From: a virus
Reading direction: 5' to 3' (one strand)
Length of the DNA stretch: 64,000 nt
Virus record (IMG/VR): IMGVR_UViG_3300048838_001106
Coordinates: 32,001-96,000 of that record
In this document: in pieces, positions 1-64,000 of the stretch
How the letters are laid out: every line of letters begins with the position of its first letter
Numbering within the stretch: the stretch's first letter is position 1
The notes under the pieces: model-generated
Database searches by the model: none
The model's input: the letters and a program-made list of their open reading frames with translations, nothing else
Told to the model about the DNA's origin: nothing
Translations under genes and position numbers: made by a program

Positions 1-1825
1 CTAGCAAACGCTCTGTGCCAGCCACACTGACATCTCGGTCATACGGTGTTACTACGAAGCGCCCATCTGCCGTGAGTGTCCACCCGAGTCCAGCTCCGCT
101 AAACACCTGCGCTTCCCAGTTTCCAGCCGTGAAGTCCAGATCGACTTGAGCTCCCGGCGCAGTGCAAGGGATTGCTAGCGTCTGGACACGACGTTCGCCA
201 TTCAAAGCAATCCCGTCACGCTGGATATCGGAAGCCTCGATCAGATCTTGGAGCGACGCGTGCGGGAGCATCCTATTATACATAGCCAACAAGAGGTCTT
301 CGAGGCTGTCCGACGCGGGATTCAGTTTTGGATAGGCGTCCGGCGTGGTAGAAATCCTTTGTGTGCCCTTGGATAACGCAGTAACCACCACGCCGTCTCT
401 GAGTAAACTAAATTCAGTGTCAATGCCGACTATTGCAGACTGGACACTGTTATTGGCAGGTACCAACACAGAGAGGCCGGACGCGTCCATTCCTACATAT
501 TCAGCGCCATACACACCAAGGTCGTTTTTAACGGGGTTTATTACCAGACCACGATTGATGTCGCTTCTGACGAACACAGCGCCTGCCCAATCCATCTCCG
601 TGAGCGATTCGTCAATTCGGTCTAGCACGTTCGTCAAGTTTTGCGGTTCCGAACCAAGCACTGGCCAGCCGCGTAGGAAAGTCCAGTCGTCAGCATTTAC
701 GCCGATGATGTCAGACCCATGTGTAGCTGCGTTGTACGTGGCGTCCAGAATAGGGAAGTCTGAGTTGCGCAGGGCTGCGCGAAGTGCCTCGCTGTTATTC
801 GAGATCGTAGTCTGTGCCGTGCCAGCATACAATGGCGTTCCCGTGTTCACGAACACGAACCTGTTGTCCACAACACGTCCGAGGTGCACTGCGTTGTGCG
901 TATGCGCACTGTCCGCATCAAAGACCACCAGGCTAGGTGCAGGCACAAGGTGTTTTCCGGTCTCTTCGACGCTTTCCCTTCGCGCCAATGCGCTACTGAA
1001 ACTAATGGCTAGCGTGGAGCCCTCTTTCAACTCCAGACCGGCTGCGAACGCCGCTGCAAGGTTCGACGCGGTAATCTCGTGGAACACACCATCCGAGCCG
1101 CCAGAGAACCACTGTTGTGGTGCCACAAATGCAGCATACCCTGCGTTGGTAACTGCGACATCCACAAGCAGGGAGGCTACCGGGTGTGCGTCGATCGCAG
1201 TCTTGATGGCTCCGAGGGTGTGCGTCGGCTCGGCGGAATCGAACTGGACTGTGACACGGCGCCGCCCTGGTTGAACAGAGGGGTCACTCACTGTAGCGTC
1301 TCCCAACACGTCAACCAGCACAGACCCGATACCGGCCACGTCCTGCGCCTCATAGCTCAGATCATGTGCACCCTCGTACTCGTAAATCTTTGCTGTAAAA
1401 TCTAGCGCCTCAGTACCATCCGTTACCTGGGCTGTGTAAAACCGAGTCGGGAAGCGCGTTCCTGCGCCCTCGTTGGCTGCACCTGTTGGTGTACCCGGAG
1501 TAGTCGACGGTACTATGAGCATCGACTCGCCAGGGGACAGCACAAGTCTGCCCGTGCCTGCTGACGCAACGGTACCTTCCCACAAGACACTGCCTCCAGT
1601 CAGTGAAAACGTAGTGCTCTTGTCATTCTCTTGCAACCACCTGATATCATTGATGCCAATGCGTACCTGCTCAATGCGCTGGCGAAGAACTTCGGTTGGA
1701 CGTTGAAGGGTAGCTTGATCGAGTGTTTCGCCATTCATAATAGGAGCGATTGAACTCGCAGTAGCGTCACCAGTGTCAACGCCAACAGGTGTCGTCTTGA
1801 AGTTAAGATTCTTACTCATTGCCAT
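1..1825 (-). CDS. Virion structural protein, probably tail-fibre/baseplate associated (runs off the window edge)
   Basis: Minus frame starting ATG 1825 (MAMSKNLNFKTTPVGVDTGD...) and still open at base 1 (...ADGRFVVTPYDRDV); probably absent from the ORF track because no stop falls in the window. Follows baseplate genes. Confidence 0.65.
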   Translation of the reverse strand, partial: MAMSKNLNFKTTPVGVDTGDATASSIAPIMNGETLDQATLQRPTEVLRQRIEQVRIGINDIRWLQENDKSTTFSLTGGSVLWEGTVASAGTGRLVLSPGESMLIVPSTTPGTPTGAANEGAGTRFPTRFYTAQVTDGTEALDFTAKIYEYEGAHDLSYEAQDVAGIGSVLVDVLGDATVSDPSVQPGRRRVTVQFDSAEPTHTLGAIKTAIDAHPVASLLVDVAVTNAGYAAFVAPQQWFSGGSDGVFHEITASNLAAAFAAGLELKEGSTLAISFSSALARRESVEETGKHLVPAPSLVVFDADSAHTHNAVHLGRVVDNRFVFVNTGTPLYAGTAQTTISNNSEALRAALRNSDFPILDATYNAATHGSDIIGVNADDWTFLRGWPVLGSEPQNLTNVLDRIDESLTEMDWAGAVFVRSDINRGLVINPVKNDLGVYGAEYVGMDASGLSVLVPANNSVQSAIVGIDTEFSLLRDGVVVTALSKGTQRISTTPDAYPKLNPASDSLEDLLLAMYNRMLPHASLQDLIEASDIQRDGIALNGERRVQTLAIPCTAPGAQVDLDFTAGNWEAQVFSGAGLGWTLTADGRFVVTPYDRDVSVAGTERLL

Positions 1826-1831
1826 GCTCCC

Positions 1832-2350
1832 TTACTGAATGCTGTATTGTAGATCCCATTCGAATCTGACACCTAGACCATCTGTTTTTATGACTGGAGC
1901 AAACGTTTGACGACACACCAGCAGTGGCACGCCACCGATACCATCGCCTGCCGTGTACATTCCTGCGGCACGCAGGACGCTACCCGTAGACTCATTTGGT
2001 CCAATCTCTGCTCGGTATTGCAGAAGACCCGGTGTGCCTCCAAACACGGTAACGTCCGCTGCCCTGTCAAACACGTGGCTCTTGGCGATAGCAGCTGCGG
2101 GGTCGGGACCTGTGTTGCTGCGGTCGGACGCCATGATGGTGGTAGGATGCGCTTCTATGTCCATCCTATTTATGGCTAACTCAGCGGGATCTGTGATGAC
2201 GGCGGTCTGGGATATCAGACTTGCCAAAGCTTCCAAGTGGAGATCTGTTATCTGATTTTTCTTGTCGCTGATACAGACAGACATGCCGTCGCAGTCTACT
2301 GTGTAGATGCGAAGGTGTCCTATAATACCTATTGGAGTTCGGTGGAGCAC
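1832..2350 (-). CDS. Tail-collar/tail-fibre attachment-like protein
   Basis: C-terminal AAGMYT...LVCRQTFAPVIKT...FEWDL resembles tail-collar fibre domains; follows baseplate wedge genes. Confidence 0.5.
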   Translation of the reverse strand: MLHRTPIGIIGHLRIYTVDCDGMSVCISDKKNQITDLHLEALASLISQTAVITDPAELAINRMDIEAHPTTIMASDRSNTGPDPAAAIAKSHVFDRAADVTVFGGTPGLLQYRAEIGPNESTGSVLRAAGMYTAGDGIGGVPLLVCRQTFAPVIKTDGLGVRFEWDLQYSIQ

Positions 2351-2434
2351 GAATAGCCTCGCGGTGGTCTGGGTGACGTGCGTATTTGTAGCACGATAGC
2401 GTGAGGTTAGCCAGATGAGAAGACCTACTTTGGG

Positions 2435-5386
2435 TTAAGGCAGCGTTGGCTCAGTAGCTGGCTCTACGCGTACTTGCAGTGGCCACCCCATGATTACTCC
2501 GCCCGTGCCTCGTGGGACTACTGGAGATTCTCCAGCTACAACTACAGGAGTCGCGTAGCGACGCTGAGCACCGAAATACCATGCCACGCTGGATAGTGCA
2601 GGGAAGTCTGGCGCCAGGCCAGTCTCCGGACTGATGAGGTGTACGGTGTGGGCGTCTAGCACAGAGGCAATCGACATGCGGCGGTACACCGATTCTACTT
2701 CCACATACATTTCTCGATGCACATCCCTGGCGGTGAAATGCACTGTAAGGTCAGACAGCGTGTCGATTAACAGAGACCCTGCTGTGCTGTAGGCGCCGTC
2801 TGGCATAGCGCGAAGCAGAGTAGGTGTGTCAAACTCGAAGCCATACTCAATACCGTAGGTGTCAGCGGTATTCGTCACGGTAGAAACCAGACGCACAGGG
2901 TCTCCTGAAACGCCGACAGTCACAGGTCCTGGCGCAGCGTCGCTAAGCGTGAACGGCGCACCGACAGCTCCCCATGTTGTGCCGTCCCATGTTTCTACCT
3001 GGCAGTCTATTTCAAACGCGATATCTGGGTTGTGTACCGTCAATCTAAACACGACATCTTGTGCCTGTGCAACTTCGAGCTCGTGCGGCGAGCCGAGCTC
3101 TGCGACACGGATAGTCCCAACCCACGCTGTGTCTATGTCGGCGTATGTGTAATACTCTCCGACCAACATAGCGTCGCCCACCTTCACAGGCGATCCTGAC
3201 GCTGTCATAGTATCGGACTGGGTCAGCACTCCTATAACGTGCAAGCTGTCCGACACGAGCACCAGATCTCTGATGGCATTGATAGCTCGGATCAACAGGT
3301 ACGTGTACGCAGGGCGACCCTCAAACAGCGCTGTGCGTAAATCCTCTGTGAGTCTCGGGTATGGCACAGCTGGAAAATCTGCCAGGCGGTATTCTACACT
3401 GAACACGTGGTGCTTGAGTATTGCGTGCATCAACACATAACCAATTGTCGCTTGCAATGGTGGGCGTGTTTGCACGCGCCACTCTCTGGCTATGTCGACT
3501 GTGTAGTTTGCCTCCGCTGGCAACTGAGCTGTAGCGCCGGCCTGGTTTTTAACGCGAACGGTGTCAGGCGATACGATGTCGTATATCTCGTACACCTCCT
3601 GCGGCACGAACACAGATGTTAGCACCTTGATCTTACGGCCTATGTGTTCCGGTGCCAGACTGTACCCATGCAGCACCATCAGATCATTCCCAGCCACCAC
3701 TGTTGAGGCCGGCGTTGTGTACTGCGTATGGTTAACCAACGGCGAGACTGTGTTGGACACGCGGATGTACAAATCTGGTGCCGCAGCAATGACTTCCAGC
3801 ACGTACTTTACGTTGTCTATCCAGATAGCAGACCCAATCAATGACGGGTCTATGTACTCCTGAAAGACGTCTAGGCGCGTAGGGTCGCCGGCTCGAACGA
3901 ACATATCCTTGCCGCGATATTCAGGCACAGCACCTTGCGTGACGTCGCCACCTACCGCAAGATTAGGATCACCGACGGCCCAGTTCTTCGCGCCAACCAA
4001 GGCGCTATACAGTTGAGGGTCAACACTCCTGCGCGAGGACGATTGTCCCGGCAGTATCTCTAATGGCAGTGTCTCTCCGTGGTACCACGTGGGGTCAGTG
4101 ACATGGTCCTGGACCTTGAACACCGTAGTCAGACTCTCGAAAGCCTCAAACACATACCCGACTTCAATGTCTGTCCTGACGCTGCCATGCGGTATGGTGT
4201 ATGACTCCGTGCTTGTGGTTACAACGTCCAGCAGATCAGTTTTCTGTTCGACGCTAAGCAGTATCTCTCCGTCAGACCTGATTACTGGGATGCCGACCAT
4301 CACATTCAGCGCCGACTCGACACGGCCTGGTGTCGGTCCCATGGAGTAAAACCGCATAAGCCCTATGATGAGCGCGCGGTAAGCTTCGCTTGACGGCTCG
4401 AAGCGCTGAACCAGATAACCAAATGACAAGAACAAATCTTCGGCGTCGAACATGGCATCTGGTATCCACCAGGACATAAGCTTGACGCGCGTGCCAGACA
4501 CGTGTTGCCATTCCAAGTCAATTGCACCTTGCAAGTCCGCTATCTGTGTGTCGATCTCCACCTCTGTGGGACTCGTTACACTGACAATGCTTGCAGTATA
4601 TTGCGCTCCCTGCGCAGACAGTATGACGCTGGTCCCAGGCGACAGCACATTAAAATGCCCATCTGCAATGACGCGCCACGACAGCGCTGTGGCGTCCGGT
4701 GACAATGTGTCTGTACCGACTAGCCGCGGAGACACGACTGTTGTGATTACCCTTGCCACAGTCAGCGCAGGGTCTAATGGGTCTGTGTGCACAAGTTGTC
4801 TGCCGACATCGTCCTGCGTGAACGCATCTGTGCTTGTCTCAAATATGTAGCCTTGCTTGGCTATACCCTGGCGCCCCCTAACTGTTTCGCCAGTCCAGGT
4901 AAGTGTCGTACCGGATATGCTGGCACCACGCGCTGTCAGGTATGGCACAGGTGCGATGCTCACTTCGCGGGTCAGTGCACCAGGCGTGGAAAATGGGTCT
5001 GTAGAGAATCGGAACTCGCCATCTTCCAGTACAAAGTCCTGCGGTGTTTCTAGGGATATGGTCGGCGCGTATACCCGATTCCACAAATACTTTGCTGCTT
5101 TCATGCCTGGTGTGGCCGGGCAGCGATATGGGTATGTGTCTCCAGCCACGTATCGCATGTCTGCATAGTGGGTGGTGTACAAGTGCCAGTACTCTTTGCG
5201 AAACACTGGAGTGTGATAAACGTTACTGTTAAGTACGTTTGACAGCAGGTCTAGATACGCCTGCCCCAGCTGCTCTTCCGTGGCCGCATACAACGTCTCT
5301 AGTTGGTCTTTGTCTGCAAAGAATCTCTGCCAGAAATCAGACAGACCGGTGAGCAGCACACTAACCTGAGGAGACAGACCTGACAT
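2435..5386 (-). CDS. Large baseplate wedge-associated structural protein
   Basis: 983 aa, beta-rich; its start overlaps the stop of the baseplate-J-like gene by 1 nt. Confidence 0.55.
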   Translation of the reverse strand: MSGLSPQVSVLLTGLSDFWQRFFADKDQLETLYAATEEQLGQAYLDLLSNVLNSNVYHTPVFRKEYWHLYTTHYADMRYVAGDTYPYRCPATPGMKAAKYLWNRVYAPTISLETPQDFVLEDGEFRFSTDPFSTPGALTREVSIAPVPYLTARGASISGTTLTWTGETVRGRQGIAKQGYIFETSTDAFTQDDVGRQLVHTDPLDPALTVARVITTVVSPRLVGTDTLSPDATALSWRVIADGHFNVLSPGTSVILSAQGAQYTASIVSVTSPTEVEIDTQIADLQGAIDLEWQHVSGTRVKLMSWWIPDAMFDAEDLFLSFGYLVQRFEPSSEAYRALIIGLMRFYSMGPTPGRVESALNVMVGIPVIRSDGEILLSVEQKTDLLDVVTTSTESYTIPHGSVRTDIEVGYVFEAFESLTTVFKVQDHVTDPTWYHGETLPLEILPGQSSSRRSVDPQLYSALVGAKNWAVGDPNLAVGGDVTQGAVPEYRGKDMFVRAGDPTRLDVFQEYIDPSLIGSAIWIDNVKYVLEVIAAAPDLYIRVSNTVSPLVNHTQYTTPASTVVAGNDLMVLHGYSLAPEHIGRKIKVLTSVFVPQEVYEIYDIVSPDTVRVKNQAGATAQLPAEANYTVDIAREWRVQTRPPLQATIGYVLMHAILKHHVFSVEYRLADFPAVPYPRLTEDLRTALFEGRPAYTYLLIRAINAIRDLVLVSDSLHVIGVLTQSDTMTASGSPVKVGDAMLVGEYYTYADIDTAWVGTIRVAELGSPHELEVAQAQDVVFRLTVHNPDIAFEIDCQVETWDGTTWGAVGAPFTLSDAAPGPVTVGVSGDPVRLVSTVTNTADTYGIEYGFEFDTPTLLRAMPDGAYSTAGSLLIDTLSDLTVHFTARDVHREMYVEVESVYRRMSIASVLDAHTVHLISPETGLAPDFPALSSVAWYFGAQRRYATPVVVAGESPVVPRGTGGVIMGWPLQVRVEPATEPTLP

Positions 5387-7812
5387 CAGAGCACCTTCGT
5401 CAGAGTAATCAACGATACGTCCGACAAATATCGGATAGTCCTGTCAGTAACACCGTAAACAGACGGATCTTCAAGGCGGCGATGCGGCAGTCCAGACGCT
5501 AGTAGCTGTGGCTTCAGAACTACTGCGTCGACTGACCGGTAAGGAATCTCTCTTCCGTCTGGGGCCAGCAAGACATAGTCGGCTGTGACGGGCGACTCTA
5601 CATACCCGACAACCGTTCGGTATGTGCTGTTGAAGTACGTGACTATGTCAGACAGATGCAAGACATCCTCTGTGGTTGGAAACGAAGAGATGTACGCTGC
5701 AACCTTTGCGCGCGCGTCATCCTCATCCAGCACTGTCAGAGCATTGCTCTTCAGGCCATAGCGTATGTTCAACGACACATACACAGGATGAAAGCCTCTG
5801 ACCATTGTGTCGGCGCAGATAACTCTGTTCTGTCTGTTAGACACGTAAGCATCTATTGCTGGGAAATTTAGAATCGTGTCGTACACCACACGGCAAGGGA
5901 ATCCGTCATACTTCTTCTTCTCCGACGTCTCCCACCAGAGTCTGTTTTCTGCGACGGTGGTGGCGAGAGGGTCATCTTGCTTCTCCACACCCACCTGTGA
6001 CGGAGACACGTAGCTTGTTATCGTAAACGGTCCTCGGTTATCTGCATTCACGGCTCTGGATATGTAGAGCTCCGACCCAATCATGCCTGCATTGAACACA
6101 GCCTGTTGTGCTGTGAAGACGTTGGCGTTGTTAAACGAACCACCCTGGCCTGTGTATGCTGGCGCAGGGCCCACCTCGACTGTCATGAACTGCTTAGAAG
6201 ACTGTGCCTCAAGAGGTTGCGAATTCCTAACGCGAAACTGAGCAGACGCGGCGCCTGGTGATGCTACTGGCTCTTGATTAACTCGGTTGACAAATTCTAC
6301 ACGCCCGGTAACCGCGTCAGTGTCTGGGTCTGCCGCGTTAAGCACCGACACCTCTCGGATAAGATACACCGGCTCCGACGGCAACAGCACGTGGCCGTCT
6401 TCTCGGTACTCTCGCGAGAATTCACCTGTGGTCGCTTCCAGGGTCTTCTGGTTGTATAGCGGCGCGTTGTTACCTATGGAGTAGATAACCACGTCAGACA
6501 ATATTTCAATCTGCAATCCGCTTTCGACCACGAGGGTTGCTGGCGACAGTGTTACCGAGTTCATGGCAGGGTCAACTGCGGTGATTAACCTGTCTGCATT
6601 GTTCGCGGCGTTAACCCCTCCTGCAATTCGAACATATCTCCCAAGATCAGATCCTGAAAAATTAGCTGCCGAACTTTGGAGTGTGTTTGCGTTAAGCGCT
6701 GCTCCGTCTGAATATGTAGCGGTGCCTCGGGGATATCCAGGTCGCACATCGGGGAATTCTTGCTTCGTTGACAGCTCTAGAAAGTGCCGTGTAACTCGCC
6801 CAATGACGTAAAGACTTCGCTCGGACGCAGACGCATTGATGTGTCTAAGTACATCCCCTGCCGCCACGCCGGTGGCGCGCCAGTCTGGTACGGAAGTGTC
6901 CTTGAATATGCGGATGCCTGGCCTGGTGTCTGTGAAGATGCCTCCAACAACGCCTTCGAAAACGCGACGAGTTGCGATTGGAGTAGCGACATACACGTCA
7001 ATATGTCCGCCAGTGTGAACGTTGTAGGGAGACGCCAGGTCTGCGCGATCTCGTTGCATGGAGGGATCTCCATGACCTATGACGGTCAAGAAATCTATGA
7101 GCGGGAACAGATCGGTGAGCACCGTGTCAATACTTCTCTCCGAGTTCAGATCCCGGACAGTTATTGCAGTAGCAGCACGCGCAAGGAGTTCTTCTGTCGT
7201 CTCTGCGTCTTTGGCACCGACAAACGCAGCGTCATTTTCCATGCCGCGCACGAATCGATTAAAAGACGGAACGTCAGCGAACGTTCCAGGTGGCAACTCG
7301 TACGCGGACCCTGGCCGCTCAGCAATGACCGGAACACGCAGTGCGTACCCGGTTATGAAGCCATTGGTGTTGTACCTTGGGGTCAAGTTGTTCGCCGAGT
7401 AGACCAGCGCACCAACGTTGTCCAAAAGAAACCGGCGGCCACTAGTCCGGGTGAACACGGCATTGGCAGGCACCGCCCCATCGTGAAGTTCTGAGAAAAT
7501 GATCAGAGCCGTGCCGCGAACCTGTCGCCCTGTTCGACGGGTAATAAACCAGTTGGCAACCAGGTTGTCTACCGCATCATCATAGTCTTCTAGTGATGCC
7601 AGCTGGGACACAGTTCTAAGACTTGTGCCCAGCCTGACGTTCCTGGCCTCTGCCCGCAGCAGTGCAATCGAACTGGCCAGCGCGCTTATCGTATGGTCAC
7701 GCGTTATCGACCCCGCAGACAGGTCAGCATCGGGCAACAACTCTGACAAAAAACCTACCAGGAAGTCTTCTGCCTTCTTCCTGTCAGCATCAGATATAAC
7801 GAGCTCTGTCAT
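5386..7812 (-). CDS. Baseplate J-like (gp6-type) wedge protein
   Basis: LVANWFITRRTG and GAKDAETTEELLARA match baseplate-J N-terminal motifs; follows a gp25-like gene. Confidence 0.8.
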   Translation of the reverse strand: MTELVISDADRKKAEDFLVGFLSELLPDADLSAGSITRDHTISALASSIALLRAEARNVRLGTSLRTVSQLASLEDYDDAVDNLVANWFITRRTGRQVRGTALIIFSELHDGAVPANAVFTRTSGRRFLLDNVGALVYSANNLTPRYNTNGFITGYALRVPVIAERPGSAYELPPGTFADVPSFNRFVRGMENDAAFVGAKDAETTEELLARAATAITVRDLNSERSIDTVLTDLFPLIDFLTVIGHGDPSMQRDRADLASPYNVHTGGHIDVYVATPIATRRVFEGVVGGIFTDTRPGIRIFKDTSVPDWRATGVAAGDVLRHINASASERSLYVIGRVTRHFLELSTKQEFPDVRPGYPRGTATYSDGAALNANTLQSSAANFSGSDLGRYVRIAGGVNAANNADRLITAVDPAMNSVTLSPATLVVESGLQIEILSDVVIYSIGNNAPLYNQKTLEATTGEFSREYREDGHVLLPSEPVYLIREVSVLNAADPDTDAVTGRVEFVNRVNQEPVASPGAASAQFRVRNSQPLEAQSSKQFMTVEVGPAPAYTGQGGSFNNANVFTAQQAVFNAGMIGSELYISRAVNADNRGPFTITSYVSPSQVGVEKQDDPLATTVAENRLWWETSEKKKYDGFPCRVVYDTILNFPAIDAYVSNRQNRVICADTMVRGFHPVYVSLNIRYGLKSNALTVLDEDDARAKVAAYISSFPTTEDVLHLSDIVTYFNSTYRTVVGYVESPVTADYVLLAPDGREIPYRSVDAVVLKPQLLASGLPHRRLEDPSVYGVTDRTIRYLSDVSLITLTKVL

Positions 7813-7813
7813 A

Positions 7814-8269
7814 CTATCTCCTGATAGATCGCGTCGGCAGAATGAATTGAAGAGCCCTGCCCGCCTGATTCTTTAACAAGATGGTTACTTCGAAGCCGGC
7901 GCCGTTGTCGTCTACAACTAACGAGGTCATCTTGGCAGACTGCAATATGTCTTCAGGATCATCGCTTGGGTCCATGCTCTGGTATCTGAATAGTGTAGCT
8001 TCTGCTTTGGATACAGCTGTCGACACAATGTCCTGCAGGTCTTGCGCGGAAGTTACGTTCGACCCTATGAGAGCCGGGAAACGTGTGCCATTAGACCTGT
8101 CAGACAGATCTGTACCCTCTAATGTCATCAGTGTCTTCAGGAACTTGTTGATAAGCTTCTGAAAACCTCTAATGCCTATGTGCTTCTGAAACCCATAGAT
8201 GAACGTGGCATAGCCATCGACTTGCTCAGACGCGGGCTTCAGCTGGATGTATGTGTCAAATGTACTCAT
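7814..8269 (-). CDS. gp25/GpW-like baseplate wedge (sheath initiator) protein
   Basis: IRGFQKLINKFLKTLMTLEGTD...GT pattern; 151 aa; immediately upstream of baseplate J. Confidence 0.7.
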   Translation of the reverse strand: MSTFDTYIQLKPASEQVDGYATFIYGFQKHIGIRGFQKLINKFLKTLMTLEGTDLSDRSNGTRFPALIGSNVTSAQDLQDIVSTAVSKAEATLFRYQSMDPSDDPEDILQSAKMTSLVVDDNGAGFEVTILLKNQAGRALQFILPTRSIRR

Positions 8270-9927
8270 CAGTCACCGAGAGGGGCGTCGCCATATCGAA
8301 CATCATAACTCTTTTCGATACGTTTGCGCACCTCAGGATAATTCAAACTGGCGGTGTCGTACACTTGTTTTCTGGTGACGTTGGCAAGTGCCTCGTCTCT
8401 CATCAGCCCTGAGGTTATATCGTACATGCTTCCAAGCACCGCGTACTGCGACGGAGAGGTAGCGTCCTCTCTGCTCTCAGCCACACTGTTCATGACCTTG
8501 TTTATTGGTGACGTAGGCGACACATACGGGTCAGTTGGCAGAGGAGAATTTACCAGCATGGCAATAGGATCAATGCGGTAGCTGTTCGCGTTGCCAACTG
8601 CTGTCAGCCTGTTTGATTCCAACGGTCTGCCCTGAATGAGCTGTCGCTGTACCAGTATTTCAAAGTGGAGGTGCGGCGTTCGCACAGAGTTGTGCGGAAG
8701 AACTTTGCCGCCGGACTTTCGCCCCTGCGTAATGCCTGCCAGACCGATTGGTTGTGCCCGTGTAACACGATCCCCTGTCTTTACAAAGAACTTGGACATG
8801 TGAGCATAGCGCGAGCTGAACCCGTTATTGTGGTCAATGTAAACCACGAGGCCGTAAGACTCGCTGACGTCTGCCCGCACCACCACCCCGTCAGCTATTG
8901 CGTACACAGGCTGGTTGGGGTTGTTCTGCGTCAGGAAGTCCACGCCCTTGTGCAAACGCACACGCTGTTGTCCTGTGACGGGGTCAATGCCAAGACGCTC
9001 AGCCCCAGCATTCCCTGTAGACACTGCCTTCGTGCGGCGCTTCTGGAAAGGACTCAGCACCTGAATCGTTGTGAGAGGCCATACAAGTCCCAGTGCCTTG
9101 TTGTCATCGACTGACAGGGTAAAAGTTTTTACGCTGTCATCGTTCAGAATATAGTCGATGATCCGCGTGGACGCGGCGTTGGCTTCGTTAACTCTGAGAC
9201 CATCAAACGTCGCTTCATACCGTGTCGTAAACGCCTGAATGTCAATCTGGATTTTCTTAGTGCGCGCAGCACTGACGCGTCTTACTTCAACGGCGGCTTC
9301 TGCGCCAACCTCTCCGCCCTGCACTCCCCACACAGAGAAGTCACCAGCAGACCTGTTGCACAACGGCAGTCTGTATGCAGAGGGCGGTGTGTTGACAGCG
9401 CCGGACGGCAGCGTCTGCGCAACAGACACAAACTGCTCTGCGTTGTTAGACCACTTAGACATGTTCGCGCGCATGCGTTGCATGTACGTGAACACCGCGC
9501 CATTCCCCCACACCGTGTTCAGATACTCGTCCGCTGCCGCATCGCCATCGCCGATGAGTTTGATGTCTAAGTACGTCGCAACTACGTCGTCCCTTGTCCC
9601 CCATAGAAGAGCCATAGCTTCGTAGTTGTAACCGTGTATCTCGGCGTAGCTCTCCATGTATTGCAGGAAAGCCGTGACGGCCTCAGATGGTTTGCCGACA
9701 TAATCTACAGGCTTGCTGTTGTTAACCAGCGCTGCCTTGCGCTCGTCGATACCGAACAGTCCCGCAGATGTGTTGTTGTTGACCGAAAAATCTGGGTCAA
9801 GACCTGACTGATAGTCTGCAACTGCAAGAACAAACCAATCAGGATACAGGTACTCTGTAAGCCCTGTGTCCTCCCTGACTTTTGGAAGAATGACGGTCCG
9901 CAGTTGTGTTTCAATTTCGGACGCCAT
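8269..9927 (-). CDS. Tail-associated peptidoglycan hydrolase: lytic-transglycosylase-like N-terminus plus M23 peptidase
   Basis: M23 motifs HKGVDF (HxxxD), YAHM and PHLHFEI (HxH); N-terminal AVADYQSG...SAGLFGI resembles SLT motifs I/II. Confidence 0.85.
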   Translation of the reverse strand: MASEIETQLRTVILPKVREDTGLTEYLYPDWFVLAVADYQSGLDPDFSVNNNTSAGLFGIDERKAALVNNSKPVDYVGKPSEAVTAFLQYMESYAEIHGYNYEAMALLWGTRDDVVATYLDIKLIGDGDAAADEYLNTVWGNGAVFTYMQRMRANMSKWSNNAEQFVSVAQTLPSGAVNTPPSAYRLPLCNRSAGDFSVWGVQGGEVGAEAAVEVRRVSAARTKKIQIDIQAFTTRYEATFDGLRVNEANAASTRIIDYILNDDSVKTFTLSVDDNKALGLVWPLTTIQVLSPFQKRRTKAVSTGNAGAERLGIDPVTGQQRVRLHKGVDFLTQNNPNQPVYAIADGVVVRADVSESYGLVVYIDHNNGFSSRYAHMSKFFVKTGDRVTRAQPIGLAGITQGRKSGGKVLPHNSVRTPHLHFEILVQRQLIQGRPLESNRLTAVGNANSYRIDPIAMLVNSPLPTDPYVSPTSPINKVMNSVAESREDATSPSQYAVLGSMYDITSGLMRDEALANVTRKQVYDTASLNYPEVRKRIEKSYDVRYGDAPLGD

Positions 9928-9936
9928 GATGTGTCA

Positions 9937-10413
9937 TTAGCCGCGTGCTTGGTTGTACAAAGCGCGGAGCTTGGACTCAGTATCGAAGTCCGTACCAAGA
10001 TACTGGTTCGACGCATTTCGAAGATCGTTCTGCCACGTGTCGGCGTCAGTCATTCCATAGCCTAGACCCACAGCACCCGCGCCTGCTGCGCCTACGCCGG
10101 CTGCGCCTTGCGCTCCCTGCATGATTTGTTTCCGCAAATGAGCCTCTGCCGGGTCTCCGATAACTTCGAACGCACCGTCCATCGCTGGCTGCATATTCCG
10201 GAGCGCTTTGACATTCTGCGGCAGGTCCATCATCGCCTGCATCCTGCCAGCAGTCTTTGTCTGCTGTGCAGACTCCACCACAAGCTGTGCCATCTTCATG
10301 AGTGCTGGGTGGCCAGACGACGCGGCGTGATTGACGAAGTCAACAGGGTCAACATTGTGCTCTGCGAGCTTTGTCATAATGCCGTGAACGTATGCTGTTT
10401 TCTGTGTGCTCAT
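9937..10413 (-). CDS. Leader-bearing glycine-zipper protein (GTDF family)
   Basis: Likely start MSTQKTAYVHG; GAAGVGAAGAGAVGLG then YGMTDADT...NDLRNASNQYLGTDF. Confidence 0.75.
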   Translation of the reverse strand: MSTQKTAYVHGIMTKLAEHNVDPVDFVNHAASSGHPALMKMAQLVVESAQQTKTAGRMQAMMDLPQNVKALRNMQPAMDGAFEVIGDPAEAHLRKQIMQGAQGAAGVGAAGAGAVGLGYGMTDADTWQNDLRNASNQYLGTDFDTESKLRALYNQARG

Positions 10414-10438
10414 TTTATATCTTCCTTTCAAGTGGTGG

Positions 10439-10882
10439 TTAACTGACCAGATTTCCAAACCGTGATTTCGTGCTAAAGTCTGTGCCTAGCATTCTATTAG
10501 ACGCCCGAACTGCCCTGTTCTCCATAGTGTTTGCGTCTCCCATACCGTATGCAAGGCCTCCCACACCAAGTGCTGTGCCCCCGAGACGCTTAGCGCCTTT
10601 TCCAGCTTGGCTACGAAGAACATCCGAGCGCTCGGTAGCCCTGTCTGCTGCTCGTGTGTTTCCGGTTGCTCTGTTGTCCAATGCCCTTTCTGTGTGGATT
10701 TTTGACTTCTTCCAGTCTCCATGAATGCGGCGCGGGTCCATCGACTTCACAAAGTCTACGCCTTTATCGACAAGCTTCCCTGCCTGTGTACCAAGGTTGG
10801 CAACCTTCTCTGTGGTCTCAATGTCAAGCCCTGAGCATGACAGGACATGTAACATACCGATACTATAAAAATCATTGCTCAT
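10439..10882 (-). CDS. Leader-bearing glycine-zipper protein (GTDF family)
   Basis: YSIGMLHVLSCSGL...EKVA leader; C-terminal YGMGDANT...ASNRMLGTDF. Confidence 0.75.
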   Translation of the reverse strand: MSNDFYSIGMLHVLSCSGLDIETTEKVANLGTQAGKLVDKGVDFVKSMDPRRIHGDWKKSKIHTERALDNRATGNTRAADRATERSDVLRSQAGKGAKRLGGTALGVGGLAYGMGDANTMENRAVRASNRMLGTDFSTKSRFGNLVS

Positions 10883-10937
10883 GTCTGCCTCTTGATCCCT
10901 TTGTTATCTTTATCATAAACCTGGTTACGGCGTAAAG

Positions 10938-12155
10938 TTACCATTGTATTGACGCGCCGAATCCTCTGGAATTGCTTGTGTCGTACATGCTCTTGCCTGC
11001 CAGTCCTGCGCCGAGCCCCGCTGCGGCTAGGCCTGCAATGCGCGCGGCGCGTCCTCCGGTGTTGATCTTGCGCAACACATCGTCGCGAGTCAACACGGGG
11101 TCAATCAATCCTGTGTACTGCTTAGCCCAGTCTTGGTACGTCGGCTTCATTTTCACGCTTGCAGCTTCTAAAATTGGGTCTCCGCTACCGCCGCGGCGTA
11201 AGGGTGCGCCGTCTTCCAAGATCTCGTTCAACCATGCGCGCCTGTCAGATGCGGGCATTTTATTGACATCCGGCTCACCATAATGAAGTGCGCGTTCTTC
11301 AACAAATTGTGTGATTTTTCTTTCTGCATAGTCCCCAAGACTGTCAGTGGTGTACAAAGGTGTCTTCCTGTACAAGTCGTCTTGAATGTGCCCGGCGTCG
11401 TCCCCCCTAATTGCAGCTCTCAGATGCGCAACGTATTGTTCTGGGTCTGCGCTCTCCATATGCCTATCGGCGCGCCCGAGCGCGAAACTGAGGTGTGGAT
11501 TGTCAACCGAGTCGCGCATGATTCTTCGAAACTCTTTGCCGTCCACAGGCATGCTGTCTACATCCGTGCCCTCTGGCAACGTTGCGGCCATCTGCCTTGC
11601 AGTTTCGTATCTTCTTCGTAAAAAATCCTTTCTGAAATCTTCTGGGTCTGCGCCCTCTGTTTCCCGAAACATATGCTTTGCTGCTTGAAGAGGCCCCTCT
11701 GAGAAATTTTTGTAGTGCTCTTCGCTAGCGGAGTCGAATGGCTGCAGCAGTCCAGCGCTCTGCAAAAGCGGAGACAATTTCCCTGTCCGGACCTTCTTAA
11801 CTAATTCTTGTCCCGTGATTGTGCTGCCGTCTCGCAGCGGCATTTTCTGATTAAGCAGGTCAGAACTCATGTCGGCGTACTCGCCTAAGGACATGCCTGA
11901 TCCTGTCAGTCGCTTGTATTCCCTCAACTTATCTGCAGTGTCATCGGCCAGGATTGACCCCTTCGTGTAATTCACGGCTCGATGTCCTGCTACTCCCGCG
12001 CCAAGTCCTGCACCTGCACCTGCCACTCCTAAATACATCTCAGGCTGATCTGCCAGATTCTCTCTCTGAGAACCAAAAGACACATTGAAAGCAGTTTTAG
12101 TGCGGCGCAGCCCCGCTGCGTGCAATGTCTGGCTGTATCCAGCGTTATAAAACAT
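10938..12155 (-). CDS. Leader-bearing protein with glycine zippers near both ends
   Basis: YNAGYSQTLHAAGL...TKTA leader; GVAGAGAGLGAGVAG near the N-terminus and AGLAAAGLGAGLAG near the C-terminus. Confidence 0.75.
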   Translation of the reverse strand: MFYNAGYSQTLHAAGLRRTKTAFNVSFGSQRENLADQPEMYLGVAGAGAGLGAGVAGHRAVNYTKGSILADDTADKLREYKRLTGSGMSLGEYADMSSDLLNQKMPLRDGSTITGQELVKKVRTGKLSPLLQSAGLLQPFDSASEEHYKNFSEGPLQAAKHMFRETEGADPEDFRKDFLRRRYETARQMAATLPEGTDVDSMPVDGKEFRRIMRDSVDNPHLSFALGRADRHMESADPEQYVAHLRAAIRGDDAGHIQDDLYRKTPLYTTDSLGDYAERKITQFVEERALHYGEPDVNKMPASDRRAWLNEILEDGAPLRRGGSGDPILEAASVKMKPTYQDWAKQYTGLIDPVLTRDDVLRKINTGGRAARIAGLAAAGLGAGLAGKSMYDTSNSRGFGASIQW

Positions 12156-12176
12156 GGCTTACTCCGTAAACAAAGA

Positions 12177-12947
12177 TCACCCGCCAAATGCGTTGCTGAA
12201 GCGAGACTGCGTTTTGAAGTCGGTGCCGAGATTCTTGTTGGCAGCCTGTCGAATCTTGTTGCCAGTCGTGTCGGCGTCGCCCATGCCGTATGCTGTAGCG
12301 CCCGCAGCTCCGAGGCCTGCTGTGCCCGCTCCTCCAATTATTGCGCCCTGTACGCCACGTCTTGCGCGGCCTTCTGTCTCCAGAGCCCGTAGAAGTTCGA
12401 AGTGCACCGCATTGTTTTGAAAATTGTCGGTGATCCCCGACAGCTCAGACGCTTCTCGGAAGCTTGGGTGGTGTAGATCTACGTTGTACCTGTTTCCCTG
12501 CTCATTGAGAGTCCTCTCAGCTCCGAACCCGTAACTCGATGGCTCTTGGCGTTTTCTTGAAATGAAGTCGTCATCTAGTCTACGTAGGTTCGATGGCGCA
12601 TTCCATATGTCGCTTAGCCACTCGCCAGGGCCGCCGCCCATGCTACGCCTTAGTGCGTAATCCATGGGTTCCACGCCGGGTATCATATCGCCTATCTCGC
12701 GTGCCGTTGCGTAAGGGTCGCTTAGTCTTTTTAGACCTCCCATCACTGTGTGTGCGCCAAAAAGGCCGTCCAATGGTACGCGTGCATTCACTTCTTTTTG
12801 TATGCTGGGTGCGTCAAAAAGATCGCCTACAGCACCTCCGGCTCCACGTATTGCCGCCGATGCCTGTTTGCTGTCTGACACCATGTTCAGATCTAACAGC
12901 CCCGCCGCACTAGCAACCTTCGCTAGCCCAAATGTGTAAGCGTCCAT
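12177..12947 (-). CDS. Leader-bearing glycine-zipper protein (GTDF family)
   Basis: YTFGLAKVASAAGL...KQA leader; C-terminal YGMGDADT...AANKNLGTDF; AGGAG SD upstream. Confidence 0.75.
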   Translation of the reverse strand: MDAYTFGLAKVASAAGLLDLNMVSDSKQASAAIRGAGGAVGDLFDAPSIQKEVNARVPLDGLFGAHTVMGGLKRLSDPYATAREIGDMIPGVEPMDYALRRSMGGGPGEWLSDIWNAPSNLRRLDDDFISRKRQEPSSYGFGAERTLNEQGNRYNVDLHHPSFREASELSGITDNFQNNAVHFELLRALETEGRARRGVQGAIIGGAGTAGLGAAGATAYGMGDADTTGNKIRQAANKNLGTDFKTQSRFSNAFGG

Positions 12948-12958
12948 CCTAAACTCCT

Positions 12959-14857
12959 TCAGTCCATAATCTCTGAAACTTTGTCGATAATCCGTCGCTT
13001 TCTATACGAAAGCTGTCCCTGCGTCAGGCCCGTCTTCGCTGCGAGCTGTGGATTGCTCAAGATAGGCTTTCCGGAATAGCCTGTCGAGTGTTCAAAGATG
13101 AGTTTGTCGATTGGGTCCATGTCGAAGTATAGCATGTCCACCAGGCCGTCGTCGGAATCTGAGCCCCACACACTCTTTCGCTCGAACAACCCTGCTCCTG
13201 TATCGAGCGACTCAATCAACTCTGGCCTCATTGAGCGCTGCACATCGGCGACCATCTTGCGAGACCACCCTAAGTGATCTGCCAGCTCGACGTCCGTCGG
13301 CTCACGGCCGTTCAGACTCATCAACTCTTCGGTGCTTCTGTGATACGCATTGAACTTGAGCTTCTTGTACTCCGGCACACGCACAGCGTCTTGATGTGTG
13401 TAGACCTCGCGACTGATCTTCTTGAGCCTGTTTGTGACATGCGTTGCCAGCGCTGCGCCGGCGTTTGGGTTGTACGATTTGATGGCTTCGAGAGCCAGGC
13501 CTTTCGCTTTTGTCTCCAGGACAGGCCTGGAGATTGCGCCTGCCCATCGATTGACCTCGGACTGAATAACCGGATCAAGCTGCTGCATCAGAGGCTGAAG
13601 TGTGTGTGGGCCGGGGTTCGCTTTGTAGGCCTCCCACAGTTCGATGTCGCGGGTTTTTACGCTGGATCTTTTATGCATGCCTGTTGTTACTAAGTTCTCT
13701 AGCTCTAGCATGTCACCTCCAGGTAACGGCTTCCACCTGCGGCTCAATGCGGGTCTTAGTGCGTGATCTGTGACAATCTTCTCATAAGTAGGTGAGTTGT
13801 TAACTCTTCGCGCAGGGGAGTATCCACTATTCTGATGCCGTATGTGGTCTATACCTTCGGGCACGATGTCCCCTTCTTCGTAATGGCGTTGCCACGCGCT
13901 CTGATCTTTTTTAGGGATCTTTCGAGTGTCGTACTCAAACACGCGGCTTGTACCGTCGCGGTGTCTTTCCCAGGCAGTTCCTGGGATATGAGACGCCGCG
14001 GCGTACTCCATGGCCACTTCAGGATGTGCAGTTGTCCATCGCAAGTCGTCCGGCGCCGAAAACCTACTTCGCGGGTTGTGCGTTGTACCGTGGTATGCAG
14101 CGCTGCTCGGGGCGTAACCCTCTCCCATAATTGGTTGACCGTCTCTGGTTACTGTATTGGGAGACATCACTTTTTTATTGGGATGTCCGGCCAGTGTCTT
14201 AGCTCTAGCCGACGGTGTCTCGTCCATACGTCTCTTTAGCGTCACCGCGTCGTTCATGCTCCACGCAGACTGTTCTCGCAATGCGTTAAACTCTTCAATT
14301 TTAGCTTTGTTTACGGGGTCGTCAAAGTACTTGCTCTTTATCCTGGGGGTCATGTGGTCAACTAGCGGTGCTTCGGTCTGAGGTATGCCCAAGTGTGTTT
14401 GGAGCGTGCGTTTAAGTTTTCCAGCAGCGCCAAGTGCTGATGACAACAGAGTCGGCGGTGATGCAGTGTGTGGTATGTTTGCTTCTTGTGCCGCCAATGC
14501 GTCGAAGAAGATTCGGTTATACTGGTTTCGGATTTCGGTATTAAACCGGTCTAAGTCTTCTCGAGACACGACACGAACTTCTCTGCGCGGCACCACACCT
14601 CGCTTTAACGCTTCTTCGCGCATACGTGCTGCAGGGAAGTACTCAGGAGATAATTTCTCTGCGTAATCCACAAGTGCGGCCGCTGTGTTGCTTGGAACGC
14701 CGGTCCAGTCATTTGTGCGCATTGCATTCATTAAAGTGTCGGCAGTCACGTCGCTAGGAATAGCCCCAGCACCCTGAAGTTTTTGGATCATCTTGGTGCT
14801 GATTGCGGTCTTTTCCATACCAGGTGGTGGGCCGACCGTCTTATTCTGCATCGTCAT
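12959..14857 (-). CDS. ADP-ribosyltransferase-like domain fused to a sigma-70-family sigma factor
   Basis: aa ~400-632: region 2 (LALEAIKSYNPNAGAALATHV), VRVPE, region 3 (GREPTDVELADHLG), region 4 HTH (LSNPQLAAKTGLTQGQLS). aa ~253-375: YHGT...WTTAHPEVAMEYA...VFEY...TYE, ART-like. Confidence 0.8.
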   Translation of the reverse strand: MTMQNKTVGPPPGMEKTAISTKMIQKLQGAGAIPSDVTADTLMNAMRTNDWTGVPSNTAAALVDYAEKLSPEYFPAARMREEALKRGVVPRREVRVVSREDLDRFNTEIRNQYNRIFFDALAAQEANIPHTASPPTLLSSALGAAGKLKRTLQTHLGIPQTEAPLVDHMTPRIKSKYFDDPVNKAKIEEFNALREQSAWSMNDAVTLKRRMDETPSARAKTLAGHPNKKVMSPNTVTRDGQPIMGEGYAPSSAAYHGTTHNPRSRFSAPDDLRWTTAHPEVAMEYAAASHIPGTAWERHRDGTSRVFEYDTRKIPKKDQSAWQRHYEEGDIVPEGIDHIRHQNSGYSPARRVNNSPTYEKIVTDHALRPALSRRWKPLPGGDMLELENLVTTGMHKRSSVKTRDIELWEAYKANPGPHTLQPLMQQLDPVIQSEVNRWAGAISRPVLETKAKGLALEAIKSYNPNAGAALATHVTNRLKKISREVYTHQDAVRVPEYKKLKFNAYHRSTEELMSLNGREPTDVELADHLGWSRKMVADVQRSMRPELIESLDTGAGLFERKSVWGSDSDDGLVDMLYFDMDPIDKLIFEHSTGYSGKPILSNPQLAAKTGLTQGQLSYRKRRIIDKVSEIMD

Positions 14858-14865
14858 ACGTCTCC

Positions 14866-15639
14866 TTACATCCCTTCTCGAACTGTGTTCGCCGCGTCTA
14901 CTGCAAGTCCACCAGCTAGCATCGCACTTAATGCCCCTCCTGCAAATCGACCTGGGTGCTTGCGAAGATACGTCCCCATGTCACCCAGAGACTCTCTCAG
15001 CACGCTGTGTTCTTTGTTGCCTACGCCGCCTCGAATGTACTTGGGGTCGACGGGAAATTCCGACGTGGCAGCTACGGTATGCTTACTGGCTTCCCACCCT
15101 GATGGCGTGTCTTGACCCATAAGAAAGTCAGGGTCGTGACTAAACCTGTCAGCGAACTGCGTGTACGGCATGTCTATGGTGACTGTGCGGGGGTGTCCAA
15201 AGAGTAATTCTTTAGCTTTGCCACGTGCCAGTCTAGCTTCCACTCCGTCAAGGTCGGTTCCTGCCAATGCGTTTAATTCATCCTCATTCATCACCGAAAA
15301 CGTGTTCGCAATAACCGACTGTGGCGTAACGTGAATCTTGTTTTTGCTGTTTTCGACGAAGTTTCCGTCGATGAACGATGCTCCTGTTCCGCCGTACTCA
15401 GGGCGCAGCCCTTCCCGAAGGATTGACTTGTGAGCATCATCAGACGCCGTACCGTGATACAGACGCTGCTGATTAGTCAAGCGGCTGTACGCGCCTGGTG
15501 CCAGCGCGCCAGCTATGCCTACCTGGGCAGCCGCGCCTGCGTAGTCGCCTACGCCCGGCTTATCCGGTTGTTCCAGGCCCAGGCTTTCCATGATGCCTGC
15601 TGTTTTGATGATGAGGTTGTAGCCATCGGTGTAGTTCAT
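14866..15639 (-). CDS. Leader-bearing ADP-ribosyltransferase-fold protein (H-G-T type)
   Basis: RLYHGT...SILREGLRP...IHVT...VDPKYI resembles Tpt1/KptA/PARP-like ART folds; YTDGYNLIIKTAGI leader; flanked by Gly/Ala hydrophobic segments. Confidence 0.7.
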   Translation of the reverse strand: MNYTDGYNLIIKTAGIMESLGLEQPDKPGVGDYAGAAAQVGIAGALAPGAYSRLTNQQRLYHGTASDDAHKSILREGLRPEYGGTGASFIDGNFVENSKNKIHVTPQSVIANTFSVMNEDELNALAGTDLDGVEARLARGKAKELLFGHPRTVTIDMPYTQFADRFSHDPDFLMGQDTPSGWEASKHTVAATSEFPVDPKYIRGGVGNKEHSVLRESLGDMGTYLRKHPGRFAGGALSAMLAGGLAVDAANTVREGM

Positions 15640-15642
15640 AAT

Positions 15643-16653
15643 TTACTTCTGCGTTACAGGCTTCATTGCGTAGCCAACTTGGTCTCCGTCACGTGCGCGG
15701 CGAACGGTGTACTCTGCGACGGGCTCAGGGATCATGCTGGGCGTTACCATGGTCTCATAAGTTGGGTGTCTTCGGCCGGCGATGACGTCGGATCTAGTCC
15801 TGGGATGCCACTTGCCGTCTTGTAATGGAGTCTCAGGTCTATTCACCAACTTGCCGTCCGCAAACCATTGGCGGCTGTACTCACCGGTTGGGTCGGAAAT
15901 GCGATTTGTTCTGAGCTGGTTTAGGTCCTCTGCGCGCGCGTTTATGTATTCTTGCGGCCCAATTCCTTGCCAATCTGCAGATGCCTCGGGGATAGGGCTG
16001 CCTAGTACTGGATCTTGTTTGAAGTCTGACTTTCTGTAGGCAAACATTCGGTTCGTATGTGGGCTATACCCACCCAGAGCAGCGTCACCGCTGGCGTACC
16101 CCGCTGCAACTTCGGGATGCCTGGACATATAAAACAGCTCTTTCTCTGAAGCCACATCTACTGGGTTGCCTCGATATAATATGTCGCCCGGCGCGTCTGA
16201 GTTTTTTCGAATGAACTCGGCATTGCCAGCAGATGGTACGAACGACTCACCTGGTTTTGGTGCGTGAGCTCCACTAAACCGCCGGTCAAGAGCTTGGCGT
16301 GCTGTGGCCTGTTGCAGTGTACTACTACTACGCGTTCTCAACACGTCTCGGTACGCATGGTGCGGAATCGTTAGTCTTGCTGGAGGACTATTATCATGGA
16401 ATATGCGCGCCCATGCAGGACCGAGTGATTTTTCGATTTCCGCGGTTCCTAGCAACGCATTTGAAAAAGCGTTTTGTCCCTCATGACCGGGTACAAAAGC
16501 ATTGATATTCCGGTTCGGTCCTTGAAACGATTTAGCGTATTCTGGATATTGCTCAGATAGACGCTTGTATAGTTCGCGCATCGGGCGATTCATCGCCACC
16601 TTTTCCACCAACGCTACACCTTCCCAGTATGCACTGCTCATGCTCGTACTCAC
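15643..16653 (-). CDS. Leader-bearing ADP-ribosyltransferase-fold protein (R-S-E-like)
   Basis: ILYRG...FYMSRHPEVAAGYA...RMFAY...PTYE; shares HPEVAxxYA and PTYE with the 12959 protein. Confidence 0.6.
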   Translation of the reverse strand: MSTSMSSAYWEGVALVEKVAMNRPMRELYKRLSEQYPEYAKSFQGPNRNINAFVPGHEGQNAFSNALLGTAEIEKSLGPAWARIFHDNSPPARLTIPHHAYRDVLRTRSSSTLQQATARQALDRRFSGAHAPKPGESFVPSAGNAEFIRKNSDAPGDILYRGNPVDVASEKELFYMSRHPEVAAGYASGDAALGGYSPHTNRMFAYRKSDFKQDPVLGSPIPEASADWQGIGPQEYINARAEDLNQLRTNRISDPTGEYSRQWFADGKLVNRPETPLQDGKWHPRTRSDVIAGRRHPTYETMVTPSMIPEPVAEYTVRRARDGDQVGYAMKPVTQK

Positions 16654-16671
16654 ATCCCGTTATTAAAAGAT

Positions 16672-16926
16672 CTACATCATCCATCGTCTGTAATTCGACT
16701 CATTTTCGAGGTCCGTTCCAAGTGCGTCGTTCGAAATATTTCGAAGATCGTTAGCTACCGTTCTAGCGTCATTCCACGGGGCGAAGCCGCCGGTGTCTAG
16801 TAGAATACCTGTTGTTCCCACTGCACCTAGAGCGGATGCGGCATGTAGATGGGACAATTCTGGCAGCTTCGTCATCAACCCCGCAACCTTCATTGCGCGC
16901 CGATATCCCATCTCGTAGCTATTCAT
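16672..16926 (-). CDS. Minimal leader + hydrophobic helix + GTD[FL]-motif protein
   Basis: YEMGYRRAMKVAGL leader; DART...NDLRNISNDALGTDL. Confidence 0.7.
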   Translation of the reverse strand: MNSYEMGYRRAMKVAGLMTKLPELSHLHAASALGAVGTTGILLDTGGFAPWNDARTVANDLRNISNDALGTDLENESNYRRWMM

Positions 16927-16929
16927 GTC

Positions 16930-19104
16930 TTATCCTCTATAGGCAGTTTGTGTCTGGTACACTCGAGCCCTGTAGGCTAGAAGCCTCTCCTGCCACGACC
17001 TCGATGAATCTGATTCGCTTATCCTACACGGATTGCCATCTACGTCTACGCTTTCTTGCTGAGCAATATCCTCGTTAGACACAAGAATTTGGACGTAATA
17101 CGGAGCGCCGTGCCCCTCACTTGGGCTGCTGGCGGATACTAACCCGCGTCTGGTTCCTCGGTCGCCTTGTGCATCGATGAATTGTTCAAGTGTGCAGATG
17201 GGTCTAGCGGCATATGTAAATGCAGCCTCCGGGTCATCCATAAATCTGCGGTAGCCGGGAGTAAGGCGAAAGTCAGGCGCTTCGCCGGTCACAGGCGACG
17301 ACACCACGCGCTCCGCGTTTTCCTTGTTCAATTGAATGGGTTCAATTATGCCTTCATCGCCTCGCAAGCCGAACACCTTCAGCAGGTCAAACAGCACCTT
17401 GTCTTTTGGCTTGTCGGCGCCGTAGAACATCCGCTGGTAATACTCGGACGCTTTTGCTTTTGTTTGGAAAACATCACGTATCGCCTGCACGGGGTGTTCT
17501 GGAGCGATAGATGGTGTGTTGTCGGTGATCTCGTCTATCCCCTCCTTGACCATCTGGTCCATCAGCAGGTCAATGACTTCGGATATCGGAGTGGCATACG
17601 TCATCGACACCTGTGTTGACATGTTCTCCTGCGAGAATGAATGATTGATTTGCGTAACATATGCGATGAGATGAACGCTTGAGTGTTCATTGTCGATAAT
17701 TGCGCTCGGGCATCCTGGTACTATGTATGGATTGTATGGTCCTGATGTGCCCGCATTTCGCTGTGCGGCGCGTGTCCGAAGATGCTCGTACCTGCAGAAC
17801 TTGTACTGAAGCGCGGCGTTCGCTGCACTGGTTCTTTCTGTCTGTTGAAGAAACATGTACCACGTAGGTGTGTTCATGTTGTTGTACACTGGGCCTTTGA
17901 AACGCTCTTCTTTGGTTATGAAGTTGAACACGCTCTCCTCGGAGTGATCCCCTGTTTTCTTCCGAGACAAGCGTTCGTTGGCTTCTGCCGGGTAACCCAC
18001 AGTAAGAGCCCTTGTTAGAACGTCGTTCGGTGACTGCTGCGCGAGCATATTCAGGACATGTGGATTGCCAAGGTATGTGCGCGTCGGCTGACGGGCGTAA
18101 GATTCGTCGTAGGAGAACTGCTCAATCATGCTTGGCCATAGAACGTTGAATCTTGGCGGAATACCAAATATGGTCTGAGGCTTAGTCATGTACGACGCCA
18201 CAACGTTGCGCAGTCTTGGTGGACCACCAGCTACCGTGTCTTCTCCAAAAGGCTCTCGCGTTGTCTCGTCCACCAGCAAGTAGGGCGCGGTGGGCAACAT
18301 CAGAAGCTCGTAATACATCGCCTGAAAGATGGTGGTAACGATGTTGTAGAACGATCCCTGGTCAAGCTGATTGCCCATCTTCGCTAAAGCCTCGATAGCG
18401 GATGTCGACTGCGTGGCTTTTAAGATAGGAAAAATGTGCGGCTCTGCATCTGCGTCGACGCCCACCAGGGATTCGACAAGCACAGATGGTACAAAGCGAT
18501 CTTTGAATTTGACCCTGTCCACCCATGGCTTAAACCATTGTTTGATAACCTCGGCCTGGTCAGACGACGGCATGGTGTCGCCAGACAGGTACTTGATCAG
18601 GCCCTCAACAAACTCAAATGGCCTTCGAATTTTATTGCCGCTCACAAAACCTGTTGTCAGCAAGCCATGCGTCGGTGCGAATGGATTGTTGACAAGCGTT
18701 GTGCCTCCTGTCGTGGACGTCTGCCCCTGAATAATGGTGTTCAGAGACTTAACGACATAAGGGAACAACCTGGTCAGAGACTCCATGAAGTCTACTGCTG
18801 TGTACGATATGTTACGTCCGCCTCCAGTTGACGAGTATGAGAAATTCGTAATCTCACCGTCAAAGGCAAGTCTGAACTCTGGCTTCTTGCCTTCAACTCG
18901 TGCCTGATGCGGATCTAAAGCAAATATCGTTAGCCGAACACGGTCGTCCCTGCCTATTCTTTGAAACACCCTGTCTGCCGGAAAGGTGACAGTTGCAGTG
19001 GGTATTGACCATACTCCGTAGGATATCTGTGCAGATATTGCGGGGCACTGCACGCCTTGCACATACACCAACCAACTCGCCCTGTTGACATACGCTGCAG
19101 TCAT
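16930..19104 (-). CDS. Probable baseplate hub (gp27/late-control-D-like) protein
   Basis: 724 aa downstream of the tape measure; N-terminal beta pattern (LVYVQGV...ATVTF...FDGEI) and YVTQINHSF near the end. Confidence 0.55.
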   Translation of the reverse strand: MTAAYVNRASWLVYVQGVQCPAISAQISYGVWSIPTATVTFPADRVFQRIGRDDRVRLTIFALDPHQARVEGKKPEFRLAFDGEITNFSYSSTGGGRNISYTAVDFMESLTRLFPYVVKSLNTIIQGQTSTTGGTTLVNNPFAPTHGLLTTGFVSGNKIRRPFEFVEGLIKYLSGDTMPSSDQAEVIKQWFKPWVDRVKFKDRFVPSVLVESLVGVDADAEPHIFPILKATQSTSAIEALAKMGNQLDQGSFYNIVTTIFQAMYYELLMLPTAPYLLVDETTREPFGEDTVAGGPPRLRNVVASYMTKPQTIFGIPPRFNVLWPSMIEQFSYDESYARQPTRTYLGNPHVLNMLAQQSPNDVLTRALTVGYPAEANERLSRKKTGDHSEESVFNFITKEERFKGPVYNNMNTPTWYMFLQQTERTSAANAALQYKFCRYEHLRTRAAQRNAGTSGPYNPYIVPGCPSAIIDNEHSSVHLIAYVTQINHSFSQENMSTQVSMTYATPISEVIDLLMDQMVKEGIDEITDNTPSIAPEHPVQAIRDVFQTKAKASEYYQRMFYGADKPKDKVLFDLLKVFGLRGDEGIIEPIQLNKENAERVVSSPVTGEAPDFRLTPGYRRFMDDPEAAFTYAARPICTLEQFIDAQGDRGTRRGLVSASSPSEGHGAPYYVQILVSNEDIAQQESVDVDGNPCRISESDSSRSWQERLLAYRARVYQTQTAYRG

Positions 19105-19625
19105 GTGGTCACCACGATATTCAGGTCAATAAGCGCTGCAATGACACATATGCATGCGGTAGCAGCGGCTCTGTATAGTCCATTGTCTGACAGGAAGCGG
19201 TCTAGAATCCACTCTGAGATGGCTGGATGCAGTCCTTTTGCCTCCAGCTCTTGCAGGGCTGGTGTGATGTTGCCGTAGTATGGTCGTAGGATCAGGTCCA
19301 GGTCGAGTACGCGAATCCTTGACCGAAATGTGATGTCCAACGTGTCTTCCTCGTAGTATGGCTTAACCAGGTTACCAAACTCGAACAGAGCTGCGGTGTA
19401 GAGCACCGCTTTAACGGCGGGCGCGCCTGTGGACTCGCTGAGTATGTTGCCTCTGATTACGCGGAGCAGCGCGTTGGCATTAGGCATTGACAGTGCGCCA
19501 AGCAACTTGGCCTCCAGATCCGACTCGGCACTAGTAACGTCGTCTTCCGCCAGGCGCAGCGGAATGCTAACTGTCAGGCCTAAAATAGGGCCGTCGGACC
19601 CCAATTGAATGCTGATGTTGGTCAT
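19101..19625 (-). CDS. Hypothetical tail-module protein
   Basis: 174 aa; overlaps neighbours at start and stop. Confidence 0.6.
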   Translation of the reverse strand: MTNISIQLGSDGPILGLTVSIPLRLAEDDVTSAESDLEAKLLGALSMPNANALLRVIRGNILSESTGAPAVKAVLYTAALFEFGNLVKPYYEEDTLDITFRSRIRVLDLDLILRPYYGNITPALQELEAKGLHPAISEWILDRFLSDNGLYRAAATACICVIAALIDLNIVVTT

Positions 19626-20548
19626 TAAATAGCCTCACCAGATAGAGGTATGTTGCCTTGTTTGAAGTCAAGCGTAGACGAGTCGCCGCTCTCGCTTGCT
19701 GTAACCACCGCGGACCCTGCGCGGATCGCAGCATTCACACTGTCTATCGCGGTTGCTACCGTAGTTGTCACAGCAGACGCCTGTGCAAGGCTGCTATGCA
19801 CAGTCATTCGCGCGGCTTCAGCTGGCGTCACGATCGACACTGCAGCTCCTGCTTCGATGAAAATCTGCGATGGGTCATCGTTGGCAAGCGCAAATGTAGG
19901 GCCAGGGGCATCAGATGCGCGAAAAATGCCCACATCTTTGACCAGAACCTGAAACCCTAAACTAACAGACGTCTCCATGTTCCCATCGAGAGACGTAGTG
20001 TTGCCGACTAGATATCCCGTGATGCGTCTCCAGTCATATGCAATAGTGACAGGAAACCCTATGTCTGCCAGTCGCGTGCCTCTGAGCACGTTGTTGTACA
20101 GGATGTGCCACGCATCGTACCAGTTGTCCTGCACCGTGTTGAGCAGTGCGCCTTGGAAGCTGTACATCCTGGCTTTTCTTCCGAAGAAGAAAGCAACATA
20201 GGCGTCTGACAACACTTCACTGACCTGAACTTTTTCCTGACTTGACTCCTGAATATTCTGCAGCAGGAAGTCTAGATAGACGCGTCTTGAGTCTGCTCCG
20301 GTAACCTGCAACACTGCCTGAGCATAGGCCTTTGCTTCGTCTGTCGGCATGGATGCGACAATAGCAGCAGCAGTCTCGTCATCCGGCACCTCTATGTACA
20401 GCCTCGCCTGGGTCTGCTGCGCCGCCGCAGTGGTGTTGCCTGGATTGTATTTTGGTGTGCCAGCAGGATGCTCTGCGTAGACTCCACGAACACGTGCCTG
20501 TGGGTCATTCAGACTGGTGTCACCACCATAAATCGGCCTTCTAGTCAT
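19625..20548 (-). CDS. Tail/baseplate protein (possible tube-initiator-like)
   Basis: FLLQNIQESSQEKVQV...FFFGRKARMYSFQGALLN; position shortly after the tape measure. Confidence 0.5.
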   Translation of the reverse strand: MTRRPIYGGDTSLNDPQARVRGVYAEHPAGTPKYNPGNTTAAAQQTQARLYIEVPDDETAAAIVASMPTDEAKAYAQAVLQVTGADSRRVYLDFLLQNIQESSQEKVQVSEVLSDAYVAFFFGRKARMYSFQGALLNTVQDNWYDAWHILYNNVLRGTRLADIGFPVTIAYDWRRITGYLVGNTTSLDGNMETSVSLGFQVLVKDVGIFRASDAPGPTFALANDDPSQIFIEAGAAVSIVTPAEAARMTVHSSLAQASAVTTTVATAIDSVNAAIRAGSAVVTASESGDSSTLDFKQGNIPLSGEAI

Positions 20549-20745
20549 GGACGCCTCTTCGTGACTGTGACTACCATCGGTCTGGTCTCGTGAACCATGC
20601 GTAGACTTCGCGCCACCAGACTGTCGACGTTAACAGCGGCTGGCGTCATTCTTCGGTGGTTGTCGATAATATTCTCGGTATACAGCCTGATAGTTTCAGG
20701 GCCTGATGGGTGCACTATTTTGAGTCTAGATGTCATAGTGGTCAA
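20545..20745 (-). CDS. Small hypothetical protein
   Basis: 66 aa; 4-bp overlaps with both neighbours. Confidence 0.55.
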   Translation of the reverse strand: MTTMTSRLKIVHPSGPETIRLYTENIIDNHRRMTPAAVNVDSLVARSLRMVHETRPMVVTVTKRRP

Positions 20746-23700
20746 TCCGGTGCGTTAGGGTCTTCGACCATCTTGGTAGCAGCCTGCTTAGCTTTGTTGT
20801 TGGTCCCGAGCAACGCGCGTGTGTTGTCCTCAAGAGCGCGCGCGTTGTAATCCACGGATGCATTAAGCCTGCTAAAGAATTGGCTCTGTGCTTCGATCGC
20901 GATCTCTTGATTAGTGATGCCTTCGCTGGTGGCGCCTACTCCCTTCGTTTTGATATCTAGCTCACCACCGCCCATACCCATGTCTCCAAGGAGATCTAGA
21001 GCCGTAAGCATGTCCTCATCTTTCTCCAAATCCAGAGACTGGAACTTAGAGAAGTTGCTGGCGCCCATGGTTTTTTGAAGGGCGGCTGCATTGACTCCTG
21101 TCGCCTTTTGAAGACGCGCTGCGTGACTTTTGAGATTGTCGTCCTTCTTGAATGCTACCTCACCATTCGCGCCAGCGCCCTGAAGCACGGCTGCTGCTTC
21201 TCTGCTGGACGTTAGCAGGTTGTCGAACGCAGCGGCCTGCCGAGTGTCACCAATCTTAGACAGGGCTCCTGCTTTTAGCTTGGTGATGTCTGCTCTGCCG
21301 TTAGAGACGGCGACCCTGTCTTCGACTCGTGGAACATTAAGTATTCTGTCAGCCTGCACCATAAGTGCTTCCTGATGATCTTTAGACAGGCCCTTGAACT
21401 TAGCGCGCGCGGACTCCAGTTTGCTTATATGTGCGTCGCCCTCCGTCTCCAGCAGGGACTTGTGTAGCTGCTGAGCTATGGATTTCATGCCTCCTGTTGA
21501 TTCAAGTGCTGCTGCTAGTGCCAGGTAGTATCCCTGCTCAGACGCGTCATCCCCTGTCAACATGAGCATAACTTCCATGGCCGCGCGCTGCGAATCATTT
21601 AGGTCGTCTATTTCTACGTCCTTAAATATTTCGCCGCCAAACATAGCTGACAACGCCGCGTTAGCGTTGGCGCCTCCGCCAGCCCCGGTAAACTCTCTTC
21701 CTAGCTTAGTGGCGTTAGCGACAAGAGCTTTTTCTGTGTGGAAAGTTTGATACTGCTCGGCCTTAGAACCGCCAGCCAGTGCCGCTGTGTCCATGAAAGC
21801 GCGCTGCTCGGCTTCTGTCAGGTTGTCCCAGCCAGGCACGGCTTCTCTGAAATCTGAAAGTGCAATCATGCCTGGGTCTGTGATGCCCATACCTACTTCG
21901 CTGGCCATCTTTTTGCCAATGGTAACCTGAGCCTTGGCCAGTACAGCATCATCTCCTATCTTAGCACGAAGCGACGCTCTGGCCGCGGCTCTGTCTTCGC
22001 TAGACAGCGGTTTGCCGTACGACCCAGCTAGCTTATCTAACGCGGCAGCGTCTGTTTCCGATGGATCTAAGTAGTTTCTTAAAGCACCTAGTGACCTGCC
22101 AGCTCTGGAATTAGACATGGCATATCTGCCAGTGCCAAATAGGGCTTCGTTGCCGTCGTGAGCCATGTGATCGTACGAGCCCTGAATAACCCTGGCCCCA
22201 AAACTTCGTATAGTCCCCCGGCCCATCAGCTCATCTCTATACGTCAGGTCTTCGTCGAACATGCTAAATTTGTCCGACCCTTCATTGACAGCTTTGTCCG
22301 CGTACAGAAGCGCTTCCTTCCTTGAAACGCCGGGTGTCTGCATGCCTTCGCGCACAGCACGTCTAACGCCAACAGCTTCCAGCTTCGCGCTCTCTTCCAT
22401 GCCCTCTATGGTGTCGGACCATGATCTTTGCATGCTGTCTATCGGTGACGGCAGTCGCATGCCGTGTCGCGCTAAAAACCCAAACTCAGGCGCAGTTCTT
22501 TGTGATGCTTCAAATTGTTGGCGCTCCAGCTCCTTGTTCATCTGTGCCATGATGTTCTTTTGATACGTCTTGTCTGTCTGTCGCATCAAAACAGCTGCGG
22601 CGTCCTCGCCCACATTCATATTAAGGATAGACTGGACATCGAGATTTGGGTTCCGCTCTGACAGTGTCAAAGCCATATCAAACATCATGCGCTGCGCACC
22701 TGCGGGGCCTGACATGTCCCCAAGCGCGTTCGTCAATTCCCTTCGCTGATTGCCTGCAAGGTTCTGCCATGCTTTTTGTGACAAGTCTGTGCGCCCGGAC
22801 GCTGCCTGAAGCGCGTCGTGAAATGTAGTCTTTCCTGTTTGCAAATCCCGCAGGCGATCTTTGTTAATGGACAGGCGCCCGCCTTTGCCTTCGTCAACCA
22901 GGAAAGGCAGAATGTACTGTGATAGAGCAGAGATCGACGCACCTCCAACCTCAGTCATCATCTGCGCGACACCAGACTCGCCACCATACATGGCCAGGTC
23001 GCGCTCATTGAACGTGCCTGCCGCCATGAGTTGCTTGGTGGCGCCGAGTGCATGCACACCTGCCTGAAGACCTTGTGCGCCAGCTAACCCGAGTTGCTGG
23101 TATGTGACTGCTCCCTGCATACCCTGCGTCTGCATGGCCTCTTCTACAGACACCCCCGCCATGCGTGAGTATGCCTCCATGTTTCTCAGGGCCTCGTCCA
23201 TCTTATTCATGCCCATTCCAAGCTGACGTAGCTTGCCTATCTTTTGAATGTTGGCCTGAAAGTCAGGATCTCCGGTTATCTGAGACATCGTTGAGACTAA
23301 CGACATGATGTTCTTGGTAGCCTTGATGATCTGTTCAGAATTCTGTTCGAAGTCTAAAAGCCCCTGCTCACCCGACATCTGAACAAGCCTGGTGATGTCC
23401 TTGCGATTCATGTCCCCGTTAGTAGAGCTTGCCAGACGATCCATGCCATACGTCATGCGCTGAGCCGCTGACGATGACAGCCCTGTTCCAGATATGTCAG
23501 TGTCTGCATTCGAGGACAGCATATACGCCCTGGAAGCGTACTGCGTCTGGATAGCATCATACCTTCTCTCCAGTGCAGGACGCATCACTGCAGCTACAGC
23601 TCTGTCCGCTCCTGGCACAAATTGCAGCATCTCTCCCGCTACTGCACCGATACCGCTGCCAGCGATAGGGTTGCCAACTGCGGCACCGCCTACAGCACCA

Positions 23701-24446
23701 ATGCCCATGCCTATCAGGCCGCCCACGTGTCCTAACGCCATCTTAGCAGCGCCATCTGCATAGCTTTGGTAGCCCTGCTGCTGTGCTCTTGTCATGTCTA
23801 GCGATTGATTCAGAGCGGCGTCGTAAGGCCTGGAAAAAGAGAACTCTCTTGTACGCTGAAGGTCTGAAACGGGCAGCATAGCCAGCGGAGGTCCTACGCC
23901 TCCAAGTCCCATGGGAGCTGCTGTACTCGGTCTATCTAGCATCTGACTGCGAAACACACCCATGTTGTGTGATGTCATCATGCCAGCGCCTGGGTACATC
24001 ATGCTCGGGTCCATGTATGCTGCGGTAGACGCGTTCATAATCTGCTGACTGCGTGCCTGAGCCAGCGCAGCCTGCATGCCAAACGGGTCTGACCCTGCAT
24101 GCATCATAGGCTGCTGCATCGGTGGCATCATAGGCTGCTGCATGAATGGCATGGGGGCTGGTTGATACGCCGGTTGCGGCGCCTGATACTGCGATGTAGG
24201 TGCTACACTCATTGGCGGCACGTACGGCATTACTGGCGCAGGTGGAGGTATCTGCATGGGAATAAACGGTGCACTTGCCGAGGCACCATACATAGCCATC
24301 ACCTGTGGAGGCACAAAATCGGTAATTCTTGGAAGAGCAGGCGGCGGGGTAATCCCAAAGTTAGACACTGTGTTGGACATACCCTGGTAGCCCATGGTCA
24401 CGTCCGCCATCACATCCGATAGTGATCTTCCAAAATCGTCAGACAT
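20742..24446 (-). CDS. Tail tape measure protein
   Basis: 1234 aa, Ala/Gly/Gln/Met-rich helical with a Gly-rich hydrophobic segment; directly follows the chaperone pair. Confidence 0.75.
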   Translation of the reverse strand: MSDDFGRSLSDVMADVTMGYQGMSNTVSNFGITPPPALPRITDFVPPQVMAMYGASASAPFIPMQIPPPAPVMPYVPPMSVAPTSQYQAPQPAYQPAPMPFMQQPMMPPMQQPMMHAGSDPFGMQAALAQARSQQIMNASTAAYMDPSMMYPGAGMMTSHNMGVFRSQMLDRPSTAAPMGLGGVGPPLAMLPVSDLQRTREFSFSRPYDAALNQSLDMTRAQQQGYQSYADGAAKMALGHVGGLIGMGIGAVGGAAVGNPIAGSGIGAVAGEMLQFVPGADRAVAAVMRPALERRYDAIQTQYASRAYMLSSNADTDISGTGLSSSAAQRMTYGMDRLASSTNGDMNRKDITRLVQMSGEQGLLDFEQNSEQIIKATKNIMSLVSTMSQITGDPDFQANIQKIGKLRQLGMGMNKMDEALRNMEAYSRMAGVSVEEAMQTQGMQGAVTYQQLGLAGAQGLQAGVHALGATKQLMAAGTFNERDLAMYGGESGVAQMMTEVGGASISALSQYILPFLVDEGKGGRLSINKDRLRDLQTGKTTFHDALQAASGRTDLSQKAWQNLAGNQRRELTNALGDMSGPAGAQRMMFDMALTLSERNPNLDVQSILNMNVGEDAAAVLMRQTDKTYQKNIMAQMNKELERQQFEASQRTAPEFGFLARHGMRLPSPIDSMQRSWSDTIEGMEESAKLEAVGVRRAVREGMQTPGVSRKEALLYADKAVNEGSDKFSMFDEDLTYRDELMGRGTIRSFGARVIQGSYDHMAHDGNEALFGTGRYAMSNSRAGRSLGALRNYLDPSETDAAALDKLAGSYGKPLSSEDRAAARASLRAKIGDDAVLAKAQVTIGKKMASEVGMGITDPGMIALSDFREAVPGWDNLTEAEQRAFMDTAALAGGSKAEQYQTFHTEKALVANATKLGREFTGAGGGANANAALSAMFGGEIFKDVEIDDLNDSQRAAMEVMLMLTGDDASEQGYYLALAAALESTGGMKSIAQQLHKSLLETEGDAHISKLESARAKFKGLSKDHQEALMVQADRILNVPRVEDRVAVSNGRADITKLKAGALSKIGDTRQAAAFDNLLTSSREAAAVLQGAGANGEVAFKKDDNLKSHAARLQKATGVNAAALQKTMGASNFSKFQSLDLEKDEDMLTALDLLGDMGMGGGELDIKTKGVGATSEGITNQEIAIEAQSQFFSRLNASVDYNARALEDNTRALLGTNNKAKQAATKMVEDPNAPD
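24101..24143. repeat. 19-bp direct repeat x2 encoding MQQPMM
   Basis: gcatcataggctgctgcat at 24101-24119 and 24125-24143. Confidence 0.85.
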
Positions 24447-24457
24447 TTATTGCACCT

Positions 24458-24865
24458 CTAGTCTTCTCCTCTCAGCCATGAGTTGAGGTCGAAAGACTCT
24501 GATTCCATCTTGTCCAGACGCTCGAACAGCTTTCGCTTTTCCTGGCTTTCGCGAAGACGCATCTCGAGAGTTCGCCTGTGATAAGAAGTACCATACGCGG
24601 ATTGGTCTATCTCCGCGAGACTCTTTCGCAAAGAGACCTTGAGGAAATCATACCTCTTTTGAAACTCCACGTCTGCTGGAACGCCCGCCATTGAATACGT
24701 TATCATGGCGTCTTGCTGCAACAAAGTAGCCTGCAGCTGGCGCTCTCTGCGTAGAACTTCCGCCCACAACCTGTTAGTTGCCATGCCTGTCAGCGAGTGG
24801 TAGTCCGGCAACTCAATACCCCGCGTTCTAAACGTGATGCGCGTGTTTAGAAGAGGGTTGGATAA
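24458..24865 (-). CDS. Tail assembly chaperone, frameshift extension (gpT-like)
   Basis: The -1 frame is open from the slippery site (LSNPLLNTRITFRTRGIELPDYH...) into ORF 24458..24811, which otherwise begins at a TTG. Confidence 0.75.
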   Translation of the reverse strand, partial: LSNPLLNTRITFRTRGIELPDYHSLTGMATNRLWAEVLRRERQLQATLLQQDAMITYSMAGVPADVEFQKRYDFLKVSLRKSLAEIDQSAYGTSYHRRTLEMRLRESQEKRKLFERLDKMESESFDLNSWLRGED

Positions 24866-25497
24866 AAATTTTCCAGGTACCCCTCAGAGAATACTGTGTT
24901 GATTTTGCGATCGAAGTCGTAGAGTTTACGCTGCAGGATGGTGAACGCCGGCTGCGGAATGCTGCTTAGCCAGGCCAGTGTCTTCTGCACATCTTCGGGA
25001 GTCTGGTTAGGGAACACGCGGTCGCCATATCTCACAATCGAACTTGCCAGGTGCTGGCGCGCGATCTCAAACTCTATGCTGGTTCGGTACTGCGGCATCT
25101 CCTTCTCCAGCGCCCGGTTTAGCCGCGCCTGGTCAGTCAGGGTCCTTGTACGAAACGTCACGGACACCGAGTCAGTAATTTTAATAGTCTCTTCATACTG
25201 CCGAAGCGTGACGACGATGCAGTCTATGATGCCAAGGGCTTCTTTGAGCGGAATGTTCTCTTTTTCCAGCGCTGCGCGGTACCGCTCTTGTGGAGACTTA
25301 TCCAGCTCTTCCATAGCTGCTTTAATGGCCGCATCCTCTTTGTCAAAGACTTCCTGACTGGCTGTGACCACGGGTGCTGCCATAGAACTTCCAGTGGAGC
25401 TGGCAAGATACTCACGAACTTCGTCAGCCACGGACGCCGGCGCATGCCTGTCCGTGTCGACTACTGGGGGCTGGTTGATGAGGTCTTCACTCTGCAT
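24847..25497 (-). CDS. Tail assembly chaperone (gpG-like)
   Basis: Likely start MQSEDL with GGAG SD; ends just after the slippery site; precedes the tape measure. Confidence 0.75.
   Translation of the reverse strand: MQSEDLINQPPVVDTDRHAPASVADEVREYLASSTGSSMAAPVVTASQEVFDKEDAAIKAAMEELDKSPQERYRAALEKENIPLKEALGIIDCIVVTLRQYEETIKITDSVSVTFRTRTLTDQARLNRALEKEMPQYRTSIEFEIARQHLASSIVRYGDRVFPNQTPEDVQKTLAWLSSIPQPAFTILQRKLYDFDRKINTVFSEGYLENFYPTLF
24865..24871 (-). other. Programmed -1 frameshift slippery heptamer A AAT TTT
   Basis: In-frame X XXY YYZ five sense codons before the stop of the upstream gene; the -1 frame joins the downstream ORF. Confidence 0.75.
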
Positions 25498-25567
25498 ATT
25501 TTCTCCGGTATAGCCGCACATTTTGTGGTAGAAGAGGACGCCTCCAAACTCTATAGCAGGTCAGTAT

Positions 25568-25909
25568 ATGGAACGACAAGAGATAACACTGTTCGACGTT
25601 ACAAGAAATGAGTGGATGTCACTTCGCAACGCGTTCAAAGAGTTCGACGTAGAATCCGGGGAAGAAACCGAAGCAGACAACTGCTGGGATGCGCGCCTTC
25701 GAACCGACTGGAAAGAAGACGAAGTCATGTACTGGAGCCGCAGCAGCTGGAGAGAGGGTTTCTGGCACGCGAAGATGGTGCTCATACCCGCCACCGAAGA
25801 CACCTGCACGATTGTGTTAGTGCGCGGCGACGACCCGAAAGCCATGTTGCTAACCAGGACACTGGAATACATAGAGCCGTTTCTCAGAAAACATAAAGGA
25901 GCCACATGA
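25568..25909 (+). CDS. Hypothetical protein
   Basis: First gene of the plus-strand block; ATGA overlap with the next gene. Confidence 0.6.
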   Translation: MERQEITLFDVTRNEWMSLRNAFKEFDVESGEETEADNCWDARLRTDWKEDEVMYWSRSSWREGFWHAKMVLIPATEDTCTIVLVRGDDPKAMLLTRTLEYIEPFLRKHKGAT

Positions 25910-26214
25910 AGGGAGAAGTGATAGCCAGGGACACCCTGCGTCTGTTGACGTACGTGGAGTGTAAGAAGTGTGAAAAGGCCGCGGCCGAGATAAGTGTAGG
26001 CACGACAATTCGTGCCGCAGCATTGGATAGCGGCGCTGTTATTGAAGGGGAACTTCTGGGCGTCACACTGAAAAGTAGCCCTGCCCAGTCAACTGGATAC
26101 GTGCTGCGTGCCACGCCATCGAGGTGTGTGGAGACCGTGTCGCTAGCAGGGCCTATAGAGGTCTGCTGCGGCCAGTGCAAACGAACCGTCGGCAGTGTGA
26201 CACTATGGACCTGA
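25906..26214 (+). CDS. Zinc-ribbon-like hypothetical protein
   Basis: CKKC...CGQC; AAGGAG SD. Confidence 0.6.
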   Translation: MKGEVIARDTLRLLTYVECKKCEKAAAEISVGTTIRAAALDSGAVIEGELLGVTLKSSPAQSTGYVLRATPSRCVETVSLAGPIEVCCGQCKRTVGSVTLWT

Positions 26215-26876
26215 CAGCTTCAGAGTACCCATGCTGGCTATACTCTGCCGTGCAACCACTGCATAGCATCCAGTGTACTGATGCGTCTGCGTGGTACAGA
26301 TACCGAAGGAAAAAATGGAAGCGTATAGCACCAGACAAGACCAGCACACGATTGATCAAGCTGCTAGATTCAATGGGAATTGGCACAGATGTGCTTGTCA
26401 AATTCATGGACGACGCAGGGTTCGGTGCTTACCAGGACATCGTGCGGCGGATCGTGGCGTACAACGCGCCTCCCAGTGCTTACTCGCCAGACGTTCTGGA
26501 TGCGATAGCCACATCTCTGGCGGTGCCAGTGACGTATCTATACATGGAGAACATCAACAGTATTCCTAACATCTTCAGGGCAAGATACGCCGTGACCAAA
26601 CACAGCATGTTCAAGCCAGCTACTGAGGAAAAAGAAGCCGAACTGTCTGACGCTGTGTTCACCGGTGTGTTGAGCGTACCTAGCGCAGGGCCTGCTTTAC
26701 GTGTCTTCCACGTACTGTACACGGTGGATGGTGTGGGAGGCTACAAACGCGCTCACGTGATTACGTCTGATGCAAAGCGGGCTGCAGACGTGTTGTTGTC
26801 TCAGATACCTGACGCCTCTGTCGTGGAAACATCTTCGCAAGCCCTAATCGACGGGTTGATAGTCTACGGGAGTTAA
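26205..26876 (+). CDS. Hypothetical protein
   Basis: Likely start MDLTASEY overlapping the previous stop. Confidence 0.6.
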   Translation: MDLTASEYPCWLYSAVQPLHSIQCTDASAWYRYRRKKWKRIAPDKTSTRLIKLLDSMGIGTDVLVKFMDDAGFGAYQDIVRRIVAYNAPPSAYSPDVLDAIATSLAVPVTYLYMENINSIPNIFRARYAVTKHSMFKPATEEKEAELSDAVFTGVLSVPSAGPALRVFHVLYTVDGVGGYKRAHVITSDAKRAADVLLSQIPDASVVETSSQALIDGLIVYGS

Positions 26877-26878
26877 AT

Positions 26879-27316
26879 ATGAAGATGGTGTTAGAGATGA
26901 AATACACGCCAAGAAACGGCGTGTCAGTGCTAGTGAGTAGCGCATGGAGCGCCAGAACGATGCACGCGCAGGTGCCCGCATGGGTTCGGTACGTTCACAT
27001 GACCCCTTTGTACAGAAATGACGCCCTGTACTTCAACCTACATAAACTGTTTGTAGACAGTCCACTGGTGGTTGGAGCCGTAGTAACTCGGCATGAGAGG
27101 GGCTCCCTACATGCGACAGCGTCATTGCTGTACTACCTGTCAGAATCCGACTGCGAGGCAGCGTTGACGAGCGCTGCGCAAAGCAAAAACGCTATACAAC
27201 CCTGGGAAATATTGCTGCAGCCTGGCGGTAAGGAAACCTGGGGGAAAGTCACAGTACCTGCAACCTTGATCCTCCCAGACATCCTGGGCATGGAGGTAGA
27301 ATGTCAACTACAGTAA
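26879..27316 (+). CDS. Hypothetical protein
   Basis: GGGAG SD; tight gene packing. Confidence 0.55.
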   Translation: MKMVLEMKYTPRNGVSVLVSSAWSARTMHAQVPAWVRYVHMTPLYRNDALYFNLHKLFVDSPLVVGAVVTRHERGSLHATASLLYYLSESDCEAALTSAAQSKNAIQPWEILLQPGGKETWGKVTVPATLILPDILGMEVECQLQ

Positions 27317-27765
27317 ACGTGCGCTTCCTGACGCGCGAGTTTGAGCCGAAAGATGCGATATGGCTACGCAAGCGAACCGTAGAGCTGCCGTGGCACATGA
27401 TGCATGATGTGCTTCAGGAAGCGATCGGTGTGGATGTGTTTGTCGAGGGCAGTCCTGATGTGTACCTCACCGATTGTGACGGGTTACACGTTGTAGAGCC
27501 GCTTCTCGCGTCGCTTGTGTTGGACGGACCCGGCTTGCCACCCATGAAGTGCCTGGCGGTGGACATCCAGGTCAAGATCGCTGCCGAAATGGTTGTGGCC
27601 GACTTGTATTTCTGCAGCTATGCGGAGTATCTCGGAGAGTTGTATGCTGGAGCTCCGTCATCAAGAGTATTCTTTGATGACGAGACTACAGTTCTTGACA
27701 CGGAGATACCTGCATGGATGAATACCGAAAGCAGCGGTACATACGAAGAGAATACCGCGACCTAA
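27301..27765 (+). CDS. Hypothetical protein
   Basis: GGAGG SD. Confidence 0.6.
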   Translation: MSTTVNVRFLTREFEPKDAIWLRKRTVELPWHMMHDVLQEAIGVDVFVEGSPDVYLTDCDGLHVVEPLLASLVLDGPGLPPMKCLAVDIQVKIAAEMVVADLYFCSYAEYLGELYAGAPSSRVFFDDETTVLDTEIPAWMNTESSGTYEENTAT

Positions 27766-28220
27766 ACACAGAATCACTAGGGGAGCTAAAAGAAAACACG
27801 GCTGAGTGGTCGTACCTGTCAGAGTACGCAGACGCCGTGCCATTGACAGAGTATACCGGTACGCTGCGAAAGGACGCCGGCATCAAAGCAGCAAAGCAAC
27901 GCGCCGCACTTAAGGACCATATTTACGTGTGCTCGCTCGATGTCGTAAAGCCAATCCTGAGACACACTAACCTAGAGTTGTTTCTGTCATCGATACCAGA
28001 CGTGTGCACCTCTCGGACAGGTGCTTACTGGGTGCTTGGCCTGTCTGATTTCGATCCAAACACAGATGCAGACTATACCCGCCTGCGTCTCTATCTTACG
28101 TCGATTGTCCCCATGAGTGTGCTGGACGGCTTTGCGGTGTGCACCCCTCCGGTTAAATTGAAGCATCACACCGCGCAGCTCACAGCAATACCAACCCCAG
28201 AATGGATAACAAACAAATGA
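27714..28220 (+). CDS. Hypothetical protein
   Basis: GGAG SD; operon packing. Confidence 0.55.
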   Translation: MDEYRKQRYIRREYRDLNTESLGELKENTAEWSYLSEYADAVPLTEYTGTLRKDAGIKAAKQRAALKDHIYVCSLDVVKPILRHTNLELFLSSIPDVCTSRTGAYWVLGLSDFDPNTDADYTRLRLYLTSIVPMSVLDGFAVCTPPVKLKHHTAQLTAIPTPEWITNK

Positions 28221-28474
28221 GTTTCGATCCTACTATGCCTCTTATCACTGCGTACCTTCAACTGTGTGTAGGGAAGAACGCCGACATCTACAGAAATGAA
28301 AAAGTGCGTGGTGTGCACCAGCTAGCCCTGGCAAACCTGAGCGCTACCGAATCGTGGTTAGACGTCGAAACACTATACCTTGAAGCCATTCACGAAATCA
28401 TCGGCCCGGAGTGTCCTGGGCCCCTTAAAGACATGATACTGGCGATCAAAGAGATCGCGAAGGAGTCTGTATGA
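28217..28474 (+). CDS. Hypothetical protein
   Basis: ATGA overlaps at both ends. Confidence 0.55.
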   Translation: MSFDPTMPLITAYLQLCVGKNADIYRNEKVRGVHQLALANLSATESWLDVETLYLEAIHEIIGPECPGPLKDMILAIKEIAKESV

Positions 28475-28824
28475 GCAAGTTCAATACCGAATACTCTCTT
28501 GAGCACGAAGGCGTGCCTACCTGTGCTACCACTGTTGACGTGCGTCCTGGATGGGATGTTATTCTGGAGTACTTCAAGCCGTACGCTGGAGAAGTAACCG
28601 CACCGCCCATTCGTCTGACTGGATATCTGGTGGCGCGCGAGAAAATGTTGCAGGGCGACATCAATGTTGCTCTGGAAAAGTCGAAGTACCTGGCGTCGCT
28701 TCCAGAGACCGCTCGCGAGTTCGTCAAAGACCTTGACGGCGGATTCGACGGATTGAATGAGGACATCCAGTATCTGATGGATGAATATGTTGGCATCCTG
28801 ACCATCAAGGATCAGGTACTGTGA
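28471..28824 (+). CDS. Hypothetical protein
   Basis: AAGGAG SD; acidic. Confidence 0.6.
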   Translation: MSKFNTEYSLEHEGVPTCATTVDVRPGWDVILEYFKPYAGEVTAPPIRLTGYLVAREKMLQGDINVALEKSKYLASLPETAREFVKDLDGGFDGLNEDIQYLMDEYVGILTIKDQVL

Positions 28825-29657
28825 GTAAGACGCTGCAGGACGTCGTAGACAAATGGTACCAGGGACGAAGCGCACACTATTCAGGAGTTAGAGTCAGCAC
28901 AGACGGTGTTCGTCTGTGGTCATACAGAACGCAGATAGCCTGGGCAGGTATCGGCGTATACTGCATCGATGCCACCAGTTACTCCGTGTCAACGTCGAGG
29001 CATCAGCGTCTAGCAATCGAGGCGGCGAGTGACGAAGCTCTCCATTACTGGGGAAGAGAAAGCTACAAAGGCAAAGGTTGGACGTGTCGCACATCCTTGT
29101 TTCGCGAAGACGTGACTCTGCTTAGAGAAAACGCTGCTGACACTGACATATTTCAAGTCATGCTTCCAGCAGGCACCGCATACAAGTACTTCAGTGTGGC
29201 AGCGGTAAAGCAGCGTGGGGATGTCTATCTATTCTACATCCAGGCCAACGCCGTGTCTCACCCGTCTCCCTGGCTTGGAAACGTGCTTCGCCCAGGCAGA
29301 GGCATCATCGGTCAGACAACTGACTGTCCATCCTCGGTAGCGGACTTGATCAGGGATTGGGTGCCAGAGGCACTCTATCCTGCGCGGAATGAGGGAAGGC
29401 TGTTCTCATACGAGGGTCTGCTGTTCGAGGAATTGGAGCCGAAACGCGGCACATTCTCCAGAACTAAGAATGGACCAGTTTACGTCGGTGAGACGACAAC
29501 CGGGCGGCCCGTGACAGCACTAGACGTGAGTGTGGAAGATCCGTCTGTGTTCTACGGACGCATTCAGATGGGCAACGAGCACACACTTCGATTGCCAGGA
29601 AACAAGTGGTGGCGCGCGCACAGATCGGCGTACCACCCAACAATACAAGGAGGGTAA
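28821..29657 (+). CDS. Hypothetical phage protein
   Basis: N-terminal LWSYRTQIA...YSVSTSRHQ resembles a motif of small phage proteins. Confidence 0.6.
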   Translation: MSKTLQDVVDKWYQGRSAHYSGVRVSTDGVRLWSYRTQIAWAGIGVYCIDATSYSVSTSRHQRLAIEAASDEALHYWGRESYKGKGWTCRTSLFREDVTLLRENAADTDIFQVMLPAGTAYKYFSVAAVKQRGDVYLFYIQANAVSHPSPWLGNVLRPGRGIIGQTTDCPSSVADLIRDWVPEALYPARNEGRLFSYEGLLFEELEPKRGTFSRTKNGPVYVGETTTGRPVTALDVSVEDPSVFYGRIQMGNEHTLRLPGNKWWRAHRSAYHPTIQGG

Positions 29658-30533
29658 GTGGCGAAGCAACAGACACTCGACCACACTCATGCCCTGATAG
29701 CACGACTGCCGCTGTGGCCCGTAATACAGATATTGACCGAGGGTGGTTGTAGCAAAGAAGCTGAGTGGTACGTAAACAACGCCCACACTTTTCGAAATGA
29801 TAATTCAGGGCCATTCAAGAGCGCAGACAAGGCGCACACAATCTCCAGGCGGCTAGAAGCGCACATCTGGAACGTTAACTCGATGGGCAGCGAGATTACT
29901 GCCGCAGGGTACAACGAGTCTAACGCGTTTGGATGGGAGCTAAAGGACAGGATAGAGCGCGTGTGCCGTGGGGATATGACTCCTTCCGAAGCATTCGAGT
30001 CTCACGAGGCGTCGAGAACAGCGTTGTACAACACAGGAAGTAAGCATAGAGACCCGGAGATACGAGAGGCGCTATTGATGCGGCAGGCACTATGGAGAGA
30101 GTACGGTGCGGGAATGCTAAAGGCGACGCTGCCTGATGACCTGCATGCAATACACATCCCCGCATTGGGGTGTTCTCTGATCCTTATGGACAACGTGTAC
30201 GACGGGGAAAACCCTCTCACATACCTTCGGGCCCTGACAGTCGGCAGGCCTGTAGACAGTGGGATATGGGTAATGGCATCTCGCGATTGGCCAGTTGTGG
30301 CTAAAGCGCTACAGACTTTGAACAAAATGCCTGTAGAGATGTCCCGGCTGCTAGAGCCAGAATTCCCTGGCAACTTGTCGCGCGTTCATGAGCTAATGTA
30401 CCGGTACAAGCGTCACCGCATCACAGACGGCGACACGCTTATGTACCCAGGATACATCAAAGATCTGGATGCAGATCTGCTACCGCCTTATAAGCCCACA
30501 AAGGCAATTTTCCGGGAGAGTGATGCTCCCTAG
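29658..30533 (+). CDS. Hypothetical protein
   Basis: 291 aa; GGAGG SD. Confidence 0.6.
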   Translation: MAKQQTLDHTHALIARLPLWPVIQILTEGGCSKEAEWYVNNAHTFRNDNSGPFKSADKAHTISRRLEAHIWNVNSMGSEITAAGYNESNAFGWELKDRIERVCRGDMTPSEAFESHEASRTALYNTGSKHRDPEIREALLMRQALWREYGAGMLKATLPDDLHAIHIPALGCSLILMDNVYDGENPLTYLRALTVGRPVDSGIWVMASRDWPVVAKALQTLNKMPVEMSRLLEPEFPGNLSRVHELMYRYKRHRITDGDTLMYPGYIKDLDADLLPPYKPTKAIFRESDAP

Positions 30534-31119
30534 CGTGTCTAAGCTCCTCGATACGCTTGTTGAAGTACCTGGTTACCCAGCCCTTAAACGGCCACATCCA
30601 CAAATAGGTTGGACCTGTAAACTGGCTAGTGAGCCAAGTGATGTAGGTTGCGGGCACATTACCTCCTGTGTGTCGATACTGTGCTGCAAGGCTTACGGTG
30701 TAGCCTCTAAGCTCAGCCCAGGCCCTTCCTGGTGATGGGCACACAAGAAACGCGGCACACAGCAGCCACCAATGGCTGTACCAGATAGACAGCAGTGCCA
30801 GCGGTGCCAGCGCATTAGGCAGCAGATACGCGATGCGCAACAGCCAATTCAAATCTTCGATGTGTTGCGCTTCGTGCATCAACACAGGCGTACTGACGCG
30901 CTTAGACGGCGTGGCAATAGTTTTTCCTATTACCGTTGTGTAGCGTGTCATGTACGTGCGCTCGAATTTTAGTGGCGAGAAAGACAAGCGCCACGTCCAG
31001 ACAATCAACCAACTCAGTGCGATATGAAAGGCTGAGTCCTCTTTTTTAATCACGCGTGCACCGTACAGGGTGTGCAATTCACTGACGACAAAATCGTAAT
31101 CGTCGTAAGGAGTGTTCAT
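30457..31119 (-). CDS. Membrane-associated HExxH zinc metallopeptidase-like protein
   Basis: YTTVIG...VLMHEAQH...hydrophobic segment...AELRGY; likely start MNTPYDD. Confidence 0.65.
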   Translation of the reverse strand: MNTPYDDYDFVVSELHTLYGARVIKKEDSAFHIALSWLIVWTWRLSFSPLKFERTYMTRYTTVIGKTIATPSKRVSTPVLMHEAQHIEDLNWLLRIAYLLPNALAPLALLSIWYSHWWLLCAAFLVCPSPGRAWAELRGYTVSLAAQYRHTGGNVPATYITWLTSQFTGPTYLWMWPFKGWVTRYFNKRIEELRHAREHHSPGKLPLWAYKAVADLHPDL

Positions 31120-31336
31120 GAGTGTCCTTATGGGAAATGTACTTCGAATCCTGGCCGTTGGCGCCAGAGTACTGGCAAACACAGCGGCGGACAAGGAGAA
31201 GGTCGAGACCGTGATTGACATCGGATCTCGTATTTATGCGCATGCGCCGACGATATGTCCTTGCTGTCATGGTAAAGGAAAGGTATCACGACAGAAAGCA
31301 ATGGAAACGGAGATGGCGCTGAGGAAAGTACTATGA
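31118..31336 (+). CDS. Small protein with CxxCxGxG zinc-finger repeat
   Basis: CPCCHGKG; AAGGAG SD. Confidence 0.55.
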   Translation: MSVLMGNVLRILAVGARVLANTAADKEKVETVIDIGSRIYAHAPTICPCCHGKGKVSRQKAMETEMALRKVL

Positions 31337-31698
31337 AGAAGGTAGACCCGTTCAACATATCGCTGCCTGAAGACGTAGCTATCGGCATTACACCCATGCA
31401 GCCTGTGCGGCTCACATTGATGTGTATGCCATGTCGTCGTCCTCTGGAGCCAAGAAGTCAGGTGCCTCGGACAAACGTGCTGTTGATGTCGCAGTCCAGT
31501 GTTATGGAGTACGATATCATGCACGCGTGTCCTGCGTGCAATCGTCAGGTTTCGGTGCCGCACGCGTATCCATTGATAACCATGATGGATGCAGACGAAT
31601 TCGCACAGGCGACGCAGGCTGAAGACACTGACACCTCCGAAGAGATGGAACTCGTGAGCTCCATCCGAATCACCGCAGACGCCATCACTACTGAGTAA
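31333..31698 (+). CDS. Zinc-ribbon hypothetical protein
   Basis: CMPC...CPAC. Confidence 0.6.
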   Translation: MKKVDPFNISLPEDVAIGITPMQPVRLTLMCMPCRRPLEPRSQVPRTNVLLMSQSSVMEYDIMHACPACNRQVSVPHAYPLITMMDADEFAQATQAEDTDTSEEMELVSSIRITADAITTE

Positions 31699-31706
31699 GG
31701 GTTTTT

Positions 31707-32246
31707 ATGCTATTGTGGCTTGATCTCGAGACAACAGGACTCCATCCAGAGCGACACACGATTCTAGAGGTGGCTTGCATTCTAACCGACGACGACTTGA
31801 ACGAGAAGTCGCGCTGGGAGTCGATCGTGCGGCCTGGCGTGTCGGATGTCAGGCGTCTTATGGCGTTGACATCTGACGACTTCGTTATCGACATGCACAC
31901 CAAAAACGGTTTGCTAGACGAGATCAATGCAGGGCTGGGCGTGTCTATGGACGTAGCTGAGCAGGCCATCCTCAAATTAGTTGAGGGTATACCCAAGAAG
32001 GAGCTGTACCTTGCAGGAAACTCTGTTCACTTCGATATGCGATTTCTGCAGGAGCACATGCCATCACTGGCGAAGAAGCTAAGCTACCGCATGTTCGACG
32101 TGCGTGTATTGATGATGGTTGAAGACATGTGGTTGCCGGCCTTCACTGACAAAGGTGACCACGACGTAGTTCATCGCGCACTGGACGACATCGAGTGGTC
32201 ATTGGAGATGGCTCGACAGTATCGAGATCACTTCTCTAGCAAGTGA
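31707..32246 (+). CDS. orn: Oligoribonuclease (DEDDh 3'-5' exonuclease)
   Basis: LLWLDLETTGL, MHTKNGL, LAGNSVHFDMRFL, HRALDDI. Confidence 0.92.
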   Translation: MLLWLDLETTGLHPERHTILEVACILTDDDLNEKSRWESIVRPGVSDVRRLMALTSDDFVIDMHTKNGLLDEINAGLGVSMDVAEQAILKLVEGIPKKELYLAGNSVHFDMRFLQEHMPSLAKKLSYRMFDVRVLMMVEDMWLPAFTDKGDHDVVHRALDDIEWSLEMARQYRDHFSSK

Positions 32247-32276
32247 CTGTCACAAAGAACTTTGTTCAGAGACACG

Positions 32277-32307
32277 AAAAACGCGGCAATTGCCGCGTTT
32301 TTTTTTT
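32277..32307 (+). terminator. Intrinsic terminator (possibly bidirectional)
   Basis: aaaaacgcggc-aatt-gccgcg followed by T10. Confidence 0.85.
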
Positions 32308-32319
32308 GGAGAAATAGTG

Positions 32320-33561
32320 ATGAGAAGACCAAGTTATCGCGAGATCAGAAAGGCATTCATGTCCGCTGCGAGGGAGATGTTTGCGGTAAAGAAAGCGAGT
32401 GACGACGTTGACGTTTCATTGTTGCTGGAGGGCATACGGCGCAAGGGCATTAACCTTGATGCACTTCCGGACCACCCTTATGACAGGTACTACACGGCGT
32501 TGGGTGTGGAGCACACTGTGGACGCCACGGCGGCAGAGCATCCCGACGTTGTCGACACTGTAATTGGGATGAAATCAGACCACCCATCTATGGTGCAGTT
32601 GCTGACCACAGCATACGTCGCTAACGGGAAGAACACCTTCAAGCTCACACCAGACCTGTACAAGATGTTCATGCGCACTGACCTGCACAACATCTCGACG
32701 TCATTTATACCTCCGGCTCCGTTCGAGTGTTTTTACCTGGACACGACAGGCTGCGGTCTGTGGTTTGCGCGGTCGATAGACGGCGCGCCGGTGGAGGCCA
32801 ACGGCCTGTTTGTGCTGAGTGCTGTGCGCGGTGACAGCACTTACCTGCGTGTCATGTTGTGGTCAAAAGAGTCGGCGTTGCTTACTACAAAAGCCTGTGC
32901 AGACGATTTGGGGGAGGAGATGATGGCACAGGTTCAAGAACACATGGCTCGCTTAGACAGGACGAAGAGCGAGGAATTGTGGCAGGACGCGCATCTGATT
33001 AGTGGCATGGAATACACGAACACGGATGACACTATTGCGGTAGTCGACATGCTCGACAAGGCATACCACCACACATACAACGCCATTATGCGCTCTACAT
33101 CACCGAAAGGCAGCGCTTCCGGGTACTATGCTGTGCTACAGTCAAGCGCTGTCAGGGACACGATGTCTCTGGTGTTCAACGTGTTATTGTTCCTTGGAAC
33201 AGACCCAGAGATGCTTCCCGACGAGCACGCTGCGGAGCGAAAAAAGCTTCTGAAGATGTACAAGGCAGGCAGACTCGGCGGTGCGGAGATTACACCGGGC
33301 GCACGCAAAGCTCATCAGCGCCTGATGGAGATATCATCAACGAATGTGCGGCTGCTAACGGTGCCGAGGACTACAAAAACCGCAGGAAGGGCGGCATCTG
33401 AAGACTCCTCAGGTGTGAAGTTGCACTGGGTTAGAGGGCACTGGAGGCGTCAGCCGTACGGACCGAGAGACAGCCCTGAGTACAAGATGCTCTGGATCAG
33501 GCCTCACCAGAAGGGCGACAAGGCTCATGGTGAAGTCGCATCTAAGGTGTATTCATGGTAA
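32320..33561 (+). CDS. Hypothetical protein with C-terminal HWVRGHWR motif
   Basis: LHWVRGHWRRQPYGP...LWIRPHQKG; GGAG SD. Confidence 0.7.
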   Translation: MRRPSYREIRKAFMSAAREMFAVKKASDDVDVSLLLEGIRRKGINLDALPDHPYDRYYTALGVEHTVDATAAEHPDVVDTVIGMKSDHPSMVQLLTTAYVANGKNTFKLTPDLYKMFMRTDLHNISTSFIPPAPFECFYLDTTGCGLWFARSIDGAPVEANGLFVLSAVRGDSTYLRVMLWSKESALLTTKACADDLGEEMMAQVQEHMARLDRTKSEELWQDAHLISGMEYTNTDDTIAVVDMLDKAYHHTYNAIMRSTSPKGSASGYYAVLQSSAVRDTMSLVFNVLLFLGTDPEMLPDEHAAERKKLLKMYKAGRLGGAEITPGARKAHQRLMEISSTNVRLLTVPRTTKTAGRAASEDSSGVKLHWVRGHWRRQPYGPRDSPEYKMLWIRPHQKGDKAHGEVASKVYSW

Positions 33562-33571
33562 AAGGAAGTAC

Positions 33572-33850
33572 ATGGTAACAATGATTCAAGCACATTACAT
33601 GGTCATTGCGGTCGAGGGCGCACACCATGAGTTAGTAGACGCACTCAAAGAGGTGTACCACGACGACGTATTTGCAGAGGTAATGGACAGGCAGGCAGCA
33701 GTCGACTACCAGGAAGCCAAACTTCGAATGGTGCCAAGCCCCGTTGTAATACAACTGAAAAGCCTTGAAGGCAAAACAGACACGCTGATGGAGCTCGTCC
33801 AAACGTGTGTGCTAGCCTCGAAGGATGACGGGGGCCGCAACGTACACTGA
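33572..33850 (+). CDS. Hypothetical protein
   Basis: AAGGA SD. Confidence 0.5.
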   Translation: MVTMIQAHYMVIAVEGAHHELVDALKEVYHDDVFAEVMDRQAAVDYQEAKLRMVPSPVVIQLKSLEGKTDTLMELVQTCVLASKDDGGRNVH

Positions 33851-34007
33851 ACATTGACGCCGAGGCGCACAATGTTGTACAACGACAGCGCAGCGCAACG
33901 CTGCTCCCAAGGGCTCACGCCCTTCACATACGCCGCACAAACAAGAGAGGCAGCTTCTAACGAGGCTGTCTTTCTTGTTTGTGCGGCTGCAACACAGGAG
34001 ACACCTA

Positions 34008-34412
34008 ATGGACCCGTTTCGCCTAGAACAAGAATGTCTAGGCACGATTCTCGTCACTACGCACGCACAGGAGCGGTTTGCAGAAGCATTGGAAGCTGCG
34101 GGAGTAGAGCTCCCCAAAGGCAAGAAGCCTACAGACGACGTCAAGGCCAAGTACGAAAAGGCCGTTCGATCCCACATGAAAATCTTTTTACATGGTGCGA
34201 AAGAGTACGAACGAAAGAATCGTGTACAACAACTGGCAGCGCACGGCGCGGATGCTCGCTACTTCATTCTTCGAAAGCGCGGTGTCATATTCGTGCTGTG
34301 CAAACCTGGCCCGTCTCACGCTGATTACTACAGCGAAGAGCTCGACCTGATTATGGTCACGGCCTATCAAAAGGAAAAGTCTGAGATAGACTTTGTGTAC
34401 AAAAAGCTATGA
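34008..34412 (+). CDS. Hypothetical protein
   Basis: AGGAG SD; TTHAQERF...IMVTAY loosely resembles small RNase-fold phage proteins. Confidence 0.55.
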   Translation: MDPFRLEQECLGTILVTTHAQERFAEALEAAGVELPKGKKPTDDVKAKYEKAVRSHMKIFLHGAKEYERKNRVQQLAAHGADARYFILRKRGVIFVLCKPGPSHADYYSEELDLIMVTAYQKEKSEIDFVYKKL

Positions 34413-35077
34413 CTAAGAAAGACTTAATAGACTTCGTTCCTGCGAGTGACTACATGCAGCCAGACATCCACGATGACCTGGCTTCCGGTGTGTCTTTGTC
34501 GGACACGCTGTCATGGGTGCCGGCACCTGTTGTCGAGCCGGAAGAGGACCAGGAGACGTTCCTGGAGTATGTCGAAAAGTGGCAGCGGCGAATCAACACT
34601 ATCAACAGCGCGATGGATGTCATTGGCATGTTTGGATTCACAGGCGCAGGTGCGCGATGGCTGCAGAAAGAGGGCTGGCTGTTTCCAAAAATGAGTGCAG
34701 CGCAGACCTACATGCTGTCGACACATCACTCGGTTATGCGCGGAGGGCCTGGCAGCTTTCAGCGTTGGGTTGCAGCACGCGACGGTGCTACGCCGCAAGA
34801 CAGAGTAGCGTCCAGAGACTGGAGGTGCTCCGTCAACATGGCCGCGCTATGGTACCTGTCGAAAGACCCGAGGACAGTGATGAAGATGAACGCGTTCACA
34901 CGTGCAGAGATCGTCAGGGGGCCGTGTCAGGAGAAAGACCTGCTGGACCTTGCCGACCAGAGAATTGCAGAGCTGTATGGTCTCGAAGACGCCGACTGGC
35001 TGTTGGACAGCTATGCGATGCTGTCTAGCGTGGCGCCTCTTGAGGAGCTGGTAAAACACAGCAGGCTCCCAGACTAG
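34409..35077 (+). CDS. Hypothetical protein
   Basis: ATGA overlap. Confidence 0.6.
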   Translation: MTKKDLIDFVPASDYMQPDIHDDLASGVSLSDTLSWVPAPVVEPEEDQETFLEYVEKWQRRINTINSAMDVIGMFGFTGAGARWLQKEGWLFPKMSAAQTYMLSTHHSVMRGGPGSFQRWVAARDGATPQDRVASRDWRCSVNMAALWYLSKDPRTVMKMNAFTRAEIVRGPCQEKDLLDLADQRIAELYGLEDADWLLDSYAMLSSVAPLEELVKHSRLPD

Positions 35078-35090
35078 ACAGGAGACACAC

Positions 35091-35495
35091 ATGTCCATGT
35101 ATTCGGTAAGCCAGCAGATAGACAGTTATGAGAAAATTCTGGGGCGCGCACAGAAGTGGATACGAAGAGATAAGCAGATGCGGGCGAACATGTTCAGGTC
35201 ATCAAGGCTTGTGGCTATGTGCGTGGTGGTGAGTCTTGGGTCACACATAAGCATTCTGGATACTGGTCAGTTCTGGTTTTTCTACGGATCTGCAGCCAGG
35301 TTCCCTGTGAAGACAAGCGCACCTACGGTGAAACGCTTGAGCTCTGGGTCCGTCAGGATCACTGTGTCAGTCCATCTGCCTCACGAGATGTACTCATTTC
35401 TTATCGGAGATGAGGCGGCGCGCCAAAAATTCAAGCTATGGAATCCATATCTTGGCGTTGCTTTCGACCTGCATAGCGTCGCCAGCACGTTCTGA
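35091..35495 (+). CDS. Hypothetical protein
   Basis: AGGAG SD. Confidence 0.55.
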   Translation: MSMYSVSQQIDSYEKILGRAQKWIRRDKQMRANMFRSSRLVAMCVVVSLGSHISILDTGQFWFFYGSAARFPVKTSAPTVKRLSSGSVRITVSVHLPHEMYSFLIGDEAARQKFKLWNPYLGVAFDLHSVASTF

Positions 35496-35523
35496 TTCAT
35501 CAACCTTAAAAAATGGAGGGCTC

Positions 35524-36024
35524 ATGCGTACTCGCATACCTGTCGATACGGAGTTTGCGTATCGCAGCGAAGAAGAGGACGAGCCTAATGAACAGTGGTG
35601 TCGTGTGTTGAGAGGCGGTTCGATACACGTCGTGTCTGGAATCGTACAAGACTCGTGGGCAACGCTTGCGCTGTCAAAGCACGTCACAGCAGTGCCCCAG
35701 GTGGAGATCCACGTCTACCAAAACTCGTCGCTAGATCCTGGCAGAAAGGTATCAAGGATGAAGGTGCTGCAGGGACTGACTCTTTTGTCCTCGCTGACTG
35801 TGACGCGCCTGGAAAACTACAATGGTACTGCAACCACCGCGGCTAAACTCGACGGAATCCTTGCCATGTCGTGGCTAGCGAACCGTGAGTATGCGTACCT
35901 AAACACAGACATAGCCAAGTTAGATGCGCAGGTGCGTCTCAAAGTGCCGTCTCTCGACGAGGTGTTTGTATTGCCTTACCTGACCGTAACCACACTAGAG
36001 AGGACTGCGTGGACACGAGCATAG
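35524..36024 (+). CDS. Hypothetical protein
   Basis: GGAGG SD before MRTRIP. Confidence 0.55.
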   Translation: MRTRIPVDTEFAYRSEEEDEPNEQWCRVLRGGSIHVVSGIVQDSWATLALSKHVTAVPQVEIHVYQNSSLDPGRKVSRMKVLQGLTLLSSLTVTRLENYNGTATTAAKLDGILAMSWLANREYAYLNTDIAKLDAQVRLKVPSLDEVFVLPYLTVTTLERTAWTRA

Positions 36025-36443
36025 CGATGATCCTGCAGGCCAGGCACACCACAAAGTGGCGCACGCACTCAGCTATTCTGCATCAGCATAGGCAGGGTAT
36101 TGGCGTGCTTAACGCGTACAAGCTCGTGCTTCGACAAGAATACATAGCTTGTGGGCCTACTAACGGCGCAGGCGCACATGCTAAGGTGCACAACCATCTA
36201 CATTTGATAGCCCGGTCTCCAATGCCGTTAGATGCAACGTATCCAGCGTGGATCATTCGCATCGTTGGGTGGACGGCAAATGTCTACGAACACAGAGGGC
36301 AGGATGTGTTCGACGTGTACGCGTCCTGTATCTTATCGATTGCAAACAAGCCACAAGTGATCGGGTCAAAGCACGATATCATCGGGGTCAGCTGCCGCAA
36401 CATACCGTTTCAGATCGGATATCCTAAAACAATTTGGAGTTAA
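36009..36443 (+). CDS. Hypothetical protein
   Basis: GAGGA SD; packing. Confidence 0.5.
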   Translation: MDTSIAMILQARHTTKWRTHSAILHQHRQGIGVLNAYKLVLRQEYIACGPTNGAGAHAKVHNHLHLIARSPMPLDATYPAWIIRIVGWTANVYEHRGQDVFDVYASCILSIANKPQVIGSKHDIIGVSCRNIPFQIGYPKTIWS

Positions 36444-36447
36444 CAAC

Positions 36448-37416
36448 ATGAAAAGCTTGGACATTAGATACACAGACGAGAAGCAGGTGGCGCACACTAT
36501 TCACGCGCGTGTGCCCGACGCTGTCAAAGACGGCAAGGTGGGCGCTGTAGTTATTCACTTTGCTGACGATGGCGCCAAGAAGCTGTTCGACTGCAGCGCC
36601 ATCAACATGTCTACCAGCAACTACCTGGTGCTGCCTTTTGTCAACAATTCACTCGAGTTCACAGACAAGGCGATGCGCGTGTTCGGCGTAAACAGCACGC
36701 ATCCGCTGGTTGTTGAGTACTGTGCGAAGCAAAAATCTGTCAAAAATGCAGTGCCATTCAGTGAAATGCTCCGGATCTTAAACGCACGGAAGGCGTCCAG
36801 TCTGGCTAAGAAAAAGACGCATAACCAGAGAAGGCACTCAGTCAGTCTTCGAGTTCTGAATTTCCTGACAGCGCAACGTGGTCAGTGGGGCTACGTGACT
36901 GAAGACGAAGGCAGGATTGTAGTGCTGAGAGTCGCATACGATGCGAATACTGCTAAAAATCTTGGCATGTATCAGGCGTGGACCGAGAAGCACCAGGCGC
37001 CCAAAGCGACGCGACAGCTTGACTTGCCCATAAGTGGCGCCGTGGCACAAGGCGGAAAAAGCACACAGAATGCGTCGTTACGCTCAGCTATTGAGACCGA
37101 CGTTGCCTCCGCCGACTACATTGACGAAGGCGCACAGGCCTTGACTGAGATACTGCGAGACCTGCAGTGTCTGGAGAACATCTTTGACCGCCTCGGTCAA
37201 GACACCCTGACTATCAAACATCAAACACCGCCAGCACATTATGCCGTGCGGGACTTGATCTGCGACGGCGGTATAGTAGGGCCATATCTGCGCAGTATTT
37301 GGACCAGAACAGGAGGCGGCGAAGTGGCCAGGTATGAGGTGGAGGTGCTGAGGAAGTACATCGAGTATCGCATCGCTGTCTATGACGCCATGAAGCACCT
37401 ACTATCCAGGGGATGA
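36448..37416 (+). CDS. Hypothetical protein
   Basis: 322 aa; GGAG SD. Confidence 0.65.
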   Translation: MKSLDIRYTDEKQVAHTIHARVPDAVKDGKVGAVVIHFADDGAKKLFDCSAINMSTSNYLVLPFVNNSLEFTDKAMRVFGVNSTHPLVVEYCAKQKSVKNAVPFSEMLRILNARKASSLAKKKTHNQRRHSVSLRVLNFLTAQRGQWGYVTEDEGRIVVLRVAYDANTAKNLGMYQAWTEKHQAPKATRQLDLPISGAVAQGGKSTQNASLRSAIETDVASADYIDEGAQALTEILRDLQCLENIFDRLGQDTLTIKHQTPPAHYAVRDLICDGGIVGPYLRSIWTRTGGGEVARYEVEVLRKYIEYRIAVYDAMKHLLSRG

Positions 37417-37817
37417 GCATGTACATTGAAGCCAGTCCGCTGAACACAGTGATTTACGGTGGGACAGCGCAGCCTGTTGATATGGATGCTGTGCTTCGCC
37501 GTGGGCAACAGTTGTGGTGGGTACTCAAGGTCGGAGGTGCTCCCATCACCATAGGCTCTCGAATACGGCACACGCAATACGTTCGCACATCTCTTAAGGA
37601 AATCAGCCAGAGCACAGAAACTCTGACCGAGCCTGGACGTTACGTGATTGGGGTAGGGAGTCTGGAGTCAGGCAGGCGCCTGGCACTCCGTGTCGCAAGG
37701 GACGGACGCATTACGTGGGTGGACTACGCAGAGACGGGTCTGCAGGGTGCACAACTTGAAAAAACGTTAGAGGCGCTACGTGCGCTTGAACATCACAGTG
37801 AGAATACAAATGAGTAA
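37413..37817 (+). CDS. Hypothetical protein
   Basis: ATGA overlap. Confidence 0.6.
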   Translation: MSMYIEASPLNTVIYGGTAQPVDMDAVLRRGQQLWWVLKVGGAPITIGSRIRHTQYVRTSLKEISQSTETLTEPGRYVIGVGSLESGRRLALRVARDGRITWVDYAETGLQGAQLEKTLEALRALEHHSENTNE

Positions 37818-38565
37818 GAAAAAAGCTTGCGCCAAATGCCCTTTTCGCCAGGAAAATTTCGACAAGCTGTCCGGTTCAGACTTGCTGCAGTACACAGAAG
37901 CAGCACGTCTGGAAGAGGCTGTCACGTGCTGTTCTAAGTCCGTGACAGGCGACGCAGCGTGGCGCCAAAAGCTGATTGATGTAGGGCAGGCAGACCACTG
38001 TGCAGGTTATCTTGCCAGTCTGCATTTGGACCAGAAAGTGCCACGCAACAAGAAGCTGAAAGCCGCAATGTGGCGTGTGCACACAAAGGGAATTGTTCGA
38101 TTCAATGAGGTACAAGAGAAGGTAGACTCATACTACGAAGTTACTGATGAGTCTCAAGACAGCGTCGAAGATGGCGACACCTCTCTGGGCACCGAAGAGT
38201 GTTCGCAGGCGCAGGCGACGGCGCCTGAGCTGACAAGTCACATGCATGCTTTTCTGGAGCGCATCAAGCAGCACATCAGCACTGAGTGCGCAGATCTAAT
38301 CGAGATCAGCACACAGAACGCTGATGCACTGCTCGCAGACTATGCTGCCCGTGGATGGCAAGATGACCACGAAGAAGGTCTGCATCTTGGTGTGCTATGC
38401 AAGCCAACTACACAGACCAGTCGGTTGCTGTCTATGGGGCTCGCGCAATCGATAGACGTCATGCTAAAGCATCTATCGTCAGACCCGGAGAATCCTGAGA
38501 TTCTTGAGATGCTTATCAGCTATCTTGTGCTGTACAAGATAGCGCTGGCGTTGCGCGGCGCGTGA
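37810..38565 (+). CDS. Cys-rich (CxxCPFR...C...HCAG) zinc-binding hypothetical protein
   Basis: ACAKCPFR...TCCSK...HCAG N-terminal domain. Confidence 0.6.
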   Translation: MSKKKACAKCPFRQENFDKLSGSDLLQYTEAARLEEAVTCCSKSVTGDAAWRQKLIDVGQADHCAGYLASLHLDQKVPRNKKLKAAMWRVHTKGIVRFNEVQEKVDSYYEVTDESQDSVEDGDTSLGTEECSQAQATAPELTSHMHAFLERIKQHISTECADLIEISTQNADALLADYAARGWQDDHEEGLHLGVLCKPTTQTSRLLSMGLAQSIDVMLKHLSSDPENPEILEMLISYLVLYKIALALRGA

Positions 38566-38589
38566 CAAGCACGCACACTACATTCGCAC

Positions 38590-38613
38590 GGGCGCTTCAG
38601 CCCATTTTTTTTT
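38590..38613 (+). terminator. Weak intrinsic terminator
   Basis: gggc-gcttca-gccc followed by aT9. Confidence 0.5.
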
Positions 38614-38631
38614 ACCACCAAGGGAGGACTG

Positions 38632-41600
38632 ATGTACCCAAGATCTAGCATGGGAGCCTTGCTCGCGGCTACTGACACCATGAGATTTTTCGACAGGGAG
38701 ATCTCCGCAGCACTGCGCACAGATCCAGCATTTGAAGCCGCTCTATTGGCACTAGGCTGCTCAAGCTACATTGCGACATATGATCTCATTCAAATTGTGT
38801 TTACCCCCGGCGACCATCCCATATTGCATTTGATGTACGCAGACTTAGGCCAAGACGTCACGCCTTCGGTGTATTACGTACCAATCGAGGGAGAGGAGGC
38901 TGCGAAACTGATAAGGCGTCTGGACCGCGCGTGGGCTGAACGCCACGGCATTAGTGGGACGCCGGAATGATACGCAATATTTGTATCGACATAGCAGAGC
39001 AGCAAAGGCGTGACGCTCGGATGCGCGACCTGGTAAAGCACTTCGTCACCATAGACAGAGTTCTGTATGGCGACGCGGACGCTGGATACGACATATTCTG
39101 CGACGAAATGCCGCACGATGAGTGGTGGGTGGACAGTTTCGAATCAGCGATGAGCGTTGACGACAAGAACCCGTGTGTGCTCTTTGCAACATTCTGCCTG
39201 AAGGGGATGTACGAAGACGACGACGAGGAACACTGGGTGCACATCAGCGGCGCACTCGCTGCTAGATTGCTTCGACAACTTACGTCGGCAATGAACAGGT
39301 CAGGAGGATCAGAATGAACACAATCTCAAGCATGAAGACGCTGGTGGACACTAACACCCGTCTGGTCTTGCGGGAGATGGAAGTTTACTTCCTACTCACC
39401 ATGGCGCGCTACGTGTCCGCCGTGACTCCGTGGTACCACGTTGCTGAAGTCCTAAACGTTCAAATAGAAAACCTGATCGTGCAAAACGGTGATTTCGTTG
39501 TTCGATTCTTCGTGAACACTCGCGACATGGAAGGGCGAAGTGGCAGCACGCTCAATGTCAGCATCCACCCACACATGCCAGAATACAGAACCATGCACTT
39601 GCACATACAAAGGAGCGTGTATGCGGCCACTGCTGCCATGGAAGTTGGTCCTTGACACGATGGAGTTCGTTCCAAAAGTGCAACAGTACGTCGAAGCAGT
39701 GTTGGTAAGGTCCAGTCTGCTAGACAGTGACTTACTGCTTGAACTAGTAGCTGCGGCCACGTCTGCAGGGCCATTTCTGGACGTTCGCTACGCGGCGCGC
39801 AAGGCGAGCTTCGATGATCCTCTACGGATAACCATCACGTGGCACCGAAACAGGTCAAGTATGCCACAGCTGTACTCCATCATAGAGAGCACTCCTAGTC
39901 ACATCAAAGACGATGGCTCGCCCAAAAATGAGCAGTTACTTAGGCGTGTATGGCTGCGAATTAACGCAGGCATGCCGTCTGATATCTACGAGGACATCGC
40001 ATGTCGGACTTCCTGTACCCAACAGTCCAAGGGCTGAACTACCTGCAGCGCGCAAGCATTGGCTACTATCAGGTCGACCGGCTTTCCGAGGGATTCTCTT
40101 TGCATAGAGGTGCGATGCTTCGAAGCGAGGCGCAAAGTTCCCTACATCATACCGCGGGCAAGCTCAAGCAGTTGCGCGCGCTACCGAGACTTACCAGAGA
40201 CACGATGGATATCGTCATCGCCTACACTGTGCACCTAGAATGGAGTCAGGACACCGCCAATGGCCGTGCCGAGGTCCGCGACGAAGTGCAGTTCCTATTC
40301 AGGCTCTACGTGTCTCGAGAACTTCATAAAAAGGAAATCGGTGTATTCGATCAAAGCAACCAAGGTGGAGATTCTTAGCGATGTTGCCCGTTGGTATGAG
40401 CTAGAGGACATACTCAGAGAAATATCCATCGAATACCGTGCCATCCTGCAGGCCCATGCGCATCAGCGTGTGAATCACATGCGCGTGCTGCTGCCAGATC
40501 CGGAGGATATTTGCTTTGTGCGCCTGGGGTTCTCCCGTGTTGAGAATTACCCAGTGCTGCACATCTCTTATGCCTATGGGTACGACGGCAAAGCATCAGG
40601 CAAACGAAGACATATTAGCGGAGAACTAGCAGAAACAAGTGCGTTAGACCCTGTCTTGTGGGACAGGATCTGGCGTGCAATATACCGGAGGTATTGTGTA
40701 CAAAGTGGCTGAGAATTGGGCGTGGTACAAAGATGTTCTTCGATCCGATGAGCACAAAGACGCGTACTACGTAGAGATAACCCAGGCTATCAAACTATTC
40801 AACGTACTGTGCGCGGTAAATCTTGTAGACCAAGTGGGGAGGCATTGTCCCGTGTATCTCGGTCACGCGTATATCGACAGTGACGCCACGGAGATCCTAA
40901 TCACAATTCAGCGCGCGGGGTCCCCTGTTACATCAAGCTTCTGGCTAAAGCATGAAAAGCCAGAGGTGTTTCATCGACTCATGCGCATGATAGCTTCGCG
41001 CCTTCATGCAGGGGGGGGGTTACTTTAGATGCACAAGATATTATCTTACCCTTTGTGGCACGAAAGGCTGGCAGCGGACCCTGCCAGGTCGTCACTGATA
41101 CGCACGACAGAGCAGTTCACTGAACGGAATCAAGGACTCATAGCGGAGAGATTCAGCGTCAAGCGCATAGTTGACAACAAGTACAGGGACATCCCAGTCA
41201 ACTACAATGGCCCTGACCACATAGTGTTCTACCGCGCTCACGCACGCAGATTTACGATCTGCGTGTCGGGTGCATCGCGTATGTACAATCTGACCGATGA
41301 CCCCGACCTGTTTCACAAATTCTGGAGACTGGCACAACGAAACTTCATCCTTCATGGTGTGCGCCAGCTCTACTCACCTCACCTGTTACGCGGGAATGCT
41401 CATGTATAAGGTTGTAGCACCGTGGGAGCTACTAGCTGTCACACCTATCGAGGAGATTCAAGATATTTTGAACGCATATAACGAAGCGGATGGTGCTCTC
41501 AGGGAGCGTCTGGCAGATGGCTGGATGGTGTCTCACGAAGAGGCGCGATTCGAGGTAATATGGAATGCAGGGTTCGATGGCCGAATCATTGTTTTCACAA

Positions 41601-43507
41601 TGCGGCACCAAACACCAATGAGCAAGATGGGATTCTTTGCAGACAGGGTGTGGCGATTTATTCAGCGAGAGATCAATAGAAGGGGCGTATGTACAAACTA
41701 ATATCGTGGGAAGAGCTGTCAAGGAAGGATGAGCTGGATAGGCTGCTGACTCAGCTGGGTAGAAACCTCCTTGTGCGTGATCTGCTGGCCAGCAGCCAGC
41801 TGATACTCGTAGACATGGCACTAAAAGGGCGAGACTTTTCACCCATAAAATATTGCCATGTGAACGTGAGGAATCCAGCTGACGCCTATTGGGCCACCAG
41901 AGCCGTGGAGATCACAGTCAGCAACGGCTGGCTAGAGACAATCGAGCTCCGCGTCGACCATGCCTTGAGTAAACGATACCAGCGCGCGGTGTCTAGGCGC
42001 GTGGCTATTGATTCCGGGGATTTAGATGTACCCGATGCTTAGCATCAAGGATGTTTTTGAGGCGTGGTTTTACAGGAGGGGAGATTTCGATTCGTCCTTC
42101 GTGTTCGGCGTTGGCGGTGAGTTTGCCTTGCACATGCATGGCTGGATAGAGCAGAGGCATCGCGCAAGTATCGAGGCAGACTTTCCTCGGTGCCCAATAA
42201 TCCGGGACAGGACAATTCACAAGGTTGAGATTGTAACTGCACCAGGCAGTCCTCGTGTTGTCATAAACTCAGTGTTTGTAGTCGCGCTATCTGCCCGCCG
42301 AGACACGGTAACGCACAGCAGTCAAAAGATGGTCCTCATGGGTGGAACAGACGAGGTCATACTCCGATTCGAAAGATTGCTTAGCAAACGCGTGGAGGAG
42401 AGAAGGTGCGTCCTATTAAAACAGTAGAGGAATTGAGAGAAGAGGTCGGAACATACCTTGGAGACTTTCTAAGGACAGACATAGGTGCCGCAGAAAGACT
42501 TCACCTGTATGACGCAGCAAACACGCAGGCAATAGCTTTGATGGAGCTGACGGTGAAACACGCTGCGTATTTCGATGGTGTAGCGTGGGAGCAAGCAATT
42601 AGGCGCCGCGTCGAATCTCACAAGTACCATACCAGCGCACAGAGGCACTGGAGGCATGCAAATCTACGCGTTGACGACGAGGGGTGCTGGGAGCTTGTAG
42701 TATCTGAGAGGTGGACAACGTGCATCGCTCCAGAGTACCAGCGCAGCAATTTCGCGGACCTACTGTCACAGGGGGAGGGTGTAATGGTCACCCATCGATA
42801 CACGGAGAACACTGCTGTGTTCGCGTCCTTCGAGCTCCTGTGGAACACCATTCACTTTTTTGCGGAGAACTCACATGCTTCCATTCCCGCTGAACGATAT
42901 GTCAAAGCAGGACTATCTCATCTACATGCCGTACGTGACGGAAATAGTGTGCGACCTGAATGACGTCGCCAGCATGCTGTTCGGCAACGGCACTCAGTTG
43001 TGCCTACACTCGGTGTCTCAAGCTCACTGCCCGCAGTTTTTGCCGAAGCAGGAGCCTCCACTGACGCAACGCGAGCGTTGCTTAGAACGATGTGTCTCAA
43101 CGCTGGCGGTGCTGTACAGAGGCGTGCACCCAGGCTGGGCATACCCGAGGTTAGCACCTGCTCAGATAAACCAGTATCTCAGGCTGTACGACAGGCTGGA
43201 GAATGCGTACATCACGATGTCAGGGTTGGAGAACCTGCGAGCCCAGCCATGGCTCTACCGAATACGAATGCTGGGAGCAGCCAACCCTGACAAGCAACGC
43301 ATCGTGGTATCGGAAGCGGCGACTATCAAAATAGAGCCGTGGCCGCTTATGCAGACAGGGCTCGTCCTGACATTGCCAAGGATAGTGCGTCCCAGCACAC
43401 AATCGTTCGAGGTCGGAGGGACGATGCTACGACAGGTCCTGGACAATGGGTACAAGCAGTACCGCCGAGACGTGGCTACGCACGGCAATCATTGGGTAGA
43501 CAACTAG
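38632..43507 (+). other. Tandem array of 13 small, mostly overlapping hypothetical genes (likely starts 38632, 38967, 39314, 39621, 40001, 40341, 40696, 41029, 41402, 41689, 42026, 42406, 42875)
   Basis: Contiguous ORFs of about 100-210 aa with purine-rich SDs inside the previous gene; similar N-termini and Arg-rich C-terminal helices. Confidence 0.65.
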
Positions 43508-43679
43508 GGGCGGCCGGCGCTCGTTTCAAGGGGAGGTGTAGCCCGTGAGAATCCTGTTGCTGGAGGCGCGGAGTAATGCACGTGGTTTTACGTCGGCGAA
43601 CGGACGATTAGGAACTGTGCGGAGACACCGAATCGTGCCAGCGCTCAAGGTGAGAATAGTGTGACGAATAATTTTCGTA

Positions 43680-43778
43680 TTGGTCAGCTGACCAATAATA
43701 CTATAAGTATGCTTGTATAATTTTGCTTATATTACAATGTAGTACGAAAATTCGAAGTCATTGAAATATAACGATTCA
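43680..43778 (+). repeat. 99-bp perfect inverted repeat, left arm
   Basis: Exact reverse complement of 44126-44224. Confidence 0.95.
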
Positions 43779-44125
43779 TGTGTTTTTGAGTGCAGTATTG
43801 GCAGGTAAGCCGAAATACACATAGGGGTAGTAGTAGAGCGGAGAAGAGAGAAAATAGGGGTAGAGGAGGAGGAGTAATAGAAAGAAGAATATTCAATAAA
43901 TGTCATTTATTACATGTCAATTCTTCTTTACGTCTTCGAATTTTTCTTAGGTTAAAGAACCCCATCCTATCAAAACCCACCCTACATAAGATTTACATAC
44001 CTGAATTGATTTTGATTGTAAATACTGATCAGATGTATAGTGGTGTTGTTTTCAAAGTTCATTCTTCTCTCTATACGTGCCTATGTGTTTTTGGGCTCGG
44101 CGTGTTTTTGGGCTAAAAAAGTACG

Positions 44126-44224
44126 TGAATCGTTATATTTCAATGACTTCGAATTTTCGTACTACATTGTAATATAAGCAAAATTATACAAGCATACTTA
44201 TAGTATTATTGGTCAGCTGACCAA
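44126..44224 (-). repeat. 99-bp perfect inverted repeat, right arm
   Basis: Exact reverse complement of 43680-43778. Confidence 0.95.
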
Positions 44225-44720
44225 GATGCAAGTTTTTTCATAGCAAATCGGTGTGTTCGACACCGATTGCACTGTGAAATTTTCTCAAAAAAAGAGCCAA
44301 CAAAGTGTATTCCAGGGTGTATTCAAGGCTGTTTTGAGTCGAAAATGGCCTGTACGGAGCGTTAAACGGTGCTCCAGCGGTGCATCTGAAAGTGCTTGTA
44401 CGGCGCTAAACGACGCACTACGTGCAGGTAGACCATGGGCATAAGGTATTATTTTTGCTTTACAGAAGGGGGGTCCGGGGGCCGCACACCCCCTGAGAAA
44501 GCAAAGAAAGACAACGACTTGCGATGCATTGGCTATGAGGACTGGCAGGCAATGCCTGGCGCTGAAGGCGGTGGTTTCGGTGAAATGTCGGTGTGCCGCT
44601 AAGTGCGCGTGTTTTGTGATTTAGTACAACACAACGGCGATGCGTTAAGCGATGGCCTGATTTGTCCGTCATGTGTCGGCGTATTTTGCCTGTTTTTCCA
44701 CAAGACGACATTGAAATCTT

Positions 44721-45053
44721 TTGTATAATTTTGCTTATATTACAATGTAGGTCGAAATTTCAGATGTTGTTGTTTTCATTGTGGAAAAAAAATCACGTCG
44801 CTTCGTTGTATAAGCCTTTTTATAGTGACAGCACCAAAAACAGCCTCAAAAACAGGCGAGAAAATGGCGCCTTTTTGTACGGCGGTTTTAGCCCGAAACA
44901 GGCGGTTTTTGGTCGATTTGACCTGTTTTGACCGGCGACTCGTGGTCAGCAGTTTACAACTGTCGTCGGATTTGTGCCGCCATCGCTGGTGCGCTCGAGA
45001 GTTTACTTATACAATTTTGCTTATATTACAATGTAGGTCGAAATTTCAGATGT
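44721..45053 (+). repeat. 41-bp direct repeat x2 sharing a core with the inverted-repeat arms
   Basis: aattttgcttatattacaatgtaggtcgaaatttcagatgt at 44727-44767 and 45013-45053; 44721-44750 is identical to 43713-43742. Confidence 0.93.
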
Positions 45054-45203
45054 AGTTGAAACCTAACATGTATTATTTTTGGACGCCCTATTTAGTGGCA
45101 ATTTCGTGCCTTCAGACGCCGAGTTTGCCCCTGTATAGTGGTACAAGGAAGTGACCATTATAAACGCACACATAAAGTGCGCTTTCTAACCGGAGAAATC
45201 AGC

Positions 45204-45611
45204 ATGAGCAACGCTAGCAAAGCAGTTACGATGGAAGTCATCATTCCAATCCGTAATTCAGAGGACAACCTGGTCAATGACGCGCCCGACCTCGATGGCG
45301 ACCTGCCGCTTATGGATGGGTCGTTGTGGCGCGTTCGAATCCGCATCGAAGACGGTGCTGTCCTAAATTGGCCTATTGGCATGACTGCAAAGCTGCACGC
45401 CAAGGTAGTAGACTCCGGCGTGTACAGTCTGCTTGACAAAGACGATGAGGTGCTGAGCACTATCGACCGAGATTATGTTCCACAATGTTTGCAGATCAAC
45501 GATTATGGGTATGGCGATTACGTGTACCTGACCGTCGGCACTGATGGCGTCATCGACCGGTGGCCTTCCGTGGAGGAGATTCTTGAAGACTTCGAAGAGT
45601 GCAGCGACTAA
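45204..45611 (+). CDS. Conserved-type phage hypothetical protein
   Basis: WRVRI...NWP...G.Y.LLD...YVP...YGDYV; GGAG SD. Confidence 0.65.
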   Translation: MSNASKAVTMEVIIPIRNSEDNLVNDAPDLDGDLPLMDGSLWRVRIRIEDGAVLNWPIGMTAKLHAKVVDSGVYSLLDKDDEVLSTIDRDYVPQCLQINDYGYGDYVYLTVGTDGVIDRWPSVEEILEDFEECSD

Positions 45612-46290
45612 ATCTCTTGACAGGCATGTTGAGTATCTACGGCACGAGGCAGCGTTGTACGCGGCTATGCGTCGCTTGGGCCAGACAGACAGGGAGCCTG
45701 ACGACACTTTCAGATTGAACAACGAGCTGCGCCGCGTGTTTGCGTATCCATTGGGCCTGGTTGATGTGCCTCCTGCCAGCCGCCACACCCACTTACCAAG
45801 CGAGCCACTTTGCGGGTATATCATCGAGCTCAAGAACGGACTTACTGAGCATTTCGAGTCCAGGTATTCCCTGGATGAAAAGATACACCAGGAGTATACA
45901 GTCAGCAGACGACTGCCATGTGCGACGGAGAACGAACAGTGGCGAACCACTGACACATTCGAAGCAGACAATCATTACGTCCCGCGATACATGGCTTCTC
46001 GACTCTGGGCAAAGGGAGGAGGTGTTGGTAGGTCGCGCGTACTTGCTGTTGTCAACTACGCTTTTATCAGCATGGCAGGCACTATCGTCATACACTGTGA
46101 CGCATCGCCAGCAGAGATATCCGCGCGAAAAAGCATTCGGTTGATGCTGCTCGGTGGACACACGTATTACACCACCGGCACTGAGTACGCTGCAGGACAG
46201 ATTGAGCCGCATGCAACTATCGCGCACGCAACGCGGCTCAACGTGATGGCTCCTTCAGTACAACGAAACATCAAGGACGAAGATGATTAA
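45544..46290 (+). CDS. Hypothetical protein (start uncertain)
   Basis: Long ORF filling the gap between neighbours. Confidence 0.5.
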   Translation: MASSTGGLPWRRFLKTSKSAATKSLDRHVEYLRHEAALYAAMRRLGQTDREPDDTFRLNNELRRVFAYPLGLVDVPPASRHTHLPSEPLCGYIIELKNGLTEHFESRYSLDEKIHQEYTVSRRLPCATENEQWRTTDTFEADNHYVPRYMASRLWAKGGGVGRSRVLAVVNYAFISMAGTIVIHCDASPAEISARKSIRLMLLGGHTYYTTGTEYAAGQIEPHATIAHATRLNVMAPSVQRNIKDEDD

Positions 46291-46735
46291 GCATGCTATC
46301 TACGTCAATAAGGACCGATATCGCGCGTCGTACAAAGACGCATGGATCTACAAACCAGGGTGGATTCGTTTTACTGGCTTTGCTCCAGTCCCTGTTGAAG
46401 AATTGATACCCGGCGGCCATAGACTATTTGGCGTGTACAACTCGTACTATGCCGACCTGTTCGACAAATCAGCAATTGAGTCGCAGCACCACGCCAGGAC
46501 CAGTACTCTGGCGCCGCACATGCTGGTAACCCAGGTTATATTGGCAGGCACGCAAAACAAACTAACACATGTAGAGGTCGTAGCAAGGTGCGATATTCCT
46601 AAGTTTGACGAGGACATCTATTCTATGACTGTTCATTGCGACGTTTATTACGAAGACAGGATAAAGCCAGGCGGCGCCTCCAGGTGGAACTTCAGCCTGT
46701 TTGGTGACGTCATTGACAAGCTGTCGTCGTGGTAG
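46283..46735 (+). CDS. Hypothetical protein, probable paralogue of 46729..47175
   Basis: WIRFTGFAPVPVEEL...VVARCDIPKFD. Confidence 0.6.
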   Translation: MIKHAIYVNKDRYRASYKDAWIYKPGWIRFTGFAPVPVEELIPGGHRLFGVYNSYYADLFDKSAIESQHHARTSTLAPHMLVTQVILAGTQNKLTHVEVVARCDIPKFDEDIYSMTVHCDVYYEDRIKPGGASRWNFSLFGDVIDKLSSW

Positions 46736-47175
46736 CCGCTGCGGGCAAGTCTGAGGCACAAACGCACCGCTTGCGCGTCGTGTCATCTTTGCCGACGACA
46801 ACAAAGTGCGTAGCCGTTCGAACACACTGGGTACTGTTTACTGGCTATGTTCCTGCGTCCGTTGAGCAACTGAAAGGAACAAGCGTCGACATCCCTAACG
46901 GCATATTCAGAATCACCAAGCAAGGGCCTGAAATGCTTGTCATGAACATGTCAGTAGCCTGGGCAAGAGTCAGAAGCAGCCACATAGAAGGACGAGCAGC
47001 AATAGATGTGCTAGCTATGTGTCGCTACCCAAGATGGTTTGATCCGTACCACACAGTGGTAGACACCTCTGTGACTTACAGCACAAACGACTATATCCAT
47101 GACTGGTTTACGGCCAGGCTTTACGGCGAACTAGTCAGCCCAAGAGCTATGTCGTGGAGTAGCGCAGCCACATAA
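46729..47175 (+). CDS. Hypothetical protein, probable paralogue of 46283..46735
   Basis: WVLFTGYVPASVEQL...VLAMCRYPRWFD. Confidence 0.6.
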   Translation: MVAAAGKSEAQTHRLRVVSSLPTTTKCVAVRTHWVLFTGYVPASVEQLKGTSVDIPNGIFRITKQGPEMLVMNMSVAWARVRSSHIEGRAAIDVLAMCRYPRWFDPYHTVVDTSVTYSTNDYIHDWFTARLYGELVSPRAMSWSSAAT

Positions 47176-47254
47176 AAAAAGGAGTTTCAATGACAAACGC
47201 AATGTCTCGAAACCTGTCTACGACACACCACTACGCAAAGCATGGTAAACCCAC

Positions 47255-47692
47255 ATGAAAACATACTCCGTGCCTACCTGGGCAAGAGCAGACGTTCAGC
47301 CAGATAAGGACAAAGAGAAGCTGGTAGTGCTGCACACACGCTGTGTTATGCCGGGGGCACCCCGCATCAATCTCCTGGAAATCAACAACGCGTATATTCG
47401 TACAAAAGGCACGGTATGGGCTGAGAGCCACGGCGAACTCCCGCTCCGTGTATTGCATTGTGTTTCGGTGCCAGACGCCAATGGCCAGGACGTGTTTCTG
47501 TACGTCAAGGTACAGATCGCAGACGCCCTCGAACATGCAATAGTGCAAGGGCACGTCGGCATTGACGTAGCCTGTTTGTTTAACTTCCCCAAGGCGCACG
47601 CCCCCTTACCCATCAAACTGGTAGCCAGGGACGCATGGTTCCGTCGATTCGCGCGACACGTAGAGGCGAAAGACTGCGCTCCTCTACTTTAG
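47255..47692 (+). CDS. Hypothetical protein
   Basis: ORF may extend upstream to an ATG near 47189 preceded by AAGGAG. Confidence 0.5.
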   Translation: MKTYSVPTWARADVQPDKDKEKLVVLHTRCVMPGAPRINLLEINNAYIRTKGTVWAESHGELPLRVLHCVSVPDANGQDVFLYVKVQIADALEHAIVQGHVGIDVACLFNFPKAHAPLPIKLVARDAWFRRFARHVEAKDCAPLL

Positions 47693-47707
47693 CAACAGGA
47701 CTACAAC

Positions 47708-48139
47708 ATGACACCCGATAACAAGCGACTCACCGCAGAGTCTTTCCAGGACGCTCTCTTCGAGACATTCAAGGCTGCGGGTTACGAGCCAAAGAAGTAC
47801 GTGCGCAAAGAGCGACGTCCCATTACACGGCTCAAAGAGAGGCCGCCGTTGTGGATTATCGAAGAGCTGGGCCTCATCCTTGAGATATCCCATGACAGAT
47901 ATCACACGCCTCTCCCAGTAGTGCGTGTCTCAAGGAAGGACACGGACATAGCGATGGTCTGCACCCCTATTCAGAGCCTTGAAGAAGCAGACAATATGGT
48001 CAAGGTCTGCATCCTTGAACATGTGGCAGACAAGCAAAGAGAGTACGAAGCGGCGCTGCGCCAGGGCGTAGATGCCATTACGAAACTGAAACAGCGCGGA
48101 GGAGCAACAGATGAGCGAAAGACAATACCTGGTGCCTAA
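47708..48139 (+). CDS. Hypothetical protein
   Basis: AGGA SD. Confidence 0.55.
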   Translation: MTPDNKRLTAESFQDALFETFKAAGYEPKKYVRKERRPITRLKERPPLWIIEELGLILEISHDRYHTPLPVVRVSRKDTDIAMVCTPIQSLEEADNMVKVCILEHVADKQREYEAALRQGVDAITKLKQRGGATDERKTIPGA

Positions 48140-48593
48140 AGTGTGGGAGAACATGCTAGGCATCGCTGCACACTATCAACACATGTGCACGGCAAAGACA
48201 CTTGAGGAGTTCCTTGACGATTATTACCGCGCACGACACATGTTGGCTGCGGCTAAGTTGAACTTCAAGCGCCTGCTAAACAATGACCTCGACAGGTATC
48301 CTGGCAACTACTTTCACTACACACGCAAGGACACAGACGCGTTCATCAACGCCTGCTATCAAGTGCTGCAAGACACCGCAAAGAAGTGGAAACCGGCACC
48401 GCCTGAAGTTGAATACCTGACGTGCCCAGCCTGTGGCGATGATTGCTTCTCCAGACACGGTCACGGAAGTGTCTCGGAAATTGTACAAGTCACCACAGAC
48501 AAGCGCCTTGAGTACCTGGAGTCTGAGGTGTCGCTGAGTACCTGGTACACATGCTCCTGCGGCGAAGAGATGCCTCAAGAGTGGCTGTCGTGA
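48111..48593 (+). CDS. Hypothetical protein with C-terminal zinc ribbon
   Basis: CPACG...CSCG; GGAGGAG SD. Confidence 0.6.
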   Translation: MSERQYLVPKVWENMLGIAAHYQHMCTAKTLEEFLDDYYRARHMLAAAKLNFKRLLNNDLDRYPGNYFHYTRKDTDAFINACYQVLQDTAKKWKPAPPEVEYLTCPACGDDCFSRHGHGSVSEIVQVTTDKRLEYLESEVSLSTWYTCSCGEEMPQEWLS

Positions 48594-49213
48594 GTAATAC
48601 AACACACCGCGCTAAGCCTATTCGTGTGAATCAGCTGTTTAGCCGCTTCGCCAACAGTGCTATTTCGCTGGCGTCGCTGCATCGAGCAGTAATGCCGGAA
48701 GAGAAACCTTACAGCACGGTTTTCGCTGACGGGCTTGGCTTCGCCACGGTATTACCCGTCGTTTTTGTATCGCGTACCGTTCTACTGCCTGAGGACATCG
48801 AAGCAGTTAACGTTTCTGAGGCGACGTACTGCAGACAATACAATGCACGGCCAGCACAGGCACGTGGCGCGGCTAGAGTAACCGGCGCACTGATGATACA
48901 CAGCGACTTGTTTATCCACGCACTGTGCCGCGTCCCTCTTCGGCCTGCTATTACAAACCTTTCTGTCGTGGTGCCACCCCAGACAGCGGCGACTAAGTTC
49001 AAAACACACTTAGATGACGACACCTTGTTTGGAATTCCTGCATTGGTGGAATCCATGCGCTTAAGTGTAGTTTTGCAGCTAAAAGGAGCGGGGCGGCAGC
49101 ACACGCGCGTCGTCTGTGCTGGGCACACACATCTGCGTCCAATGACGTCAGCGTCTCACCAGCATCTGTGGAATTCCTGTGTTATAAGACCACATCTCGG
49201 TGTAACATCGTAG
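48590..49213 (+). CDS. Hypothetical protein
   Basis: GTGA overlap start. Confidence 0.5.
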   Translation: MSNTTHRAKPIRVNQLFSRFANSAISLASLHRAVMPEEKPYSTVFADGLGFATVLPVVFVSRTVLLPEDIEAVNVSEATYCRQYNARPAQARGAARVTGALMIHSDLFIHALCRVPLRPAITNLSVVVPPQTAATKFKTHLDDDTLFGIPALVESMRLSVVLQLKGAGRQHTRVVCAGHTHLRPMTSASHQHLWNSCVIRPHLGVTS

Positions 49214-49340
49214 CCTTGACGCGCCCATCATGGTTGATACCGGCGCCGAGTGCTTGACGCAGTATCTGAGCACTCTGAGCCCTGCATGGACCACCCATGC
49301 AGGGCTCGTCATTTTTAACATCTGAAATCTGGAGAGGAGC

Positions 49341-49991
49341 ATGGCAGGAGTTGAGAGACTTCATGCGCTGCCAGAATACCCTGGCGTAGCGCGAGATCCG
49401 TACAAAACAACGCGCCCTGGCGTGCAGGGCATCACCTCTGTTTGGTGTCGAGTAGCCGACCCGCCCATATGGGAGCCTCTTGGGCAAGGCATGGAGTACT
49501 TCGGATACCCAGAAAGAGACAGTCAACTCATCCGCGGCAAGTACTATCGAGGCAGCGCCACCGACACGCCGGAATACAATGGACTGTACTTTCCTGTGAT
49601 GTTTGCACGGCAGGTGCGTGAAGGGACACTGCATTTGCAACGATACGTTGCCGCAGCACATGTTTATGCGTCGGACAGATACGTTAGGTCTGTTTTTACG
49701 TACGCAACACTGTCACCGCTGATTAGACGCCGTAATACTAACCACACGTACCACAACATTTTTCTGTACGCGCATGTGCATTTTTACATGCCAGAAGCGC
49801 TGGTAAAGTCTTACACCAACATGCTTGAAATAGCGACGCGACGCGGCGTCAGCAACGAAAATTTCTTGAGAGATTTCTACCTACAGCGACTTACATTGGA
49901 GGTGACGCTGACCAACGAAGACAGGACCAATCCTGTCAAAGTAACGTTTAAGAGCAAGAACAAAAACGTCATTTCACCGACGCATATCTGA
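49341..49991 (+). CDS. Hypothetical protein
   Basis: GAGGAG SD. Confidence 0.55.
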   Translation: MAGVERLHALPEYPGVARDPYKTTRPGVQGITSVWCRVADPPIWEPLGQGMEYFGYPERDSQLIRGKYYRGSATDTPEYNGLYFPVMFARQVREGTLHLQRYVAAAHVYASDRYVRSVFTYATLSPLIRRRNTNHTYHNIFLYAHVHFYMPEALVKSYTNMLEIATRRGVSNENFLRDFYLQRLTLEVTLTNEDRTNPVKVTFKSKNKNVISPTHI

Positions 49992-50008
49992 ACAAGGAGA
50001 CGAACCAA

Positions 50009-50296
50009 ATGGCAAGTAACAATCTGGTATCTATTCGAAAGATTCGAGAGTCGAATGTCCGTGCTGACTATTCATCCTATGCAGGACGTGGCTCCTTCGG
50101 CGACAGATGGCCGGCGTTCCATTGCGAAGACCCAACGCAGTTTTTCGCCGATGTACTCGAAGAAGAGTGCCTCGAACAAGAAGAGCTTCTGGCCCTGATG
50201 CGGAAGTGTTCCTGGGATTTCCCAATGCTTTACTGGCGCATCAAGCTCGAAGATCCACAAGACATCGTAACGGACGAAGAAGAAGATGAAGAGTGA
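50009..50296 (+). CDS. Small acidic phage protein
   Basis: AAGGAG SD; SYAGRG motif; acidic tail. Confidence 0.6.
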   Translation: MASNNLVSIRKIRESNVRADYSSYAGRGSFGDRWPAFHCEDPTQFFADVLEEECLEQEELLALMRKCSWDFPMLYWRIKLEDPQDIVTDEEEDEE

Positions 50297-50876
50297 GGTA
50301 GTTCACATACCACACTACTCAAACGGGTCAGATGACTATTTCTTTGTAGCGCGTCCAGAGATATCCACCTTGGACTTCTCACTGCTGCTTGACCGCGCAC
50401 TTGCTGCGCGGCTGCCAGACACAGAAAAGCGTTTGATGACAGACACTGTGATAAGCAGGACAATCAGGCGTGTAGACCGATGCGTCACCACGGCTCTTAT
50501 CAGCTACAACATCTGGGTAGACGACGAGTCGACCGCGTTTCTTGAAGAATACAAAGGAGCACTGGTCGTCGAAGATTGCTATGGTGCGGTGGCATTACAC
50601 GTTCGACCGGTCTACACGGTATGGAACCCAACTCGTCGACGCATGAATGTCTTTGCGTGGATGGAACTGTGCCCAACAGAAGACAACGCAAGCGCGTATT
50701 CCAACTATTTGTCCATGCATTCCACAGTGCACAACCTCAGACCTAGCTTTGTGTCATGGTATGTGCGCTGCCTACTCCTAAAAACAAGAGTGACAAACCC
50801 GGCTAGCGGTGCGTATCAGATTCTGATACTCCACAACGCGCACCTGGTTAAGCCATTCACAGCGAAGCCCGCGTAG
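50286..50876 (+). CDS. Hypothetical protein
   Basis: Operon packing. Confidence 0.5.
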   Translation: MKSEVVHIPHYSNGSDDYFFVARPEISTLDFSLLLDRALAARLPDTEKRLMTDTVISRTIRRVDRCVTTALISYNIWVDDESTAFLEEYKGALVVEDCYGAVALHVRPVYTVWNPTRRRMNVFAWMELCPTEDNASAYSNYLSMHSTVHNLRPSFVSWYVRCLLLKTRVTNPASGAYQILILHNAHLVKPFTAKPA

Positions 50877-50951
50877 CACGTGTCTTTTTAGGCCAGAATG
50901 CAACGCATTGTGGTAGAAGATAGCGACCCAACACAAACAGGAGGATTTAAG

Positions 50952-51800
50952 ATGCCAGTTCTAAAAGACGGCAACCGGGTGTATTTCTACTTCCCATACA
51001 ATGATGAGCTCAAGAATGCGCTCAAAGACTATGGAGCAAAGTGGGACAAGGAAGCCAAGGGGTGGTGGACCACCGAGCGAAACAAGAACTATGAGAAGAT
51101 GTGCGAGGCGTACCAGCAACACGCAGGCTGGACAGAGAATGTTGTAACGTTCGACTTTGAGTACGGCTTGCTGACTGCTGACGGGCGAAACAATGTGACC
51201 GACGTCATCAAAGAGCTGGGCGCTCAGTGGTGTAACAGACACCGCGCGTGGATTGTACCTGAAGCGCACGAGAACCTGGAGAAGATACGAAGTATCTTAG
51301 TCGAGGCCAAAGAGCAGGACGTCGTCAGGAATGAGCAAAACCGCGCTAAGAATACAGAGCTCGACAGACGCAAAAAAGAAGTAGGGCCACTGAGCTGGAG
51401 CGGCAAAATCCCGAACCACATTGTAGCAGCGCTAAAAGAAAGCGACGGCATGTTCGACGGCAGACAATGGTTCATGCCGGACATGGCCAGCAGAGAACAC
51501 GCCGAAAGACAGCTCTGGGACTGGGACCAGGAGAAGCGAGACGAGAAAGCGGAGAAATGGGCTGACTGCCACAAGATCACCGTCTGGACTCAGTGGAAGA
51601 ACGAGTGCAAGTACACAGTCGGAATGGTCGTGACTGTTAGGGACATCGACAAACTACCTGGGTGTGTCACGGGCGACAAAGTACGCGTTGTACACATCGA
51701 CAGACAGTTCACGCGTGACGGCATGTCATTCGGCGCACCGAACGGCATGGACGACGCATGGCTACACACCGTTTACCTTAGAAAGGAGCAGGACACATGA
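50952..51800 (+). CDS. Protein with tandem DUF5710/HARP-like repeats
   Basis: FPYNDELKNALKDYGAKWDKEAKGWW; VIKELGAQWCNRHRAW; ALKESDGMFDGRQW; GGAGG SD. Confidence 0.65.
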   Translation: MPVLKDGNRVYFYFPYNDELKNALKDYGAKWDKEAKGWWTTERNKNYEKMCEAYQQHAGWTENVVTFDFEYGLLTADGRNNVTDVIKELGAQWCNRHRAWIVPEAHENLEKIRSILVEAKEQDVVRNEQNRAKNTELDRRKKEVGPLSWSGKIPNHIVAALKESDGMFDGRQWFMPDMASREHAERQLWDWDQEKRDEKAEKWADCHKITVWTQWKNECKYTVGMVVTVRDIDKLPGCVTGDKVRVVHIDRQFTRDGMSFGAPNGMDDAWLHTVYLRKEQDT

Positions 51801-52330
51801 TCCTCAAGATTACACGCCAGCAGGCGATTAAGTTGTACGCAACATACCTGGCAGATTGCCTCGCAGAAGATGTTGCAGCTGGTTACAAGGAAAACCTTGT
51901 GGACATCTTCATTCACGGCACTGACAGGGTTAATCAGTACCCTGCAGGAGAACTTCAGCGTCTCATCAACGAGAGCCTGGATGAGATGGGCGATGAGATT
52001 GCCGAGTTGTTTCCGTCGCAGCACAGACGCGATGTAACAAGCGTGCAAGTTGTTGACGGCGTTCTACTTGACCGAAAACGCGTTGAAGATTTCATCATGA
52101 CACACGAGGCCGAGAAGGTCGGGTACGTAGCCTACATTCGAAGTCTTAGAGAAGGTAAAGTGCTTTTCCCCGACTCAGTCATGGAAGATACGCTGCTGGG
52201 CAGACTCAAGGCTTTGTGCGAAGACGAAGAAGTTGACTACAAGTCAGCTGCACTCTTCCAAGAAGAAGGCATCAAAGACCCAGAAACCCGCGTCAGCAAT
52301 ACACCATCCATCGCGCTGAAAGCTACATAA
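51797..52330 (+). CDS. Hypothetical protein
   Basis: ATGA overlap; SD. Confidence 0.6.
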   Translation: MILKITRQQAIKLYATYLADCLAEDVAAGYKENLVDIFIHGTDRVNQYPAGELQRLINESLDEMGDEIAELFPSQHRRDVTSVQVVDGVLLDRKRVEDFIMTHEAEKVGYVAYIRSLREGKVLFPDSVMEDTLLGRLKALCEDEEVDYKSAALFQEEGIKDPETRVSNTPSIALKAT

Positions 52331-52340
52331 AGGAGACCAC

Positions 52341-52934
52341 ATGCCGGCATCGCATAAAGAAGTCGAACAACACTTCATGGCACACAGAGACGAAGCCCTA
52401 ACAGGCGAGTACGACACCGACGTGAGGTACATCAACCAGACAGAGCTATGGTGGCTTGAGTTGTTCACTGCTACAGATTACCGGCTTCGTCTGACACACC
52501 TCGGAGGTGGCTGCGGTGTAGGCTACATGCTTGTGTGGCGCAACAACACACCTGAAAGCGAGCACTACTTTGAATTGGAGTTCGCCAACAATCAGTGTGA
52601 GCTGTTCCGTGTTGTAAAAGACAAAGATACCACGCACGACACGCAGGTCGATTACAAAGACATGAAGGAATTCTTGGGCAGTGAGAACTCCAAGTACCTC
52701 ACCGACTTCTTTTCCAGGAAACCTCGACTGTCAGCACACGACCTGGCTTTTGACATCCAAAAACAAATCGTGCTCAGACAGGCGTTGTATGGCGCTGACA
52801 CAGACGTAACCGAGCTCACCAATGCGCTCAACGAGAAGATGTCTTTGTGGTCAGCTATCCAGAAAGACGTCTTTCAGACAATGACAAACACATATCGATT
52901 CAGGATTACGCGCCAATGCGAAAACCAAACATGA
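52341..52934 (+). CDS. Hypothetical protein
   Basis: AAGGAG SD. Confidence 0.6.
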   Translation: MPASHKEVEQHFMAHRDEALTGEYDTDVRYINQTELWWLELFTATDYRLRLTHLGGGCGVGYMLVWRNNTPESEHYFELEFANNQCELFRVVKDKDTTHDTQVDYKDMKEFLGSENSKYLTDFFSRKPRLSAHDLAFDIQKQIVLRQALYGADTDVTELTNALNEKMSLWSAIQKDVFQTMTNTYRFRITRQCENQT

Positions 52935-53461
52935 CACTTGTGGATGAAACGTTCGATAAAGACGTCTCGTTACATGAGATGACGATCGAGCAGGACAGCG
53001 GCGTCTATAGATGCATTTCGTTTAAGAACCCTAGCTCAATCAATTATCACTTTCGCCTGACCACATGGCCGGGCCATCTGGCTATCTCAGGCGACATGGG
53101 CGATTTCATGTTCTGCAGGCTGCAGGACATGTTTGAGTTTTTTCGAGGACCACTGTCCGTGGGATACTGGAAAGAGAAGTGCGTGGCCGGCGAAACCGAA
53201 GAATTTGACGCGCACAGCTGGGGCGACTTTTTGTCGGACTTGCTAGACCAGGAGTACATCACAAAGGAGCAGAAAGAAGAGCTTTCCGGTCTGGAGCCAG
53301 ACAACCCATACAGCCTGGTCGAAGCGCTTGACCAGGCGGGCGTGGCAGATGCCTGGGAGTATGGCGGAGCACTCGACGCCTACACACATCAGTTTTTGTG
53401 GTGCCTCAGAGCAATCCAGTGGGGCATCGCGAAGTACGACGCCAGCAAGGAGCTGTCATGA
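52931..53461 (+). CDS. Conserved-type phage hypothetical protein
   Basis: TWPGHLAISGDMGDFMF...DMFEFFR...YWKEK. Confidence 0.65.
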   Translation: MTLVDETFDKDVSLHEMTIEQDSGVYRCISFKNPSSINYHFRLTTWPGHLAISGDMGDFMFCRLQDMFEFFRGPLSVGYWKEKCVAGETEEFDAHSWGDFLSDLLDQEYITKEQKEELSGLEPDNPYSLVEALDQAGVADAWEYGGALDAYTHQFLWCLRAIQWGIAKYDASKELS

Positions 53462-53658
53462 GTACTAAAATCGAAGACAGAGAACTCACACAATCAGACG
53501 TGGGCGCGACAGTGTTGTACGTCGCGTCAGGTGTTGTCGAGTTTGGAAAAATATCTTCCTGGAACGACCAGTATGTCTTCGTGAAATACGGGGAGGGTGA
53601 CACAGCAGCCGCAACAAAACCATGCGACCTGCGCTGGGAAAGGACTGACGAAGACTAA
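53458..53658 (+). CDS. Small SH3-like hypothetical protein
   Basis: DVGATVLY...GKISSWNDQYVFVKY; AAGGAG SD. Confidence 0.55.
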   Translation: MSTKIEDRELTQSDVGATVLYVASGVVEFGKISSWNDQYVFVKYGEGDTAAATKPCDLRWERTDED

Positions 53659-53697
53659 CGCACGGCGACGCTACGCCGTACAATCAAAGGAGCTGTT

Positions 53698-54207
53698 ATG
53701 CAGTTCATTTACGCAGACTTACTGTTCTCCGCCGGTAGCATAATGTTTGGGGCGGCTGTTTTGTGGCTCTTCATGTCACAAATGGTTCGACGCAGAGCGT
53801 TTAATCAGGCAGAACTCACCTTACGAATCTGTCTACACGACGGGTACGCTGGGACGTACTACGACATGCACATCACCGACGTGTGGGACGTCAAGAACAA
53901 CAATCTGAAAGTAGACGGGCTCACTAAGAGACTTGGAATCGTATTCAAAGACGCCACGATAATAGACGCCGACTTGTTTTACAAAAACGTCAAACCCGCT
54001 CCTCGCATGTATAAGACAGTTTCTCTCAGACACATCAAGACCGAGCTAGCGTTCAGAGAGATGCAACAACAAGAGCGCGACGATATGAAGTTTTCTGAGG
54101 AAGAGCTCAGACAGGAACAGATAGCTCAGGCCAGGAGAGAAGCCGCAAAACGCCTCGAAGACGCCGAGCAGGAGCGTCTTTATGCCGAAGCTATGGGAGA
54201 GTGTTGA
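53698..54207 (+). CDS. Membrane-anchored hypothetical protein
   Basis: N-terminal hydrophobic helix; C-terminal coiled-coil-like segment. Confidence 0.6.
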   Translation: MQFIYADLLFSAGSIMFGAAVLWLFMSQMVRRRAFNQAELTLRICLHDGYAGTYYDMHITDVWDVKNNNLKVDGLTKRLGIVFKDATIIDADLFYKNVKPAPRMYKTVSLRHIKTELAFREMQQQERDDMKFSEEELRQEQIAQARREAAKRLEDAEQERLYAEAMGEC

Positions 54208-54208
54208 C

Positions 54209-54496
54209 ATGACGCGCATGTTCGTGTCTGTGTGTATGACAGGCCGCGTACGAACTAGAGACGGAAGATATTATCAGCTGATTGTACATCCGTATTTTGG
54301 CTGTCCAGAACTGTACAGAGACAGAGCGTGGACAAGACGCGTAGACGAAGAAGAGTGGCACGACGACAAGGCGGTGATGGAAGCCGTCGATTGGTGGCTT
54401 AGTAAATACTGGGCACCTACACAGCAAGACAGAAACGAAGTGCCGGTTCTTTTAGAGGTGCCGGGCGACACTGAGCAACTACAACCAAGTAACTGA
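54209..54496 (+). CDS. Hypothetical protein
   Basis: GGAG SD. Confidence 0.5.
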   Translation: MTRMFVSVCMTGRVRTRDGRYYQLIVHPYFGCPELYRDRAWTRRVDEEEWHDDKAVMEAVDWWLSKYWAPTQQDRNEVPVLLEVPGDTEQLQPSN

Positions 54497-54505
54497 AGAG
54501 GTGAC

Positions 54506-54703
54506 ATGAAAGCATCGAACATTGTCTCAAAAATCACTGAGTGTGCTGACCTCGAAGAAGCAGGGCCGTACATCGCCGCCGCGCTGGTGTACGGCGTAAA
54601 CAATATGGATGGCGGGGATTTCCTGGACCTCACGTCGAAGCTCGCTGACGAGCTCACGTTTCATTTCGATGTGCCAGACATGGCAGAGGTTCTCGATGAG
54701 TAG
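54506..54703 (+). CDS. Hypothetical protein
   Basis: GAGGTG SD. Confidence 0.5.
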   Translation: MKASNIVSKITECADLEEAGPYIAAALVYGVNNMDGGDFLDLTSKLADELTFHFDVPDMAEVLDE

Positions 54704-55013
54704 CAACGAGTTAGACGCCACGTCAGGCGCAAAGTTTGACACCGGAAAACTCCGGCCTTCTTTGCTGCCCTGGGGGTCTGTCATGGAAATCGTCAAAGTC
54801 CTGGAATTCGGCGCTAAAAAGTACGATGTTGATAACTGGCAACGTGTGCCTCAGGCCAGGACACGATATTTTGACGCCGCTATGCGCCACCTCATTGCGT
54901 GGCGCGAGGGTGAGAGCACCGACGCAGAATCAGGACTGCACCACCTTGCACATGCTGGGTGTTGCGTCGTGTTTTTGCTGTGGTTTGAGTTGACCTTAGC
55001 GGAAAACACATGA
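54696..55013 (+). CDS. dATP/dGTP diphosphohydrolase domain protein (DUF5664 type)
   Basis: GAKFDTGK...VLEFGAKKY..DNW...AAMRHL..W..GE..D.ESGLHHLAHA. Confidence 0.85.
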   Translation: MSSNELDATSGAKFDTGKLRPSLLPWGSVMEIVKVLEFGAKKYDVDNWQRVPQARTRYFDAAMRHLIAWREGESTDAESGLHHLAHAGCCVVFLLWFELTLAENT

Positions 55014-55717
55014 AGTTCATTTGCATGTCAGATACCCACATGGAACATGAACACGCCGCGCGATATCCAGCAGATTGTCTGTTACATGCAGGAGATCTCA
55101 CGGAGTACGGTACCCGCGCTGAAGTAGACGAGGTGGAAAGATGGCTTAAGGATCTTCCGTATGCGCGCAAAGTAGTCATTGCGGGCAATCATGATTTGTG
55201 TTGTGACCCAAACCCGCAGAACCTCGTTCGACTGATTCCTGATTCCCACCTAGATGGGTACATGCCTGAGGGTAATTACAGGATCAAACATTGCACCTAT
55301 CTCAATCAGCAGGTGACGCAGGTTGGCGAGTACAAAATTTGGGGGGAACCAAGGCAACCTGAATTTTGGAAATGGGCTTTCAATGTCCGACGCCCCCAGA
55401 TGAAATGGCAGGTATGGTCTAAAGTCCCAAAAGACATAGATATCATGATCACGCACGGCCCTCCCTATAAGGCGGGGGATAGAACCCCAACTGAAAATGC
55501 AGGGTGCCCTGCGCAGTTAGAAATGATATCGGATCACCCAACCTTGAAACTTGTAGTGTGCGGGCATATCCATTCTGGGTATGGTGTATACAACCTGGTC
55601 AAAAGGAATGGTCAGCGATGTCTTGTAGTTAACGCGGCCCTGCTGCAAAACGATTTCTCCCTTCGAGAGCCTATCCTCATTGAGGCTAAGGGTGATGACT
55701 TTCAGAGGGTGTTCTAA
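55010..55717 (+). CDS. Calcineurin-like metallophosphoesterase
   Basis: SDTH, HAGD, AGNHD, ITHGPP, CGHIH. Confidence 0.9.
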   Translation: MKFICMSDTHMEHEHAARYPADCLLHAGDLTEYGTRAEVDEVERWLKDLPYARKVVIAGNHDLCCDPNPQNLVRLIPDSHLDGYMPEGNYRIKHCTYLNQQVTQVGEYKIWGEPRQPEFWKWAFNVRRPQMKWQVWSKVPKDIDIMITHGPPYKAGDRTPTENAGCPAQLEMISDHPTLKLVVCGHIHSGYGVYNLVKRNGQRCLVVNAALLQNDFSLREPILIEAKGDDFQRVF

Positions 55718-55764
55718 GTTAGAGGTTTACAGAAATCTGGTTGCCGACGATACTTCACACGTCA

Positions 55765-55838
55765 GCGCCCATAGCTCAGTTGGTCAGAGCTGCCGGCTCA
55801 TAACCGGTTGGTCCCAGGTTCGAACCCTGGTGGGCGCA
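55765..55838 (+). tRNA. tRNA with CAT anticodon, most likely Ile2 (lysidine type); no encoded CCA
   Basis: Acceptor stem gcgccca/tgggcgc, D arm agctcagttggtcagagc, anticodon loop ctCATaa, T loop gttcgaa. Confidence 0.92.
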
Positions 55839-55866
55839 TTTTTTTTTTCATTTTAGAGGGAAGTAC

Positions 55867-56184
55867 ATGAACGTCATTGAGTACCGATGTTCTGGGTGTG
55901 ACGCCAAGTACGCATCGTTTGCTGGCATGCCTGATGTATGTATTGTTTGCCGCGCTCCGGACATCGCAGTACACACGCGCCAGTTGACAGATTTCTCGTA
56001 TTACATGGGCGACTATGAGGGCAGATTTTACGTCGTACAAGCGGTAGGCACGCACCTCATGTTGATACCACACCACTTTGGACTCCTGAAACACATCGAG
56101 TGTGCAGGGGCGTGCGACATCATAGACCTGGAGATGTGGCCGGGCACTATCGGGTATGACGCATACGCATCAGGAGCACCATGA
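55867..56184 (+). CDS. Cys-containing hypothetical protein
   Basis: CSGC...CIVC. Confidence 0.55.
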   Translation: MNVIEYRCSGCDAKYASFAGMPDVCIVCRAPDIAVHTRQLTDFSYYMGDYEGRFYVVQAVGTHLMLIPHHFGLLKHIECAGACDIIDLEMWPGTIGYDAYASGAP

Positions 56185-56987
56185 GAACACTGCGAAGCAT
56201 TTGCATGGCCCTTCTCAAAGAAGACTTAAGGAAGTTCAATGCACAGAAAGCTGTAGCCAAGGAAGGCATGAAACAAGCGCAGAGAACATGCGATAGCGCG
56301 CTAAAGTGGAAGCACTATCCAGATTTCTGGGGGAGCCATGACAATCTTCGCACAGTTCACCTGGCGATAGCATGGTTTCGCGGGCGAACACCGATTGAAG
56401 CGGAGCGAAACCACTCGAAACACCACGAAGACTACAACACGAGAAAAATGCAACGAGCAGCGCTGCACCTCGTTGGGTACACACTGGAGAGGGCAAGAAA
56501 AATGCATGAAATCGAATTGAAAGCAAAGATACGAGCAGAAAAGAATCACACCATGATTTCCGTACCGATTGTAATGAAATCAAGACCTTATGTATGCGAA
56601 AACGACGACACACGTTACTACCACGTAAACACCGAAGCACCCGATGTGGCGGCCTTCCTCCAAGGACACGATGAAGATGTGGTACAAGCATTTGTACGCG
56701 TCATCATGCCCGACGATCTCGAATCCCTCATCAATTTCGACCCTGAGTCGTTCTACAACGTGCCTCCAGGAATATACATCTGGCGCGGCTCGGCTGTCAT
56801 AGACGAGGACGGCATCGAGTGCATGGTCGACTCTTTCACGCCACAGCCTGCATTTGAAACAACATTTCACGAGGTGATGGACGGCGGCATTGGAAACCCA
56901 AAAGCCGTGGCCAGACTCGTGCTTAATCACAAGGAAGACAACGATGCAACCGAAGACAATAATGATCTTGAGCGGGGGGACGTTTAG
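56181..56987 (+). CDS. Hypothetical protein
   Basis: AGGAG SD; RTVHLAIAWFRGRT...E motif. Confidence 0.6.
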   Translation: MRTLRSICMALLKEDLRKFNAQKAVAKEGMKQAQRTCDSALKWKHYPDFWGSHDNLRTVHLAIAWFRGRTPIEAERNHSKHHEDYNTRKMQRAALHLVGYTLERARKMHEIELKAKIRAEKNHTMISVPIVMKSRPYVCENDDTRYYHVNTEAPDVAAFLQGHDEDVVQAFVRVIMPDDLESLINFDPESFYNVPPGIYIWRGSAVIDEDGIECMVDSFTPQPAFETTFHEVMDGGIGNPKAVARLVLNHKEDNDATEDNNDLERGDV

Positions 56988-58176
56988 TCCAATCAAAGCA
57001 CATCTGTCACTCGCAGCCCCCGCCTTCGGCAACACAGCTACTACGCTGAGTTCCCTGTTCTACCAACACAAAGCACTGGAAATGGCTGTAGAGACCTACT
57101 GGACTCAAATGGCCTATCCGGGCACAACCCCCATTCTGCGCACAAACAAAGACGTTGAGAATCTTGTCGACAAGTGGATTGCAGACCCAAATGTCAAAGT
57201 CATCATCATGAACGCAGCGCTGTGCGACTTCGACGCGACGGTGGTCGGGGTACCAGACGACGTCAAGCGTCTAGACAGCAGTAAGAAGTACCTTGTTGAG
57301 CTGACGCCGGCCCCAAAGATTTTGAGTAAGATTCGAAAGACGAGGAAAGACATCTTTCTGGTGGGGTTTAAGACGACAGCAGGGGCAACACCTGAAGAGC
57401 AGTTCAACAAAGGCTTGAAGCTCATGAAAGAGACGTCGTGCAATCTGGTCTTTGCAAATGACGTTGTCACACGACGCAACTTTGTTATCACTCCTGAGGA
57501 AGTGCGATACGCAGAAGGAGTAGGCGATGAAGCCAGGGATAACGCGCTCAAAGAGCTCGTAGACATGATTCTTCTTCGAACCAACCTGTCATTCACACGA
57601 TCGACAGTTATTGCAGGAGACCCTGTACCCTGGAACTCTCCCGATGTCCCAGAGTCGCTACGCACAGTGGTAGACCATATGATAGCCAGGAACGCGTACA
57701 AACCGGGCCCAACAGGTGCCACGGTAGGGCACTTCGCATGTAAGGTTGGCCCAACCACGTTCCTGACGTCACGACGAAAGACGAACTTCAACCAACTCCA
57801 CGACATTGGCCTGGTCAGAATCGAGACAGACGGCCCAGACACTGTGATTGCCTACGGCAGCAAACCAAGCGTTGGAGGACAGTCGCAGCGTATTATCTTT
57901 GAAGAGCATGACGGGCTGGACTGCATTGTCCACGCACACGTGCCGCTTCGCGAAGACCATCCTGATGACATTCCTGTGGTGTCGCAGCGCGCATACGAGT
58001 GTGGGTCACACGAGTGCGGGCAGAATACATCAAACGGGCTTAAGCAGTTTGGCAACCTCAAAGCTGTCATGCTCGACAAGCACGGCCCTAACGTTGTTTT
58101 TCATCGCGACACAGACCCACAAGAAGTCATTGATTTTATTGAGCGAAACTTTGATCTGACCAAGAAGACCGCATGA
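56944..58176 (+). CDS. CoaB (PPC synthetase)-like domain fused to a class II aldolase/adducin domain
   Basis: ILSGGT..PI, NAALCDF, PKILSKIR, FLVGFK, LVFAND; then GHFACK, KPS, CIVHAH, VMLDKHG. Confidence 0.8.
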   Translation: MQPKTIMILSGGTFSPIKAHLSLAAPAFGNTATTLSSLFYQHKALEMAVETYWTQMAYPGTTPILRTNKDVENLVDKWIADPNVKVIIMNAALCDFDATVVGVPDDVKRLDSSKKYLVELTPAPKILSKIRKTRKDIFLVGFKTTAGATPEEQFNKGLKLMKETSCNLVFANDVVTRRNFVITPEEVRYAEGVGDEARDNALKELVDMILLRTNLSFTRSTVIAGDPVPWNSPDVPESLRTVVDHMIARNAYKPGPTGATVGHFACKVGPTTFLTSRRKTNFNQLHDIGLVRIETDGPDTVIAYGSKPSVGGQSQRIIFEEHDGLDCIVHAHVPLREDHPDDIPVVSQRAYECGSHECGQNTSNGLKQFGNLKAVMLDKHGPNVVFHRDTDPQEVIDFIERNFDLTKKTA

Positions 58177-58469
58177 ACACAGACATCACAACGAGAAATG
58201 TTACCGAAGCTGCCAGGGCCTTCATCAAGGAGTCAGAGCAGGCTGTCTCAAGCCCAAATTGTCTGAGCGACAACTCGAGACTAAGAGTCCTTCTTGCACA
58301 GGCAAATGAGATTTTAGACGTGCTGCTCACAGACAGGGAATCTGTGATTGGACACATGAAGTACATCTCAACTGTTCTCACGGAGCTACATGACAAAGCT
58401 GAAGGTGTCCAGGACACTCTGGAGACGTACATGAAACAAAACAATGTCAAGCAGGGGGGTCAGCGATGA
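58173..58469 (+). CDS. Hypothetical protein
   Basis: ATGA overlaps. Confidence 0.5.
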   Translation: MNTDITTRNVTEAARAFIKESEQAVSSPNCLSDNSRLRVLLAQANEILDVLLTDRESVIGHMKYISTVLTELHDKAEGVQDTLETYMKQNNVKQGGQR

Positions 58470-58672
58470 TAGAAGAGAAGAAAGAATACAGCCTGAAGTG
58501 CGACAAGTGCGGCAAGCGGTGGCCTACGACACGTTTCCACGGCCCATGGCTGGAGTCACGGGACGAGCTCATAACCAAGGCGCGAGACGACGGCTGGGAT
58601 GCCAGCTATGTAGATGACGCAGCGCTGTGCGAAGAGCATGCGGTAAACGAGGCAGAACATGGACCAACGTGA
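58466..58672 (+). CDS. Small zinc-finger protein
   Basis: CDKC...GW...CEEH. Confidence 0.55.
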   Translation: MIEEKKEYSLKCDKCGKRWPTTRFHGPWLESRDELITKARDDGWDASYVDDAALCEEHAVNEAEHGPT

Positions 58673-58853
58673 CGCAAAGAAGTACGCGCTCGGCATCGCA
58701 GTAACACAGTTAGACGCCTATCTGCTGGGAGATGACACGTCCTTCAGTGAGAAAGACAAGAAGAAAGTGCACAGCGAAGTTCGAAAGATTCGAGACAGGC
58801 TTCGGGACCGGCTCGACGTTCTAAATACAGAGTACAAAAAGGCGCACACATGA
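58659..58853 (+). CDS. Hypothetical protein
   Basis: Operon packing. Confidence 0.5.
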   Translation: MDQRDAKKYALGIAVTQLDAYLLGDDTSFSEKDKKKVHSEVRKIRDRLRDRLDVLNTEYKKAHT

Positions 58854-59110
58854 AATGGCGTATCACAGTAGACCACGTCGAATACAAGACAGACGACCTC
58901 GCAGTTTCCTGCACCTATGATGACAAGTTAAACGGCACTCTCACTCCGTTTCGTATGTATGACGACGATGACACGCTATACTACGAAGGAGAAGGAGACT
59001 TTTACAACAACAACGTGACCGGATTCGAGCCTCTAGATGACTACGGCATGCCCAATGCTGGGTGTACACGCATCGACTGGTTCGAAAACGGCAAATGGAA
59101 CATCCTATGA
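58850..59110 (+). CDS. Hypothetical phage protein
   Basis: FRMYDDDDTLYYEG...PLDDYGMPNAGCT. Confidence 0.6.
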   Translation: MKWRITVDHVEYKTDDLAVSCTYDDKLNGTLTPFRMYDDDDTLYYEGEGDFYNNNVTGFEPLDDYGMPNAGCTRIDWFENGKWNIL

Positions 59111-59433
59111 AATACACAACCTTACTTCTACTCGCCCTTGCCACCGCCTGCACACCGTCTCCAGACTACGAGCACATCGCAGAGGCGCGGTCCATCGAAC
59201 GCAATACCAGTCTTCTGGTCTCGATCGAGATGATGAACAGATCTGGACAGGATGTCATGCTGCTGTGCCTCATTGAGGACGAGGCGGACATGAAAAAACA
59301 GAGCGACGGGCGGTATAGCGCTGATTTGGTGTGTCGCCACCCGAAATTCACTATCCGGGTGTCGGTGAAAGACGCCAAGCTTAACAAAGATGGGCTTAGC
59401 GAGCTGGATGTAGTAGCAGTGAAGCTCATCTGA
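59107..59433 (+). CDS. Putative lipoprotein
   Basis: MKYTTLLLLALATAC signal with lipobox-like Cys. Confidence 0.6.
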   Translation: MKYTTLLLLALATACTPSPDYEHIAEARSIERNTSLLVSIEMMNRSGQDVMLLCLIEDEADMKKQSDGRYSADLVCRHPKFTIRVSVKDAKLNKDGLSELDVVAVKLI

Positions 59434-59451
59434 CCCCCCAGCGAGAAAAGT

Positions 59452-59473
59452 AGCGCGCTTCGCGCGCTTTTTT
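59452..59473 (+). terminator. Intrinsic terminator
   Basis: agcgcgc-ttc-gcgcgct plus T run. Confidence 0.75.
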
Positions 59474-59539
59474 AGCACGATATTGCAAAGTAAACCGAGC
59501 GTGTGCTAAGCAAACGCAAACACAACACGAGGTTTTTCG

Positions 59540-60055
59540 ATGAGTCCAGAAGGATACGCGTCGTGGTGCTTAAACACCATCCGAAGAGACATCTCTGAAG
59601 ACCGAATTCCACTGTACATTAACTTTTCTGGCCGCACTGAACTAGGTGAAGTCCAGGAACACATTGTTCGAGGCATGCGCGGCGCTGAAAAGCACGACGA
59701 CAGTAAGCTCAAGGAAGAATTGGGGGATGTGGCGTTCCTGTTGTACGCCAAATGCGCGCTGACACGCGCAAATCTCGCCCATGACTGGGACACATCTGGA
59801 AAAATACAGAAAAGACCCGGAATCTCGCGCATCATAAACACACTTTGCCTTCTTAACGAGGCTGACCAGTGCGCTGAGCGCCTCTCAGAGGCATTTCGTC
59901 GCGATTCACGTCCCGAAGTGTACGTAGAGTACCTCGATCGCCTATGCACCTGTCTAGGTTGGAGCATGCCAGACGTTGTTTTCCTGAATCGCGTCAAAAT
60001 CGTGCAGCGAATCTCCAATGGGACACTAATTAACAAGGAAAACAGGACAACATGA
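59540..60055 (+). CDS. MazG-like nucleotide pyrophosphohydrolase domain protein
   Basis: ELGEVQE...LKEELGDVAF. Confidence 0.6.
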   Translation: MSPEGYASWCLNTIRRDISEDRIPLYINFSGRTELGEVQEHIVRGMRGAEKHDDSKLKEELGDVAFLLYAKCALTRANLAHDWDTSGKIQKRPGISRIINTLCLLNEADQCAERLSEAFRRDSRPEVYVEYLDRLCTCLGWSMPDVVFLNRVKIVQRISNGTLINKENRTT

Positions 60056-60360
60056 CTCAAGACGACTACTGGGACATCACAACTACACAGGCTGCGGGCA
60101 TTCCATTGTGGAAAGTCGGCAAACGAACAACAATCAAAACAACTCACCACAAAGAGGACACCGAAATCATGGCAAACCCAGACAAAGTCTACTTTTTGGC
60201 AAAAAAAGACGAGCTCAGACAGTTTCGTGAACAATGTGAGCACGTCGCGAAGTCAATGCACGCGCACAGCTCTTTTCATCTGCACAAAGATGTCTTGAAC
60301 GACTATGAACGCCTTCTGTTGGAAGAAGAGGAGCGCCGTGACACAAGATCCGAGACTTGA
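60052..60360 (+). CDS. Hypothetical protein
   Basis: ATGA overlap. Confidence 0.5.
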   Translation: MTQDDYWDITTTQAAGIPLWKVGKRTTIKTTHHKEDTEIMANPDKVYFLAKKDELRQFREQCEHVAKSMHAHSSFHLHKDVLNDYERLLLEEEERRDTRSET

Positions 60361-60868
60361 AGACCTCCGACGGCAGCTAAAAGCCGGATTATTCACGCGA
60401 GACATTGCAAAACTATGGAGGTGCTCACAAGCGACTGTCAATTACTGGATTCGCAAAGATCCAGAGCTTGTTCGGCTCAGGGACCGCACGTTTCCGGCGA
60501 GAAAACGCACCACACGCAAAGTAAGCGACTTTATGTTGCAGAAATACATAGAAGATGGCTGGACACACAAGCGCATAGCTGCGTTTACAGGCATGCACCT
60601 GTCCACGATACAGCGACGCATGAAAAAGGCACCACACCTTGAAATCTTGTACGAAGAAACCGCGCATCTTCGAATAAACCGAGCAAAACTTCGAAAAAGC
60701 GCGAGAGAACAGCATGTACCAGAAATTGCCAGGCTCACGTGTCAAGGCTACACCTTAAAAGACATTGCGAAGATGCGTGGCCTCACCAAAAGCAAAGTAA
60801 CTCACATAAAAAGAGAATTCAGAGAATTGTTTCTGCATTACATGGAGACATTCAATGGCCAGACATGA
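60338..60868 (+). CDS. Triple helix-turn-helix DNA-binding protein
   Basis: TRDIAKLWRCSQATV, THKRIAAFTGMHLSTI, TLKDIAKMRGLTKSKV. Confidence 0.7.
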   Translation: MTQDPRLEDLRRQLKAGLFTRDIAKLWRCSQATVNYWIRKDPELVRLRDRTFPARKRTTRKVSDFMLQKYIEDGWTHKRIAAFTGMHLSTIQRRMKKAPHLEILYEETAHLRINRAKLRKSAREQHVPEIARLTCQGYTLKDIAKMRGLTKSKVTHIKREFRELFLHYMETFNGQT

Positions 60869-61106
60869 TTGGACACAGGAACACCTGTTCGGCGCATACA
60901 TCATGAAAACAATGGAGATACTTTCTCTGAGCGAAGAACAGAACAACTCTGAAGAAGCTGACAAGATCCGAGAAGACATGGAAAATCTCTGGAATGACAT
61001 GGAACCAGAAACGGTAACTAAACTGCGCCCGGTATTGGGGCAACTAGGAGCGTTCTCTATTGTCCAGGACACTGTGCTTCATTACACAACCTTGTTTCAC
61101 AAATGA
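60855..61106 (+). CDS. Hypothetical protein
   Basis: GGAG SD. Confidence 0.5.
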   Translation: MARHDWTQEHLFGAYIMKTMEILSLSEEQNNSEEADKIREDMENLWNDMEPETVTKLRPVLGQLGAFSIVQDTVLHYTTLFHK

Positions 61107-61115
61107 ATGACACAA

Positions 61116-61153
61116 AACGGGTATAAGAACTTGTAATGAACAATGGAGTTCAT
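61116..61153 (+). promoter_or_regulatory. Putative phage promoter element (GGTATAAG) with hairpin
   Basis: 61120-61153 recurs at 63199-63232 with 2 mismatches in 34 bp; aacgggtataagaac also at 62254-62268. Confidence 0.65.
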
Positions 61154-61170
61154 TTGAGCAAGGAGACAAC

Positions 61171-61695
61171 ATGTTTGTCATTCTTATGCAAGGACTTCCA
61201 GGCTCGGGTAAGTCCACAACCGTCGAGGGCCTTCGCCAGGCCCTTGAACAAAGTGACTACAAAGTAGTCGTCGTCTCCGCAGACGACTACTTTGTAGACG
61301 CATCTGGCGTCTACAACTTCGATCCGTCGAAGATCGTAGACGCCCACGCCCAGTGCCAGCTGAAATTTCAGGTGGCACTGGATAGTGATGAAGTAGAGTG
61401 CATCATCGTCGACAACACCAACACTCAGTGTTGGGAAGCGAAGCCATACGTGGAGATGGCTTCGCGAGTCGACTGCGCCGTCATCGTCGTTGAGGTCCAC
61501 ACAGACCTCGACGACGAGGCGCTCGCCGCGCGTAACACGCACGGCGTACCCGTGGGAGCCATTGCAGCCATGCGAGCACGCATGGAGCCCCTCTGCAGAG
61601 ACGATGCTCCCAGCATCGTCATGGGAGGAACGGTGGTCTCTAGACCCATCGCTACTTCCCGTATCCTGGCAAGCAAGGCTCCCTGGGAGTCTTGA
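61171..61695 (+). CDS. P-loop kinase, polynucleotide kinase/N4BP2-like (AAA_33 type)
   Basis: GLPGSGKST, SADDYF, IIVDNTN, RNTHGVP. Confidence 0.85.
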   Translation: MFVILMQGLPGSGKSTTVEGLRQALEQSDYKVVVVSADDYFVDASGVYNFDPSKIVDAHAQCQLKFQVALDSDEVECIIVDNTNTQCWEAKPYVEMASRVDCAVIVVEVHTDLDDEALAARNTHGVPVGAIAAMRARMEPLCRDDAPSIVMGGTVVSRPIATSRILASKAPWES

Positions 61696-61722
61696 ATTGC
61701 CACCCCACGCACAGAGAGCCGC

Positions 61723-61764
61723 GCCGCGCATACCTTTCCTCCAGGGTGTGCGCGGCTTTTTTTT
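61723..61764 (+). terminator. Intrinsic terminator
   Basis: gccgcgcatacc...ggtgtgcgcggc plus T8. Confidence 0.75.
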
Positions 61765-61786
61765 CGCATGGAGTAGGGAGATAGTT

Positions 61787-62161
61787 ATGGAATACTCAGA
61801 AAAAACCCACGCCCTCGGTGAGGAGCTGGACAGAATCAGCGAGCCTTACCACAAGGTAAAAGCTCGGCTTGCAGCGCACACCGAGGCCATGGAGCAAAAA
61901 GCGGAAGGGGACATCTTTCATGTTCCGAGCTTTGAAGACATTCTTCTCGCCGCCCGTCTTGAAAGGCGCTACGCAGCGTTACACACGGACTACACCGCGG
62001 CTCTCGAAGCCTACCGCGAAAGCAAGTGGGCCGAAGAGAGGGCGAATCCGGACTACGATCCGGTGGCAGAGTTCTTTGACGGGCTCGAGCTAGACCACCC
62101 TGACACGCAAATCTACTCCTACCGAGTTGGCGGGGAGGATGGGTGGCAGAGGGTTAAGTAG
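61787..62161 (+). CDS. Hypothetical protein
   Basis: GGGAG SD before MEYSEK. Confidence 0.6.
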   Translation: MEYSEKTHALGEELDRISEPYHKVKARLAAHTEAMEQKAEGDIFHVPSFEDILLAARLERRYAALHTDYTAALEAYRESKWAEERANPDYDPVAEFFDGLELDHPDTQIYSYRVGGEDGWQRVK

Positions 62162-62206
62162 ATCAGTCGCAAAGCGCTCGAAGGTCTTTAAGGTTCAGCA
62201 CTTTCC

Positions 62207-62231
62207 AGGGACAATTCCGTCCCTCTTTTTT
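62207..62231 (+). terminator. Intrinsic terminator with AATTCC loop
   Basis: agggac-aattcc-gtccct-cT6. Confidence 0.75.
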
Positions 62232-62253
62232 AGGTCACAAATCGGGGGCATGG

Positions 62254-62268
62254 AACGGGTATAAGAAC
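62254..62268 (+). promoter_or_regulatory. Putative promoter (GGTATAAG)
   Basis: 15-mer identical to 61116-61130; intergenic, after a terminator. Confidence 0.6.
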
Positions 62269-62313
62269 ATGATCAATCGACACAATTAAGTGTCTGATCT
62301 ATAAGGAGTTCTT

Positions 62314-62559
62314 ATGTCGAAATTCAATCCTGCAGATTATGAGACGGTTGTGTCCCCTGAGGGGCTTGAGCTAGAGATGGCTCAAGTCGCGATGCGCAGG
62401 GAGGAGGAGCGAAAGCTCTGGCGCCCCCCGCATCCCGACGACTTAGCCGAGATGGAGGAAGAGCGGGAGGAGGAGGCGTACCAGCGCCGTCTACAAATGG
62501 AGGACGAGGCGCTCGAGCGCCACCTAGACCGGCAGCTCTGGAAAGAGCAGCTGGATTAG
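62314..62559 (+). CDS. Small Glu/Arg-rich protein
   Basis: TAAGGAG SD. Confidence 0.6.
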   Translation: MSKFNPADYETVVSPEGLELEMAQVAMRREEERKLWRPPHPDDLAEMEEEREEEAYQRRLQMEDEALERHLDRQLWKEQLD

Positions 62560-62666
62560 CTCCTCGGGTTTCCTTCTACACCAGCGCTCCTGCGCCTTCT
62601 TTTTAGCTCACAAATTCCACACCCAATACTGGTGCAAGAAGCTGCGCAGAAATCGAAGACAAGAGC

Positions 62667-62675
62667 TGGTATAAG
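62667..62675 (+). promoter_or_regulatory. Putative extended -10 promoter TGGTATAAG
   Basis: Same motif, intergenic, 50 bp before a gene start. Confidence 0.5.
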
Positions 62676-62724
62676 TTTGTGCAGACCATTGAAATAGATC
62701 GATGTCTGATAATCGGAGCACGAT

Positions 62725-63171
62725 ATGAGTGACGTAAAGAAAGGGTTTAACATCACGGTCGGTGTAGTACTGGCACTGATCTTTGCATTTGTGATTCTCC
62801 CAACAGGAGCCTGTGTGGGGTGCATGGTTCTTGGAGCCGGCTCTGCTGGGGTTGCCGAAGCCAACAGGCAGGTTGAGCAAGAGAAGCTCGGTCCAGAAAT
62901 CGAATTCAGCGGACTGGACTTTAAGGTGATTCCAAAAGGGCAGACAATTAGTGACGTGGCCTACAAGTTCACTGTCGTCAACAATCGCGACACAGAACTT
63001 ACCAAGTCATTCGGTGTCAAATTCCTGGACGCTGAGGGATTTCCCGTCGTTGAAGACACGCTCCTATTTGAGACTATTCCAGCGAGGTCTAGGCGCGTTG
63101 TTACAGGAGCACGCCTGGTGAAAAACCACCTGGCTGAAGCGGCACAGAGCATGAACGTAGAGGAAAAGTAG
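62725..63171 (+). CDS. Membrane protein with C-terminal Ig-like (FxLYD-like) domain
   Basis: N-terminal hydrophobic helix; FTVVNN...VKFLDAEG. Confidence 0.6.
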   Translation: MSDVKKGFNITVGVVLALIFAFVILPTGACVGCMVLGAGSAGVAEANRQVEQEKLGPEIEFSGLDFKVIPKGQTISDVAYKFTVVNNRDTELTKSFGVKFLDAEGFPVVEDTLLFETIPARSRRVVTGARLVKNHLAEAAQSMNVEEK

Positions 63172-63198
63172 CACCACAGAAAACCAACACGGCGATCT

Positions 63199-63232
63199 GG
63201 TATAAGAAGTTGTAATGAACAATGAAGTTCAT
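63199..63232 (+). promoter_or_regulatory. Putative phage promoter element, second copy of the 34-bp unit
   Basis: ggtataagaagttgtaatgaacaatgaagttcat. Confidence 0.65.
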
Positions 63233-63251
63233 ACACACCAATGGAGTTCTT

Positions 63252-63575
63252 ATGAAGATCACTGTGTTCAGACGAAAGCCTTCAACTAAGGCAGAGATGA
63301 TCTCGGCTATCGTCGTTATGGCGATAGCAGGTATTGTAATCTACATCGACGCCCAGGCCGAGAAGGCCGCTTGGGCGTCCCTGCCCAAAAGGCCGGAGCC
63401 CCGTGCTTCGGCTAAAAACACGGCCGACTCGCTCGAGGGTTATGCCCTCGAATTAGAGGAGTGGCTGTGCCGACGAGGCAGGCACGCTCCGGACAATGTC
63501 CGAGCTCACGCGCTCCGCGAGGCGGAGCAGGCACGCCACACGGCGTTCCAGGTAAGGTACATGAGAGCGTCGTGA
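63252..63575 (+). CDS. Membrane-anchored hypothetical protein
   Basis: GGAG SD; hydrophobic helix MISAIVVMAIAGIVIYI. Confidence 0.6.
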   Translation: MKITVFRRKPSTKAEMISAIVVMAIAGIVIYIDAQAEKAAWASLPKRPEPRASAKNTADSLEGYALELEEWLCRRGRHAPDNVRAHALREAEQARHTAFQVRYMRAS

Positions 63576-63604
63576 GTTGAAACGCCGTGTGGCTAGACTA
63601 GCTC

Positions 63605-63633
63605 AGGAGGTAATTCCACCTCCTCTTTTTTTT
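63605..63633 (+). terminator. Intrinsic terminator with AATTCC loop
   Basis: aggaggt-aattcc-acctcct-cT8. Confidence 0.8.
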
Positions 63634-63703
63634 AGATGCCGTCAGATTGCGCGACCCTGATCTCGCAGGTATAACTGCAAAATACGATGTATTAGAGGAA
63701 GAC

Positions 63704-64000
63704 ATGTACAATCTTGGTTTTGCAACCGTTATGAAGACAGCAGGGCTATCTAAGACGGCTGTCACCCTGGATCAACTACGAAAGGCGACCAGTGCTCTGC
63801 AGAAAAACACGACTGTTGTCCGCAGAAGTCTCATGCCCGATGATATTTCTGGGGGATACTCGGGCGTAATTAGGCCCAGGAACCACCTCCCAGAAACCTT
63901 TGGATTGGGACCAAATACGCTGGGAAAAACCAAAGACAAAGACCTAGAAAGTAAGTTACGACAGATATATGGGGATATGTTGGACTGGTATCCCGAGGAA
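63704..64000 (+). CDS. Leader-bearing protein (partial, runs off the window)
   Basis: MYNLGFATVMKTAGLSKTAV...; GAGGA SD; same leader as the 9.9-16.9 kb array. Confidence 0.7.
   Translation, partial: MYNLGFATVMKTAGLSKTAVTLDQLRKATSALQKNTTVVRRSLMPDDISGGYSGVIRPRNHLPETFGLGPNTLGKTKDKDLESKLRQIYGDMLDWYPEE

Follow-up and report, generated by a model that had tools for sequence, protein, structure and literature searches.

Why should four small phage genes keep nearly the same C-terminus and share so little of what precedes it? What might such a terminus do, and where would it do it? The question arises from a window of 64,000 nucleotides, the whole stretch of DNA that was analysed, which belongs to the 156-kb genome of an uncultured, contractile-tailed phage. 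The four genes lie within a cassette of eight, all on one strand and separated by small gaps, between the genes for a baseplate hub and an M23 peptidase. They represent a family of small, modular proteins that is confined to one lineage and occurs in the virion gene modules of contractile-tailed phages related to Salmonella phage Arash. The explanation that we tentatively favour is that the proteins are loaded into the virion and ejected from it, with the C-terminal hairpin acting as a tethered docking element.

Four genes with a common C-terminal unit

All four peptides picked out in a preliminary description of this DNA are indeed present, on the minus strand, as the C-termini of open reading frames of 84, 256, 147 and 158 aa, and the positions given with them mark the ends of the four genes rather than the motif itself. 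The common unit begins with about 20 Gly/Ala-rich residues, followed by [YG]-x-x-D-A-x-T-x-x-N...[SA]N..LGTD[FL]..[ST].S, and an alignment of the four proteins has 12 invariant columns (G, G, D-A, T, N, N, L-G-T-D, S) at an identity of 44-51%. With hmmsearch the family profile finds the 158-, 256-, 147- and 84-aa proteins at E-values of 3e-27, 7e-26, 5e-25 and 1e-20, respectively, no other protein of the region doing better than E 0.04, and a genome-wide profile search gives exactly these four copies in the 156 kb. The similarity among the four C-terminal units is far above chance.

The remainder of each protein is another matter. The middles had been called unrelated, which is borne out in that BLAST comparison of the N-terminal parts gave nothing better than E ~0.1 beyond their first ~20 residues. 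The smallest build is the 84-aa gene (16672-16926, minus strand), rightly described as near-minimal, which holds leader A (MNSYEMGYRRAMKVAGL), the Gly/Ala stretch and the C-terminal module (residues 23-84; 16675-16860, minus strand) and nothing more. The 256-aa protein (12177-12947, minus strand), of which P0008 is a shorter orthologue, has leader A (MDAYTFGLAKVASAAGL), a unique middle of ~170 aa and the unit at residues 194-256 (12180-12368, minus strand). In the 147-aa protein (10439-10882, minus strand) a leader A-like start with EKVA at residues 25-28 and a short middle precede the unit (residues 86-147; 10442-10627, minus strand). The fourth gene (9937-10413, minus strand), whose 158 aa are counted from ATG, a 173-aa TTG form of this reading frame being unlikely, encodes a leader B three-helix domain (residues 1-55), a middle and the unit (residues 93-158; 9940-10137, minus strand). 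The AlphaFold2 model of this protein is confident for leader B (pLDDT 93-96 over residues 11-50) and continues with coil at residues 100-126, a helix at 127-138, a loop and a helix at 148-157. The C-terminal unit is thus modelled as a helix-loop-helix behind a Gly/Ala coil of pLDDT <50, at a low overall confidence for the unit (pLDDT 42-72). Trimer prediction with three copies of the unit returned a score of 0.02 (mark 0.42), which speaks neither for nor against self-association.

A family with swappable middles

A profile search with the C-terminal alignment found 59 clusters among 1.84 billion proteins. The LGTD-type core ends no more than 20 residues from the C-terminus in 54 of these, and within 12-13 residues of it in 41, while the near-invariant residues of the module (T, N, N, G, T, S, R) are polar helix caps. 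Members range from 70 to 576 aa and vary in number from genome to genome, and some, of 84 aa here and 70-99 aa elsewhere, have no middle at all, which implies that the chassis itself has a role. Nothing similar to the module was found in Pfam, PHROGs, the PDB or cultured phages. The only Pfam hit among the 59 family representatives was one weak glycine-zipper match (E 0.0018), the module profile gave chance-level hits against PDB sequences (enterovirus VP1 at E >=0.1), and Foldseek with the 158-aa model found nothing below E 0.9 among viral predicted structures. Among 50,697 cultured phage records there was no DNA similarity to the region and no tblastn match to two family members, and the names sought for ten family clusters were all 'hypothetical protein'. 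Judged by these searches, the C-terminal module is a new domain family, previously undescribed and restricted to one phage lineage.

The preliminary interpretation combined a conserved chassis bearing a swappable insert with possible membrane insertion or hetero-oligomerisation, and it is the first of these that is supported. The C-terminal unit is kept in all 59 clusters and the middles vary, the 49 members whose middle is 40 aa or longer forming 35 BLAST clusters, such that inserts are not conserved across relatives. For instance, the relative L016 is syntenic with the window and its flanks are 40-60% identical, yet it has ten genes rather than eight between hub and peptidase, and only the leaders, the C-terminal module and a sigma domain are common to the two cassettes. 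That flanks so alike should enclose a different cassette supports the idea of chassis and insert. A second relative with conserved flanks has two genes in the cassette position, and in most of 39 relatives the sigma gene stands there alone.

The cassette and its setting in a contractile-tailed phage

Directly upstream of the cassette lies the gene for a 724-aa baseplate central hub of the gp27/Mu gp44/VgrG-N-like kind (16930-19104, minus strand), identified by fold alone, the AlphaFold2 model (pLDDT 74, pTM 0.79) matching the hubs of CIS, phi812, Mu gp44 and VgrG in a Foldseek search of the PDB (E 6e-10 to 1e-7). Directly downstream is a 552-aa M23 peptidase, a virion-type cell-wall hydrolase (8269-9927, minus strand; PF01551, E 6e-25). 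The genes for a 151-aa protein and an 808-aa gp6-like baseplate wedge protein (5386-8269, minus strand) resemble Arash gp12 and gp13; the latter matches phrog_6 (E 9e-14), and the gp25-like label given to the former, a homologue of the Arash structural protein gp12, derives from position and size only. A 1234-aa protein (20742-24446, minus strand), homologous to Arash gp4, is tape-measure-like as read by eye, with a Pro/Met/Gln-rich start, a Gly-rich hydrophobic segment and a long Ala/Gln-rich part, and gave no family match.

The cassette also contains genes without the module. The 336-aa protein (15643-16653, minus strand) has a leader-like start (AYWEGVALVEKVA) and no Pfam, PHROG or PDB sequence match; the 257-aa protein (14866-15639, minus strand) has leader A and Gly/Ala stretches near both ends and no family match; and the 405-aa protein (10938-12155, minus strand) combines a leader A-like start with Gly/Ala stretches at both ends. 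The 632-aa protein (12959-14857, minus strand) has an EKTA-type start, an N-terminal 400 aa to which nothing could be assigned and a sigma-70-like C-terminal domain (residues ~400-632; RpoS match E 2e-4), and is 77% identical to the stand-alone sigma of L016 and 31% to Arash gp10. This sigma-like domain is the sole Pfam or PHROGs match among all eight cassette proteins, and PDB sequence searches with the hub, the 1234-aa, 336-aa and 257-aa proteins and a conserved 253-aa protein were likewise negative. Promoter and terminator matches within the cassette are no more frequent than chance. Visual inspection suggested ADP-ribosyltransferase-like motifs in the 336-, 257- and 632-aa proteins; these found no support in sequence searches and are not claimed.

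Where do relatives carry the module? In 8 of 11 contexts its gene lies between the sheath gene and the conserved pair encoding the 253-aa protein and the spike, and in 10 of 11 it is inside a tail gene cluster. A small gene is always present between the sheath and 253-aa genes, even where the module is absent. In one relative the module is part of the scaffold-position protein, whose gene lies between those for the protease and the major capsid protein. The gene order matches that of Salmonella phage Arash, a distant cultured relative, in whose virions mass spectrometry detected the hub-adjacent sigma factor gp10 with 100% coverage and 467 spectra, together with RNA polymerase beta and beta' (PMC10585845). 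Relatives have stand-alone sigma proteins that lack a leader, and since the Arash sigma is packaged, a leader is not required for every packaged protein.

It could still be that the module proteins never enter the particle, and are late assembly helpers, such as chaperones for the assembly of a Gly-rich tape measure or tube, or host-directed accessory proteins that merely sit within a structural operon. The small gene that is constant with or without the module fits a conserved assembly role, and Arash, the only relative with virion proteomics, itself lacks the module. We regard this as very improbable, however, given that copy number and middles turn over fast among close relatives, which is unusual for assembly chaperones, and that the leader is shared with proteins fused to a sigma-like domain whose stand-alone homologue is an Arash virion protein.

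Leader, tether and hairpin

Virion loading with a docked C-terminus, the tentatively favoured explanation, would work through the three parts of the protein: an N-terminal leader, a hypervariable and mostly helical middle without recognisable domain, and a C-terminal unit in which a flexible Gly/Ala stretch of ~20 residues is followed by a polar helix-turn-helix hairpin of 35 residues that ends the protein. The leader, common to at least 10 other proteins of the genome, would take the protein into the assembling virion and would probably be removed by the head protease at a putative E-K-x-A site, and the proteins would exit together with the DNA. The hairpin on its tether may then serve as a common docking or association element that puts paralogues with differing middles at one site, which could be the tail tip or hub region, as gene position suggests, or the head interior, as the leader motif suggests.

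Leader A is a helix of ~17 residues with the pattern Y-x-x-G-[YFML]-x-x-x-h-K-x-A-G-L, which starts 10 open reading frames of the genome, a 14-fold enrichment over the rest of the sequence. Leader B is a three-helix domain of ~50 residues (AYAxGhxxKhAEhxhxP..F), whose profile finds one window protein and six proteins of L016 (E 1e-20 to 3e-24). Both usually end with E-K-[T/V]-A, which is enriched 4-fold in the proteome and ~20-fold in the family: the form [EQ]K[TVIML]A occurs 26 times in the proteome against 6.0 +/- 2.4 expected, six of these in the scaffold-position protein, and 38 times in the module family against 1.8 expected, clustering at residues 3-25 and 40-48, where the leaders end. 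Otherwise E-K-x-A is concentrated in head-module proteins, as it is among the Arash proteins examined. Homology of leader B to the repeats of the scaffold-position proteins was considered and is not significant (E >0.1), the four-residue motif being all that they have in common. The cues to location are in conflict, with gene neighbourhood pointing to the tail and E-K-x-A to head-module proteins.

The best-known parallel for such leaders is T4, in which the internal proteins IPI-III and Alt carry a short common N-terminal leader ending at a head-protease site, are packed into the virion and are injected with the DNA. Here, too, otherwise unrelated proteins share a short leader, and packaging, cleavage and injection would be predicted. 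In contrast, cleavage of the T4 leader, which has ~10 residues, is at (L/I)-x-E, T4 is not known to have a shared C-terminal module, and its internal proteins have no sequence similarity to the family; for these proteins and their capsid targeting sequence, reviews are available (PMC9026906, PMC9958956). In phages of the phiKZ/SPN3US type, paralogue families of ejection or inner-body proteins are described (PMC5694885, PMC7411985). The likeness lies in a large myophage with multisubunit RNA polymerase in the particle, as shown for the relative Arash, and in many fast-evolving paralogous virion proteins with propeptides, a virion location that is presumed for the module proteins. The phiKZ/SPN3US type differs in belonging to another lineage, with no detectable homology, and what is conserved in the present family is a very short element at the C-terminus.

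For the C-terminal unit the parallels are different. Scaffolding proteins of P22 and 80alpha end in a coat-binding helix-turn-helix, and encapsulin cargo carries loading peptides; the module, too, is a short, conserved stretch at the C-terminus that follows a flexible, apparently disordered Gly/Ala linker, on diverse proteins and mostly at a fixed distance from the end. The hairpin could therefore be imagined as a peptide that binds the inner face of an HK97-fold capsid, the portal or the core, and keeps small processed proteins in the head, with which both its presence in one scaffold-position protein and the head-module bias of the leader-end motif agree. Yet module genes are mostly housed in tail clusters, the scaffold-position protein of the source genome lacks the module, a second targeting element alongside the leader would be redundant, and known scaffold elements and loading peptides have no sequence or profile likeness to it. 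A capsid-interior peptide thus seems improbable to us, and the docking partner of the hairpin, whatever its site, is putative.

Cargo of the extracellular contractile injection systems PVC and Afp has N-terminal packing signals, and tape-measure proteins occupy the tube lumen. As with PVC/Afp cargo, the genes here are neighbours of those for the hub, spike and sheath of a contractile machine and encode proteins with a common leader; like tape-measure proteins, these have Gly-rich segments, as does the tape-measure-like protein of the same phage. They are not themselves tape measures in length or constancy, and 35 of 39 relatives have another, conserved protein of 1150-1340 aa for that role. 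The end of the 1234-aa protein looks similar by eye ('LLGTNNKAKQ'), and was rejected as a module copy (profile E 19).

Could the Gly/Ala stretch act in the membrane? The preliminary description saw a glycine zipper in a hydrophobic helix, and by analogy an entry channel is possible: once ejected, stretch and hairpin would insert into or associate with the host inner membrane and oligomerise, the paralogues co-assembling into a channel or patch for entry of DNA and protein. The cargo-free 84-aa member is what would be expected of a self-sufficient membrane-active peptide, relaxed [GAS]xxxGxxx[GAS] patterns occur in 46 of 59 members (two of the four window proteins), and hub, spike and cell-wall hydrolase genes are close by. 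The Gly-rich segment of the tape-measure-like protein is hydrophobic too, and a merely moderate hydrophobicity does not keep Gly/Ala-rich class II microcins, or the tape-measure segments of lambda and HK97, from acting at the inner membrane. Against this, the stretch (28% G, 25% A) has a mean Kyte-Doolittle hydropathy of 0.76, below that of transmembrane segments, and any 19-residue window above 1.6 is found in 4 of 59 family proteins only; a strict GxxxGxxxG is present in 12 of the 59, none of them among the four; AlphaFold2 predicts coil instead of helix; and the most conserved part is polar, without amphipathic membrane signature. Gly-zipper_YMGG, Gly-zipper_Omp and Rick_17kDa_Anti are alike in their Gly/Ala-rich runs, but the one weak Pfam match noted above lies outside the four window proteins. 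Neither the hydrophobic helix nor membrane insertion is therefore upheld. The hairpin unit is probably not a membrane-spanning glycine-zipper helix, and we consider membrane-active entry unlikely, if less so than a capsid-interior peptide.

That tailed phages inject proteins is established, and to our knowledge only a few loading rules have been described (the T4 leader, phiKZ-type propeptides), each of them N-terminal. The family adds a small, sharply conserved C-terminal unit, with two kinds of leader and dozens of unrelated middles, in little-known large myophages whose particles contain a phage-encoded RNA polymerase and sigma factor. At its most far-reaching, hairpin and tether would be a transferable address tag, any leader-bearing protein that has it being docked at one particle site, whether hub, tube lumen or capsid interior, and entering the host with the DNA or before it. 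We think this a long shot; if true, the family would be a programmable means of protein delivery, of natural origin, in a tailed phage, and the quick turnover of its middles would mirror an arms race over delivered content. Were the module membrane-active, it would be relevant to the way in which contractile phages get across the inner membrane. In either case a new domain family is named, its boundaries are marked and its flanking genes are identified. If it is a docking tag, it would offer a second and independent means of positioning proteins in the virion, and would help to explain how this phage group swaps the proteins it delivers.

The cassette and its shared C-terminal unit

Eight genes run head to tail on the minus strand downstream of a baseplate hub gene (9937-16926 of the window). 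The ends quoted in the preliminary description belong to four of them, whose products measure 84, 256, 147 and 158 aa; these ends are alike, with 12 invariant columns and 44-51% identity over the last ~60 residues of their alignment. A family profile returns the four proteins at E 1e-20 to 3e-27, against a neighbourhood runner-up at E 0.04, and a profile search over the entire genome yields exactly four copies. The IMG/VR virus record of that genome (156,269 bases, of which the window covers 32001-96000) is judged 95% complete. The shared C-terminal unit of the four genes is real and far beyond chance. The regions N-terminal to it show, as had also been claimed, no similarity among the four proteins, with the exception of the first ~20 residues.

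The unit consists of two parts, a Gly/Ala-rich stretch of about 20-28 residues (28% Gly, 25% Ala) followed by a polar block with the consensus Y-G-x-G-D-A-D-T-x-x-N-x-x-x-x-x-S-N-x-x-L-G-T-D-F-x-T-Q-S-R-x-G-x-x-x-G, in which A, T, N, N, G, T, S and R are near-invariant. The Gly/Ala stretch had been taken for a glycine-zipper helix, and a part in a membrane-active channel had been suggested as one possible role; some Gly/Ala-rich peptides do act on membranes. As a transmembrane glycine zipper the stretch is unconvincing: the mean Kyte-Doolittle hydropathy is 0.76, a 19-residue window rises above 1.6 in only 4 of the 59 proteins of the wider family, strict GxxxGxxxG is found in none of the four window proteins, and AlphaFold2 gives coil at pLDDT below 50 for residues 100-126 of the 158-aa protein, in a model built on 23 relatives. 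The low hydropathy and the coil prediction both weaken the channel reading, which we consider rather unlikely. After the coil, the model continues with a helix (127-138), a loop over L-G-T-D-F-D-T and a second helix (148-157), all at pLDDT 42-72, and in this low-confidence structure the conserved polar residues may cap the helices of what would be a small helix-turn-helix hairpin.

Adjoining the cassette upstream is the 724-aa baseplate central hub (16930-19104, minus strand), the model of which (pLDDT 74, pTM 0.79) matches the hubs of contractile injection systems, phage phi812, Mu gp44, VgrG and T4 gp27 at Foldseek E 6e-10 to 1e-5. Further upstream lies a 1234-aa tape-measure-like protein (20742-24446, minus strand) that starts Pro/Met/Gln-rich, contains a single Gly-rich hydrophobic segment and continues as a long body rich in Ala and Gln. 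This probable tape measure matches no family, is homologous to gp4 of the Salmonella phage Arash, and is conserved in 35 of 39 relatives at a length of 1150-1340 aa. Downstream of the cassette are an M23 peptidase (E 6e-25), a 151-aa protein that we label gp25-like from its place in the gene order and its likeness to Arash gp12, and, beyond the latter, a gp6-like wedge protein. Promoter-like and terminator-like sites within the cassette are not above chance, which fits its co-transcription with the baseplate genes; the phage, however, probably uses its own polymerase. As a separate observation, ADP-ribosyltransferase-like motifs (LYRG...S.HPEVA; LYHGT) can be read in three cassette proteins (15643-16653, 14866-15639 and 13700-14300, minus strand), a reading that found no support in Pfam, PHROGs or PDB sequence searches.

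A modular family among related phages

Among 1.84 billion representative proteins, a profile search places the C-terminal unit, or C-module, in 59 clusters, 23 of them at E 1e-10 or better, with members 70-576 residues long. The core motif up to LGT[DN] lies 12-13 residues from the C-terminus in 41 of the 59 and within 20 in 54. In 49 members the middle, counted from residue 50 to the start of the Gly/Ala stretch, is 40 residues or longer, and BLAST sorts these middles into 35 clusters: hypervariable middles are combined with a conserved C-terminal unit. None of the 59 contains a Pfam domain, the ten clusters for which names were looked up yielded only 'hypothetical protein', and there were no C-module relatives in PDB sequences, Pfam, PHROGs or cultured phages. 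Whole-unit repeats also occur, with three copies in one family protein and two in another. The 576-aa member P0002 (L009:10001-11731) has three tandem units of complete domain, Gly/Ala stretch and C-module, and is either three family members fused or a polyprotein.

In the syntenic locus L016 the hub, peptidase, 151-aa and gp6-like homologues are 38-60% identical to those of the window, and ten genes rather than eight lie between hub and peptidase. The C-module is present in four of the ten, three of which have middles unrelated to any window protein; the fourth, of 150 aa, is 36% identical to the 158-aa window protein in a full-length alignment. The remaining L016 cassette genes have leaders and Gly/Ala ends without the C-module. 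Together with the 59-cluster family, this comparison upholds the idea of a conserved chassis with a swappable insert. The only well-conserved part of the cassette between L016 and the window is a sigma-70-like domain (77%), which in the window (12959-14857, minus strand) is fused to a leader and a 400-aa N-terminal part of no recognised kind. Such sigma-70-like genes also lie at L016:7892-8653 and L021:12752-13471 and in loci of the series L025-L063. Of the 39 IMG/VR contigs that carry a hub homologue, 36 have a sigma-70-like gene directly after the hub gene, the usual order being tape-measure-like gene, 307-aa homologue, small gene, hub, sigma, 320-480-aa protein, 151-aa homologue and gp6-like gene. 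Expansion of the cassette is confined to the closest relatives of the window (L016, L025, L029); another relative has two genes at this site, sigma being one.

A C-module gene near the hub was seen in 0 of the 39 contigs. Over 11 contexts, such genes stand between the sheath and 253-aa genes in eight (L008, L009, L014, L017, L020, L077, L078, L079), after the hub in two (window, L016) and within a scaffold-position protein after the protease gene in one (L015), so C-module genes are mobile among virion gene clusters. The 120-150 kb region of this genome encodes the 871-aa sheath (phrog_279, E 6e-6), the conserved 253-aa protein and the major capsid protein (genome 133686-134591; phrog_2522, E 7e-7). 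A 659-aa protein containing a head-protease-like domain and a 497-aa protein, taken as the spike, are also encoded there; the L008 homologue of the latter has weak matches to baseplate/gp5-like PHROGs. Its post-sheath slot holds a 281-aa Gly-rich protein without a C-module (G000:C1:124352-125197; L018:8352-9197), made of two repeats of 'RRPFLEK[IL]A' followed by some 100 residues very rich in Gly. In more distant relatives this slot is never without a small gene. Its product in most of them is Gly-rich or of low complexity, starting like a leader but ending differently; in the three most distant it is not Gly-rich. The post-sheath protein of one more distant relative (L071:9996-10637) has the longer kind of leader (leader B) and, after it, a tandem array of about six ~16-residue units (N-P-T-x-M-x-R-x-N-x-L-x-G). 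The C-module may have originated from repeats of this sort, which recall its D-A-D-T..N....LG half.

Leaders and a putative processing boundary

A leader of one of two kinds opens all eight cassette proteins and most family members. Leader A is a ~17-residue helix, Y-x-x-G-[YFML]-x-x-x-h-K-x-A-G-L, and leader B a ~50-residue domain (AYAxGhxxKhAEhxhxP..F...), a three-helix bundle in the AlphaFold2 model (pLDDT 93-96). The leader A pattern is 14-fold enriched at ORF starts relative to the rest of protein sequence and begins 10 ORFs of the genome. Four of these belong to the cassette; the other six form a second cluster at 95.6-101.7 kb of the genome (window 63647-64000 and G000:C1:95647-101675; example start YIDGYNSVVKVAGLEKTA), where none of the genes has a C-module.

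Both leaders usually end in E-K-[T/V]-A. The related pattern [EQ]K[TVIML]A, which looks like a processing code, is 4-fold enriched in the proteome, with 26 occurrences where shuffles give 6.0 +/- 2.4. The 59 family proteins contain it 38 times (1.8 expected), in clusters at residues 3-25 and 40-48. Six copies lie in a 223-aa scaffold-position protein (G000:C1:136785-137456) and four in a 266-aa protein (G000:C1:141251-142051, L019) between the gene of the 835-aa portal-like protein and the protease-like gene. Since the leader B profile has no significant match to scaffold-position proteins, only the short motif is common to the two. The major capsid proteins of this genome (G000:C1:133686-134591), a relative (L015:13206-14111) and Arash (gp226) have K-E-A near residue 29 ([TV]-K-E-A), possibly a propeptide boundary of the leader-end type. 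Judged by these patterns, E-K-[T/V]-A resembles a boundary for processing or targeting, the simplest candidate being a head-protease site.

Proposed virion loading and docking

Arash and the three Vibrio phages D69, D148 and D181 are the nearest relatives in culture, with capsids 38-45% and sheaths ~30-33% identical. All four lack the C-module, and the contigs that carry it derive from environmental metagenomes. Arash retains the order of tape-measure-like gp4, gp6, hub-hydrolase fusion gp8, sigma gp10, gp12, gp13 and gp14, and has no C-module. Its virion proteome, obtained by mass spectrometry, comprises 116 proteins, with gp10, the homologue of the window's sigma-70-like protein, at 100% coverage and 467 spectra, and with hydrolase gp8 and RNA polymerase beta and beta' also among the most abundant (PMC10585845). 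Some of the 116 were probably carried over, so the proteome is moderate evidence; it indicates that hub-adjacent genes in this phage group encode particle-borne proteins. That the four genes encode non-virion helpers seems to us very improbable.

We tentatively favour, at somewhat less than even confidence, virion-loaded proteins that are ejected. The leader, common to many other proteins of the genome, would act as the loading signal and probably be removed at E-K-x-A; the loaded proteins would then leave the virion by ejection. In the C-terminal unit a flexibly tethered hairpin would serve for docking or association, bringing paralogues with different middles to one common site. Because members made of only leader, tether and hairpin exist, the chassis would have its own role and not be merely a tag. 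Where might the docking site lie? Gene position (hub, sheath, spike) points to the tail tip, and the leader motif and the one scaffold-position member point to the head, where a capsid-interior loading or retention peptide would also act; that last explanation we think quite doubtful.

The family and its modularity are solid; the function proposed for the C-module is an inference. Phage proteins with common loading signals that get injected are of an already known kind; what is new is the C-terminal unit itself, together with its combination with two types of leader and its movement between tail and head gene clusters, and the family is previously undescribed.

Follow-up and report, generated by a model that had tools for sequence, protein, structure and literature searches.

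Results

A single reading frame joins an ART-like domain to a sigma factor

The window (the whole 64,000-nucleotide stretch of DNA analyzed here) comes from an Arash-like phage genome of ~156 kb that encodes its own RNA polymerase. On the minus strand, one open reading frame joins an N-terminal module, which includes an ADP-ribosyltransferase (ART)-fold-like domain, to a sigma-70-family factor.

12959..14857, minus strand: whole fusion ORF, 632 aa (P0001); one open frame with no internal stop, stop codon 12959-12961 included
14862..14867, minus strand: Shine-Dalgarno sequence AAGGAG, 5 nt 5' of the ATG at 14857; overlaps the TAA stop of the upstream gene
14804..14857, minus strand: N-terminal 18 aa ending E-K-T-A; putative propeptide or trimming site with the protein's sole K-x-A (K16-T-A18)
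14153..14803, minus strand: helical region, aa 19-235; aa ~20-70 conserved with stand-alone ART-like relatives in the alignment, the rest variable
13682..14140, minus strand: ART-fold-like domain, aa 240-392, from alignment, AlphaFold model and fold searches; variable loop at aa 327-355
Within this domain: candidate active-site positions Y255-H256 (strand 1), W274-T-T-A-H-P279 (strand 2 and helix) and E359 (strand 5), assigned from the model
13692-13687: out-of-frame TAGTAA, 12-17 nt upstream of Met394
13649..13681, minus strand: junction G-M-H-K-R-S-S-V-K-T-R, aa 393-403; counterpart of the short leader found at the N terminus of stand-alone sigmas; no K-x-A
12962..13648, minus strand: sigma-70-family module, aa 404-632, from profile and family matches
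Within this module: region-2-like part, aa ~410-500; region 3, aa 503-544 (Pfam); putative region-4 helix-turn-helix (HTH), aa ~598-622

The preliminary description of this DNA had read the frame as a sigma factor fused to an ART-like domain in a structural operon. The gene is real, with a strong ribosome-binding site (GGAG-like sites precede most genes of its operon) and all of the motifs that had been cited: GMEKTA (aa 13-18), YHGT (255-258), WTTAHPEVAMEYA (274-286), RVFEY (305-309), PTYE (356-359) and GMHKRS (393-398). Its first 9 nt (ATGACGATG) are those that start the closest stand-alone sigma gene (L054). The exact fusion is carried by one contig only, and a nucleotide search of phage records gave no match.

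Two adjacent genes joined by a 1-nt indel in assembly or sequencing could give the same picture. The single contig would fit such an error, as would the TAGTAA just before Met394, which the loss of one A in GAGAAC would put in frame. However, Met394 is preceded only by 'acagg' rather than by a good Shine-Dalgarno sequence, unlike most non-overlapping genes here; six other extended sigmas lie on independent contigs, and the form with a NUDIX head is found on 15 (JGI, ENA, Logan). Furthermore, because the ORF begins with the sigma gene's own start, a split would strip the sigma body of it. We judge an artifact very improbable, and the fusion is genuine and in-frame. Internal initiation at Met394 is also unlikely, given the poor ribosome-binding site and a Met that is not conserved at the junctions of relatives.

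The C-terminal module is a divergent sigma-70-family factor

Profile comparison identifies aa ~404-632 as a sigma-70-family factor, in agreement with the preliminary description. A profile of the module matched SigA, RpoS and RpoD chains over profile positions 27-174 (E 3.7e-10 to 1e-6), the best being a solved SigA, and aligned over its full length with SigF (1l0o_C; profile 12-237 to chain 12-242, E 3.8e-7). The module is also matched by NCBIfam sigma models and by PHROG 351 (sigma; E 6e-7), and the PHROG matches of P0001 are confined to this part. Of the expected Sigma70 regions 2, 3 and 4, region 3 was recovered with Pfam Sigma70_r3 at 25.3 bits, which equals its cut-off, when the isolated module was scanned alone, and regions 2-3 are covered by the profile match; in contrast, Pfam Sigma70_r2 and Sigma70_r4 do not match the fusion ORF, with region 4 giving weak HTH matches at aa 598-622. 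Since the Sigma70_r2 model fails to match, the sigma module is a divergent one. A second sigma-70-family gene was not detected in the phage genome.

The N-terminal module contains a probable ART fold

Scans of the N-terminal module with Pfam, NCBIfam and PADLOC gave no family match, the Pfam and NCBIfam ART models did not match the fusion protein at E values up to 1, and a profile of the ART-like domain returned no ART from PDB sequences. HMMER, run exhaustively over 1.84 billion representatives with aa 1-400 as the query, found only six relatives, to which an IMG/VR scan added one (L009); a profile word-index search yielded no further family members, and a metagenome scan with the family alignment returned only the contig of a known member. 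The family thus comprises eight sequences, all on phage-like contigs, and includes a stand-alone paralog of the N-terminal module ~52 kb away in the same genome (P0007; 40% identity, E 2.4e-17). Its other members share the motifs Y/F-R on the modeled strand 1, W-x-[TS]-[AGS]-H-P on strand 2, and a Glu within Y/H/R-E-[KVRM]-[VI] on strand 5; W274, P279, D310 and E359 are invariant.

With an alignment of 7 sequences as input, AlphaFold modeled aa 240-392 at a pLDDT of 66 and a pTM of 0.67. In a VIA wide search with this model, the scores were weak, with a maximum Z of 5.7 (TreX, 5.7; KptA, 5.7; PltA, 5.3; DT, 5.0), and almost all of the top 50 of 48,161 chains belonged to the ART superfamily, the chains matched being TreX, KptA/Tpt1, PltA, diphtheria toxin, LT, pertussis S1, Arr, PARPs, DarT and RES. 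The Foldseek check that had been suggested likewise matched ART, albeit weakly (best E 0.06), and a BFVD search gave weak, mostly unnamed matches. Overall, the fold scores are consistently ART but too low to exclude a common structural arrangement. A second AlphaFold model, of aa 1-400, was poor (pLDDT 46.6); it shows aa 21-70 as helical (pLDDT ~77-81) with low confidence otherwise, including the ART-like region, and was not used for fold calls. On the strength of the first model, aa ~240-392 probably form an ADP-ribosyltransferase-fold domain; the ART-like segment of the preliminary description therefore stands at the level of fold, with moderate confidence, but not as a match to a sequence family.

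T4 Alt had been named for comparison. No sequence likeness to Alt was found for the domain, and Vis (rank 39) is the one toxin of the Alt/VIP2 type among its leading fold matches, from which VIP2, C3 and iota are absent. Moreover, strand 1 carries Y/F-R in seven of the eight family members, including P0007, but Y-H in the fusion protein. In the model, H256 would lie opposite Arg7 of LT (model 14..156 aligned to chain 4..148), provided that the alignment start is ungapped. Because this His, at the presumed NAD-binding position, replaces the conserved Arg of the family, and because the domain shows no sequence likeness to Alt, enzyme activity is uncertain.

The head could instead be a pseudo-enzyme, or no ART at all, serving at the N terminus of the sigma for regulation, docking or auto-inhibition in the manner of region 1.1 or an anti-sigma. 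The Arg-to-His change, unique in the family, favors such a reading, as do the lack of an ART sequence family match, the poor 400-aa model and a match of the ART-like profile to the Sf6 small-terminase N-domain among PDB sequences (E 0.09), which we took to be a chance hit or, at best, a weak competing identity. However, the four invariant residues are still in place, the fold matches are uniformly ART, and His holds the same position in the H-Y-E and H-Y-D branches of the ARTs described in polyvalent proteins (PMC5512222). We consider a non-enzymatic head rather unlikely, though deserving real weight.

Different heads recur on related sigmas

Approximately 80% of close relatives carry a plain stand-alone sigma, which shows that the head is dispensable for sigma function; a search for shorter homologs returned many of these at 56-77% identity. 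Sister sigmas bear other heads, namely a NUDIX domain (E 1.9e-14), acquired twice independently, and GNAT-like and kinase-like (APH) domains, identified by weaker matches, that fill the same slot. A tree of 38 sigma bodies requires at least five changes of the extended state; judged from these sequences, N-terminal heads have been gained at least five times. Two more frames looked like long fusions (L025, 720 aa; L028, 1182 aa) but were discarded as high-GC frames of Arg-rich nonsense whose real starts lie just before the sigma body. The fusion is thus one instance of a recurring arrangement, and the different enzymes that have come independently to one slot suggest that the sigma could be a vehicle for host takeover enzymes.

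The fusion gene lies among cargo and virion genes

14866..16926, minus strand: three cargo genes upstream of the fusion (257, 336 and 84 aa), each bearing the N-terminal leader Y..GY..hhK.AG or a variant
9937..12947, minus strand: four downstream cargo genes (256, 405, 147 and 173 aa), leaders present
8269..9927, minus strand: M23 peptidase, 552 aa; in relatives, too, it is the conserved gene that anchors the sigma/cargo region on its downstream side

The generic cargo leader is carried by 12 genes other than the fusion (12 regular-expression matches vs. 0.44 in shuffles), and the N-terminal module of P0001 does not have it. The 257-aa upstream product bears an LYHGT motif, and a C-terminal LGTDF/L..S tail motif is common to three of the four downstream cargo genes and the upstream 84-aa gene. 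A PHROG scan of nine neighbor genes gave no match. A Baseplate_J-like protein is encoded downstream along with the M23 peptidase, and six neighboring genes, including the sigma, are syntenic with gp6, 8, 10, 12, 13 and 14 of Salmonella phage Arash, a tail/baseplate module whose six products are all positive in virion mass spectrometry (MS). The proposed structural operon is thereby borne out, and in relatives, too, the sigma keeps its position inside cargo arrays beside the M23 peptidase.

A single 1630-aa frame of the phage codes for beta together with the N-terminal part of beta', and beta is present in all five of the relatives' records tested. With a beta/beta' polymerase of its own, the phage may use the sigma for that enzyme rather than to redirect the host's; hence, of the RNAP-redirecting sigma envisaged earlier, the sigma stands, but redirection of the host enzyme may not apply. 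In Arash virions, the sigma, Gp10 (234 aa), reached 100% coverage and yielded 467 spectra, more per residue than the baseplate proteins, and beta and beta' were also detected (PMC10585845). The 116 proteins of the Arash virion list include ribonucleotide reductases and a kinase (PMC10585845), which suggests that the preparation may carry non-virion proteins.

K-x-A statistics point to a possible N-terminal trimming of an intact fusion

The preliminary description had noted that GMHKRS at the junction echoes GMEKTA, and had proposed a packaged polyprotein. The echo is literally there (G-M-x-K), but the motif that recurs in this genome is K-x-A, which sits at the N terminus, whereas the junction reads K-R-S. 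K-x-A is enriched in four head-module proteins (9-11 copies vs. ~2 expected) and depleted in cargo bodies (3 observed vs. 16.8 expected), with observed/expected ratios of 0.93-1.08 in non-structural blocks. The head proteins are encoded at 135-147 kb of the genome (G000). The body of the fusion protein has none where 3.4 are expected, which is not significant alone (P ~0.10); its pattern resembles that of virion and cargo proteins, not non-structural blocks. Tail and baseplate proteins are depleted too, and the depletion therefore marks virion proteins generally, not the capsid interior. These statistics suggest that K-x-A may be a protease processing site. Since the protein's one K-x-A lies at residues 16-18 and the junction is free of the motif, trimming at the N terminus, leaving the fusion intact, is favored.

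A processed polyprotein would instead be cut at or near GMHKRS by the head-maturation protease, freeing an ART-like enzyme and a sigma. Consistent with this idea, the short leader to which the junction corresponds is present in 9 of 32 close stand-alone sigmas, often as K-x-A-[AS] (FKLAAS, DKEAAP, VKEAST); K-T-A-A stands exactly at the junction of a relative with a kinase-like head (P0002); the junction motif is duplicated in another (P0005), flanking the inserted module on both sides; and Bacillus pro-sigma-E and pro-sigma-K provide a precedent for sigmas activated by N-terminal cleavage. Yet four relatives have K-T-S at the junction, much as K-R-S is found here, and K-x-S is nearly absent from the K-x-A-rich head-module proteins (one instance, in the fifth protein examined). 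As the junction lacks the motif that behaves like the genome's putative processing code, the case for a cut at GMHKRS is weakened, and we think such a polyprotein improbable.

It could also be that the protein is not packaged at all, but is an ordinary post-infection sigma for middle or late genes, like T4 gp55 or SPO1 gp28 and gp34, whose head acts in cis on bound polymerase and whose place among virion genes reflects co-expression. The loss of the generic cargo leader and the seemingly over-inclusive Arash list would agree with this, as would the distant stand-alone sigmas, in which K-x-A is not depleted (49 observed vs. 40.4 expected). On the other hand, within the close clade the sigma bodies show the same shortage of K-x-A as virion proteins (20 observed vs. 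43.8 expected, although these are related sequences and not independent observations), and both the abundance of Arash Gp10 in virions and the conserved place in cargo arrays would be unexpected for an unpackaged sigma. We regard this possibility as unlikely; delivery of the fusion in the virion is plausible from the Gp10 data, the cargo-array position and the K-x-A pattern.

Discussion

A proposed sigma chassis for early effectors

The origin and mechanism that we propose, a module grafted onto a sigma and a product that is packaged, trimmed and delivered intact, has in our estimate about an even chance of being right as a whole. The phage's sole sigma-70-family gene would have kept its own start (MTM...) and gained behind it a module of ~390 aa, consisting of an E-K-T-A leader remnant, the helical region and the ART-fold domain, which would be a copy taken from among the leader-bearing cargo genes that the phage itself carries. 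Made together with the virion genes, the fusion protein would enter particles alongside the phage-encoded beta/beta' RNA polymerase, be trimmed at the N-terminal K-x-A only, stay in one piece and be delivered with the DNA. The sigma part would then steer a polymerase, most likely the phage's own, to phage promoters, holding the ART-like head at the transcription complex, where it may be an NAD-using modifier of a nearby target (polymerase, RNA 5' ends or a defense factor) or, given the Arg-to-His change, a mere binder. The sigma would thus be a chassis for interchangeable early effectors. From the data at hand we infer, rather than observe, that the protein is packaged, that it is trimmed at its N terminus and otherwise stays whole, which polymerase it partners and what the head does. 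Against this proposal, the Arash sigma is only ~30% identical and has no K-x-A leader, and the assignment of the head relies on weak fold matches from one model. A wider version, which we put forward tentatively and with more doubt than conviction, is that this phage clade packages a bacterial-type RNA polymerase holoenzyme with a true sigma-70, that enzymes for host takeover or against host defense, added time and again after the sigma's start codon and minus their own virion-targeting leaders, ride the sigma into the virion and the next host, and that the K-x-A code sets which parts are trimmed and which stay joined.

Phage sigma factors are textbook post-infection regulators, and enzymes of the ART, GNAT, kinase and NUDIX classes are free proteins that T4, phiKMV and T7 use against host polymerase or RNA. 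If our proposal is true, a virion-borne sigma that pairs with a phage polymerase and repeatedly captures enzymes would bring effectors in a new way to the earliest transcription complexes of an infection. Comparing different heads on one sigma chassis could show the benefit of tethering. The shared leaders and the enrichment and depletion of K-x-A may represent a virion-targeting signal and a protease specificity in a poorly studied phage group, and could serve to predict packaged proteins from sequence.

Comparison with known systems

Full-text searches and comparative-genomics papers yielded no sigma-ART fusion, in keeping with the earlier statement that none had been described. Bacillus pro-sigma-E and pro-sigma-K are likewise made with N-terminal extensions, but these are 20-29 aa long, non-enzymatic and removed by dedicated membrane proteases, whereas the extension here is ~400 aa with an enzyme-like fold and doubtful cleavage at the junction. 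T4 Alt is an ART that is packaged in the virion, undergoes N-terminal processing and modifies the RNA polymerase of the host. P0001 resembles it in a probable ART fold, a likely site of N-terminal processing, virion-gene company and, plausibly, early action on the transcription machinery; unlike P0001, Alt is not fused to a sigma and T4 has no polymerase of its own, and the two have no detectable sequence relation.

Arash Gp10 is an orthologous sigma (E 3e-21) at the same position in a syntenic module of a phage with its own multisubunit polymerase, but lacks an N-terminal head. The virion RNA polymerases of phiKZ and AR9 are also bacterial-type enzymes encoded among virion genes and presumably injected for early transcription (PMC7598289, PMC7824862). 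Their beta and beta' are split and they have no sigma-70-family factor (PMC7824862), whereas our phage has beta and the beta' N-terminal part in one frame and a canonical-looking sigma.

The closest parallel is with polyvalent proteins, among which an ART domain is fused to an N4-like virion RNA polymerase in Roseovarius Plymouth podovirus 1 (Iyer et al. 2017, PMC5512222). Like these, P0001 has several domains and is encoded among virion genes, and it combines a probable ART fold with a transcription protein; the transcription proteins of that repertoire, which also includes GNAT and NUDIX domains in modular, shuffled architectures, are presumed to enter with the DNA. The differences are that the fusion has two domains rather than a giant array, that its ART relatives are Arg/Ser-Thr/Glu-like and not of the H-Y-D Tox-ART-HYD2 clade, and that its transcription module is a sigma-70-family factor, sigma not being mentioned in PMC5512222. 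Here, ART-like and sigma domains share one ORF within a tail/baseplate block, and sister sigmas carry other heads. Thus, with delivery presumed, the fusion would join the injected multi-domain effectors of phages, with sigma as a new partner.

The fusion ORF and its sigma module

The window covers bases 32001-96000 of a 156,269-bp virus record that is estimated to be 95% complete. The ORF in which the preliminary description had recognized a sigma factor joined to an ADP-ribosyltransferase (ART)-like domain was recovered as a single frame on the minus strand, with every motif string named there:

12959-14857, minus strand: fusion ORF, 632 aa, no internal stops
14857, minus strand: ATG start, preceded at the right spacing by the Shine-Dalgarno sequence AAGGAG, which overlaps the TAA of the gene upstream

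GGAG-like sites precede most non-overlapping genes of the operon, and the internal Met394, within the junction GMHKRS, has only 'acagg'. The fusion opens with nine nucleotides, ATGACGATG, that also begin the nearest stand-alone sigma gene, on contig L054, a match that suggests in-frame insertion of the N-terminal module (N-module) after the native start codon of the sigma; the generic part of the leader described below is absent, with only G-M-E-K-T-A retained. The fusion is very likely real.

As had been proposed, the C-terminal part is almost certainly a sigma factor. Scans of the whole protein gave signals that are weak one by one, namely Pfam Sigma70_r3 (E 9.5e-5), PHROG 351 'RNA polymerase sigma factor' (E 6e-7, aa 456-631), RpoS chains (E 2e-4), and the NCBIfam FliA/RpoD/SigBFG models (E 1e-5 to 1e-4). 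The case was made firm by scanning the sigma module alone, which attains the Pfam r3 cut-off, and by a profile of eight relatives, which matches SigA/RpoD/RpoS chains with E values down to 3.7e-10 and aligns end to end with SigF (profile 12-237, chain 12-242). Regions 2, 3, and 4 had all been expected, but the Pfam region-2 and region-4 models gave no match on the sigma module, which is thus divergent. No second sigma-70-family gene was detected in a search across the genome.

A probable ART-like fold in the N-module

Residues 1-400 gave no family match in Pfam, NCBIfam, or PADLOC. Only six relatives (292-474 aa) were returned when 1.84 billion representatives were searched exhaustively with HMMER, and one further member came from IMG/VR, for a family of eight. 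Among the six is a paralogue from the same genome, P0007 (about 98.1-99.5 kb of the whole record, G000), which is 40% identical to the fusion over aa 248-388 (E 2.4e-17). The stand-alone relatives share a common plan of N-terminal leader, variable helical middle, and C-terminal domain of ~150 aa; within this domain, a Tyr/Phe followed by Arg and a W-x-[TS]-[AGS]-H-P-[DE] motif followed by a helix are conserved, and one Asp and the Glu within a Y/H/R-E-[KVRM]-[VI] strand are invariant. Alone among the eight members, the fusion has His in place of the family Arg (Y255-H256, codon CAC).

An AlphaFold model of aa 240-395, built from a 7-sequence alignment (pLDDT 66, pTM 0.67), places all candidate active-site strands within its confident parts. 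When the model was compared with 48,161 chains by VIA-align, the top 50 matches were almost wholly from the ART superfamily: TreX and KptA/Tpt1 (Z 5.7 each), PltA (5.3), diphtheria toxin (5.0), and LT (4.7), together with Arr, pertussis S1, PARPs, scabin, DarT, RES, CARDS, exotoxin A, and the ART-like part of a cyanophage pre-ejectosome protein. Foldseek returned the same families, but with a best E of 0.06, and the ART-like region was not confidently folded in a second AlphaFold model (aa 1-400). The ART-like claim is thus favored by the structure matches, but not by sequence families. On the model, aa 240-392 probably adopt an ART fold; we put it no higher because the scores are low, the alignment under the model is shallow, and the aa 1-400 model is unconfident. 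In the LT alignment (model 14-156, chain 4-148), H256 would face the catalytic Arg7 if the start of the alignment is ungapped; other ART branches have His at this position (PMC5512222). Catalytic activity of this N-terminal extension (head) appears somewhat doubtful.

Genomic setting and phage polymerase

Before the fusion, minus strand: 1234-aa protein, then 307-, 174-, and 724-aa proteins, then three small genes
After the fusion, minus strand: four small genes, M23 peptidase (E 5.6e-25), 151-aa, Baseplate_J-like 808-aa, and 983-aa proteins
G000:C1 about 150.6-153.0 kb, minus strand: matches to RNA polymerase beta (Rpb2_6, E 5.5e-56) and to the catalytic region of beta' (Rpb1_2, E 3.7e-20), both within a single open frame of 1630 aa

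The earlier assignment to a structural operon agrees with the nearby M23 peptidase and Baseplate_J-like protein and with synteny: the sigma and five neighbor proteins match gp6, 8, 10, 12, 13, and 14 of Salmonella phage Arash, in the same order, and virion mass spectrometry of Arash detected all six (PMC10585845). Its stand-alone sigma, Gp10, was covered to 100%, by 24 unique peptides and 467 spectra, and its RNA polymerase beta and beta' rank among the most abundant species (PMC10585845); the list may be over-inclusive, because its 116 proteins include enzymes such as ribonucleotide reductase. We lean slightly toward incorporation of the fusion protein into virions.

Frames similar to the polymerase frame (1465-1600 aa) occur in five relatives, and the records of all five relatives tested contain an RNA polymerase beta gene. 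In a jumbo-phage survey, sigma is absent from the polymerase-encoding group (PMC7824862), so the pairing seen here is unusual. With some reserve, we favor the phage polymerase, rather than the host core, as the partner of the sigma.

Cargo arrays and their leaders

The small (cargo) genes flanking the fusion on both sides share the leader Y/F-x-x-G-[YFM]-x-x-h-h-K-x-A-G-[LI] or a variant. Genome-wide, the corresponding regular expression found 12 copies (vs 0.44 in shuffled proteins), almost all at ORF residues 3-6, with two clusters:

10439-16926: leader cluster 1
63647-69675 in window numbering, beyond the window end at 64000 (G000 95.6-101.7 kb): leader cluster 2

Cluster 2 includes P0007 and a 365-aa protein akin to the kinase-like head (tblastn E 1.8e-5) of P0002, a relative of the fusion by its sigma part. 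Equivalent arrays adjoin the sigma in relatives, and tandem genes in contigs L005, L013, and L054 carry the same leader, a candidate virion-targeting or propeptide signal.

The leader-bearing genes are otherwise unrelated, and many bodies are Gly/Ala-rich. A second leader class, YA.GF.TKLAE..(V/I)SP..F......P.(L/F).K.A, is found on a 173-aa ORF (9937-10458), if begun at an internal Met, and, in the closest relative, on six tandem genes that lie downstream of its sigma (L054 8842-12451). Four cargo proteins (12177-12947, 10439-10882, 9937-10458, and 16672-16926) have in common a ~35-aa C-terminal tail with N..LGTD(F/L).(T/N).S, which recurs in several L054 genes. The 257-aa gene directly upstream of the fusion (14866-15639, minus strand) contains the motif L-Y-H-G-T, faintly matches RNA 2'-phosphotransferase (KptA/Tpt1; NCBIfam E 0.05, aa 55-80), and may encode a second ART-superfamily cargo protein.

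Recurrent capture of heads by sister sigmas

A first homologue search, limited to 347-1106 aa, found five proteins with sigma parts 67-73% identical to that of the fusion and quite different heads: NUDIX (E 1.9e-14 and 6.8e-12), kinase/APH-like (E 7e-4), and GNAT-like, the last with weak Pfam matches (E 0.02-0.06) and a sequence, Q-G-M-G-L-G-K-K, that we interpret as the acetyl-CoA-binding motif of GNATs. In P0005 (702 aa, L013 2959-5067), which has a GNAT-like head, a ~245-aa Gly-rich module is inserted before the sigma, and the junction motif K-[TQ]-S-S-A-R-K-D-K-D-I-E occurs on either side of it; to judge from these repeats, the module appears to have entered as a cassette through recombination at the leader. 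When shorter proteins were searched, stand-alone sigmas (234-270 aa) proved to be the majority among close relatives (56-77% identity); 9 of 32 have a short leader that includes K-x-A.

In a maximum-likelihood tree of 38 sigma bodies, the extended state changes at least five times. The fusion is sister to the stand-alone P0017 and the kinase-like fusion to the stand-alone P0019; one NUDIX fusion clusters with stand-alone sigmas, and GNAT and NUDIX heads fall together in one well-supported clade. Thus, N-terminal capture at the sigma gene is frequent and independent, and the head is dispensable for sigma function. The fusion first noted is one case of a recurrent pattern.

Two other candidates, L025 2561-4723 (720 aa) and L028 1151-4699 (1182 aa), were rejected as sigma fusions: they are long stop-free high-GC frames with Arg-rich nonsense translations, and the true sigma starts lie ~20-30 aa ahead of the conserved body.

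The array upstream of the sigma in a NUDIX-sigma phage has a 394-aa protein of the 2',5' RNA ligase/2H-phosphoesterase family (2H/LigT-like; L003/L005 7621-8805); with the NUDIX and ART-like heads, it hints at an NAD/ADP-ribose or RNA-end theme.

K-x-A motifs and possible processing

K-x-A motifs observed and expected
Four head-module proteins (223, 266, 368, and 835 aa): observed 10, 11, 9, and 9; expected about 2 each; typical form E-K-T-A-A
Twelve cargo protein bodies (after residue 30): observed 3; expected 16.8; Poisson 5e-5
Fusion body: observed 0; expected 3.4
Six fused-sigma bodies: observed 4; expected 15.2
Thirty-two close stand-alone sigma bodies: observed 20; expected 43.8; sequences related, not independent

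All 12 cargo proteins have K-x-A at residues 10-27, and the sole copy in the fusion is at residues 16-18. By block, observed/expected is 0.93-1.08 for non-structural genes, 0.46 for tail/baseplate, 0.38 for the second cargo array, and 1.88 for head/polymerase. The simplest reading is that a maturation protease cuts at K-x-A and that internal sites have been purged from virion proteins. The fusion would then shed about 18 residues and otherwise stay whole, because its junction is K-R-S; that of P0002 is K-T-A-A, so processing may differ among fusions. We consider the chances evenly balanced that the mature form keeps both halves joined.

Five head-module proteins (the four listed and one of 121 aa; G000:C1 135187-146939) have 5-11 K-x-A-[AS] each vs about 2 expected, often as E-K-T-A-A, and K-x-S occurs in a single instance, in the fifth protein examined. 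From their sequence, these repeats resemble sites at which a maturation protease would cleave scaffold or core proteins.

Functional reading and comparison with known systems

The four kinds of head are enzyme classes that other phages produce as free proteins to target host polymerase or RNA. The T7 gp0.7 kinase is one such protein. Others are the T4 Alt/ModA ARTs and the phiKMV Rac acetyltransferase (PMC7824862). Given this match, the most economical functional idea, by analogy, is that the head would serve as an early effector, tethered by the sigma to the transcription complex. It may also have an anti-defence role, in NAD/ADP-ribose metabolism.

Full-text literature searches found no sigma-ART or sigma-NUDIX fusion. 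The interest of these proteins lies in the sigma as a constant, recurrently used partner, in its occurrence alongside a phage-encoded polymerase in a virion context, and in the leader and K-x-A signals. The closest concept is that of polyvalent proteins, whose repertoire includes a fusion between an ART and an N4-like virion polymerase but no sigma (PMC5512222); the fusion described here differs in having one.
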